Below are positions 1 through 64,000 of a stretch of 64,000 bases of DNA, piece by piece (the first letter of the stretch is position 1; the number at the start of each line of letters is the position of its first letter). The position numbers and the translations under genes are program-made. The DNA is taken from contig OZ024744.1 of the NCBI GenBank assembly GCA_964016885.1, forward strand, positions 60,822,001 to 60,886,000, given 5' to 3'. Source of the stretch: Eledone cirrhosa. Lineage: Eukaryota. A model generated the notes under the pieces. That model was not told where the DNA came from. It searched no databases and worked only from the letters and a program-made list of their open reading frames with translations.

Positions 1-540
1 AAGAATAGACCAACACTAGGAGGAATTAAAAGGACAAAAACACGGTTCAGTACTATACGAACACGCCAGATAAAGACATGACGGTAATATAGACAACATA
101 GAAATTAAAATAATATCTAAACATAGAAATGACTCAACAGGTAGGTAAATCAGAGAAGCGAGCGAAATAGAGCTTAGAAGACCAAAGTTAAACAGGAAAA
201 AAACGAATGGAATAACAACAACCATACCCAAACAAACAATACTGACTTAAGAGAAATATAAATAAATAAATATATACACAAGTATAATAACAACAAACAC
301 ATATAAACACACACTAGTAAACAAAGATAGAATACAAAAACCAAAACACATACACTCAAACGCGAACACACACACCAAACATTATACACACACGCAAACG
401 CATGTGCAGAGACGGAGACAAGAATAAATAAATAAATAAAATAAAAATGGTGTAGACATCACAATACAATAGAATAGAAGGGAACATAATAATTGTACCA
501 CTGATGATGTTGCAGATGCGCAACGAAAGAACTTTGATAG
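1..540 (+). mobile_element. Degenerate 3' end of a Penelope-like retroelement (GIY-YIG C-terminus plus terminal HHR motif)
   Basis: Frame from nt 2 reads RIDQH*EELKGQKHGSVLYEHAR*RHDG...IKIISKHRNDSTGR*IREASEIELRRPKLNRK, matching the R..EH/EH...H/R.I.EA..I...P.LN pattern of PLE GIY-YIG nucleases; CTGATGA..GAAA core at 501-528. Confidence 0.7.
496..539 (+). ncRNA. Minimal type I hammerhead ribozyme-like motif (degenerate)
   Basis: TACCA-CTGATGA-T-GTTGC(agatgc)GCAAC-GAAA-G(aa)CT-T-TGATA; stem II perfect, stem I has one mismatch, stem III only 2 bp. Confidence 0.55.
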
Positions 541-1681
541 ACTATATATATATATTGGACTATATATAAGATTGGCTTGGTTGCTCTTGAAATATATGTA
601 ATAAAATAATTATGGTTTTATAAATATAGTTTCCATTTATTAATATATTGATTATATATTTAGATCTGTATTTTTAACCGTTGGTCAATCAATGATAAAC
701 ATTGATTGCCAAATAAATTAACTTGGAGATATAAAAGATACAGAAGTGAAAACCAACCAAACAGTGAGTGTGTTATGTTATTAATTCTGGCAATATTATT
801 ACAACAATATGACCCTTGCCAAGTATAACAGTGTATGTATGTATATATATATACATGCATAATACCTGTTGAAAAATAACAGGGTTTATAGAAAAAAAGG
901 ATATTTAATTTAATATGTCCTTGATTAAAACATTCTATATAAAGATGCTTGAATCCTCAAAGTATAGATAAACAGACAGAGAGCTAGCTATACAAACTGA
1001 TATACAGGTAAATAGGTAAATAGATAGACAGATAGGTAAGTAGGTAGATAGACAGACAGTTAAGTTGACAGATAGATGTTTTTATTATCCAAAGATAGAC
1101 ACATAGGTAGATAGCTATAGATAGCTACTGTTCTACCACTAATTACCAAGAGGGTGGATATGTATTGTCAACACTGCATGTGAAAGTGAGAGAAATAAGA
1201 AGGAAGATATCAAATGACCGCTTTCTAAGCAAACCTAGCATAAAGTCGTTATGTATACATAGAGGCATATTTCATATTTTTGGCTACATAGGATTACAGA
1301 AATGATAAAATATGACCACTAATTTTAGGATAAAGTGTATAATTTCCCCCTTGCAGAAGCTCAGATAAATTTTAACAATTTAAAACTTGTACCTTCTTTT
1401 TAGTCAAAAGGTCACTTCTTGACAGTTTAGTTAACATCAAACTATAGTTTATAATTTGAAAAACTATAATCACAATGAATATATATGTGTGTAAGCATGC
1501 ATTACTATGAATCACTTAAGGAGTGTGGGGTGGTATTTTTTACTATTACTATTTGTATGCATTTTCTATGAAAACAATGAGCATATATGTGTGTGTGTGT
1601 GTAAAAAATAAATAGAAATAACAAAGCAAACAGTACAATGAAGAAATATATTAGTTTAATGCTTGAAATAACAGGAAAAGA

Positions 1682-1718
1682 GTCAACGTTTTGGACACTA
1701 GTCCTTCATCAGAAGACA
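1682..1718 (-). ncRNA. Decayed minimal hammerhead motif (Penelope-type terminal repeat remnant)
   Basis: Minus strand gtctt-CTGATGA-AGGAC(tagt)GTCC-AAAACGTT-gac. Palindromic AACGTT stem III; expected CGAAA reads CAAAA (CpG-type change). Confidence 0.45.
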
Positions 1719-1809
1719 CAGACTGAGAGAGAAAAGATGAAATAGAAAGATAAAGAAATAGAAAGATAAAGAAAAGAGGAAAAAATGTAAAAAAAATAGT
1801 CAGCCATTT

Positions 1810-1811
<2 letters not shown>

Positions 1812-1878
<67 letters not shown>
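1812..1878. repeat. (GA)n microsatellite just downstream of the exon 5 donor
   Basis: Read directly. Confidence 0.95.
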
Positions 1879-1880
<2 letters not shown>

Positions 1881-1894
1881 AATGTAGGCCTTAC

Positions 1895-1990
1895 CTCAAC
1901 AAAAGAAGTGGGGAAAATTCCAATTTTGTCTCCTCTTCTTCCTTCTAACCAGTTGTCGTCAACTTTCCTAATTAGCTGAAGCACTTCATC
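1895..1990 (-). CDS. SH3RF1: POSH/SH3RF coding exon 5, end of SH3 domain 2 ([32 protein letters not shown])
   Basis: Acceptor ttgtag|GAT, donor GAG|gtaagg; 96 nt, phase 0/0; SH3 signature. Confidence 0.95.
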
Positions 1991-2160
1991 CTACAATAAT
2001 TTAAATCAACAAATAAATATGTTAGCCATGTCCTTATTTATTATATATTTGACATAATTGATCCTGATAAAAAACTTTATTGATCACTATAATCAGTTCA
2101 CTGTCAAGCTGAACAAGAAAATGCTTCTGTTAGGATAAATTATATCAAATAAATATGTAT

Positions 2161-2504
2161 CATCATCATCATTTTTTTAATTTTTATGTCCGCTTTTCCC
2201 TGCTTGCAAGGGTGGTATGGGAACTGATACTGGCTTGATTTCTACAGCTGGATGCCCTTCCTAACACCAACCTCATTTACAGTGAGTGCTGGGTGCTTTT
2301 TGCCGTGGCACCTCCACGACCACTTTGCAGTGGAATGATAGGGACCCCAGTCCCTATCATCTCATTTCTACAGCTGAGTAAACTGGAACAATGTGAAATA
2401 AAGTCTCTTGCTCAAGGAAACAACACATCACCCGGTCTGAGAATTGAACTCACAACCTTTCGATTGCAAGGCCAATGCTCTAACCACTAAGCCATATGCC
2501 TCCA
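2161..2504 (-). mobile_element. tRNA-derived SINE with RTE-like 3' tail
   Basis: Head GGAGGCATATGGCTTAGTGGTTAGAGC (A box), GTTCAATTC (B box), (ATG)n tail; near-identical to the copies at 27272, 29946, 30548 and 40152. Confidence 0.9.
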
Positions 2505-2702
2505 TATATATACCTTATATAGATTTGTGTGTGTGTATATATATATTGGTATCACAATAATATATATACATATATATATTGGTATCACTATAAAGTGCTT
2601 CCAGCCCACTTTATAATGTGGTAATGCTGGTACCATGAAAAATATTTCTAGTATATGCTCTAAGGGCATCCAGCTGTAGAATTTAATGAAATAACAGTGT
2701 AC

Positions 2703-3545
2703 ATCATCATCATCATCGTTTAACGTCCATCTTCCACACTTAAATGGGTTTGGACGGGAGTTTTCCCACTTGAGGCAAGATTGGTTGTCCTGCTCATATA
2801 GGGCTATCTGGTGGGTTTTTTACGGCTGGATGCCCTTCCTAACACCAACCACGTTTACAGTGTGGACTGGGAGGTTTTTACCGTGTTACCTACACGGCCA
2901 TATTATAGCGTGGACTGTGTGTTTTTTGTTGTGACACCTACACGTCTGGCGGGTTTTCTGTATTACTGTGTAGCGCCAAAGATCTCGGTCCAGTGACATT
3001 GTCTTGGAGAGGTGTAAGTGTGTGAGGTCGGAATTTATCAAGTCGTCCCAGGTTTTTCTGGGTCTGCCTACTCCGTGGCTACCGTCTATTTTTATCGCCC
3101 TGCACTTTTTTATACAGCTGTCGTCTTTCATACGCATCACGTGACCATACCAATGTAGTCTTCTCTCGAGTAAACAACATCTGATTCCTCTTATTTCTAA
3201 TTTCTCCCTTAGTACGTTTATGCTTTGCCGTTCACGTATATTACTATTACACATCCAGCGGAGCATGCAAGCTTCGTTTCTCTCCAGCCTGCGTATATCC
3301 TCTGCACACAATGCCCATGTCTCACTGCCATGTAACATTGCTGTTCGTATGCAGGCATCATACAGCCTGCCTTTCATTTTTAGAGAGAACCCTTTAGTGG
3401 CCAATAGTGGTATAAGCTCTCTGAACTTTTTCCATCCCGTTCATACTCTAGCTACTGTACTTTCAGAGCACCCTCCCCCACTGCTGATTTTGTCACCCAG
3501 GTAACGGAAGGTGTCCACTATTTCTATAAAACCATCTGTGCAATG
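2703..3545 (-). mobile_element. RTE LINE 3' fragment with SINE-like tail
   Basis: ORF 2886-3404 KGRLYDAC..MLHGSETW..RRLHWYGHVMR..GRPRKTW, homologous to the C-terminus of the 8.4-10.9 kb LINE. Confidence 0.9.
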
Positions 3546-4829
3546 GAATTATCACATATCACATGTACACATATATATATATAAAGATATGTGTATATAC
3601 ACACTTGCTATTATTTTGTAATAAAAAAGATTAGAAAAATATATATAGATATATGTTTGTATGTGCATATATTGGTGCTACAATACAGTGCACCTATCCA
3701 ACTCTCTAAAGTGCTGGTGCCATGAACAAAAGCAACCAGTCGACCATAGGGTTGAGAAAATACTTTAGTTATGTCAAGAGCATGTCAACCTCCCTACTCC
3801 TGATACCCTGATAAAATGTATCCAGTACATTCTGTAAAGTATAGAATGTATGTAAGCAAGATGCAACCCCTGACCAGTCAGATTGGGTGCTGACTTGGTG
3901 TGTAATGACCTGTCCAACCTATGCTAGCATGAGAAACAGGACATTAAATGGTGATGTGATGATAACACACTGATATGTGTAAACACATATACTGGTATAT
4001 GTAAACATACACATTAATGTATGCAATATATACATGAATGTATGTAAACACACACATACATGCATAATTTATATATACCATCATTATCATCCCCATTTAA
4101 TGTCTATTTTTCATGATAGGATGGGTTAAACAAGTTGCCGTTGTCAGACAATGTCAGGTGACCATGTCTTGCTCATACAGAGCTGTTTCTGGCTTGGTTT
4201 CTATGGCTGGATACTCTTACTAACACCAACCACATTTACAGCGTATGTATGTATATTATGTGTGTAGCTATATACACACACACACATTAATGTATGTATA
4301 TATACAAATATACACACAATCAAAGTGTGTTTTTAAAATATATCTACATTATGTTTTAATCTGTTTGATCTCAGATAATTGTCAAGAAACATACATCCAT
4401 GTTTCCAGGCTGAATTCAAATAAGAAATTTTCTATTTCTAAATGTAGAACAACACTGTTCTTATCTACTAGGCTACTAACACTACATGGTACAACAAACA
4501 GAGTTTTTTAAAAGTATGAACATTATTTAGTAGAAGAGTAATTTTAGCTATTAAAAACACACATGGAAACTGTTCATTTTACTTTACATTGATCATATAT
4601 TTCTTGGTGTCAAAATGTTCTACCTGGTGCCTGACACAGTTCCAAGAGTGCAATGAAAATAATGTTCACACCAAAAATTATCCTTGTTAAAATTTACAGT
4701 GAACTTAATAAATTTTGAGAGAGCTAGGGAGAATAAAACATTGGCTAAAATTATTCTTCCACAATATAATTACTTCAGATAAAATCACGTACCAGACAAG
4801 TACAACTATGTAAAGAATATTATTGTTAC

Positions 4830-4928
4830 CTTTAAGAATTTCAGACAATCTTTTTCATTATCATCGTTGATATCAAAGTCATACAAGGCCTTCACTTGGG
4901 GTACAGACGAAGAAAAATTATTAACCAC
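4830..4928 (-). CDS. SH3RF1: POSH/SH3RF coding exon 4, start of SH3 domain 2 (VVNNFSSSVPQVKALYDFDINDDNEKDCLKFLK)
   Basis: Acceptor catttag|GTG, donor AAG|gtaaca; 99 nt, phase 0/0; ALYDF...EKDCL.F motif typical of POSH SH3-2. Not in the ORF track. Confidence 0.93.
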
Positions 4929-6235
4929 CTAAATGTTACAGAAACAAAAGCAAAAAAAAAACAAAATATTTATATGCATGGAAAATAAACATAAAATGTT
5001 GGTGATAATGACGATTATATTAGTTAGAAGCCCAGACAATGCATACGATGAGATAAAACATGGTATAAAACATGTTTTATTTCATCACATGCATTGTCTG
5101 GGCTTTTTAGCCAATTTTAAATTTTAATATCATAACAATGCTTTCAAAACTGTCACTAAGTTCACACACACATTATATAGCAAAAATATAAAACTTTTTT
5201 TTACTACAAACAGGGCAGTAAATAAAAACTGTGTTCTCTTTTGTCACCATGTTTCTAATAAGATACACTTTGTGTCAATTTATTAATGAAGAATTTGGAG
5301 GAATTTACTAAAATTATTATTTATATCATTAAGTTGGCACTTAACAAAAGGCTTTTATATCAAATTATGTTGGAAAATGGTTAATGTTGATTTATAGAAC
5401 CAGGACCAGTTTTGGGCCAGGTTAGTAGCAACAAGGTTAATGAAGCAATATGATGAAGTATAATATCAATGGATCTCTTGGGATGGTATGAAGAACCAAT
5501 CCTTATTTGTTACTATATACCTCTTCTTTCTAGGTAAAATAATTCAATGAATAAACAGGCCTAAAATATCTTTTACCATAAGTCTGCTTTTATCTGGGTT
5601 AACTTGAGCCTATACAATCTATATATAAATTTGAGCGACTTCCATCCATCAGTCCTTCTGTCACACACTAGAGATGACTGAGGAAGGAAGGAGTGATGAT
5701 GTCATGCACTAGAGATGACTGAGGAAAGAAGGGTGATGACTAACTTCAGAAAACAGCACCTAACATTCACTACACTTGTGTGTGTTAGTGTAAATGTATG
5801 TGTTTGTGTGAATGTATGTGTATTTGTGTGAATGTATGTCTGTGAGTGTGTATTTTTGTAAGTGTGCGTGTTTGTGCGTTTATATAGATATACTATATAT
5901 ACATATTTATATACATATACAAAATTCTAGTAACAAAGAAACAACATTGCTTGATCATGGCTAACTTGGGGCTTTCTAGAAACAACAACAGCGTTGCTTA
6001 ATTAGGGTTAACTTATAACTTTATATTGATAGGTTAGCCAGGAAAAACACATACCGAATAAGGCAATCCTATATTCATTATGTCTGAGTAAAAAGGTGGA
6101 ATAGTTATGGTTGAAATGCTTTATGTAGGTCTGTCTGGTGGATTAGAACTGAACTGAGATTAAGTAACAGCAATAATAGGAAACATTCAATAAAAAGAAA
6201 AGAATTCTTAATACTAACTCCAATTTTATACTAAC

Positions 6236-6350
6236 CTGGACATAACTGGATGGAAAATAACCATCTTGACCATCGAGCTTCCCATGATACCAATTCTGAT
6301 CAACTTGGTGACAAATTGTAATTATATCACCTTTTTTAAATGATAAGTCT
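6236..6350 (-). CDS. SH3RF1: POSH/SH3RF coding exon 3, remainder of SH3 domain 1 (DLSFKKGDIITICHQVDQNWYHGKLDGQDGYFPSSYVQ)
   Basis: Acceptor cttatttcag|A, donor CAG|gttagt; 115 nt completes the split Arg codon; SH3 W..G and G.FP.SYV motifs. Confidence 0.95.
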
Positions 6351-6669
6351 CTGAAATAAGAAAAAAGAAAAAAGAATTTGTAAAAAAACAGTAGAATACT
6401 TAGGTGTAGCATAAAATAGTTGAGTTTCAAACAATACTAGCATGTATATATATCAATGTATACAAATGTATGAAAATGGAAAACTATATGTTTCATGTGT
6501 GATTGATACAAAATTGCACAGACATATTTGATTTTGTGGTTCATTTAATTTAATTCAACAATATTTATTCTGTACAGGATAGGCACACAGACATCATATA
6601 TATATATACATACACATATGTGGTTGATGGTTGAGAGAAAGGAGTACTCAATACCAAAGTAGAGTTTTA

Positions 6670-6824
6670 ATATTCATTTTATTAAGGCTGAATAGTGAGT
6701 CTTGTTACTCTGGAGTTTCACCTGTTTATCACAAGATCATCAGTTCTTGTCTGATAACCCTGTGACAAACAGGTGAAACTCCAGAGTAACAAAACTCACT
6801 ATTCAGCCTTAATAAAATGAATAT
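6670..6824. mobile_element. Foldback element with inverted hammerhead-like motifs
   Basis: Arms 6670-6743 and 6751-6824 are near-perfect reverse complements; each arm contains CTGATRA-stem II-GAAACTCCAGAGTA-ACAA. Confidence 0.7.
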
Positions 6825-7480
6825 ATATTTATATTATCATATCCTAAACAGTGGCATACAAGTCAATCTTTGGCTTTTAGATTTTGAGTTAAAAATTCTG
6901 TTAGTCCTCTATTTACTGTATAGATTGACCCTTAAAAATACAGTAGGCTCTACTGAGTTGGTACTTATTGATAGCTGTCCTAAAGAGGTTCTAACTGATG
7001 ACTATAATAGATGTACTACTATACCTAATTAAACTCTAATCATTAATAGCTGTACTAGAGTTGTTCTGATAACTATAGTATATATACTGTATAATATATA
7101 GAAATATCCCTTCTAGTTGATTACTATAATGTCCATACTGTATCATATATAAAATGTGAAGGCTTAGAGGTTAGAGTGCTGGACTTATGATTATAATGTT
7201 GCGTGTCCAATTATATAGTGCATTATGTTTTTAAACAAAACATTTCTTTTCACTTTGCTCTAGCCAACAATGTTGTAAAGGTGTACTAGCAGCTAGGGAT
7301 TAACTCTTTGATTGACTAGCAGTTAATATCAATAAAATTGGGATAAATGAAGCCTGATAGACTTTAACATTCTTTTTAGTATTATATAGCAGTAAACCTC
7401 CACCTACAAAACACCTGAGTAAACTGTAGTTACTAATAACTGTCCTAGAGATGCACTAACTGATGAATATGATATATATA

Positions 7481-7810
7481 CAGTGGAAGCTTGATTATTG
7501 AACGGCTGTCATCATGAACAAATTGGTTCACAAACAATTTTTTTTTAATGTAAAACATCTCAGTTGACAAACAGTGTCTCAAGTAACGAAAGCACAAGCT
7601 GGCATCAACGGTTGGTGACAAGCTGTGAGTATTGGAGTATTGGCGGGAAAGTCCAATTGCTGTGTAGTTAGTTACTATGGTGATATCTATCTATCTTTCA
7701 CACACAGTCCTTCTCTCACTGTATTTCTCTCTCAACATTTTGTATGGGAAAAATTGTTTCGGTTTACGACCTTCAGGAATGAATTAAATTCATGAACTGA
7801 AGTTGCACTG
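7481..7810. mobile_element. Tc1/mariner-pogo (Tigger-like) MITE
   Basis: TA|CAGTGGAAGCTTG...CTGAAGTTGCACTG|TA degenerate TIRs with TA flanks. Confidence 0.55.
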
Positions 7811-8447
7811 TATATATAACCTATACTGGCATGGAAAAATGGACATTAAATGATGATAATATATACATATATATATACACCCACACCATATAATATATTG
7901 TAGTACACCTCTCAACTCACTAAGTACTTACCACAACCTTATGTTATATGGATTAGTGAGATAAACAGATAGAGGAAGTTCAAGAATGGTCAGGAGCCGA
8001 AAACTACATTGACGAGTACTCATCAAACAGATGCAAGCATGGAAAAAATGGACATAAAAATAATGATTATGAGACTTTGGTGCTACTAATACTACACAAC
8101 CAATGGTGAAACTGTTTGTGTACCAGTTCAGCTTTCATAACACAGTTTCTAAATATTATAGCTGAAAATAATTTATCCCCATTGATAACCCCCAACAAAA
8201 TGAATGAAATGCATCTCTACTTTAAAATTGAAAGTCGTTACATTTGCTATATCTTCTAACAACAATGCTGCTACAAAGAAGCAGAGGGTGAAGTCTCCTT
8301 GGAAAACATTCTAAAGAAGAAAGGTGATGCAAGAACTGGCATTTGTAAGTAGCCTGATGATTTCAAATGAATAAAATGGCTCTAATCCTGTAGAAATCCC
8401 TTCTATATCAAATAAATATATATCCTAATGTGTATATATATATATAT

Positions 8448-10923
8448 ATGGTGAGCACATAAGCCAGATTGACTTCCTGCTAGTTAGGCAGTGGGACAGG
8501 CAGATAGTGTCTAATACCAAGGCATACCCTGGCGAAGAATGTACCCCACAGCATAGGTTAGTTGTTAGTGATATCTCAGTAAGCAAGAGATGGAATGAGA
8601 CATATAGGAAGGTGTGGAGAAGAAAGGTCTGGAAGCTAAAAGACCTTTCACTAAAATACAAATTTAGGAAAGCCCTTCAAGATGTATATGACGAAAAAGA
8701 AGACGATTTAGAGACGTATGACATAGATAATAACTGGAAGTTCTTACGTGACAACTTGCTGCAGGCTACTGATGAAACCTGTGGCTGGAGCAGAGCTCCA
8801 ACCAGACAGAGAGTGACCTGGTGGTGGAACAGCACAATAGACAAGGCTATTAGAGACAAAAGACTAGCATGGAAGGCTTGGAAAAAGGGTGGGAGTAGGG
8901 AAGAATATACAGCCACTAAGAGAGAAGCTAGACGTCAGGTGTACTTAGCACGCAGGGAGGCAGAGAGTAGGAGGTTTACCAATGTTCTGCGACGGGAAGA
9001 TCATAGGCGTGCGGTGTTCCACATTGCAAGGCAGTGTGTCAATGCAAATCAGGATGTTGTTGGAGATAAATGTGTCCGGGATGATGCCGGTGTACTTAGT
9101 GTCACGAATGACCAGAAAAAGGAGGCCTGGAAATGTCATTATGAGAGACTGATGAATGTGGAGAACGAATGGGAGAGAGAGAAATTACCCTTGGTAGATC
9201 CGACAGAGGGACCAGCTATTGAGATTGACGAATATAGGGTCCAAGAGGCGATTAGGGAAATGAAAAATGGTAAGGCAGCCGGACCATCGGGAATAGTTGC
9301 TGAGATGCTGAAGGCATCAGGGGACGTAGGCACTAAACTGGTTGCACGCATCATCAATCAGGCTATATATGGTGGTGTCATACCCAAAGACTGGTGCAGC
9401 AGTATTCTCATAAATTGCTACAAAGGTAAAGGGGATGCTTTGGAGAGGAGCAATTATAGGGGTATAAAACTGATAGATCAGGTTATGAAAGTGGCAGAAA
9501 GGATTTTAGCACAACTAATTAGAGAAAGGGTCAAACTAGATGAGATGCAGTTTGGTTTTGTGCCTGGGAAGAGTACAACAGATGCCCTCTTCTTGGTGAG
9601 ACAAATGCAAGAGAGGTTCTTAGAGAAGAATAAGCCACTATACTTAGCCTTTGTTGACCTAGAGAAGGCCTTTGATAGGGTACCCTGATCTGTCATCTGG
9701 TGGTCCCTAAGGAAGCTAGGTGTTGAGGAATAGCTTGTGAGGACAGTGCAAACTTTGTACAGAGGTACTCTCAGTAAAGTCAGGGTAGGAATGGAGTTTA
9801 GTGAGGAATTCCAGATACAAGTAGGAGTACATCAGGGTTCGGTCCTCAGCCCGCTCTTGTTCATTATAGTCCTCCAAGCCATAACAGAGGAGTTTAAGAC
9901 TGGCTGTCCATGGGAACTTCTCTATGCTGACGATCTGGCTCTTATAGCAGAATCAATAGAGGAGCTAGAGAATAAATTCCGGCTATGGAAACAGCAGTTG
10001 GAAGCAAGAGGACTGAGAGTAAATCTAGCTAAGACAAAAGTGTTGATGAGTAGAAAAGAGGATAAAACCCTGATTCCGTCAGGGAAATGGCCATGTTCGA
10101 TATGCAGAAAAGGAACTGGCATAAATTCTATAAAATGCACACAATGCCGGTCCTGGGTACACAAGAGATGTAGCGGGATAGCAGGCAAACTAACAGGTAG
10201 GGAGAAATATGTATGCAGTAGATGTACAGGGAAATTAGACAGTAGAAGTCGCACTGATAGACACATTTTTCAAATGCGAGAGGGCGCTATAGAAGTGGTG
10301 GATAGCTTCCGGTACCTAGGAGATCAGATTAGCATGGGAGGAGGGTCTTCCGAGGCGATAGTATCTAGAATAAGGACGGGTTGGAAGAAGTTTAGGGAGC
10401 TGCTTCCTCTGTTGACGAAGAAGGGTTTCTCCCTGCGTACGAAAGGCCGGTTGTATGATGCCTGTGTGAGGAGCGCGATGCTGCATGGTAGTGAGACATG
10501 GGCAGCAACCGCAGAGGATATGCGACGGCTGGAGAGAAATGAGGCAAGCATGCTCCGTTGGATGTGCAGTGTAAATGTGCGTGAACGACCCAGCATAAAT
10601 GTGTTGAGAGAGAAACTGTGTCTGAGAGGGATAGAATGTAGTGTACGGGAGAGGAGACTGAGGTGGTATGGACATGTGATGCGCATGGAGGATGACCGAT
10701 GGGTGAAGAAGTGCCAGGAAATGCCAGTTGAAGGAAGACGTGGTAGAGGTAGACCACAAAAAACATGGGCGGAGGTGGTGAGAACAGACCTCAGATCATT
10801 GAAGCTCACGGTGGAGATGACGAGGGACCGTGACGAGTGGAGAGATGCTGTGCTGAATAAGACCCGTCCCACCCTTGCAAGCAGGGAAAAGCGAACGTAA
10901 AATGATGATGATGATGATGATGA
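8448..10923 (+). mobile_element. 5'-truncated RTE-clade LINE (end of APE endonuclease, reverse transcriptase, Cys/His finger), pseudogenised by two in-frame stops
   Basis: ORFs 8507-9688 and 9737-10900 are in the same frame; SQIDFLL...QHRLVV, NYRGIKL, QFGF, FVDLEKAFDRV, GVHQGSVLSP, YADD, RRLRWYGHV; (ATG)n tail. Confidence 0.95.
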
Positions 10924-11612
10924 TATATATTCACACATGTACACACCTTATTTAACTAGAAATGGTAGCAAAAAGTGACCGTGCAGACAATTGAAGCAAA
11001 TTAAAACTAATGATTATTTTAAAATGAAAAAACAATGTTATATATAAAGTTCCTTCAAGACATATTTGTTCAAAAAGGTTGGCTGGATTAAACTGGAGCA
11101 AATTTATGGACTGAAAATGTGTACACTTAGGGATTTTTAAGAATGTTGAAAAAAACCCCCAAAAACTTGTTGGTTTGGGACATTTTAGATCCCAAGAAGC
11201 ACCTAGAAGGAAACAATATTATAAGTGCATTAATTCTAAGGGGACTGATATGTGTTGTCCCCCACTCATTCCAGGCCATGACTAACCATAGGTTTGCTCC
11301 TGAAAAATTTCTCTTTGAGACACAAATCTTGGTAAGGTATTTTATGGAAGACCAGCAGTCATCCCTATATGCTATCCACTTCTCTCCACACGCCACTGAA
11401 TTTGGCCAAGAGAAAAGCAAAGGCAGATACAGCTTGGTAACATATTTTCCCTCCAGCTGAGTGAACAGAAGGAATATGAAAAAAGAGTATTGTTCAAGGA
11501 CACAATATGCTGCCCAATCTGGGAATTGACTTCACAATCTTTCCATTGTGAGCCAAACACTATTCCAGGGAAACTAACATTCAGCCTCTTAAAGACAATA
11601 TTTGTTGTGGTG

Positions 11613-14600
11613 TGTGATGTACATGATGCACCACTGGATGTGATGTACATGATCCACCACTGGATGTGATGTACATGATCCACCACTGGATGTGATGTAC
11701 ATGATCCACCACTGGATGTGATGTACATGATCCACCACTGGATGTGATGTGATGTACATGATCCACTACTGGATGTGATGTACATGATCCACTACTGGAT
11801 GTAATGTGATGTACATGATCCACTACTGGATGTGATGTACATGATCCACTACTGGATGTGATGTGATGTACATGATCCACCACTGGATGTGATGTACATG
11901 ATCCACTACTGGATGTGATGTACATGATCCACTACTGGATGTGGTGTACATGATCCACCACTGGATGTGATGTGATGTACATGATCCACCACTGGATGTG
12001 ATGTACATGATCCACTACTGGATGTGATGTGATGTACATGATCCACTACTGGATGTGATGTACATGATCCACTACTGGATGTGATGTACATGATCCACCA
12101 CTGGATGTGATGTACATGATCCACTACTGGATGTGATGTACATGATCCACTACTGGATGTGATGTACATGATCCACTACTGGATGTAATGTGATGTACAT
12201 GATCCACTACTGGATGTGGTGTACATGATCCACTACTGGATGTGATGTACATGATCCACCACTGGATGTGATGTGATGTACATGATCCACTACTGGATGT
12301 GATGTACATGATCCACTACTGGATGTGATGTACATGATCCACCACTGGATGTGATGTACATGATCCACTACTGGATGTGATGTACATGATCCACTACTGG
12401 ATGTGATGTACATGATCCACCACTGGATGTGATGTACATGATCCACTACTGGATGTGATGTACATGATCCACTACTGGATGTGATGTACATGATCCACCA
12501 CTGGATGTGATGTACATGATCCACTACTGGATGTGGTGTACATGATCCACTACTGGATGTGATGTACATGATCCACTACTGGATGTGATGTACATGATCC
12601 ACTACTGGATGTGATGTACATGATCCACTACGGGATGTGATGTACATGATCCACCACTGGATGTGATGTACATGATCCACTACTGGATGTGATGTACATG
12701 ATCCACTACTGGATGTGATGTACATGATCCACTACTGGATGTGATGTACATGATCCACTACTGGATGTGATGTACATGATCCACTACTGGATGTGATGTA
12801 CATGATCCACCACTGGATGTGGTGTACATGATCCACTACTGGATGTGATGTGATGTACATGATCCACTACTGGATGTGATGTACATGATCCACTACTGGA
12901 TGTGATGTACATGATCCACTACTGGATGTGATGTACATGATCCACCACTGGATGTGATGTACATGATCCACCACTGGATGTGATGTACATGATCCACTAC
13001 TGGATGTGATGTACATGATCCACTACTGGATGTGATGTGATGTACATGATCCACTACTGGATGTGATGTACATGATCCACTACTGGATGTGATGTACATG
13101 ATCCACTACTGGATGTGATGTGTTGTACATGATCCACTACTGGATGTGATGTACATGATCCACCACTGGATGTGATGTGATGTACATGATCCACCACTGG
13201 ATGTGATGTGATGTACATGATCCACTACTGGATGTAATGTGATGTACATGATCCACTACTGGATGTGATGTGATGTACATGATCCACCACTGGATGTGAT
13301 GTACATGATCCACCACTGGATGTGATGTACATGATCCACCACTGGATGTGATGTACATGATCCACCACTGGATGTGTTGTACATGATCCACCACTGGATG
13401 TGATGTACATGATCCACTACTGGATGTGATGTACATGATCCACTACTGGATGTGGTGTACATGATCCACTACTGGATGTGGTGTACATGATCCACTACTG
13501 GATGTGATGTACATGATCCACTACTGGATGTGATGTGATGTACATGATCCACCACTGGATGTGGTGTACATGATCCACCACTGGATGTGATGTACATGAT
13601 CCACCACTGGATGTGTTGTACATGATCCACCACTGGATGTGATGTACATGATCCACTACTGGATGTGATGTACATGATCCACTACTGGATGTGGTGTACA
13701 TGATCCACTACTGGATGTGATGTACATGATCCACTACTGGATGTGATGTGATGTACATGATCCACCACTGGATGTGATGTACATGATCCACCACTGGATG
13801 TGATGTACATGATCCACCACTGGATGTGATGTACATGATCCACCACTGGATGTGATGTGATGTACATGATCCACCACTGGATGTGATGTACATGATCCAC
13901 CACTGGATGTGATGTGATGTACATGATCCACCACTGGATGTGATGTACATGATCCACCACTGGATGTGGTGTACATGATCCACCACTGGATGTGGTGTAC
14001 ATGATCCACTACTGGATGTGATGTACATGATGCACTACTGGATGTGATGTACATGATCCACCACTGGATGTGATGTGATGTACATGATCCACTACTGGAT
14101 GTGGTGTACATGATCCACTACTGGATGTGATGTACATGATCCACTACTGGATGTGATGTACATGATCCACTACTGGATGTGATGTACATGATCCACTACT
14201 GGATGTGATGTACATGATCCACCACTGGATGTGATGTACATGATCCACTACTGGATGTGATGTGATGTACATGATCCACTACTGGATGTGATGTACATGA
14301 TCCACTACTGGATGTGGTGTACATGATCCACTACTGGATGTGATGTACATGATCCACTACTGGATGTGATGTACATGATCCACTACTGGATGTGATGTAC
14401 ATGATCCACTACTGGATGTGATGTACATGATCCACCACTGGATGTGATGTACATGATCCACTACTGGATGTGATGTACATGATCCACCACTGGATGTGAT
14501 GTGATGTACATGATCCACTACTGGATGTGGTGTACATGATCCACCACTGGATGTGATGTGATGTACATGATCCACTACTGGATGTGATGTACATGATCCA

Positions 14601-17600
14601 CTACTGGATGTGATGTACATGATCCACTACTGGATGTGATGTACATGATCCACCACTGGATGTGATGTACATGATCCACTACTGGATGTGATGTACATGA
14701 TCCACTACTGGATGTGATGTACATGATCCACCACTGGATGTGATGTGATGTACATGATCCACCACTGGATGTGATGTACATGATCCACCACTGGATGTGA
14801 TGTACATGATCCACTACTGGATGTGATGTACATGATCCACCACTGGATGTGATGTACATGATCCACTACTGGATGTGATGTACATGATCCACTACTGGAT
14901 GTGATGTACATGATCCACCACTGGATGTGATGTGATGTACATGATCCACTACTGGATGTGGTGTACATGATCCACTACTGGATGTGATGTGATGTACATG
15001 ATCCACTACTGGATGTGATGTACATGATCCACTACTGGATGTGGTGTACATGATCCACTACTGGATGTGATGTACATGATCCACCACTGGATGTGATGTG
15101 ATGTACATGATCCACTACTGGATGTGGTGTACATGATCCACTACTGGATGTGGTGTACATGATCCACTACTGGATGTGATGTACATGATCCACCACTGGA
15201 TGTGATGTGATGTACATGATCCACTACTGGATGTGGTGTACATGATCCACTACTGGATGTGATGTACATGATCCACTACTGGATGTGGTGTACATGATCC
15301 ACTACTGGATGTGATGTACATGATCCACCACTGGATGTGGTGTACATGATCCACCACTGGATGTGATGTACATGATCCACTACTGGATGTGATGTACATG
15401 ATCCACTACTGGATGTGATGTACATGATCCACCACTGGATGTGATGTGATGTACATGATCCACCACTGGATGTGATGTACATGATCCACTACTGGATGTG
15501 ATGTACATGATCCACTACTGGATGTGATGTACATGATCCACTACGGGATGTGATGTACATGATCCACTACTGGATGTGGTGTACATGATCCACTACTGGA
15601 TGTGATGTACATGATCCACTACTGGATGTGATGTGATGTACATGATCCACTACTGGATGTGATGTACATGATCCACCACTGGATGTGATGTGATGTACAT
15701 GATCCACTACTGGATGTGGTGTACATGATCCACCACTGGATGTGATGTGATGTACATGATCCACTACTGGATGTGATGTACATGATCCACTACTGGATGT
15801 GATGTACATGATCCACCACTGGATGTGATGTGATGTACATGATCCACTACTGGATGTGGTGTACATGATCCACCACTGGATGTGATGTGATGTACATGAT
15901 CCACTACTGGATGTGATGTACATGATCCACTACTGGATGTGATGTACATGATCCACTACTGGATGTGATGTACATGATCCACTACTGGATGTGATGTACA
16001 TGATCCACTACTGGATGTGATGTACATGATCCACTACTGGATGTGATGTACATGATCCACTACTGGATGTGATGTGATGTACATGATCCACTACTGGATG
16101 TGGTGTACATGATCCACCACTGGATGTGATGTGATGTACATGATCCACCACTGGATGTGGTGTACATGATCCACTACTGGATGTGATGTACATGATCCAC
16201 TACTGGATGTGATGTGATGTACATGATCCACCACTGGATGTGGTGTACATGATCCACTACTGGATGTGATGTACATGATCCACCACTGGATGTGATGTAC
16301 ATGATCCACTACTGGATGTGATGTACATGATCCACCACTGGATGTGATGTACATGATCCACTACTGGATGTGATGTACATGATCCACTACTGGATGTGAT
16401 GTACATGATCCACCACTGGATGTGATGTACATGATCCACCACTGGATGTGGTGTACATGATCCACTACTGGATGTGATGTACATGATCCACTACTGGATG
16501 TGGTGTACATGATCCACTACTGGATGTGATGTACATGATCCACCACTGGATGTGGTGTACATGATCCACTACTGGATGTGATGTACATGATCCACTACTG
16601 GATGTGGTGTACATGATCCACCACTGGATGTGATGTGATGTACATGATCCACTACTGGATGTGATGTGGTGTACATGATCCACTACTGGATGTGATGTAC
16701 ATGATCCACTACTGGATGTGGTGTACATGATCCACTACTGGATGTGGTGTACATGATCCACTACTGGATGTGATGTACATGATCCACTACTGGATGTGGT
16801 GTACATGATCCACCACTGGATGTGATGTACATGATCCACTACTGGATGTGATGTGATGTACATGATCCACTACTGGATGTGATGTACATGATCCACTACT
16901 GGATGTGGTGTACATGATCCACCACTGGATGTGATGTGATGTACATGATCCACTACTGGATGTGATGTACATGATCCACTACTGGATGTGGTGTACATGA
17001 TCCACTACTGGATGTGATGTACATGATCCACTACTGGATGTGATGTACATGATCCACTACTGGATGTGATGTACATGATCCACTACTGGATGTGATGTGA
17101 TGTACATGATCCACTACTGGATGTGATGTACATGATCCACTACTGGATGTGATGTGATGTACATGATCCACTACTGGATGTGATGTACATGATCCACTAC
17201 TGGATGTGGTGTACATGATCCACCACTGGATGTGATGTGATGTACATGATCCACTACTGGATGTGATGTACATGATCCACTACTGGATGTGGTGTACATG
17301 ATCCACTACTGGATGTGATGTACATGATCCACTACTGGATGTGATGTACATGATCCACTACTGGATGTGATGTACATGATCCACTACTGGATGTGATGTA
17401 CATGATCCACCACTGGATGTGATGTGATGTACATGATCCACTACTGGATGTGATGTACATGATCCACTACTGGATGTGGTGTACATGATCCACTACTGGA
17501 TGTGGTGTACATGATCCACTACTGGATGTGATGTGATGTACATGATCCACTACTGGATGTGATGTACATGATCCACCACTGGATGTGATGTACATGATCC

Positions 17601-20600
17601 ACTACTGGATGTGGTGTACATGATCCACTACTGGATGTGATGTACATGATCCACTACTGGATGTGGTGTACATGATCCACTACTGGATGTGGTGTACATG
17701 ATCCACTACTGGATGTGATGTACATGATCCACTACTGGATGTGGTGTACATGATCCACTACTGGATGTGATGTACATGATCCACTACTGGATGTGGTGTA
17801 CATGATCCACTACTGGATGTGGTGTACATGATCCACTACTGGATGTGGTGTACATGATCCACTACTGGATGTGGTGTACATGATCCACTACTGGATGTGA
17901 TGTACATGATCCACTACTGGATGTGGTGTACATGATCCACTACTGGATGTGATGTACATGATCCACTACTGGATGTGGTGTACATGATCCACTACTGGAT
18001 GTGATGTACATGATCCACTACTGGATGTGATGTACATGATCCACTACTGGATGTGATGTACATGATCCACTACTGGATGTGGTGTACATGATCCACTACT
18101 GGATGTGATGTACATGATCCACTACTGGATGTGATGTACATGATCCACTACTGGATGTGATGTACATGATCCACTACTGGATGTGGTGTACATGATCCAC
18201 TACTGGATGTGGTGTACATGATCCACTACTGGATGTGGTGTACATGATCCACTACTGGATGTGATGTACATGATCCACTACTGGATGTGATGTACATGAT
18301 CCACTACTGGATGTGGTGTACATGATCCACTACTGGATGTGGTGTACATGATCCACTACTGGATGTGGTGTACATGATCCACCACTGGATGTGTTGTACA
18401 TGATCCACTACTGGATGTGATGTACATGATCCACTACTGGATGTGGTGTACATGATCCACTACTGGATGTGGTGTACATGATCCACCACTGGATGTGTTG
18501 TACATGATCCACTACTGGATGTAATGTGATGTACATGATCCACTACTGGATGTGGTGTACATGATCCACTACTGGATGTGATGTACATGATCCACCACTG
18601 GATGTGATGTGATGTACATGATCCACTACTGGATGTGATGTACATGATCCAACTGGATGTGATGTACATGATCCACTACTGGATGTGATGTACATGATCC
18701 ACTACTGGATGTGATGTACATGATCCACTACTGGATGTGATGTACATGATCCACTACTGGATGTGATGTACATGATCCACTACTGGATGTGGTGTACATG
18801 ATCCACTACTGGATGTGGTGTACATGATCCACTACTGGATGTGGATGTACATGATCCACTACTGGATGTGATGTACATGATCCACTACTGGATGTGATGT
18901 ACATGATCCACTACTGGATGTGATGTACATGATCCACCACTGGATGTGATGTGATGTACATGATCCACTACTGGATGTGATGTACATGATCCACTACTGG
19001 ATGTGATGTACATGATCCACTACTGGATGTGGTGTACATGATCCACTACTGGATGTGATGTACATGATCCACTACTGGATGTGATGTACATGATCCACCA
19101 CTGGATGTGATGTGTTGTACATGATCCACTACTGGATGTGATGTACATGATCCACCACTGGATGTTGATGTGATGTACATGATCCACTACTGGATGTGGT
19201 GTACATGATCCACTACTGGATGTGATGTACATGATCCACTACTGGATGTGATGTACATGATCCACTACTGGATGTGATGTACATGATCCACCACTGGATG
19301 TGATGTGTTGTACATGATCCACTACTGGATGTGATGTACATGATCCACCACTGGATGTGATGTGATGTACATGATCCACTACTGGATGTGGTGTACATGA
19401 TCCACTACTGGATGTGATGTACATGATCCACTACTGGATGTGATGTACATGATCCACTACTGGATGTGATGTACATGATCCACTACTGGATGTGATGTAC
19501 ATGATCCACTACTGGATGTGATGTACATGATCCACCACTGGATGTGATGTGATGTACATGATCCACTACTGGATGTGATGTACATGATCCACTACTGGAT
19601 GTGATGTACATGATCCACTACTGGATGTGGTGTACATGATCCACTACTGGATGTGATGTACATGATCCACTACTGGATGTGGTGTACATGATCCACTACT
19701 GGATGTGATGTACATGATCCACTACTGGATGTGATGTACATGATCCACCACTGGATGTGATGTGTTGTACATGATCCACTACTGGATGTGATGTACATGA
19801 TCCACCACTGGATGTGATGTGATGTACATGATCCACCACTGGATGTGATGTACATGATCCACTACTGGATGTGGATGTACATGATCCACTACTGGATGTG
19901 ATGTACATGATCCACTACTGGATGTGATGTACATGATCCACTACTGGATGTGATGTACATGATCCACTACTGGATGTGGTGTACATGATCCACCACTGGA
20001 TGTGATGTGATGTACATGATCCACTACTGGATGTGGATGTACATGATCCACCACTGGATGTGATGTACATGATCCACCACTGGATGTGATGTACATGATC
20101 CACCTACTGGATGTGATGTACATGATCCACCACTGGATGTGATGTACATGATCCACCACTGGATGTGGTGTACATGATCCACCACTGGATGTGATGTACA
20201 TGATCCACCACTGGATGTGATGTACATGATCCACTACTGGATGTGATGTACATGATCCACCACTGGATGTGATGTACATGATCCACCACTGGATGTGATG
20301 TACATGATCCACCACTGGATGTGATGTACATGATCCACTACTGGATGTGGTGTACATGATCCACTACTGGATGTATGTGATGTACATGATCCACCACTGG
20401 ATGTGGTGTACATGATCCACTACTGGATGTGATGTACATGATCCACTACTGGATGTGATGTGATGTACATGATCCACCACTGGATGTGGATGTACATGAT
20501 CCACCACTGGATGTGATGTACATGATCCACCACTGGATGTGATGTACATGATCCACCACTGGATGTAATGTGATGTACATGATCCACTACTGGATGTGAT

Positions 20601-23600
20601 GTACATGATCCACCACTGGATGTGATGATGTACATGATCCACCACTGGATGTGATGTACATGATCCACCACTGGATGTGATGTACATGATCCACCACTGG
20701 ATGTGATGTACATGATCCACTACTGGATGTGATGTACATGATCCACCACTGGATGTGATGTGATGTACATGATCCACCACTGGATGTGATGTACATGATC
20801 CACACTGGATGTGATGTACATGATGCACCACTGGATGTGGTGTACATGATCCACTACTGGATGTGGTGTACATGATCCACTACTGGATGTGATGTACATG
20901 ATCCACTACTGGATGTGGTGTACATGATCCACTACTGGATGTGATGTACATGATCCACTACTGGATGTGGTGTACATGATCCACCACTGGATGTGATGTG
21001 ATGTACATGATCCACCACTGGATGTGATGTACATGATCCACCACTGGATGTGATGTACATGATCCACCACTGGATGTGATGTACATGATCCACCACTGGA
21101 TGTGGTGTACATGATCCACTACTGGATGTGATGTACATGATCCACCACTGGATGTGATGTACATGATCCACCACTGGATGTGATGTACATGATCCACCAC
21201 TGGATGTGATGTACATGATCCACCACTGGATGTGATGTACATGATCCACCACTGGATGTGATGTGATGTACATGATCCACCACTGGATGTGATGTACATG
21301 ATCCACCACTGGATGTGATGTGATGTACATGATCCACCACTGGATGTGATGTACATGATCCACTACTGGATGTGATGTACATGATCCACCACTGGATGTA
21401 TGTGATGTACATGATCCACTACTGGATGTGATGTACATGATCCACCACTGGATGTGATGTACATGATCCACTACTGGATGTGATGTGATGTACATGATCC
21501 ACCACTGGATGTGATGTACATGATCCACCACTGGATGTGATGTACATGATCCACTACTGGATGTGGTGTACATGATCCACCACTGGATGTGATGTGATGT
21601 ACATGATCCACTACTGGATGTGATGTACATGATCCACTACTGGATGTGATGTACATGATCCACCACTGGATGTGGTGTACATGATCCACCACTGGATGTG
21701 ATGTGATGTACATGATCCACCACTGGATGTGATGTACATGATCCACTACTGGATGTGATGTACATGATCCACCACTGGATGTGATGTACATGATCCACTA
21801 CTGGATGTGATGTGATGTACATGATCCACCACTGGATGTGATGTACATGATCCACCACTGGATGTGATGTGATGTACATGATCCACTACTGGATGTGATG
21901 TACATGATCCACTACTGGATGTGATGTACATGATCCACCACTGGATGTGGTGTACATGATCCACCACTGGATGTGATGTGATGTACATGATCCACCACTG
22001 GATGTGATGTACATGATCCACTACTGGATGTGATGTACATGATCCACCACTGGATGTGATGTACATGATCCACTACTGGATGTGATGTGATGTACATGAT
22101 CCACCACTGGATGTGATGTACATGATCCACCACTGGATGTGATGTACATGATCCACTACTGGATGTGGTGTACATGATCCACCACTGGATGTGATGTGAT
22201 GTACATGATCCACTACTGGATGTGATGTACATGATCCACTACTGGATGTGATGTACATGATCCACTACTGGATGTGGTGTACATGATCCACCACTGGATG
22301 TGATGTGATGTACATGATCCACCACTGGATGTGATGTACATGATCCACTACTGGATGTGATGTACATGATCCACCACTGGATGTGATGTACATGATCCAC
22401 TACTGGATGTGATGTGATGTACATGATCCACCACTGGATGTGGTGTACATGATCCACTACTGGATGTGATGTGATGTACATGATCCACCACTGGATGTGA
22501 TGTACATGATCCACCACTGGATGTGATGTGATGTACATGATCCACCACTGGATGTGATGTGATGTACATGATCCACCACTGGATGTGATGTACATGATCC
22601 ACCACTGGATGTGATGTACATGATCCACCACTGGATGTGATGTGATGTACATGATCCACCACTGGATGTGATGTACATGATCCACCACTGGATGTGATGT
22701 ACATGATCCACCACTGGATGTGATGTACATGATCCACCACTGGATGTGATGTACATGATCCACCACTGGATGTGATGTGATGTACATGATCCACCACTGG
22801 ATGTGATGTACATGATCCACCACTGGATGTGATGTACATGATCCACCACTGGATGTGATGTACATGATCCACCACTGGATGTGATGTGATGTACATGATC
22901 CACTACTGGATGTGATGTGATGTACATGATCCACCACTGGATGTGATGTACATGATCCACCACTGGATGTGATGTGATGTACATGATCCACCACTGGATG
23001 TGATGTACATGATCCACTACTGGATGTGATGTACATGATGCACCACTGGATGTGATGTACATGATCCACCACTGGATGTGATGTGATGTACATGATCCAC
23101 TACTGGATGTGATGTGATGTACATGATCCACCACTGGATGTGATGTACATGATGCACCACTGGATGTGATGTACATGATCCACCACTGGATGTGATGTGA
23201 TGTACATGATCCACCACTGGATGTGATGTGATGTACATGATCCACCACTGGATGTGATGTACATGATCCACCACTGGATGTGATGTACATGATCCACCAC
23301 TGGATGTGATGTGATGTACATGATCCACCACTGGATGTGATGTACATGATCCACCACTGGATGTGATGTACATGATCCACCACTGGATGTGATGTACATG
23401 ATCCACCACTGGATGTGATGTGATGTACATGATCCACTACTGGATGTGATGTGATGTACATGATCCACCACTGGATGTGATGTACATGATCCACCACTGG
23501 ATGTGATGTGATGTACATGATCCACCACTGGATGTGATGTACATGATCCACTACTGGATGTGATGTACATGATGCACCACTGGATGTGATGTACATGATG

Positions 23601-26488
23601 CACCACTGGATGTGATGTACATGATGCACCACTGGATGTGATGTACATGATCCACTACTGGATGTGATGTACATGATCCACCACTGGATGTGATGTACAT
23701 GATCCACTACTGGATGTGATGTGATGTACATGATCCACCACTGGATGTGATGTACATGATCCACCACTGGATGTGATGTACATGATCCACTACTGGATGT
23801 GGTGTACATGATCCACCACTGGATGTGATGTGATGTACATGATCCACTACTGGATGTGATGTACATGATCCACTACTGGATGTGATGTACATGATCCACC
23901 ACTGGATGTGGTGTACATGATCCACCACTGGATGTGATGTGATGTACATGATCCACCACTGGATGTGATGTACATGATCCACTACTGGATGTGATGTACA
24001 TGATCCACCACTGGATGTGATGTACATGATCCACTACTGGATGTGATGTGATGTACATGATCCACCACTGGATGTGATGTACATGATCCACCACTGGATG
24101 TGATGTGATGTACATGATCCACTACTGGATGTGATGTACATGATCCACTACTGGATGTGATGTACATGATCCACCACTGGATGTGGTGTACATGATCCAC
24201 CACTGGATGTGATGTGATGTACATGATCCACCACTGGATGTGATGTACATGATCCACTACTGGATGTGATGTACATGATCCACCACTGGATGTGATGTAC
24301 ATGATCCACTACTGGATGTGATGTGATGTACATGATCCACCACTGGATGTGATGTACATGATCCACCACTGGATGTGATGTACATGATCCACTACTGGAT
24401 GTGGTGTACATGATCCACCACTGGATGTGATGTGATGTACATGATCCACTACTGGATGTGATGTACATGATCCACTACTGGATGTGATGTACATGATCCA
24501 CTACTGGATGTGGTGTACATGATCCACCACTGGATGTGATGTGATGTACATGATCCACCACTGGATGTGATGTACATGATCCACTACTGGATGTGATGTA
24601 CATGATCCACCACTGGATGTGATGTACATGATCCACTACTGGATGTGATGTGATGTACATGATCCACCACTGGATGTGGTGTACATGATCCACTACTGGA
24701 TGTGATGTGATGTACATGATCCACCACTGGATGTGATGTACATGATCCACCACTGGATGTGATGTGATGTACATGATCCACCACTGGATGTGATGTGATG
24801 TACATGATCCACCACTGGATGTGATGTACATGATCCACCACTGGATGTGATGTACATGATCCACCACTGGATGTGATGTGATGTACATGATCCACCACTG
24901 GATGTGATGTACATGATCCACCACTGGATGTGATGTACATGATCCACCACTGGATGTGATGTACATGATCCACCACTGGATGTGATGTACATGATCCACC
25001 ACTGGATGTGATGTGATGTACATGATCCACCACTGGATGTGATGTACATGATCCACCACTGGATGTGATGTACATGATCCACCACTGGATGTGATGTACA
25101 TGATCCACCACTGGATGTGATGTGATGTACATGATCCACTACTGGATGTGATGTGATGTACATGATCCACCACTGGATGTGATGTACATGATCCACCACT
25201 GGATGTGATGTGATGTACATGATCCACCACTGGATGTGATGTACATGATCCACTACTGGATGTGATGTACATGATGCACCACTGGATGTGATGTACATGA
25301 TCCACCACTGGATGTGATGTGATGTACATGATCCACTACTGGATGTGATGTGATGTACATGATCCACCACTGGATGTGATGTACATGATGCACCACTGGA
25401 TGTGATGTACATGATCCACCACTGGATGTGATGTGATGTACATGATCCACCACTGGATGTGATGTGATGTACATGATCCACCACTGGATGTGATGTACAT
25501 GATCCACCACTGGATGTGATGTACATGATCCACCACTGGATGTGATGTGATGTACATGATCCACCACTGGATGTGATGTACATGATCCACCACTGGATGT
25601 GATGTACATGATCCACCACTGGATGTGATGTGATGTACATGATCCACTACTGGATGTGATGTACATGATCCACCACTGGATGTGATGTGATGTACATGAT
25701 CCACCACTGGATGTGATGTACATGATCCACCACTGGATGTGATGTACATGATCCACCACTGGATGTGATGTGATGTACATGATCCACCACTGGATGTGAT
25801 GTACATGATCCACCACTGGATGTGATGTACATGATCCACCACTGGATGTGATGTACATGATCCACCACTGGATGTGATGTGATGTACATGATCCACCACT
25901 GGATGTGATGTACATGATGCACCACTGGATGTGATGTACATGATCCACCACTGGATGTGATGTGATGTACATGATCCACCACTGGATGTGATGTGATGTA
26001 CATGATCCACCACTGGATGTGATGTACATGATCCACCACTGGATGTGATGTACATGATCCACCACTGGATGTGATGTGATGTACATGATCCACCACTGGA
26101 TGTGATGTACATGATCCACCACTGGATGTGATGTACATGATCCACCACTGGATGTGATGTGATGTACATGATCCACTACTGGATGTGATGTGATGTACAT
26201 GATCCACCACTGGATGTGATGTACATGATCCACCACTGGATGTGATGTGATGTACATGATCCACTACTGGATGTGATGTACATGATCCACTACTGGATGT
26301 GATGTACATGATGCACCACTGGATGTGATGTACATGATGCACCACTGGATGTGATGTACATGATCCACCACTGGATGTGATGTACATGATGCACCACTGG
26401 ATGTGATGTACATGATCCACTACTGGATGTGATGTACATGATCCACCACTGGATGTGATGTACATGATCCACTACTGGATGTGATGTA
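11613..26488. repeat. ~14.9 kb tandem satellite, unit CTGGATGTGATGTACATGATCCACYA (26 bp) with 31-bp variants (extra GATGT)
   Basis: Continuous array read directly; all HHIQWWIMYITSS ORFs in the track are translations of it. Confidence 0.99.
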
Positions 26489-27271
26489 ACATGTTTTTAG
26501 TGTTTATTTTTTTTGTGCATTTGCTACATACAAAGCCTACTTTCTCAGTTCGGACTGACTAATTCCATTATCTTTTGTGCAGTCATTGTTCACACAGTGA
26601 GCACTCCATGGAACCTCCACATCTGCTGTTGTGTATAGAACTTTATACATCTATCAACTGATTACATTCCACACACACATATATAAATATGTTAACTGAT
26701 TATATACCATACACAAATATGGAACTATATACACACACACATGTCAACTAATTACATGCCATATAGACATATATATAGACTTTATACATATCTTAACTGA
26801 TTACATTCCACATACACATGTATAGAACTTTATACATCACTCAACAGGTTACACACACACAGAACTATGTGTCAAATGATTACATTCCACACACACAAAC
26901 CCAGACACGTGCATGTCAACAGATACTTTTCAAAATATACATATGTATGTTTGTTAATTTTCTTTTTCTTTTTTACTGGTTTCAGTCACTAGACTGAGGC
27001 CATGCTGGAATACAATATATATATAATATATATATATATTGTATCAATTAATAAGATCCCAGACCTCAAGGGTTACTAATCAAATTGGATCAAGGAAACA
27101 TTGGTCTTTTCATTGCTGATAGTATCTACTGGTTGCAATTCCTGGCAGAAAGAACAATGTCAAATAAAGTGTCTTGCTCAAGGATATAACACATTAGCCA
27201 GTTCGGGAATCAGATTCACAATTATGAGGTTGTGAATCCTCTAACCACTGATATATTAGTATATATATATA

Positions 27272-27660
27272 TGGAGGCACATGGCTTAGTGGTTAGAGCA
27301 TTGGCCTTGCAATCGAAAGATTGTGAGTTCAATTCTCAGACTGGGTGATGTGTTGTTTCCTTGAGCAAGACACTTTATTTCACATTGCTCCAGTTTACTC
27401 AGCTGTAGAAATGAGATGATAGGGACTGGGCTCCCTATCATTCTAGTGCAAAGTGATCGTGGAGGTGCCACGGCAAAAAAGCACCCAGCTTACACTGTAA
27501 AGTGGACGTGTAGGCGCCACGGAAAAAAGCACCCAGCACTCACTGTAAATGAGGTTGGTGTTAGGAAGGGCATCCAGCTGTAGAAATCAAGCCAGAATTA
27601 GTTCCTGTCCCACCCTTGCAAGCAGGGAAAAGTGGACGTATGATGATGATGATGATGATA
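27272..27660 (+). mobile_element. tRNA-derived SINE (same family)
   Basis: A/B boxes; tail CCCACCCTTGCAAGCAGGGAAAAG..(ATG)n. Confidence 0.9.
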
Positions 27661-29162
27661 TATATATATATATGATGATGATGATGATGATATATATATA
27701 TGATGATGTACACCTCACATACATTCCAATTTTAGCATGGTTTCTACAGCTATAGATATACAAGTAGGTAGGTAAACATGCAGGTAGATTGATAAAGAGT
27801 TAGGTAGGAAGATAGATAGAGAGTCATAAGATAAAGATAGATATATAAACAGATGGATAGTGAGATAGACAGACAGAGAACTTGACAGACAGTTTTTACT
27901 GTTGAAAGATAGATACATAGGGAGCTGTTGTTCTATTTCTGATCATCGTCAACACTTAGAGAGAGAGAGAGCGAGAGAGAAAGGAAAATATCGACACACA
28001 TATAGCACAAATTATCAGAAAAATGTAGCAGAAAAAGGTATATGATTCATGTGTTTTATTATTATGATATACAAACCCACATGAATATAAAAAATTAAAA
28101 CTTCAAAAATCCTGCCAACTTCCATAACCCCACAAGGAACCCCTTGGACTACTGTGGGTTAGGGGAGGGGGGGATTTATTTATATTTGGTCTATTTTGGT
28201 TGAGAAGGACAGCTTCCATATATATTGAGTGGGGATTGGGGAAGAATGTCAGCCTGATTTAGTTTGACATGCCACTTGTATGTGGCATGTAGAAATTACA
28301 TTTTATAAATTTCTTTCAAGTTCAAAGAGTTAGAAATGTTGATTGGATGTTTTGCTCATTAGTCATTCACTCTTTCATTACAACATTTCTAATGAGGCTA
28401 GTGTGGAAAAATAGATGTTTAAATGATGATGATGATGATGATGCTGAAAGACATTCAAATATTAAAAAAAATTATCCAGAATTTAGAGAGGTTTAGTAAA
28501 ACAATTGATTTTGACATTATTAAGATGGTGTTTGGAATATAACTTAATACAAGGTTTTTACATAAAATTATGATGGATAAGATAAATAATTTTGTATTGT
28601 AGAACCTGTGGTTATGTTTGGAATATAACACAAGGTTGTGGCATACAATAATTATTTCTACTTTAGGCACAAGGCCAGCAATTACCCCAGTGCATTACTG
28701 GTACTTTATTTTATCGACCCCGTAAGGATGAAAGGCAAAGTTAACCTCGGCAGGATTTGAACTCAGAATAGCAAGGGCCGTAACTCTATGCGTCAAAGCA
28801 TGGCGTCCAACCCTCTACCGATACTGCCAATAATAATTATGGGAGATTTCAGGTGGTTTGGTATCAAACCAAAGATATTTTGCAGTAAATACTGATTTAT
28901 ATGATATACATGCTATATATATATAAAATTAGGTAGTAACATGAGCTCATGCCGTATTGGACTAAATAGAATTAGTCTGTTGGTTAGGAGTTAAAAAAAA
29001 CCCTCTGAATGGAAAAAAGAATGAGTATTGACGTACATGGGACATGAACACACATCCTTGGTTTGCTGGACCAATGTGTTACCATTACACCAATACACCC
29101 CCCATGCTTCCTTATATTCAATTAGAAGCTATATAACCATAACAGGTATATATATATATAAA

Positions 29163-29536
29163 TAGGGAGACACAAAAGGTTTGTTTAGAAACAGCTAGTG
29201 AATTTGAAAATTAGGTAGTACCATGTGGTCACACCGTATTTGACTAAATAGAATTAGTCTGTTGGTTGGGATTAAAAAACCCCTCTGAATGGAAAAAAGG
29301 ATGAATATTGACGTACATGGGACATGAACCCAGATCATTGGTTTGCCGGACCAATGCGTTACCATTACACCAACACACCATGCATCCTTCCATTCAATTA
29401 GAAGCTATATAACCATAGTATTTAAAAAAATCCCAACCAAAATTCTATGTAGTCAAATACAGCGTCAGCACTTGTTACTACCTAATTTTCAAATTCACTA
29501 GCTGTTTCTAAACAAAGCCTGCTTTGTGTCTCCCTA
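29163..29536. mobile_element. MITE-like element with ~110-bp imperfect TIRs enclosing a tRNA-like sequence; partial tandem copy at 28926-29141
   Basis: TAGGGAGACACAAA...TTTGTGTCTCCCTA termini in TA runs; tRNA-like fold at 29309-29379 on the minus strand. Confidence 0.75.
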
Positions 29537-29740
29537 TATATATATATTCAAATAAAATACAGAGTTATTAACTCATATTGATACCCTGCAATTAACAAGC
29601 TCAAAGTATAAAATTGTATATCTTATAAAATTGTATATCTTACTGTAGGTTTCAGGTTAAATATATAAAACAATTGTGGTATTCTCTACCCTTGTAATTT
29701 TAGACACGGAATTTACTGTGTTTATTTCTACATATATTAT

Positions 29741-29771
<31 letters not shown>

Positions 29772-29939
29772 GAAGTGTTTCCGTAGGAAAGGTAAAGGAA
29801 AAGAGAGTGCTCTACGTAGGCTACAGAGCTTTTTAGTTATGTAATAAACAACATAAGATAATTATTTCATTTACCAAAGGTTTCACGTGAAACCTTTGGA
29901 AAATGAAATAATTATCTTATGTTGTTTATTACATAACTA
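29772..29939. repeat. Palindrome formed from the 3' half of the 40.5-kb repeat family
   Basis: Arms 29834-29886 and 29887-29939 centred on TTTCACGTGAAA with one mismatch; the flank (GGTAAAGGAAA..GAGTGCTCTA) matches 40500-40610. Confidence 0.75.
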
Positions 29940-29945
29940 TATTTA

Positions 29946-30235
29946 TCATCATCATTCATCATTTCATTTTAGGTAGATGGATGCCCTTCCTAACACCAAC
30001 CTCATTTACAGCGAGTGCTGGGTGCTTTTTTTGCCGTGGCACCTCCACGACCACTTTGCAGTGGAATGATAGGGACCCCAGTCCCTATCATCTCATTTCT
30101 ACAGCTGAGTAAACTGGAGCAATGTGAAATAAAGTGTCTTGCTCAAGGAAACAACACATCACTTGGTCTGAGAATTGAACTCACAACCTTTCGATTGCAA
30201 GGCCAATGCTCTAACCACTAAGCCATGTACCTCCA
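29946..30235 (-). mobile_element. tRNA-derived SINE (tail partly deleted)
   Basis: Near-identical to 2250-2504. Confidence 0.9.
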
Positions 30236-30547
30236 TGTGCTACTAGGTATACTAGTAACTGTTTTCTGTTACTTGAGTTTAAGAGCTTAAATAACATGGA
30301 TCGAGGACTGTCTCAGCATACAGTGGTTTGTGACTCAACATATGGGTTACTGTAATAAGTTATTCTTAGGGTGATCCTTAGAAGGTTCCGTAATTAATAA
30401 TCAACAGAGTAATTACAATTAGATAAAGATTTTCATGGATACTCTGTTCACTGTACAAGGGGATTTATTTCATAACATTTACATGTTTCATTAATTATAT
30501 ATACACACATGCACACACACACACACACACATATACATATACATACA

Positions 30548-30893
30548 TGGAGGTACATGGCTTAGTGGTTAAAGCATTGGCCTTGCAATCGAAAGGTTGT
30601 GAGTTCAATTCTCAGACCGGGTGATGTGGTGTTTCCTTGAGCAAGACACTTTATTTCACATTGCTCCAGTTTACTCAGCTGTAGAAATGAGATGATAGGG
30701 ACTGGGGTCCATATCATTCCACTGTAAATTGGACGTGGAGGTGCCACGGCAAATAAAAAGCACCCAGCACTCACTGTAAATGAGGTTGGTGTTAGGAAGG
30801 GCATCCAGCTGTAGAAATCAAGCCAGAATCAGTTCCCGTCCCACCCTTGCAAGCAGGGAAAAAGCGGACGTAAAATGAAATGATGAAATGATG
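30548..30893 (+). mobile_element. tRNA-derived SINE (same family)
   Basis: A/B boxes, RTE-like tail. Confidence 0.9.
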
Positions 30894-32604
30894 ATACATG
30901 CACACACACACACATACATATACATACATGCATACACACACACACACACACATTTATATATGTATATATATACTCACATGCAACTCAATGTGAAACCTGC
31001 TTACCTGTCCTCCTTACAAACCTACACACTTGATACACCTCGCCTGCCCAACCCATGTATGAAAGCTGGATACACTCTACATCTGATCTCCCGCAATGCT
31101 GTCTCCCAGTTTATCCTGTAAGGTGATCATGCGGGTGACATGACTAAAAGCATCCAGTCCACCCTTTTCGATGGTTGTCTTGGTGCCACAATAAAAAGCA
31201 TCCAGTCCACACAGTAATGTGGTTGGTGTTAGGAATGGCATCCAGCTGTAGAAACCAAGCCAAAATACAGATCTGTATGGGCAAGTTGGTCTCCTTATCT
31301 GACTTGTCACATAAGATATCGACCCATCTAACCCACCAAGCATGGAAAAATAGATGTTAAATGATGATGATAACACACACAGACATAATGTAATTAGTAG
31401 AATACAAGATACAGAGTATAAAATAAATGAAAGCTAAAAGAAAAAAAAATAGAAGTGTAATATTGAAACCGATAATTAAAAACAGATTCATATAATAATG
31501 ACATATATATCATCATCATTGTTTAACATCTATTTTCCATGCTTGCATGGGTTGGTTATGCCATGATGCTAGACTAGTCAGGTGAATATGGCATGCTTAT
31601 ATACATGTTTTTGTTTTTTAGGGCTGAGTGTCCTTCCTAATCCCAACAACCACTTTACAGGATGGTCAAGGTACTTTTTGTTGTGGCACCAGGATGACCA
31701 CCCTTTAGCATTTAAACTGACTGTATCCAGTCAAAATTCTCTCACCTCTTTCTGTTCAAATAGGTTGTAACTGGCCGCTCATACTAATGTTAAGGTATTG
31801 TTCTCAAATAAATAACATCAAAATCTCATAGATTTGATATTATGTGAGATAATTATGTAAGGTAAAGCCTTTACCACAAAAATACAATAGTATATATAGA
31901 GTAATGCAAATGCTAAAGGGTTAAAGGGAGGACAGGGTACTTCTTTGTTGTGGTACCATGAGAATGACCTTAGAGGGTGGATTGGGTGCTTTTTGTTGTG
32001 GCATCAGCACTGTGGGAGAGCAGGTCTGGAGCGTGCCAGGCATTCCAAGCATGAGTTAGACAGAAAAGATGGGCTGTTATGCTCTGAAACTACGCCAAAT
32101 GTAGTTCATACGTTTCATTTTTGTTTTAGCATGGCTTCCCTAGCCAGATGCCTTTCTTAACCCTAACCAAGCATTCATTTTGTTGTAGAATATGGTCAGG
32201 CATATCTGACCTTACATATTGGCATGAGATCGATGGAAGGGCATTCATCTTTTCTATATTGGCATGTGTTTGGCTGGGATAAGAGGTGGATGAAGATAGG
32301 GGGTGGGCTGCCTTTCCATGCTGTCAACAGTTGGACAAAAGGATAGGAGGGCTGTCTCCCCATGTTGGCAAGAGTTGTTGGATACACAATGTGGAGTGAG
32401 GATTGAGCAAGTGAGTGGGGGAGGTCTAGGGTGGACACAGAGATGAAGAGGGATGGATGAGTGTTCAATTGGGGAGGTGTATGAGGGAGATTGGTGCAAA
32501 CTGTCTTTTCCATGTTTGTTTCATCCTGTATGTGTGGGAAGGTGGGGCTTCTACAGTATGACATATTGTAAGAGAACTTGATCATGCATCATCTTTCAGT
32601 AGTT

Positions 32605-33750
32605 TGTGTGAGGTCAGTTTTTACATCACCCAATCTTTCCTAGGTCTTCCTGTTCCATAGTTTCAATCAACTTTGAGTTCCCTGCACTTTTTTATGCAGC
32701 TGTAATCCTCTATCACATGTCCATACCATCACAGTCTCCTCTCCTACACATTGCGTCTAACCCCTCATATGTCCTTTTTCTCACTCAGTTCATTGACACT
32801 TCAACATTCCTGCATATCCATCGAAGCATGCAAGCTTCATTTCTTTCCAATCTTTGTAGGTCCTCTGCATACAGTACCCATGTCTCACTTCCAAGCAGCA
32901 TTGCTGTTCATACACAAGCATCATACAATCTGCTTTTCATTTTGATGGAAAAACCCTTTGTATTTAATAGCTCCTTGAATTTTTTCTATCTTGTTCACAT
33001 TCTTGCTACTGTACTTTCAGAACACCCACCTCCACTGCTAATTTAGTCGTCCAGGTAACAGGAGTTGTCAACTACCTCAAGGAGACTTCTGAGCATATGA
33101 TAGAAATTATTTCATGTGAGCTTTTTACTGCTTAGTGCTCATGTGCATCTACAACACTCAAAGCTCATGTTATTTGCTAGCCTGTCTGAGATCCTGCTAG
33201 ATCTCTTGTGTATCCATAGAATAGAATTTCTACCTAATGCTTTCCTGCTTTCTGAGCAAGTCTATTTACCTGAGGGATCAAGGACACATTTTCCTTTCTA
33301 TATACTATGACTTTGATCTTTGTCAAATTGACTTTAAGATATTTTGATTCCAATTTTTCCTTCTATAATTCTGCCAGATTCAGCTATAAGGACTAGATCA
33401 TCAGTATATAGAAGTTCTCAGGGGCAGCCAGTTTTAAACCCTCTATCATGGCCTGGAGGATGATAATAAACGAGAGAGAGCAGAGAACAGAGCTCCCCTT
33501 GCATGCTTAATTTCAAACAATATTACTGTTAAATTTAACCTTGCTGACTGCACTTTGTACATCGCTTGTACTGCTCTCATATGCCACTCATCTACCCTTG
33601 CTTTCTAAGAGCCCACCAGATTATGGAATGGGAAACTGTCAAATGTTTCCTCCAGAGAAAGAATGCCAAATAAAGGAGTTTACTTTTAGCTTGGTACTTC
33701 TGCAGTTACTTGACACTAATACGAACTGCATTCCATGTAGGTTAATTCAA
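32605..33750 (-). mobile_element. Degenerate RTE LINE fragment
   Basis: Reverse-complement similarity to LINE 9550-10800 (RT Y.DD region ~33400, WYGHV ~32720). Confidence 0.8.
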
Positions 33751-33762
33751 TCCCTATATATA

Positions 33763-34082
33763 TAGTGAACCCCCAGCATTCGTGGTCCTGGTCATTCATG
33801 GAATTTTTCCTCAGAACCTAACTAATAATTGTTTGGGGAAACCACCCCCTATTTGTGGAATCGTAAATAACTTTTATGGCTTTTTTCGTGGCAATATATA
33901 TTTTTTTCATGCTTTTTAACGCTAAATAACAGTATACCGTTATTAATTATTAATAACAGCTATATTTTACATTATGTTTTGACGTTTATAGGCATTTTTA
34001 TGGACCACGTCCAATATTTGCAGTTTTTCACTCTTTGCGGGTGATCTAGGAATGTAACCTGTGTATAACCGAGGGGCAACTG
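33763..34082. mobile_element. Tigger-like MITE
   Basis: TA|TAGTGAACCCCC...CGAGGGGCAACTG|TA. Confidence 0.5.
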
Positions 34083-34552
34083 TATATATATATCATAATC
34101 ATTTATTGTTTGCTCTTTCATGATGAGAGGAGTTAGATGGTTGCCACAGACCAAGTAAGTACTTAATCAGTCACTAACTTCCCAGATGGGTTAGTGGCTA
34201 CATCTCAGATATGTTCTAGTTTTGGAATGGCTTCTACAACCTATCATAAACTACTTTACAGATTGTACTGGGTGTATTTTATGTCATCAGCACTAAGGAA
34301 GTTGTCAGTTAGTGATTTGACTGAAGAGTTGTCCTTACCCTTTGGGAGATAGGGGGGGGGGGGAGGAGGATGACTTTTGTTAGCAGTAGCTGTACTGGCA
34401 GCCTAAACCTCTTCTACCCAGTTCTTACTCTGGCTACTAACCTTTCTGAGCATCTTCCCAAACTGCTGATTATGTCACTTAGGTATAAAAGCAATTTAAG
34501 GAACTGCCTGGGCAGTTAAGGTAATCTATTTCAAATATGCTCTAAATAGTTA

Positions 34553-35500
34553 TCATCATCATCATTTTTATGTCTGTTTTTTTCTATGCTTGCATGGGTT
34601 CAGCACAGCATCTCTCCACTCGCTGTGTTTCTTTGTCACCTTTGTGAGTCTCAGTGATTTAAGGTCAGCTCTCAATACCTCTGTCCAGGTTTTCTCAGTC
34701 TTCCTCTACTGGCATTTCCTGGTACTTCTTCATCCAGCGATCATCATTCGTGTGCATCACATGTCTGGTATCAATGCAGCCCCCCCCCCCCCCCCCCCCC
34801 GTCAGATTCCTCTTAAACCTAGTCTCTCCCTCAGTTCATCCCAGTTTTACCCTTCTCTCAGATTTACATTGCACATCCAACGAAGCATGGCTGCTTCATG
34901 TCTTCTGCAGTCACTGCCCATGTTTCACTACCATTCAGCATCTCACTTCACACACAGGCACCATACAGTCATCCTTTTGTAGGCAGGGAGAAATCTTTTG
35001 TAGTCAACAGTGTGTATAGCTCTCTAAACTTCTTCCATCCTATCCTTATTCTAGCTATTATACTCTCAGCTGTTAATTAGGTCACCAAGATAGCAGAAGC
35101 TGTCAACCACTTCTAGGGACCCTTCCAGTGACTGGAAAATGTTTATGTCACTGCCGCTCTTCCCTTTGATTACTCCTATGCATCTACCTACAAACTATTC
35201 CTTTCTTGTTAGTCTACCCGTTATCTCTTGTGTACCCAAGATTTACATTGTGTACACCGTATGGAGTTTATACCTACTCCTTTTCTACATAAGGAGAAGG
35301 CCACTTCCTTGAAGGGATTAAGGTCTTACCTTCTTTCCTACTCATTAGCACTTTAGTTTTGGCTAATTTTACTCTCAGACCTTATGATTCCAAATTCTGT
35401 TTCTTTAGTCAGAACTATAGAAACTAATTTTCTAGTTCTTTTATGAATTTAGCTATAAGACCAAATCATCTGTAAGTTCCCATGGACAGCCAATTTTAAA
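34553..35500 (-). mobile_element. Degenerate RTE LINE 3' fragment
   Basis: Reverse-complement similarity to 9890-10920 including the (ATG)n tail. Confidence 0.8.
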
Positions 35501-36559
35501 CATCCAGCCATAGAAACCAAGCCAAAATTAGTTCTGTCTGAGCAAGACACAGTCATTTGATCTGGTTGTCTCACAACAGGACAACTTTTCTAACCCATGC
35601 TAGTGTGGAAAAATGGACATTAAATGATGATGATGATATATATAAACTTTTCTATTGTTCATTATTGTACATGATTTGAGAGTAAATCATGCAACCAATA
35701 AAAACATAAAAAAATTAGTAGCTTCTTGTTCATTTGTACACTTCAAATCAATGAGACTGGGGAAAATCGTTTTCCTCACAATATCACATCATCACAACAA
35801 ACATCTACAGTAAGTGGTTTCATCAATCATGGCAAGCCATCATAGCAATTCTCTCATTTTACTGCGACATTCTTCACTCACTTGCCATAGATTCGACCAA
35901 CAAACCACTCAGTCAACTTCATCAACTCATCTCACAACTTCTACTACACTACCATAAATCAACTAACACCCACAAAAAACATCTACTCGCCCCCATGCTT
36001 GTTAAAAAGCAACTAGTGTCATGAAGGGCACCTTGTAGTAAAACATGGGCTCAAAAAACCCATCCAAGCCATGCTAGGATGAAAAGCTCAACATAAAATG
36101 GTGATTATATATATATACCATATACACTTGAATATAAGTTGAGGAACATGTGACCAAAAAAAAAAAAAAAAAATAATAATTTATGGTAGAAGGTGGGGAG
36201 TCAGCTTTGGGGTCAAATAATTTGATGATTTTCTTCAAATTCTATGTAAATAAGGTTTGGATTTTTGCCTATTTCTCAGATATAAAATAGTTGGGTCAAC
36301 TTATATTCAAGTTTATAGTTGTGTAAAGGATGCAACAATGTCAGTAATGTTTGTACCACTATAAAATGCGCATAGTACATTTTGTAAAGTGATCCAACTG
36401 TAGAAACCGTACAAAAACAGAAACAGTATACAAGACTTTAACATATATGCATATACACACACACACACATATAAACACCCGCATCATCATCATCATCAGG
36501 TTTAGCGTCCGTGTTCCACGCTTGCATATATATATACATATATATACCATATAAAAGAA

Positions 36560-37125
36560 CCGAGAGAGAAACTAGGCATAAGAGGAACCAGATGCAGTGT
36601 ACAGGAGAGGAGATTGTGCTGGTATGGACATGTGATGCATATGAATGATGAATGGATGACAGCTGTATAAAAAGGTGCACTTAAAGTCGATAGAAGCCTT
36701 GGAATAGGGAGACCCAGGAAGACTTGGTATGAGGTGATAAAAGCTGATCTTGTTCAATTGCACCTCTCAAAGGTGATGACACAGGACCGAGATCTGCTGA
36801 AGACCTGCCTTCCTATGGCCACGGCCTGAAACTGAAGCATATATACAGTATGCATAACCCCCACCCTCCCATGAGAACAGGCTGAACTATACATCTAGTG
36901 AAGCATCCACCCCACACTGTAAAGTGGTTGTGATGGCGACACAACAAAAAGTGCCCAGCCCACACTGTAAAGTGGTTGTGCAGGTGTAACAACAAAAAGC
37001 ACGCAGCCTACACTGTAAAGTGGTCGTGTAGGTGTCATGACAAAAAGCACCCAGTACTCACTGTAAATGAGGTTGGCATAAGGAAGGGTATCCAGCTGTA
37101 GAAACCAAGCCAAAATTAGTTCTGG
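36560..37125 (+). mobile_element. RTE 3' fragment plus ~46-bp tandem subrepeats and SINE-like body
   Basis: WYGHVM...GRPRKTW codons, then repeats of CACACTGTAAAGTGG..AAAAAGCACCCAG. Confidence 0.75.
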
Positions 37126-37129
37126 GTGA

Positions 37130-37850
37130 GTGAGACATGGTCTCCTAATGGACAGATTATATTGTTGCACAAGGAGAAATGTCATTGCCTACTGAAGAGC
37201 ATTACCAAGCCAGCGAAGATGCCTCATGAGAAGAGCTTGCTGGAGGAAGGAGATTTTGCAGCATGCACGATTGCAGAATTCGGGATTAATTGTTGCCTGC
37301 GAACACGAAGGATGCGGCATAAACAATGATGGTCAAACACTTTGAGTTTGCGCAGGTCCTCTGCTCTAAGTGGCCAGGTTTCGTAGCCGTATAGCAGAAT
37401 TGTTCGGACAAGGGCTTGTTAGATCCGAATTTTGGTGGTCAGTTTAATTTCATGTCTGCTCCACAGCTGAGCGTTACCGATGCGTGACTATAGAACCTAG
37501 ATTCTTAAAGTGATCAACCTCTTCAAGGGTTTCTCCGTCGAGGACAATCGTTTGTTTTTCAGGGGGTAAGAAACCTGCAGTCAGCAGCTTGGTCTTCTGT
37601 GAATTCACTAAGAACTGTAGCTTATCAATTGCCGACTGGATGTCTGTAAAGCTTTCTCCCAGAATCGCTATATCATCAGCATAGTCCAGGTCCGACAGCG
37701 CAAAATTACGGACCACTGTGACACCAGGAAAGTACATGAGCGCATGGGTGGTGATCCAATCAATAGAATAATTGAACAAGGTAGACAGAACACAGCCTTG
37801 AACACCAGAGCGGATGTCGAAGAACTGGGATTCTTGACCATGTGAATGCA
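37130..37850 (-). mobile_element. Fragment of a second RTE-like LINE family
   Basis: ORF 37474-37866 SGVQGCVLSTLFN...DLDYADDI...LEEVDHFKNLGS. Confidence 0.8.
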
Positions 37851-38103
37851 TTGTGTTCTTGAGCAAGACACTTTATTTCATGTTGCTCCTGCCAGGAATG
37901 GCGATCAGTAGATAGTATCAGCAATGGAAACACCAATGGAAACATTGTTTCCTTGGTCTGATTTTATGAGGTCCACCCCACTGAGCAAGCGAATGAGATT
38001 TGGGATCTTGTTGATCGATCAGAGCAGGTTATATATATATACACATACAAATTATTATAGTAAAACAAGGAACATCAAGGAAATTAATAAATTCATACTG
38101 TAC

Positions 38104-38147
38104 CTAGATTCTTTGGCTTCATAGTTGTATAATGCATTTGCTTCGAA
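38104..38147 (-). CDS. SH3RF1: POSH/SH3RF coding exon 2 (44-nt mini-exon), start of SH3 domain 1: FEANALYNYEAKES(R)
   Basis: Minus strand ttctttgttgcag|TTC GAA GCA AAT GCA TTA TAC AAC TAT GAA GCC AAA GAA TCT AG|gtacag. ALYNY SH3 motif; phase 0 in, phase 2 out, matching both neighbouring exons. Confidence 0.9.
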
Positions 38148-39149
38148 CTGCAACAAAGAATGAATATATTTGTATTATTGTGCGTATGAGTGTGTGTATG
38201 TGATTTATGGATTAGCTTTTATAAAGTTGAATATAGTTTAACTCTTAATATCTTGTAATGATTTTGCTATTTTAAATATTTACAAGTTGACAGACTTGTA
38301 AAAATTTGCAGTATCAGAGTAATTTAGTGGCCGAATTTTGAAAATCATGAAAATATGAAACCGGTAAAAATATTGCAAATAAAACTTCTTAAAGATTCCA
38401 ATTACATTTTCAACTTCTTTTTCATTTAATATATGTGTAAATGTAGTTGGCATTAGGAAAGGCATTCAGCCATAGAAGACAAGTAAGAAACAGTTCTGTA
38501 TGAACAAGACATGGTCACCTTTCTGACTTGTCTCACAGCCGGACAATCAGTCTAATCCATGCTAGCATGGAAAAATGGACATTAAATGATGATGATGATG
38601 ATGGTTATATATATATTTGATTTGACCTTTTCTCATCTAAAGTCTGTTGAGCCTGGAGGCTCATCAGGCAGGTGCTTATCCTGGATTCTGTACCATTAAG
38701 TGACTGAAAGTACAAAACTTCCCCCTGGACAGGACGCCAGTCCATTACAGGGTTAAACCCCCAGCTATTGCTGGTACTCATTTTCAGCTGAATATACTGG
38801 AACAATATAAAATGAAGTGTTTTGCTCAAGAACACAACATGCAACTCAGTCCTGGAATTTTGCTTCATTCCTTAAATTTGTTCGAGAATTGAAATTTAAA
38901 ACTCAGTCACTAAATTTCAAGTTTTAAGTCTCATTTGCACTAATGTATAATATATATATATAGGAAAAGTTCAAGACCCCAACGGCAGAGCTCAAGCCGT
39001 TTTGATGGCTATTTCTGGATTGTCTTTTTCTTATTACCCACTCTGGTCTTGAACTTTTTCCTATTACCCACTCTACTACCCTAAGTATTGAGTACTCTGG
39101 TGCGTTATGGTCCATCTGGTGCCACTTCCTTCGTTATATATATATATAT

Positions 39150-39927
39150 GCAAAAGGTTTTTCTCTCAAAATGAAAGGCTGACTGTATGATGCGTATATA
39201 CGAACAACAATGTTACATGGTAGTGAGACATGGGCGCTGTGTGTAGAAGACTTGCGTAAATTAGAAAGAAACGAAGCTTGCATGCTCTGATGGATGTGTA
39301 ATAGTAATATACGCGAACAGCAAAGCATAAACGAATTGAGAGAGAGACTGAGCATAGGAGGAATCAAATGCTGTGTGCAGGAGAGGAGGATGTGTTGGTA
39401 TGGACATGTGATGCGTATAAAGGATGACAGCTGCATAAAAAGGTGCAGAGCACTAGAAGTCGATGGAAACCGCGGAGTGGGGAGACCCAAGAAGACCTGA
39501 AATGAGGTGATAAAAGCAGACCTTACCCAATTACACCTCTCAAAGGCGATGACACACGACCGTGACCTCTGGCGTCACGCAGTAATACAGAAGACCCGAT
39601 CCCCACAGGTACAAGCCGAAGCTGAAGAATATAGACAATATGCCCCCATCCCCTCCCACTGCAAAGTGGTCATGGAGGTGTCATGACAAAAAAGCATTCA
39701 GCCCACACTGTAAAGTAGACGTGTAGGCGCCATGGAGAAAAAGCACCCAGCACACTGTAAATGAGGTTGGTGTTAGGAAGGGCATCCAGCTGTAAAAATC
39801 AAGCCAAAATCAGTTACCCGTATGGGCAAGACAAGGTCAGCCGACCGGACACTGCCCACAACAGGACAACCCACCTAACCCATGCTAGTGTGGAAGAATC
39901 GACGTAAAACAGTGATAATGATGATGA
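39150..39927 (+). mobile_element. RTE 3' fragment with SINE-like tail
   Basis: Closely similar to the reverse complement of 2703-3400. Confidence 0.85.
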
Positions 39928-40151
39928 TACACACACATGCTCCGTGTATCCAGTTTAAAAGACAGGCTGTATCCTCTATGTGTTATAAAAGGCAACTAAA
40001 AAGCTTGGTGATAGGAAAGGTTATAAAAACATTGCATCAAAAAGCTTCCCATGTGGCCTACATGGCTAGCTTTACTAAAACAAGGATAATGGGTGTAAAA
40101 TGGTCTCTGTTGTTGTGTAATATATATATATATATATATATTACACAACAA

Positions 40152-40470
40152 GGAGGCACATGGCTTAGTGGTTAGAGCATTGGCCTGGCAATCGAAAGGT
40201 TGTGAGTTCAATTCTCAGACCGGGTGATGTGTTGTTTCCTTGAGCAAGACACTTTATTTCACATTGCTCCAGTTTACTCAGCTGTAGAAATGAGATGATA
40301 GGGACTCCAGTCTCTATCATTCCACTGCAAAGTGGTCGTGGAGGTACCACGGCACTGTAAATGAGGTTGGTGTTAGGAGGGGCATCCAGCTGTAGAAATC
40401 AAACCAGAATCAGTTCCCGTCCCACCCTTGCAAGCAGGGAAAAAGCGGACGTAAAATGAAATGAAATGAT
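40152..40470 (+). mobile_element. tRNA-derived SINE (same family)
   Basis: A/B boxes, RTE-like tail. Confidence 0.9.
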
Positions 40471-40590
40471 ATATATATATGTGTGTGTGTATGTGTGTTA
40501 AGTATTTCTGTAGAAAAGGTAAAGGAAAGAAGAGTGCTCTATGTATTGTACAGAGCTATTTAATTACATAATAAACAATACAATATAATT

Positions 40591-40662
40591 ATTCCATCAC
40601 CAAAGGTTTCAAGAAACTAGACGATCTTTACAGAAACATCCAGCCTGTTCATCAGATGAAAT
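40591..40662 (-). ncRNA. Hammerhead motif with mutated cleavage triplet, within a repeat spanning ~40500-40700
   Basis: ATTTCAT-CTGATGA-ac-AGGCTGGATG...CGTCTAGTTT-ctt-GAA-ACC(ttt)GGT-G-ATGGAAT. Triplet is GUG; the related copy at ~29870 has GUA. Confidence 0.6.
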
Positions 40663-41719
40663 AGATATATTTTGGATATATAAGTTTTGAAATTGATATC
40701 TATTAAAAATGAAATTGAGGCTGAGTTAAAACAACATCTTATAATGGAAAATATATATACACACACACACAAAACCATATGCGCGCATCTATACGTACAT
40801 CCATATACACTCTCACATAGATATATATATATGCGCATTAACCATATATATACACTCATACACACACATACCCCCCCCCCCACACATACACACACACACA
40901 TATACATATATATATACATACAGACACATACACATACGTACAAACACATATATTCATACAATATATATATACACACTCACGATAATAAACACATGCACAT
41001 ATATACAGTAAGAAAGGCCATGCATAGATATAAAAAAAATTATAAAAATTAACTAAAACAAAATATATATATATAAAAAATATATGATGAAAGATACAAA
41101 TGCTGGCCAAACAAAACACTCACACACATGCATACACACTCACATTTATATATAGATAGACATAGGGGATGTTTTACATGTTGCCTGGTTTAATATCATC
41201 ACCTAGTCATGTCCTTGCTCACATTGTTTTCCTGCATATGTTCAAATAAATATCATCTGTATCAATATCACCACTCTCAGAATGCTTGTGGTAGTCATGG
41301 GCACTGTCTCTTCCTTCACACATACCCGTAAATGTAGTAATATATATATATATATATAATTATCATCATCATCATCATTTAATGTCTATTTTCCACGCTA
41401 GCATGGGTTAGACAGGTTTGTCTCACTAGAGGCAAATTGGGTCAGGTGATCGTGTCTCACTCATATAGGATTGTTTCTGGATAGATTTCTATGGCTGGAT
41501 GCCCTTCCTAATGCCAACCACATTTACAGTGTGTGCTGGGTGTTTTTTGCCATGTCTCCTACATGACCACCTTACAGTGTGGACTGGGTGCTTTTTGCCA
41601 TGATTCCTACACGACCACTTTACAGTGGACTGGGTGCTTTTTGTTGTGACACCTACACGACTATTTTACAGTGTAGGCTGGATGTTTTTGTGATACCAAC
41701 ATAACTTTACAGAGTAAGG

Positions 41720-42075
41720 GTGGTGTAGGAGAGTGGGGTGCATATATTGGAATGACATCTAACAAATTTAAGACCCGGTGGTATGCTCATACCCACAGAA
41801 GACCGGACAAATCCGACCAAGCAACACTCACCACCTATGTATGGGACCTTAAGAGGAACTCCCACCCCTTTCATCCTCAAATGGAAATTACTCCAGAGAA
41901 CACGCTCATACATAGGAGGACACAAGTGTTGCAGCCTTTGTATTTCGGAAAGCTAGGAAATACTATTCGTCAAGGGCCCTACACTGAACAAACTCCCTGA
42001 ACACTGCCCGAACTGCATGCACAAAAACTATGCAACGTATAAATCCTACAAACCAGTTTTGCCCCCAGAACGATA
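41720..42075 (+). mobile_element. Penelope-like element GIY-YIG endonuclease fragment (frameshifted)
   Basis: AYIGMTSNKFKTRWYAH...TLTTYVWDLK, then in another frame KWKLLQRTRSY...CSLCISE, later LNK and CMHK; Cys-containing GIY-YIG type reminiscent of Naiad-like PLEs. Confidence 0.7.
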
Positions 42076-43584
42076 GTTTAAAAAAAACACATCACTTGAC
42101 AAAATAGCTCCCCTCTCCATCCCACCCCTGCCCTCAATCTACACCCTCTTTCGGTCAGCCTCACAGTATTGTAAGTACTCTTACCTACTTGCCTTTTCTA
42201 CTCTATAAGCAAACTTGTATGTGTGTGTATATATGTATGTATGCATCTGCATATATATATCATCATCATCATTTTACGTCAGCTTTTCCCTGCTTTTGTG
42301 TATATTTGTTTATGTGTGAGTGTGATGCATATATATATATGCGTATGTGTGTGTATATATATGTATGTGTGTATGTATATATATGTATATGTGTATGTGT
42401 ATATATATATATATATGCGTGTGTGTGTGTGTGTATTTTTTGTTTGTATACATTTGTTTACATCCATATGTGTGTGTGATTGTAAACATTTTGCAGACTT
42501 TAACAGAGCATGTTAATACAGCCACTTAATGAAAACCCTTTGTTTGCTTAGAATAAATGAACCTTGAAAATTAGGAGTGCCTGCATTGTTTCATTCTGTA
42601 TTACTATGTATTTTTCTCTAAGTACAGTTTTTTCAAAGAACCCCCATTCTTTAAATCCATCAGCCAATGACCTCCATCCATCCCAATCACCACCTACCCC
42701 TACCAACAGAAAATATATAAATACCATCACATCACCTTGACAGTCAGCTTTCCTGATAATTTCCTTCGAATGAAATAGTTCTAGTCCTGTAGAAGCCATT
42801 TCTATATTAAATATTTATACTCTATGTATTGAGTACCTTACTTACTGTGGTTACCTCCGACTGAAGCCGACACACACACACACACACACACACATAGTCT
42901 CGCCAAATACAATATTTAATGTGTGTTTAATTTTTTTAACCATTTTTATTCTAAACCATCTGAAACTATTCCTAGTTTTGTCATACAAAGATGTTTATTT
43001 TAAAGTATTTATATTTATCTAAAAATATTTCATCATAATTTTATGTAAGAACCTTTGATAATGGGAAAGTTAGTTATATTACTAAATCCCTCCAAAAACT
43101 CGATTATTTTCAAAATTATTTGGAAATAATGGAGAGTCTCTTTTGTTATAAATATGAGAAACAAAAGGGTTTAGACAATATTATTTGAAGGAGATTTTGT
43201 TGCTATATATAATATGTTGAATGAGAGCAATGAGTCCTCACATCAGCTTATTGCAGTGGTGTTAACCAGAGATGTTTATCATTCAAACACCAAGTGGTTG
43301 TATTAACGGACTATGCATTAGGCCTAAAGTGGTGTTAAACCAGACGGTTTGTAGCACCTCATCCACACACAAAAACCCCCAGATGTGTGTTAAATTGATT
43401 GAAATTAGGCTTATTATCTAAAGTAATTGTTTCTACTTTTGGCACAAGGCCAGCAATTATCCCAGTGTATTAATGGTACTTTATTTTATCGACTCCGTAA
43501 GGATGAATGAATTGACAGTGCCATTCGAGTACATCAGAGTTATTTGTTCCAGCTCTCAGTGGTCAATTTTGCCTTTCTCTGCAA

Positions 43585-43970
43585 ATAAAGTGGCTGAAAT
43601 GGGATTCCTCCAAAGGGTCTTTGGAGTAACGTTACATGATAAAGAGTGTAGCTCTGAGATCAGAGTCACTCCATGTAGAGTGGCTACCTCACCGAATTCA
43701 GAGATAACAGCTCTGATACTGTGGGCATGTGGTTAGAATGTCTCAGGAAAGAATTGCTGGACAGACTTTATGAGCAAAACCAACCAAGAGACACAGGAGT
43801 AGACCCTGGGCAAGATGGTTAGATAACATCCATGAGCTTGGTTGGTCACGCATGGGGATCCAGTTGGATCAGTTGGAGACGATTGCATCTGACAGGACCC
43901 GTTGGAAGGAGTGTTTGAAGACTCTGCCCCAACTACCCTCTCAGGAATAAGTTGGTGAAGAAGAAGAAGA
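43585..43970 (+). mobile_element. RTE-like LINE 3' end with (GAA)n tail
   Basis: AEMGFLQRVFGVTL...W.GHVVRM..RP..RW remnants; GAAGAAGAAGAAGA terminus. Confidence 0.6.
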
Positions 43971-45160
43971 TCCTTTTGGGGTGAATAAAATGAAGTACCA
44001 TACCGTGGTGGTAGACTGGAGGAATGGGATGCCTTGTGGAATCTGTTCCTGCAATTTACATTCTAAGTTCTAATTCCAATTGGAGATTCAAATCTCACAA
44101 ATGATCAGGACTAACCACCCGACCAAGGGAACACAGCTGATTACAAAATCTGCAATGGGTGGATAAGGATTGGAGCTGTATGTTATTACAGTGGAACTAT
44201 GATAATGATGATGGCAGTGATGGTAATTATGATGAGGATAAGGATAATGGCCATGAAAATGATTGTAATGATGATGATAGTGGTGGTGACCCAAAATGAA
44301 CTCACTAATAGCACCTAATAACCAGATATTGTAGTTGTTATGGCTCACCTACATAGGTTTAGCTGGTCTCCAATTGGGTTCTATCTTGGATCTTTTAATG
44401 AAAAAGCCAACACTCTACATCTTGTAGTAGTTGTTATGGTTCACACATATGCTGTCCACCACTCCTTATGAAGTTACATATCATAGGAAGTTTCTTGAGT
44501 GTTTTAATGATAGGACACCTATCCTACCTAAAGCAGTAGGATTTGAACTCAGAATGTACAGAGCTGGGACAAATACTGCAAAGCATTTTGTCTGACACTA
44601 ATAATTCTGCCAATCCACCAACCCTGGACTGGTACTTATTTATTGATCTTGAAGAAATGAAAGACAAACATGAGTTTGGTAGGAAATGATCTCAGTGCAC
44701 AGAGAACCAGAACAAATACTGCAAGGTTATCAACTTAGTTAGACACTAACAATTATGCTAATTTACCACTTTTGGTGATGGTGGTGTTGGTATTTGTAGT
44801 GTGACTTTACTGCAATCAAAAATATTCACCACTGTTGCACCCCAACAACATAACCTTTTCATTACTATATTTCTAATGAAAGACATTGCCCATGATTTTT
44901 AAAATAATGTTTGAAAATATTCAAGAATTTAGTAATATAACTAACTTTGTCATTATTAAGTTGTTTGGAGTATAACTTAAATTATAATGAAAGATTTTTT
45001 TTAATTCAAGTATAATCACTTTAAAATAGTTTTGTGTTTTAGAATTAGGGCCACTTTCAGATGGTTTGGTATCAAATGAGTTACAAAAATCCCCAAACAG
45101 ACAGATAATGACACCAGCAAAAAAAACAAAACAAACGAGAGAGAGAGAAACAAATGTTAC

Positions 45161-45538
45161 CTGTCGTTTTGAATTGGATACAAGAAGAGGAAGGCTTTCG
45201 TGACGTCTTGATGCTGTTGCTGACGATGATGAGGTTGATGATGATGACGAAGACGATTTGGACCTTAGAGAAGGGCCCGCCGAAGTAGAAGCTGTTTGGT
45301 TGGCGTTTTTCAGTCCTTCCAGTAACCTTATTAGCAGGATGTTAGATGGCAAGTCCTCAACGCGATACGACACCAGCGTTCTACATTCAGGACATCGGAG
45401 CTCTTTCTTGGTGCTCACTATCTCGTCGAGACACCGTCGACAAAATGTGTGTTGGCATGGTAGCACTTTGCTTGTGTGGTCGAGTCTTTCTAGACAGACT
45501 GAACATTCCAGTAGCTCATTCAACGCCTGTTCATCCAT
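45161..45538 (-). CDS. SH3RF1: SH3 domain-containing RING finger E3 ligase (POSH/SH3RF family), first coding exon: C3HC4 RING plus Ser-rich linker
   Basis: [37 protein letters not shown]...CPECR is the POSH-type N-terminal RING. Donor CAG|GTAACA at 45161/45160; 378 nt, phase 0. The symbol denotes the family (invertebrate POSH), not a specific vertebrate paralogue. Confidence 0.95.
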
Positions 45539-46166
45539 CTTTTTTTTTAACCAAGAGAAAGGAATAAAAAAAGAATGAAATGATTTATTTTATTATTTAA
45601 TAATACTTCTACTACTATTACTAACAAAAATTATATTTGCCACAAGGGTAGTGGATGGAAATGTGACATTAGACAAAATGGCTATTCATTGGCTGTGGAT
45701 GCACAAAAAAAACAACAAAATGTACATGAAAAAAAAAAAATGAAATAAAAACATATATACACACGTGTATATCATAATATAAATGGTTAACATTATATGC
45801 ACTGGCCTGGTGCCTAAAGTAGAAACAATTATTTTTAATGATAAACTTAAATAATACATTTATGCACACTTTGTTCAATAGCTTGATCCAGTGAAAGTAA
45901 TGTGATGACTATGGGTAAACAATTGTAATTTATTCAGCTAGACATTTAAATAAGATATATTTGATGCTGAAAATCTATCAGGTCACTTTAGTGTAATACT
46001 CTATATGGTTGCCTGAATACAGATACACAGTTTGTTTACTGTAACTAGTTCTATCACATTTTTCCATCATATTTTAGCATGTATAAATGTACTATTTAAG
46101 TTATACCAATGACTCTTAGCTTTTGACTCACTCATATTGGTTCACAGTTACAATGTATATATAAAA

Positions 46167-46767
46167 GCTAATTTTAGGTTTAATCAATACATATAAAATA
46201 TATATCAATAATGTTTCTCAGTATAAAGCTCAATAAACTTCTGTTCAGAACATCAATTATATCAGTTTAAATGATATATAACAGGATATATCAATTGAGA
46301 AACAGTTAATATTTTGTACATATATACAGAACAAATAATATGTAAATAAATATACATTCTTCAAAATGGTATAATGGCTTACAATTCCATAGACAACTGT
46401 TAGCAACCTTCAATGTTAGTAATTAGTATTAATCATCAATTTTGGTAATAAGCATCCTAAGACCTTGATTTCCTTCTTCGGTATGGTTTGGTCTTGGTTA
46501 TATAAATCTCACACTGCACAAAAATACTAATCATCTGCCCGAGGAAGACTTGTAAGCCATTATACCATTTTGAAGAATGTATATTTATTTACATATTATT
46601 TGTTCTGTATATATGTACAAAATATTAACTGTTTGTCAATTGATATATCCTCTTATATATCGTTTAAATTGATATTATTGATGTTCTGAACTGGAATTTA
46701 TTGAGCTTTATACTGAGAAACATTATTGATATATATTTTATATGTATTGATTAAATCTAAAATTAGC
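46167..46767. repeat. Long inverted repeat (~218-bp arms, ~165-bp spacer)
   Basis: 46167-46384 is a high-identity reverse complement of 46550-46767. Confidence 0.9.
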
Positions 46768-48360
46768 ATATATCTATTCTTAATTTGTCTAAATTAGTTT
46801 GAGTTGTCTAAATGGGACTTGCTTGAAGCTTTTTCTAGCACTTCTGTCCTATCACATCTGCCCTTCCATTATAGTATATATATTTGGGGTCTTTAAACAG
46901 TACTTAGTTAAACTGCTATGCAAGTTTCATAGTTCCTTATGGAGAGAGGAGGGCAATTATAAAGGCAAGGTAATAAATATTTATGTTAACTGTTTGAATT
47001 ATTTCGGCATTACCTGTTTCATAAACATAAATACATCTAACTCATATCTCCTTACCTGTTCATGTTTATGAAACTACTGGTAATTTAGAAATAAGTCAAA
47101 CTGTTAACAATCTCAGCTGGATTGCACTTTTCCTTTGTTTGTATCCAATCCCATACATATATAGTTGTATCTGTATATATTGAGAATAGAGGTAACCAAC
47201 ACTGTGCACACCTTTATATATATCATCTAAGATGGCATTATCTAATGTGTTCTTCTATTTTTAAGACAGTAATAGTGTAATATGAGGGACAATTGTCTTA
47301 TTTGTAGCATCCTGAATGATGGGCTGTCATGTTACGAGACAAGTCAAGTCAGGTGACCACATCTTGCTCATACAGATCTGTTTTTGGCTTGTTTTTCTAT
47401 GCTGGATGTCCTTCCTAATGCTAACTATGTTACGTGGCAGACTGGGTGCTTTTTTGTCATGTCATCAGCACGATCACCTTAGAGAGTAGACTGGGTGATT
47501 TTTGTTGTGGCACCAGTACAACCAGCATACAGGCTTGGTTAGATGCTTACCATGACACCAATATAACCTCTTTACTAAGGTGCTTCTTTTACGGTGCCAG
47601 CATGACTACCTTATACAGTCGATTAACATTTATTTTTCATACGTGCATGGGTTAGACTGGTTGCCATATTGAGACAGAACAGCGCTTCAGAATTATATAA
47701 TATTAAAAGCCTCATATGTCTGTTTGTACCGTAACACTTTAGCATTTAAACTAGCCATATATGACCAGAATTCTCTCACCTCTTTCTGTTTAAACCAGCC
47801 ATAACCGGCCTCTCATATTTATGTTAAAGTATTGTTCGCAAAATAAATAATACCAAAATCTCATAGATTCAATATTATGTGAAAATATAATAGTAAATAT
47901 AGAGTAATGTAAATGCTAAAGGGTTAAATGTAGCTAAAACATTCCATTGTACCATAAAAATGTTTTGATTTATGAACTCTTAAACATATGCTCTTTACCT
48001 AAAATAACTTCCAGCAAATTTTGTGTATGAAACCCCTCAAAACAGAAGGATATTTTGTCTTATATAAATCAATACAGAGAAATGTCATTTGCAGGTATTA
48101 ATGGAGAACGAATGTGCTCCTAAAAAAAAAAAAAATGCAGATATATATATGAAAAAACACACAAAGATACATATATATGAAAACATACACATAAGAGATG
48201 TATATATAAAACATACACATCTAATAAAAAATGACATTAAGAATGAGAGAGCAGGGAATGAAATGAAGAAATACTGATAGGGAATGAAAAAGAGGAGTTG
48301 AAATGAACAACAAACGAGAGGGTGTTCTATAATTGTAGTGCATGTGTGTGTATGTATATA

Positions 48361-48419
<59 letters not shown>

Positions 48420-48774
48420 TATTCACATTTATTTATACATATATGTATATATACACATGATATATATGTATATGTTTGTGTGGATATAATATATACATAA
48501 TATCAAACATTTTTCACTTGCATGCACACACACAATAAATGATATACATTCCACTCTTAATTTAGTACTGATTTTTGTTTCATTGTTTCATAAAAGACAG
48601 CAAATGAACAAAAACAATATGAATCGGATCATTTACTGGTTTCAGTAATTTGACTCCTCTGTGAAGAGAACTGTCTTTAAGAGATTCATCAATCATATTG
48701 ATCCCAATAATTATTTCAATCTGGTACATATTACATTCATCTCTGAAACACTATATTACGGGACAAAAATAAGA

Positions 48775-48805
<31 letters not shown>

Positions 48806-49150
48806 CTTTAGTTTCCTACGTTCACTTACAAGGTATTAGTCAACCCATGGCTACAGTAGAAGACACCAGAACAAATCCAAAACCATGTGGTTGTGAAGCA
48901 TCCTTCATAACCAGACAGAGTCACCTGCACCTACATTAAACATTGCATACTTTATTGCATTCAGATATTGATGCAGTGATCCTAAACTTCACCACAATAT
49001 GGGAACCGTTTCCCAAGCAGTGGGCTGCATGGATATTTCTCATCATAAGGCAGTCCGCACTACTATAAAAATTCAAGGTAATTTTTTGTTAGGTGTGCCG
49101 CCATTCAAAAAGCCAAACGGGCTGAAGTTTCTCCTCGACTAGTTTAATGT

Positions 49151-49379
49151 TTAACCCTTTAGCATTCACATTACTCTATATATACTATTGAATTTTCACA
49201 GTAAATGCTTGAACTCACATAATTATCTCCCATAATATCGAATCTATGAGATTTTGATGTTATTTATTTTGATAACAATACCTTAACATTGGTATGAGTG
49301 GCTGGTTATGGCCAGCTTGAACACAAAGAGGTGAGAGAATTCTGGCAGGATCCAGCCAGTTGAAATGTTAAAGTGTTAA
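49151..49379. mobile_element. piggyBac-like MITE (further copies at 31701-31924 and 47732-47927)
   Basis: TTAA|CCCTTTAGCATT...AATGYTAAAGKG|TTAA termini; internal sequence shared by the three copies. Confidence 0.7.
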
Positions 49380-50585
49380 GGTTATGATTAGGATTTAAGC
49401 TTTATGGTTTAGTGTTTAGTTAGATTTAAATTTATGGTTAAATGGTGAAGAGTGAATTCAAAAATTGAATTCGCTTATTATTTTTGCAGAATCATATTCT
49501 CCAAAGTTTAAAGCATAGATATAAAAAAAAATTCCTAAAAATATAAAGTTTAGTAGGTGGATGCTTATTGCACCACTCCACTATATGATTTGCTGATATA
49601 CATACACACACACATATATATATATATAATAGACTGGACTGTCACGAATGGGATGACTTTGTGCTATTTCCTTTTATAGTGGTTTGAAATGCAAATAAAA
49701 TTCTCCTTTACAAATGCTATTAACATTGTCTTTGAAATAATACATTCATATAGTTTTATCATGTATCTAATTTAAAAAAAAGAAAAACAAGCACTGACTG
49801 CTTTATTTCCTACGCAAGGCCGGGTAGCCTACCTCATATATAAAATTAGAAGAGTTGAAATAATTAGCTTTTATGTATTGAATGTAAATATGAATATTGG
49901 ACTAGCGAAATGAATGTAAACAATGAGAAAATATGTAGAGCGCGCGCGCGCGCACAAGCCGAAACCGCTTGGCGCCGCGGTTGTGATTTTATTTATCACT
50001 AAGTATGTATATCTATATAATAGGAAAAAGAAAAAAAATATATATATATTGGTATATGTGTGTGTGTGTGAGTATGATCGGTCTTCATTGGAATGGATTT
50101 TCTCCAATAAAACCTAAATCTCCGCATGAAGGCAGCATGGCTGAATGGTTAAGATCGCTTCGCAATCATTAGGTCATGCTCAAGCAGACTGTTGCGCTGA
50201 TCGAACAACTGATACTCATCATGGAAACAGAGGAGGTCATTCTACCTTCCCGTAAAACTTCGAGTAAATACGGAATGAATCAGCGGCTTTTACAATATAT
50301 CCATTCTCTTTTTACTGAACTGCAGCCGTGTTGGGGGTCACCGCCATCAATGGGGTCTTTAATATATATATAAATCTCAACACTTATTTTAATTCTGGTA
50401 TTAAATTTATCGCTCTCCATTTGTCGTACCGCTACTTACTTAACGTAAAAGGGATAAAACATAAGCACTGGTGTTCAGGCCGGTTTAAAATACATGTACA
50501 TATGTAATTATGCGGTTTGACAAATAATGATCGATAACATAAATAACAGACCGAAATAAGAACGGGGGTGGATATGGTCAAACTA

Positions 50586-50646
<61 letters not shown>

Positions 50647-50923
50647 TTCATTTAACATATAAATATTTCCACACACATACGTTAGCTGTAATGAACAGGA
50701 AAAATAGTACACAATATATAGTTAGTAGTTTCTGTCTACAAAATTCGATTCAGAAAGTGTCAGCTATAGGCTATTGTTAGGAGTCACCCCGCAGAGGGAT
50801 CGAATTCCGAACTACATGGCTACAAAACGAAGTTCATAATCAGAAAGACAACACACACATTCCCACTGAAATCGAATGGGCTGTCATATATATATACATA
50901 TATACACACACACACACACACAC

Positions 50924-50962
<39 letters not shown>

Positions 50963-51027
50963 TTATACTTGGGGAGGGTCATATTTGTGTAATATTGCCA
51001 GAATTAATAACAGAACACACTCACTGT

Positions 51028-51500
<473 letters not shown>

Positions 51501-51545
51501 GTTATTGACGTAAGAATGAGTATTCAATACCGAAATAATAAATAC

Positions 51546-51577
<32 letters not shown>

Positions 51578-51766
51578 TGAATAAAGTAAATATATACGTT
51601 ATGCTATGTAATTATATAACATATATGTGCGTATGTATATGTATTATTCACTACAATACAGCTAACTAACGGTGGGTGGTGTTCCGATCTCGTCCGATCC
51701 GATAGTTTTGACATTTTCAAAGCAAAACAAATAAAGGTTTGTGACTAATGTCTATGTAGACACACA

Positions 51767-51801
<35 letters not shown>

Positions 51802-52014
51802 GAGACTAGAGGTATGAAACAAGTGGTGAGTGACACAGTTGAACCTGTCACACATCTAAGGGAACGGCGATGTCGTCGTTGTGGTGGTTGATCTAGATAT
51901 TATACAAAAACAAACCTAACTAATTTACTGACGAGACAAGGGAGTTTCTACTCGACCTGCAGCCAAATCACATATCACTTGCAACAAGCAACAAAAACAA
52001 AGGAAAGCCACATG

Positions 52015-52048
<34 letters not shown>

Positions 52049-52757
52049 TTAGCAAAATAAAGAAAATACGTATAGTAGATCTTGTGTGTCTATCTTTTGT
52101 ATATTTACACACACACATATGTAAATATGCGAAAGATACACATACAAAGATTTTCTATATGTAAAGTGTAACGTACACATATTTTCTTTTTTTTTTTAAA
52201 TCTGGGTACATTCGAGATTCATTCTTTCCATTCACTCATTTCACATAGACAATGGTCATAGCCTTCAACTAGTTTATAAATACTTGTAGAGCACCCTCGT
52301 TGAATATATGTAATCATTCAGTATAGCAATTTATGTAAAATGAAATGATGGTAGATGCCCGAATTCAACCGGTTAAACTTTTAACTATATCGTATTCCAT
52401 CTTTTACTCTATCAATAATTATGTGTGTGTGTGTGGTGTACACATACATTCATACACACTAGATGTATGTTCGAACTAATCAATTACTCGAAATTAAAGA
52501 GATAACAGCCAAATCTTCAAATAACATCCAATGGATAACGTAGTTCTAGGTGCACTATATCTGAAAAACAAAAACAAAATAAAGATGGTACGGTCACGGA
52601 TGTAACGTCTTTTAGATCATAGGTTTTGCTGGACCAGGGCTAACCTGAAATTAAACAACAGCGATCGAGTTGAAAAGCTCTCACATCTGAATGTGTGTGT
52701 GTGTGTATACATATACAATATATTAACAAATGGAAACTATATTTATAAAACCATATT

Positions 52758-52823
52758 TATTTTATTATACATATTTCAAGGGCCACCAAGTCAAACTATG
52801 GTGCGCTTTCATCAGATAAAATA
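52758..52823 (-). ncRNA. Type I minimal hammerhead ribozyme, intact core (opposite polarity)
   Basis: Minus strand TATTTTAT-CTGATGA-AAGCGCACCA(tagtttgact)TGGTGGCCCTT-GAAATATGTATA-ATAAAATA; predicted cut 52766/52765. Confidence 0.8.
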
Positions 52824-52909
52824 CAATACAGATTTGTTTTATAACGGTTGGAGCTTCCTGGAAAGCTCCAACCGTTATAAAACAACATTTATAAAACAAA
52901 TCTGTATTG

Positions 52910-52975
52910 TATTTTATCTGATGAAAGCGCACCATAGTTTGCCTTAGTAGCCCTTGAAATATGTATAATAAAATA
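52910..52975 (+). ncRNA. Type I minimal hammerhead ribozyme, intact core
   Basis: Stem I TATTTTAT(52910-17)/ATAAAATA(52968-75); CTGATGA 52918-24; stem II AAGCGC...GCCCTT; GAAA 52956-59; stem III ATA-tg-TAT; AUA cleavage triplet, predicted cut 52967/52968. Confidence 0.8.
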
Positions 52976-53144
52976 AATATAGTTTCCATTTGTTAATACA
53001 TTGTATATTTACTCCACTAATCTGTTGGGTGCTTTATATCAGTTATAAAAAATTTTAAGCTTGTTGAATCCCAACAAATTAAATATAACCTCTGCATATA
53101 TATATATATATTAGTATTGGTGCTCTGAAATAGTGATGTATACA

Positions 53145-53198
<54 letters not shown>

Positions 53199-53530
53199 CA
53201 TACATATATATACATACATACATATCGTTTGTCGCGTATGTCGTTATAAATTTTAGTCATTTTGTATGGGAACGTTGTTTGGGAGTTTAAATAACACCAA
53301 AGAAGTTTTGTTAGGAAATGTCAAGCAGGTTGTACAAATTAATAAAATAAATAATAATCCCACACTTTGTCTAAACAACATTCCAGTGGAGTTGTTTGGT
53401 TAGTTTACTTTCTGCTTTGAACCAACATAAGGGTTTTACTAGGCTCTAAACAATTTATTATTGTTGCTTATAACCTCGGGTCAATTTTGATAGCGCACAC
53501 CTCTACAACCGAAAGAACATTCCAGCCGTT

Positions 53531-53575
<45 letters not shown>

Positions 53576-53877
53576 TGCAGTAGAACTGTCTGTGACAGTG
53601 ACCAGGTCGCAGACTGTGTGACGAAAATTTTGATACCAAAAAATAAACGATAAATATAAAGTGAAGTTGACAGTTTTTGTATTTTTGAATAGCAAGAATG
53701 CCTCTTCTATACTGTAATTGCTTTAGTTTCAACACACGATCTCAGATCAAGTCACTTGCAAGACAAATAAATACAAACAACTCCGGAATACACACACACA
53801 TACATACATACATACATACATACATACATACATACATACATACATACATACATACATACATACATACATACATACAT

Positions 53878-53909
<32 letters not shown>

Positions 53910-54646
53910 GATACTAATCATATTATCCTATTTTAATGAAATCGTACGTTCAAGAGAAAAGGTTTGAATTTCGCAGGGGTGGTTATGGAATTCAATAAGC
54001 AAAATGCTTGTCTTACCTCCAAAACATTTATTTTTTCATTTCAACGAAGCATTAATATTATATACGTTAGTTCTTGCCCAGAGAATTGTTGAAACCACTG
54101 AGATATTATTTTAGATTATAACAGCATCGACCCCAGAATATAGCGGTTGGTTGTTTTATTGACATACGAATTAAAAAAATTGGTTGTGAAATAGAAAATT
54201 AGTATAGGCATATAACACAAGAATTAAAACCTATCATTTAAGTTTGTGATAAAGTTCAACTGTTATATATATATATATGTATATATATATAGGTTACTCC
54301 TGGTTTTGGGGAGAATATTAGGCGTTGAATGTAGTTGTAGTAGTAGTAGAAAGATGGTTTGATGACAGGTTGGCACGTATGTCGTCCATATAAAGTTTGG
54401 CTTTTTTTTTTTTTATATAGCCGCAGCTTTTATATAGTCTGGCAAAGATAGATCTAGATATACTCAAGCCGAGAAAAAGAAATACTTTTTATCGTACGTG
54501 GTGGTCACACAATGTGCTAGAAATAACAACCAAATCTCCCACTCCACTTCTATTTCATTAAAACAAACAAGGACACGTTGGATAACGTAATTCTAGAGAT
54601 TATATACTACTACTACTGCTGCTACATACCGCTATGATATATATAT

Positions 54647-54708
<62 letters not shown>

Positions 54709-55349
54709 CGTGTGCGTGTGTGTGTTAGCTATAACAGCCATACGACCTGGTAGAAATATCAAATCTCACACTAAAATCACGGAGTACTGTCTTAAATTAC
54801 GAAGCGCACATTGCATAATGTATTCCTTAGATACCTATATATACAAACTACTATATATATAGGAAGCTCTAAACGGTCACTCGACAAGCTAGAAATAGCA
54901 GCGAAATCTCTCTACAATCACAGTACTGATTTTCTGGCGGAAAGAATTTGAATGATCAGATTACATAAGACAAGATGGTCACGATTGGAACGTCTTCGAT
55001 AATAAGTCCGATCGGTCAGAGCTAACGTGGAACTAAACAACAACTAAGCACGATATACTTTATATATTATACACCATATATATATTATAGTCACTGTTGG
55101 AACGACTTTGATTTTAGTTCTGCTGGATCAAGGCTGACATAGGGCTAAATAACAACTATGGATAAATAAATAGACAACATAGTAAATAGTAAAGGTACAT
55201 ATATATATATAATATTCATGTGAGCAACAGAGAAAAAGAACCGAGTGGGTAACCGACAGGGTAAGACAGATAGAAAAGGAGAGCAAGTGTGTGAAAGATT
55301 TTCAACTTTTGTAAGGTGTAAAGAAAGATAAATGAAATTTGAAACACAC

Positions 55350-56100
55350 CTCTTCGATAAACGACGTTTGATTGTCCCGTTGGTATGCCGACAGGGGTTT
55401 AAGAACAAAGAGTTTTTCCGCGTGTACATGTGTTTTCGTCTATGAATATAAATATATATATATTTGTCGTGGATCCAAAGCTAGTGAATTCTAGCTAAGC
55501 CAAGCCAGCCAAGCCAGCCAAGCCAAAGCTTAAAGCTAAGTCACACCAAGTTAAGCTTAAGCTAGTCAAAGCTACTAAGCCAAGTGACAAAGCTTAAGTT
55601 AAGCAAGCAAGCAAGTGAAGCAAAGCTAAACGAAGCTCAGTCGAATGGAGCCGAGACAGTAAAAGTCATAGCTTAAAGAGAGGCTAGACACCATGAAACA
55701 ACACAAGTAACTTCGAAGCCATGTCGGTTTACACCGGAAGTTGTTGTAAGAGGCGTGGGGTGAACGAAAAGGGGGGAGAAATATGTTGGAAATGTTGTCA
55801 GTGCCCGCTCTCTTTCTCTCCCCGCTCTCTCTCTCTCTTTACACATATATAGAAACATACATATATACAAACTATCTATCTATATATATATGTGTACACC
55901 TGCGTATACCCGTCTACCTTTCTCAACATGTCTTTCCATCTTATCAACAATTGGCAAAAACACACACGCATATATTTATATATATACATACACACACGCA
56001 GAGAGAGAGAGAGAGAAAAAAGAGGGTGAGACGAAGATCAGCAATTGAGAAATTTTAGTTTCCATTAAATCGTATCACTCCACCGTCAGTATTGAGTATT
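55350..56100 (-). promoter_or_regulatory. Candidate promoter / non-coding first exon of the POSH gene
   Basis: CpG-retaining stretch without recognisable TEs upstream of the ATG exon; possible donor GAG|GTGTGT at 55350/55349; AAGC(C/T) low-complexity tract 55477-55640. No transcript evidence. Confidence 0.3.
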
Positions 56101-56140
56101 GTTTTTTTTCCTTGTTTACTCTTACGCACACACATATACA

Positions 56141-56172
<32 letters not shown>

Positions 56173-56942
56173 ACATACATATTTAAATACAGCGAGTGAG
56201 AGAGTGTGTGTGTGTACATTTACGGCGTGTATTTTTAGTAAACACATTTTTAACCCCGCTGTGAATAGATGGCTGTTAAGTATCTTTTTCTCACAGTGGC
56301 CAGATAAAGGAGATCAACCCTACTGGTTTCAGTTTTTCTTCTTTTTACTGCTTCATCAAACATAGTTTACAAGGTTTCGTGATCACACAGAGAATGGGAG
56401 CATATAGCCAATGCTAGTGCTCTAAGCTAGCTCTACAATGTGCGCCCCATTCTCATAATAAATTCATTTCAACTTACTGTTTGGTAAGCTGACGAATCTG
56501 GTTTTACCATTTCTTGCTCTGACCACACTCAGAAAATTACTAAACTTACATTTTCAACTACACTGTCCACACTCACCCACCCCAAATGACATGACAGATT
56601 ATAACACCTTACAGTCCTCACATACACTTTTGTATATTTCTACTATGTTCTACACAGCAAAGATGTTTATTTATTGATCGCGTGAAATTATTATATATTT
56701 AATTTAATTATGCAAATTTGTATAAAAGTGCGATTCTCCACAGTTAAGTAATGCTCCTTTCTGGGGCCTACACTTTAAGTGGCTGGCTGGTTAGGTTCTG
56801 GCCCTGCTTATAACTAATTATATCATACACAAATCTGATAGAACTAAAAGTGGTCTGTTCTAATTTGCTTAGCAATCAATGGTTGGCAATGTGAATGAAC
56901 GAATGAATACAATATTAGAAGTATTATTTAGCATTAGGAAAT

Positions 56943-56973
<31 letters not shown>

Positions 56974-56992
56974 TTAAATATGTATTGATACC

Positions 56993-58270
56993 TTAAAAAA
57001 AAAAAAAAAGGGGAAACAAAAACGAAAACAACCATAAATTCACCATCAAGTGCGACAATCGGCTGCACACTACAAGGGTCAATGGAACACTGAGGCAAGC
57101 CAACATGCTTGCAACATTTTCGCGGGTGATGGCGAGGCTAAGGTGCTGAAACAACCAGGCACCCTCGTGAGCATCACCTGACATCTCAGTAAGGCGAGCC
57201 GCCAATGATGACAAGAACTTAAGTGTCAGCGGCCCAAATCCAGTCACAGGCTGGAAAAAATAATTATTAGATAAATCCAGATATTTCTGAATTTTATTCT
57301 GTTTAGCAATGGAAGCAGTGACCCCAACATTTACCGCGGCGTCCATGATGTGGGAGGGAGCAAAAGTGTCAATGACTGTGATGTCCCAGATGAGACGCCT
57401 ACCTTTTACTCAGGGACAAAGGATAAGGCCGTCTGGTCTCTTCCCCTAACTTCCGGATAATCCAGCGAGTTCCAGAACTATGGGAATATTTACCTGAGCC
57501 AGGGCCTATTTAATGATCAGGTTTAGCTTGGTGTGGTGGGTGAAACAACCAGCATTCAGGCGGCAGGACAAACCTCGACTGTGGAGTCGAGGGGCCTATC
57601 ACAGTGACATCTCAGACCCCCACAGACATTGGCTCTCACTCAAAGTGAGATGGAGATGTGGAGCTTGTCCTGCCCTAGAAGGCCACCAATGTTGGCCACA
57701 GGCAGGGCATCAATCCAGTTTGCCAAAAAGTTTGCGCTTGCAGAAAGCAAGCGGCAGCTAGAAAATTGATCAGAATGATTAAAGAGAGAGTTAAAAGTTT
57801 CCCTGGAATGCAGATTGTCCCATACTCTCTGCTTCCATCTATCTTCATCAGTAATGGGAACTGACAAACCTAGCTCTCTCCACTAGTAAAGCTTCGTTCA
57901 TCGCCTAGATGGAACTAGTCCATGCTGGAAAGGAGAGGATGTTGCCTACTAAAGAAGAGCAAGCATGGATGGAGGAAAGAAAGCAATGTAGAGACAAAGA
58001 TGTGCATTTACACAGACCAAGACCTCCAAACCATTTGGGCAACGCAGCTTGGTCGCAGGACTTGGACATTGATCAGACTCTCAAGCTCACTGAATATTAG
58101 GTTGTCAAAGTGTTGGAGAGACGACGAGAATTTGTAAGAAGGACTAACTCTGAGGAAATATAACAATTTAAGGATTGACAAATAATTCCTAAGTATAAAA
58201 AAACCTTGGTGAGGCTCAATGACTTCGAGGTTTGTTAAAAGTTGCTCGAGTTTTGCCAACTTAGATCGAA
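56993..58270 (-). mobile_element. Decayed CRE-like non-LTR retrotransposon 3' part (restriction-like endonuclease)
   Basis: GKRPDGLI (~57421-57446), L.WDITV.DT.APS, K..KY..L..FFQP..GFGP..GD..E...L.Q.LSLAI.R.N motifs typical of CRE-clade RLE domains. Confidence 0.7.
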
Positions 58271-59289
58271 AGATGTTGTTTTTGAATGAATTATATAAAT
58301 AATACTGTTATATATACCAGTAATACCAATTAATACAAGTTGAAGTTTTGCATTATTTACATTACATTTTATTTGATATTTTTTGCTAGTTTCTCATAAG
58401 ATGAATATAAATCTATTTATTCATATTATACCTGTCAGCATGACCAGATTAAAGCAACTGGGATCACTGACCTAAGATGACCCCAATCTCATCGAGCTAG
58501 AGCAAGAAGAAGATGTATTTGACCACTAAACCTTTTTCATTTTCTCAGTTCAATGTTGTGGCTTTGTACTGTTTATAAATCTCAGTAGCAGACCACATTG
58601 AGAGATTCTCACCCAGGATCTTTTCATAGAATGTTAATTTTGTTTTTTGTAAACTGACTGACAATAGGATTGTTATCTTCAAATCAGTCTCTATGTTTCT
58701 TCACTCTGACCCCAAGTACTCCGATTTTAGACTATCAGGTCTTTCAGATAAGGTTTGATAAATACCTGGCTGTTTCAGTTTAGCAACATCAAAGTCTTTG
58801 GAATCTTCCGAAATATACAAACCATTTTACAGACACATAATTCAAAGTTTCTTTACACCAGCTTGTAATCAATGTCACATTTTGCACTCTGAATCACACA
58901 CACACATTATATACATCAATGAGATCACATTTACAGGTGATGATAAAATCAATCATTTAACCATGCTTTGCTCTTGGTGAGTCAATGTAACATTTATCAA
59001 AGTTTTGTGTTGCAAATTGTCAAATTGAGTTCTGAACTAAGTTCAAGAAGCTTCAGACCATTTTAGTTCACTTTACTGATGCCATGCCAACCAAGAACAT
59101 TCCAAGTCAAAGTAATAAATAATACATAACATTCCGTCTGAGCAACCAAAAACGTGTGTGTGCACCCAAACTGCTGCCATGCAACTGCACAGACTCTCTC
59201 TTTTTCTTTCAGATTCAGAAAACGAACAAACCACCCTCTTCCCATTAGGTCTGCTGCTTTAGTGCTGCAACTACCAATGTCAGCACAAT

Positions 59290-59830
59290 GAAGGGTAGGT
59301 CTAAAAAGATTGTAGAGAAGCTAGAGAAGTATCTAGATGTATGCTGTATGCAAGAAGTAAGATGAGGGGAGCTTCAACCAGACTGATTATGGACAAAGAA
59401 CACAGGTGTACATTTTTCTGGGTAGGTATATTGCTGAAATGCTAAAAACATCTGGCTTGGTAAGTTACGAGCTATTCAAATGTATAACTAATCAAATAAT
59501 ACAGGAAGGGGTCATACACAATGAGTATTGCAGCAACATCACTGTAAACTACTACAACGGCAAAGGAGATGCACTAGAGAGAGGTAACTACAGAGGCATC
59601 AAGTTGGTGGACCAGGTCATGAAACTTACTAAAAGGGTTATAACATAACTACTTAGAGACAAAGTCAAACTAGATTAGCTGCTCTCTTCCTTGTGAGATG
59701 ACTCCAGGAGTACTTGGTTAAAAGTATACCAGACATTTGAGAGGGCTCCTCGCTCTATAATCTGGAGGGTGCTAAGGAAGCTAAGTGTAGATGAATGGCT
59801 CACGAGAACCGTACAAACTATGTATAGAGC
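59290..59830 (+). mobile_element. Deleted RTE LINE fragment
   Basis: GIAEMLK...GKGDALERGNYRGIKLVDQVMK matches LINE 9290-9500. Confidence 0.8.
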
Positions 59831-60807
59831 AAGTTGAGTGGAAGATACTGTTTGGAGTCTGTGGGTTTATAGTATATGGCTGTTTCTATTTTGTTGTTGG
59901 TTTTCTTGATAAGGATTATCTCCCATGAAGATAATCGGATAAATGGAAGCATTCAGGTGTCAAACTAAATGCTTTACACTCCCCCGAATCTGAAGATAGA
60001 ATGGGTATTCCAGTGGCTCTGAACCCCTTTTTGTGGAAAAAGTTTCTCCATTCCCCTAAATCTGAAATTTCTGCTAGGGATGGAATTAGTATTTCAATAA
60101 CTCTGAATCTTTGTGGCAATAAAACAAGGTCAATGTTGATGATTTCTTCTAAGAATAAATACCAAGATAGATTTTTTAGAAACAATCACAGCAAGTCAAC
60201 TCTAAGGTCACCCGGCCTTTCAAACCAATCCTAGCTAGACCTTGTATCCACTCCTCAAAGGGTCTCTCACAGCAGTCTGCCAACACAACTATCCCCTGCC
60301 TCCTCCTCCTTCTTCTTCTCCTCTCCCCTCCTTCTTCTACCCTCTCCTACTACCAGTCCCAACCAAGCTATAAGCAGAGAAGGATGGACAGAGAAATGAA
60401 CTCTCTTCTCTGAATGAACATGTATGTGAAAATTAATTTTTCTTCCCATTTTTATTTTTATTATTTTATTATCACTATTTGTACAAATATGCAACTTAAC
60501 AATATTCTGCATATCCGCAATTGACAAAACATATAATGCTGAAACTGGTATTGTAAATAATGTTTTTGATATTTCACTGAAAAAATCTCTTCAACATTTC
60601 TACTGAAAGAATCTTTTTCCTTTCTACTATTTGTTTTTTATATATATCAACTCATGTGTTACTTTTCTACATTTGATATATATATATACACACACATGTA
60701 GTGTAGTGGAATTTCATAATAAATATTGAAAATTGGTAGAGCACTTAATCTAAGGGATGAGAAGTGTCATGATTTTTAAAAATTACATCATCAGTACAGT
60801 CTGTGAA

Positions 60808-61785
60808 TACACATGTTTGAGTGGGTCAGTCTAATAATAGACCTTCTTAGTTCCTCAGTTCAAGAGAATATTTGTGTTGGTTCAGTTCTTCTTTTATTAG
60901 TGGTTAGGCCTGTAGAAGGCCTGAAAAGGGGAGGAAACCTTTTTTGTTTGAAGGAATGACAGATGAAGAGAGCTAACATATTTCTTATTTATAGGCTTTT
61001 ATAACTGAGCTGTTAAGAGAGTCTCTCCATATTAGAGGATTATAGAAGCTAAATTTTCTTAGGGAGAGGTGAAATGTATGCCTAAGTGTGTTCTGTGTAT
61101 GAAAGATTCTTAGTCTGGGTTTTCCAGTTTCTAAGTATACATTTTGACAGCAGTCGAAGAAGTCTGCTCTCATATTTTGGCAGTTATTAATGGAGTGTAG
61201 CTTTTTTAGGGGGTTTCATCTTTCGTTTGTGCATAAATTGAATGACTTCATTCTGTTTGAATAGGACTTAGAACTTTCTAGAATCCTCTATTTAATGGAG
61301 AAATCTGTGCTGCTATCCTTGAGGGTTCATGTGTTGCTTGCAAATTTCATGGCATATCTCTTATCTGGGTGCCTAAAGATTGTTTCATGGTTAAGGAAAT
61401 GCTTAATTGACATCCAGTAAGCCACCAAAGATGCACCTCCCACTTGCTCCTTTCCTACACCCAAACAAACTCCTGCAGATCTGTACCTTATTGGACCTCT
61501 CTACCTTATTGGACCCAACCCTTGTAGCTTCTCCATTTCCTTAACAGGTTGATAACAATAGTTTATGAATAGATACTAGCTCCCTTCAGCTGTCATTCCA
61601 ACAAAAAAAGCTTGCTTCATCCTTTCAGGCTTCTGTACACATAACCACTAATAATTATTGCCCCTTTCTTTGGAACTCATTTATAAAAGAAGAACTGAAT
61701 CAACACAAACATTTTCTTAAGATGGCTGAACTGAGGAACTGAGAGGTATTATTATTAGACTTACCCAATGAAACATGCATCCAGA
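60808..61785 (-). mobile_element. Decayed Penelope-like element with inverted terminal repeats containing HHR-like cores
   Basis: Minus-strand translation NHETIFRHPDKRY...TLKDSSTDFSIK*RILESSKSYSNRMKSFNLCTNE (GIY-YIG C-part); 60808-60897 is an inverted copy of 61683-61780, each with CTGAGGA...(G)AAACATG. Confidence 0.6.
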
Positions 61786-61844
61786 AAATATAATGTTGAT
61801 GTAATAATCATTTATATATATATGTATACATGTATTTATATATA

Positions 61845-62690
61845 TGAAGCATGCATGAGCCGATGGATGTGTAATAGTAATATACACAAATGGCAAAGCA
61901 TAAATGAACTGAGAGAAATTAGGCATAAGAGGGATCAGATGCAGTATATTAGAGAGGAGATTGTGATGGTGTGGGCATGTGATGCATATAAAGGATGGCA
62001 GTGGTATAAAAAGGTGCAGGGCGATCAAAGTTGATAGAAACTAAGAACTAGGAAGGTCCAGTAAAACTTGGGATGAGATGATAAAAGCTGACCTTGCGCA
62101 ATTGCACCTCTCAAAGACAATGACACAGGATCAAGATATTTGGCATACAGAAGTCACGCCTTCCCATGCACACAGACACAAACATACATCTAGTAGGCAC
62201 CTCTTAACCACTATGCTGCTGCCATACACCTCTCACGCCCCAATACCTACCCATCCACTTTTGCCCACACCACCCTTACACTGTAAATTTATGTTGGTAT
62301 CGCAACAAAAAAGTATCCAGCCCACACTGTAAAATGGTTATGTAGGTGTCACAACAAAAAACACCCAGCCCACACTGTAAAGTGGTTGTGTTGGAGTCTC
62401 GACAAAAAGCACCCAGTACACACTGTAAAATGGTTATGTAGGTGTCACAACAAAAAACACCCAGCCCACACTGTAAAGTGGTTGTGTTGGAGTCACGACA
62501 AAAAGCACCCAGTACACACTGTAAATATTGTTGACATTAGGAAGGGCATTCAGCTGTTTCTAACCAGAAACAGTCCTATATGAGTAAGACACAATCACTT
62601 GACTCAACTTGCCTCTAATGGGGCAACCCGTCTAACCCATGCTAGCATGGAAAATGGACATTAAACGATGATGACGATGATAATGATGAT
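61845..62690 (+). mobile_element. RTE 3' fragment with tandem subrepeats and (ATG)n tail
   Basis: Similar to 39270-39927. Confidence 0.75.
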
Positions 62691-62992
62691 ATATATGTAT
62701 ATATATTAGTACACTGGAGGGTTATATCCGTAGTAGTAGAGCACTCAGTCCATGGGACGAGTTTGGTAGAAGTAGTTCCACAACAGTTAATTCACCATTT
62801 CCAAGAACAATTTGTTTGACTTTAGATGAAAAAGAAGTTGAAAATGCAATTGGAGTCTTTAAGAACATTTATTTACAATAATTTATAACTTTAATAGTTT
62901 CACAAGTTTCATGATTTTCAAAAGGTAAGAGAAATGGAGAAATGAGTGGGATATATTAAAAGACCTTACTTCCATTTATATATATATATATA

Positions 62993-63071
62993 CATGGTGT
63001 CCCCAAAATATGTATACACATTTTTGTTAGAATGCTGTTGAAGTATGTATACAACATTTTGGAATACCCTG
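62993..63071. mobile_element. Tiny mariner-like MITE
   Basis: TA|CATGGTGTCCCCAAAATATGTATACAC...GTATACAACATTTTGGAATACCCTG|TA. Confidence 0.55.
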
Positions 63072-63104
<33 letters not shown>

Positions 63105-64000
63105 GTCTGTGTGTACATGTATATGCATATAATTATTTATACATATTATACACACATACAAATATAAGTATGTTATTCATTTGTCTACTCTGCACCCAGT
63201 TCTTCTGCCCTCCAATCTCTTTTCTCATGATATTTGAAGTGCACCTGTTTACATAATTATTATTTATCCATTGTTACTACAAAATTTCTCATCCATCAAA
63301 AGCCATGCTTTTATTCTCCTGCTTTGTCCCATGTTCACACCACTTTCATAATTAACTTGTGTGTTAGTGAATCATATCATTCAGATATACGCTATATCTT
63401 TGGATTACACGTTATTTCTAAATGTGGCCCTCCTTTCTTTTTTTTTTTTTTAAAGACAATATTGTGTGATTTGAGTAGAGAATTCACTCTAGTTGCTTGA
63501 ACACTTTTTTTTAGATATTCCCTTGTTGACTCACACATCTGGAAAAGCTGTTTCCTTTATGTGAAACAGAGTGGTGAAAACATATCACACCTACTTCTCA
63601 GGACATTTCACTGGCTGATCTTCTCCAGAATGCTGTATATCTGTGCTCTTTAAGTGCCCAGCCCAACTCTACTCTATCATCAGAAAATGTCCCCATGTGT
63701 CTCCTACGTATTAAGCAGGACAACACACAATCTCCTTTCCCAACATTCATTGACCAAGAGAACAAGAAAGCCTGTGACGCTACTCTTGCTTCCTACATTC
63801 CCACCTCTGATGCTACTTTCGGAAAAGTCGTTTGGTCCCATAATGCCACTGACCTGTACAATTTCAGCAAGGCTCCAGCCCCACACACCCTCTGCTGATC
63901 TTAAAGATTACCCCATCACCTCACATGTGAAAATCCACTACCCATCCGGATGTCTGATGCACCCGCTGTGATCTCTGCATCTTCTTTGCATCTTCTTTGT

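Follow-up and report, generated by a model that had tools for sequence, protein, structure and literature searches.

Several described systems resemble the element analysed here; statements on them, here and below, refer to the available parts of each source. Hydra-clade Penelope-like elements (PLEs) leave inverted 5'-truncated copies with one-sided tails and insert into (TA)n targets (Craig et al. 2021, PMC8557442). In Schistosoma, dual hammerhead motifs lie on opposite strands about 100-700 bp apart and probably belong to truncated PLEs (Cervera and de la Pena 2014, PMC4209133), and in Adineta vaga, Penelope insertions occur head to head with palindromes at their junctions (Arkhipova et al. 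2013, PMC3846280). The protein of the anole PLE Poseidon PAc cleaves and extends both target strands, with two RNA start sites bounding the tail; it uses uncleaved RNA as template, and a dimeric form is predicted for it (Frangieh et al. 2024, PMC11167929). In the available text of that paper the term 'head-to-head' does not occur, and 'inverted' occurs once, for a blocking nucleotide.

The element described here lies in a 64-kb stretch of DNA (the window, i.e., the whole stretch analysed), and its coordinates are positions in that window; the genome searched was the 3.0-Gb assembly to which the window belongs. It is virtually certain to consist of the terminal repeat (pLTR) of an abundant PLE, present as two arms joined head to head. 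Positions within the pLTR are numbered from C3 of the hammerhead, with a natural copy (L038) as reference. Arm A (52,711-52,862, minus strand, by alignment to L038) follows a (TG)n/TA microsatellite target (52,690-52,710, from the sequence) and extends from the tailless end A (about +104; BLAST gives +107 because the target resembles the next pLTR bases) to position -84, which is a 5' hot spot common among pLTR copies. Arm B (52,887-53,008, plus strand, by alignment) starts at position -31 and is followed by a one-sided tail of 87 nt (53,009-53,095, plus strand, delimited from genome copies), which ends at end B (+191) beside an (AT)8 target (53,096-53,111, from the sequence). Between the arms is a junction insert of 23 nt plus one extra base (52,863-52,886, plus strand, from sequence and alignment). 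At both flanks, no target-site duplication was readable in the microsatellite. Arm A carries a 37-nt internal deletion whose junction occurs once in the 3.0-Gb genome, while arm B is without 14 nt downstream of the hammerhead, the gap lying between short direct repeats; apart from this 14-nt deletion, the two arms differ at 4 sites.

The original prediction described a rod-like palindrome at 52,711-53,008. The rod is there, but the element continues to 53,095 with the tail of its right arm. Near-total self-complementarity was borne out, the main arms (52,748-52,850 and 52,883-52,985) being 94% complementary, as was the rod fold (-181.8 kcal/mol for 52,700-53,020, z -28.8, with none of 100 shuffles as stable) and the lack of coding capacity, with no ORF of at least 150 aa overlapping the element. 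The window also contains, at 572-662 on the plus strand, another and older piece of this pLTR family (+21 to +107, 88% identity), and a tblastn search of the 64-kb window for a PLE ORF remnant found none.

A type I hammerhead descriptor applied to the 64-kb window returned exactly two motifs, with C3 at 52,918 (plus) and 52,815 (minus), and no motif in any of 50 Markov shuffles of the window. Both have the type I core (C3-A9, G12-A15 and U16-H17) together with three helices. The plus copy (52,910-52,975) consists of stem I (52,910-17 with 52,968-75), the core (52,918-24), stem II (52,925-55), GAAA (52,956-59) and helix III (52,959-66), with H17 at 52,967; the minus copy (52,758-52,823) has H17 at 52,766 and a stem II extended to about 9-10 bp. 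A check of the sequence confirmed the predicted 8-bp stem I, CUGAUGA, GAAA, helix III ATATGTAT and AUA triplet, and the putative cut sites at 52,967/8 (plus) and 52,766/5 (minus) agree with the motif positions. The claim of a complete hammerhead on each strand therefore stands as far as both motifs are real, but they are two copies of one 66-nt sequence, differing at 3 positions in stem II, and not independent ribozymes. The plus copy keeps an intact core but has two G>A changes in distal stem II and has lost two pairs, and its hammerhead-constrained fold reaches only +1.7 kcal/mol vs -4.8 for the minus copy. The hammerhead of the window copy appears to be decaying. An Rfam scan of 48,000-58,000 at E<=1 gave 48 matches, mostly to microsatellite-driven miRNA models and none to a hammerhead family.

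From all loci we collected 130 distinct related motifs, which were chosen for an intact core and are mostly close kin. Among them the 4 inner bases of helix III are self-complementary in 126 of 130 (ATATGTAT, ATATATAT, ATGCGCAT), N7 is variable, and stem pairing is kept through wobble and compensatory changes. This conservation is supportive of, and would fit, a ribozyme of the dimer type that the parent element has retained. As in the minimal metazoan PLE hammerheads of the available text of PMC4209133, the motif is of type I with a long helix II and a small palindromic helix III suited to a dimer. It departs from that description in its AU-only stem I of 8 bp, in an A-U pair at the base of stem II in place of G10.1-C11.1, and in a conserved C-C or C-U mismatch at stem II pair 4 (126/130 motifs). 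At least 6 other type I hammerhead families with a palindromic helix III were seen in about 100 loci (L031-L182), i.e., the genome is rich in them.

In the fold predicted for the full element, the pairing probability of stem I is about 0, and imposing the hammerhead structure carries a penalty of about 85 kcal/mol, so the hammerhead of the window copy is predicted to be locked in the rod. Stem I is likewise absent from the predicted fold of the native pLTR (p 0.003), and for this reason folding is uninformative on ribozyme activity. The suggestion that the antisense arm acts as a built-in off switch was right in its geometry, since this arm comes first on the transcript of either strand and stem I does not form in the fold, but we found no sign of selection or function, and locking in the rod is a consequence of the geometry.

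The parent element was identified from other copies in the genome. In the search with the element itself, for which the best 40 of 1,048 first-look candidates were scored (at least 90 matches), 16 loci were inspected; at these, one arm stops at a TA or TG repeat, and in most of them the other arm continues for about 87 nt to a TA repeat. Among 20 longer loci, L047 has an RT ORF flanked by long arms in inverse orientation, and L045 has pLTR, tail, leader and ORF start (+242) on one strand. In full elements the tail is thus the leader between pLTR and ORF start; its last 24 nt have 2,672 exact matches in the genome. From an RT search in which the best 150 of 45,930 candidates were scored, 19 loci were examined at 10 kb. 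Tail and leader lie upstream of the ORF in direct orientation at L063, L069, L070, L072 and L081, and most of the others have an inverted piece at a truncated 5' end. At L063, L069 and L081 a direct-orientation pLTR is present on both sides of the ORF, with hammerheads 3.0-3.9 kb apart. The first of the two alternatives originally offered, an inverted duplication of a PLE terminal repeat, is strongly supported by these copies, which comprise pLTR, tail, leader and an RT/GIY-YIG ORF.

L063 has an open frame of 743 aa with 24 homologues at E<=1e-20 (7,999 candidates scored). Alignment and a motif check of these proteins revealed RWR/RWK, DKT, YRDD, CxCx5C, a GIY-YIG-like VYNC..YVG and CxxC-E-N-CxH. 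RWR is found in L063 and RWK in 5 of 7 aligned homologues, DKT is present in all 8 rows, and the linker and nuclease motifs of L063 are CNCRNKSNC at 602, CSLCVEE at 694 and CKHR at 721. The nuclease core has no CCHH, only a single Cys between the GIY and YIG halves. Pfam assigned no family to the L063 and L064 ORFs and no RT or nuclease family to the 8 aligned proteins, and a PDB sequence search with the ORF protein gave 2 weak, unrelated matches. Because Pfam finds no RT family in the L063 ORF, the identity of the protein rests on its motifs and homologues.

By these motifs the element is provisionally placed in the Hydra clade of EN+ PLEs. It shares with the C-terminal EN+ PLEs of that clade, as the available text of PMC8557442 describes them, a single ORF with RT followed by GIY-YIG, an RWK-like motif, DKT, the CxCX5C linker, CxxC and CxH around E and N, a hammerhead in the pLTR, (TA)n targets, an inverted copy truncated at its 5' end and a one-sided tail. 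Compared with the same text, the unit here is longer (3.0-3.9 kb in the 3 loci measured vs generally <3 kb), as is the tail (87 nt vs the 30-40 bp described for PLEs), copies number in the thousands, and L063 has RWR in place of RWK. Neptune-clade membership with a CCHH finger, our first guess, was dropped against the Hydra-clade definition in that publication. Later insertions interrupt the pLTR between +42 and +52, within or beside the TA-rich helix III, at three loci (L105, L115 and L166).

A 25-nt hammerhead word has 6,217 exact matches in the genome (control 0). The first 100 of these matches on one contig (C1), which collapse to 87 insertions, served as the sample for family statistics; it leans to young copies, since each insertion had to contain the 25-nt word exactly and to lie on this contig. 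With a pair defined as two head-to-head arms on opposite strands no more than 200 nt apart, 52 of the 87 insertions are pairs, namely 44 A+B, 1 A+A, 0 B+B and 7 with one unclassed end. The remaining 35 were scored as single, and three of them (L143, L166 and L167) have an A+B partner 1.4-7.7 kb away. L127 and L128 are one duplicated locus; when L128 is dropped, 43 of 44 classifiable pairs combine a tailless with a tailed arm (p=3e-12 vs random pairing). The A+B rule is not absolute, because two pairs of tail+tail type (L184, L185) occur among the first 100 tail matches, and inverted arms pass end B into the leader at L065, L066, L078 and L081. A microsatellite adjoins 61 of 68 A ends and 55 of 62 B ends in a test that also accepted CA/TG repeats. 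Thirty-two of the 44 A+B pairs are asymmetric by >30 nt and 12 are symmetric, and arm B stops at +80 or later in 20 of the 44, so that in these it shares little or nothing with arm A. Stops of the anchored arm fall at -92 to -78, at the base of a predicted hairpin, in 31 of 87 insertions. We also observed that 5' ends pile up at -84 to -89 (L038:7600-7645 and relatives), marking a candidate transcription start inside the pLTR. Both arms contain the hammerhead in 19 of the 87 insertions, with junction positions that vary from -109 to -9; these two-hammerhead palindromes appear to form anew at each insertion. The original prediction allowed for a one-off inversion if all other copies proved to be non-palindromic PLE ends, and the 19 palindromes speak against this. 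Hammerhead cleavage as the setter of insertion ends was considered and rejected, because only 2 of 157 5' ends and 2 of 157 3' ends lie near the ribozyme cut site (+50).

Our preferred explanation, to which we give a probability of roughly 0.7, is that the head-to-head pLTR pair stems from one insertion in which both cut target strands primed reverse transcription of the element RNA; with the PLE identity granted, double priming is likewise held to be probable. The GIY-YIG nuclease would cut both strands of a TA-rich target, upon which one 3' end would prime at RNA site A and the other at RNA site B. Both sites end in ATAT-type runs, to which a (TA)n primer could anneal. The two cDNAs would then extend toward the 5' end of the RNA, arm A halting at the hot spot at -84 to -89, which is likely where the transcript starts, and arm B at -31, and the two cDNA ends would be joined by end-joining, with microhomology or a short snap-back. 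An early stop of arm B would leave one hammerhead, whereas passage beyond the hammerhead would create a two-polarity palindrome. Long arms B that overlap arm A would need two RNA templates or strand displacement. The hammerhead would be a feature of the parent element, working there as a dimer or with the help of protein, and the palindrome is likely an ordinary by-product of PLE insertion. In the window copy, arm A ends at the tailless site A and arm B at the tailed site B, both in microsatellite. The scheme resembles what the accessible text of PMC11167929 reports for PAc, in that two internal start sites bound the tail, both strands are cut and extended, the target is AT-rich and the RNA template is uncleaved (here 2/157 + 2/157 ends near the cut site). 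PAc starts 111-118 nt inside the ORF at sites not homologous to its target; both ends here, unlike those of PAc, lie upstream of the ORF start at ATAT runs matching the target.

The alternative that survives best keeps the PLE origin but has the mirror arm made by self-priming, in which a strand folds back and copies itself, e.g., on an antisense template. The available text of the Adineta vaga paper (PMC3846280) favours this proposal for its head-to-head palindromes, which share with ours inverted pLTRs, palindromic junctions and an optional tail on one pLTR. The window copy has a mark of fold-back itself, since its 23-nt junction insert is the exact reverse complement of 52,834-52,856, arm A deletion included, and is likely the product of snap-back synthesis on arm A. 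In addition, the 12 symmetric pairs fit fold-back equally well, 9 other loci have a palindrome centre within one mismatch of that in the window, and arms share private variants. Mean arm divergence is 0.032 within a palindrome vs 0.066 between copies (19 palindromes, including the window copy), although only 14 of 38 arms have their own partner as nearest neighbour. Self-priming nevertheless predicts arms with nearly equal starts, in conflict with the 32 asymmetric pairs and with the 20 whose arm B has little or no sequence to share, and it leaves the combination of a tailless with a tailed arm in 43 of 44 pairs unexplained. Because of this end pairing and asymmetry, priming at two sites from both target strands is favoured, and we regard self-priming as the main source of the pairs as unlikely.

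A later origin of the second arm is quite improbable. Here a single pLTR would have inserted first and been inversely duplicated afterwards by DNA repair or replication, or the arms would have been homogenised after insertion. Such a history would account for the snap-back insert, which resembles an end-joining scar, and for the likeness of the arms within a copy, but not for 52 pairs in 87 insertions with two fixed outer ends abutting microsatellite, because a later rearrangement would not be confined by the two termini of the element itself.

The second alternative of the original prediction, a distinct non-autonomous foldback element (MITE- or retrozyme-like) copied whole, has very little probability left. 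Many palindromes of about 300-380 bp do exist, their centres cluster near -84 to -89, and a near-identical centre recurs at 9 loci. However, these 9 have different private arm variants and carry the tail on the left in some and on the right in others, a pattern that suggests recurrent joining at one short palindromic word close to the 5' hot spot rather than a common master copy. The exact centre of the window palindrome, like the arm A deletion, is present once in 3.0 Gb, which argues against a copied foldback family, and centres vary over the 19 two-hammerhead copies. The resemblance to non-LTR retrozymes (PMC7229834; bioRxiv 10.64898/2026.07.22.740005) is limited, as far as the available text of these sources describes them, to a short, non-coding, PLE-related sequence with a type I hammerhead. 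Retrozymes are head-to-tail tandem repeats yielding circles, whereas the arms here are inverted, belong to a single insertion and have one cut site per strand.

It is scarcely credible that the palindrome represents a viroid-like RNA, or one adopted by the host, with a ribozyme in each polarity and an inherent off switch. Viroid-like ambisense RNAs have distinct ribozymes in each polarity, which release unit-length circles. The rod fold, the motif on both strands, the antisense arm preceding the ribozyme and the cost of about 85 kcal/mol for the hammerhead fold would all suit such an RNA. The analogy fails because the two polarities stem from duplication of one motif, and a unit-length RNA would not be excisable from this locus alone, because it has one cut site per strand; the stem II pairs lost from the plus copy and the arm differences (4 sites plus the 14-nt deletion) are as expected in neutral decay. 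An assembly or sequencing fold-back artefact, for which one could cite that four sequencing runs gave only multi-copy depth and none over the unique left flank (52,610-52,709), is just as hard to credit: substitutions, a deletion and the tail on one side set the arms apart, and dozens of loci, each with flanks of its own, repeat this anatomy.

The window element is thus an ordinary object, one of probably hundreds of similar stumps in a family with >6,000 hammerhead copies. A rod with hammerheads in both polarities, the signature used for viroid-like RNAs, can arise routinely by PLE insertion in animal genomes. Nor are two-polarity palindromes special to one family, because an unrelated type I hammerhead family forms head-to-head opposite-strand pairs as well (L037:3790-4400, L043:6930-7030 and L143:4370-4500, with spacings of about 590, 75 and 105 nt, respectively). 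Head-to-head PLE repeats (PMC3846280), opposite-strand hammerhead pairs (PMC4209133) and inverted truncated copies with tails (PMC8557442) were already described, to judge from the available text of these papers. The A+B end-pairing rule and its reading as double priming were not found in the literature searched, mainly open-access main texts, and may be in print elsewhere. In the accessible text of PMC8557442, Craig et al. 2021 named the origin of PLE inverted repeats and tails as unresolved, and the family statistics bear on this question; they predict different RNA start sites for the extension of the two target strands. We tentatively propose, at slightly less than even odds, that PLEs normally integrate by double priming, with a dimeric complex cutting both (TA)n strands and using one RNA start site per strand. 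Tail and inverted repeat would then be two marks of one mechanism, and the two-hammerhead palindromes, at tens per hundred insertions, the 43/44 pairing and the -84 to -89 stop its genome-scale record. The perfect hairpins seeded in this way, by the hundreds, could supply RNA silencing directed at the family.

Three other features of the window were observed. A RING-finger exon (Pfam zf-C3HC4) is present at 44,921-45,589 on the minus strand, with an N-terminus that we take to resemble SH3RF1/POSH; the element is about 7 kb upstream of this exon on the minus strand, possibly in a 5' intron or upstream region. Two adjacent open frames at 8,429-10,900 on the plus strand, which together encode a divided RVT_1 domain and, at the C-terminus, a PHD finger (Pfam), represent a non-LTR element of unusual domain order. 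Finally, in the region 10,000-27,000 GC rises to 44-45% and open frames recur every 2,236 bases (22,239 and 24,475; 22,348 and 24,584), suggesting a tandem array.
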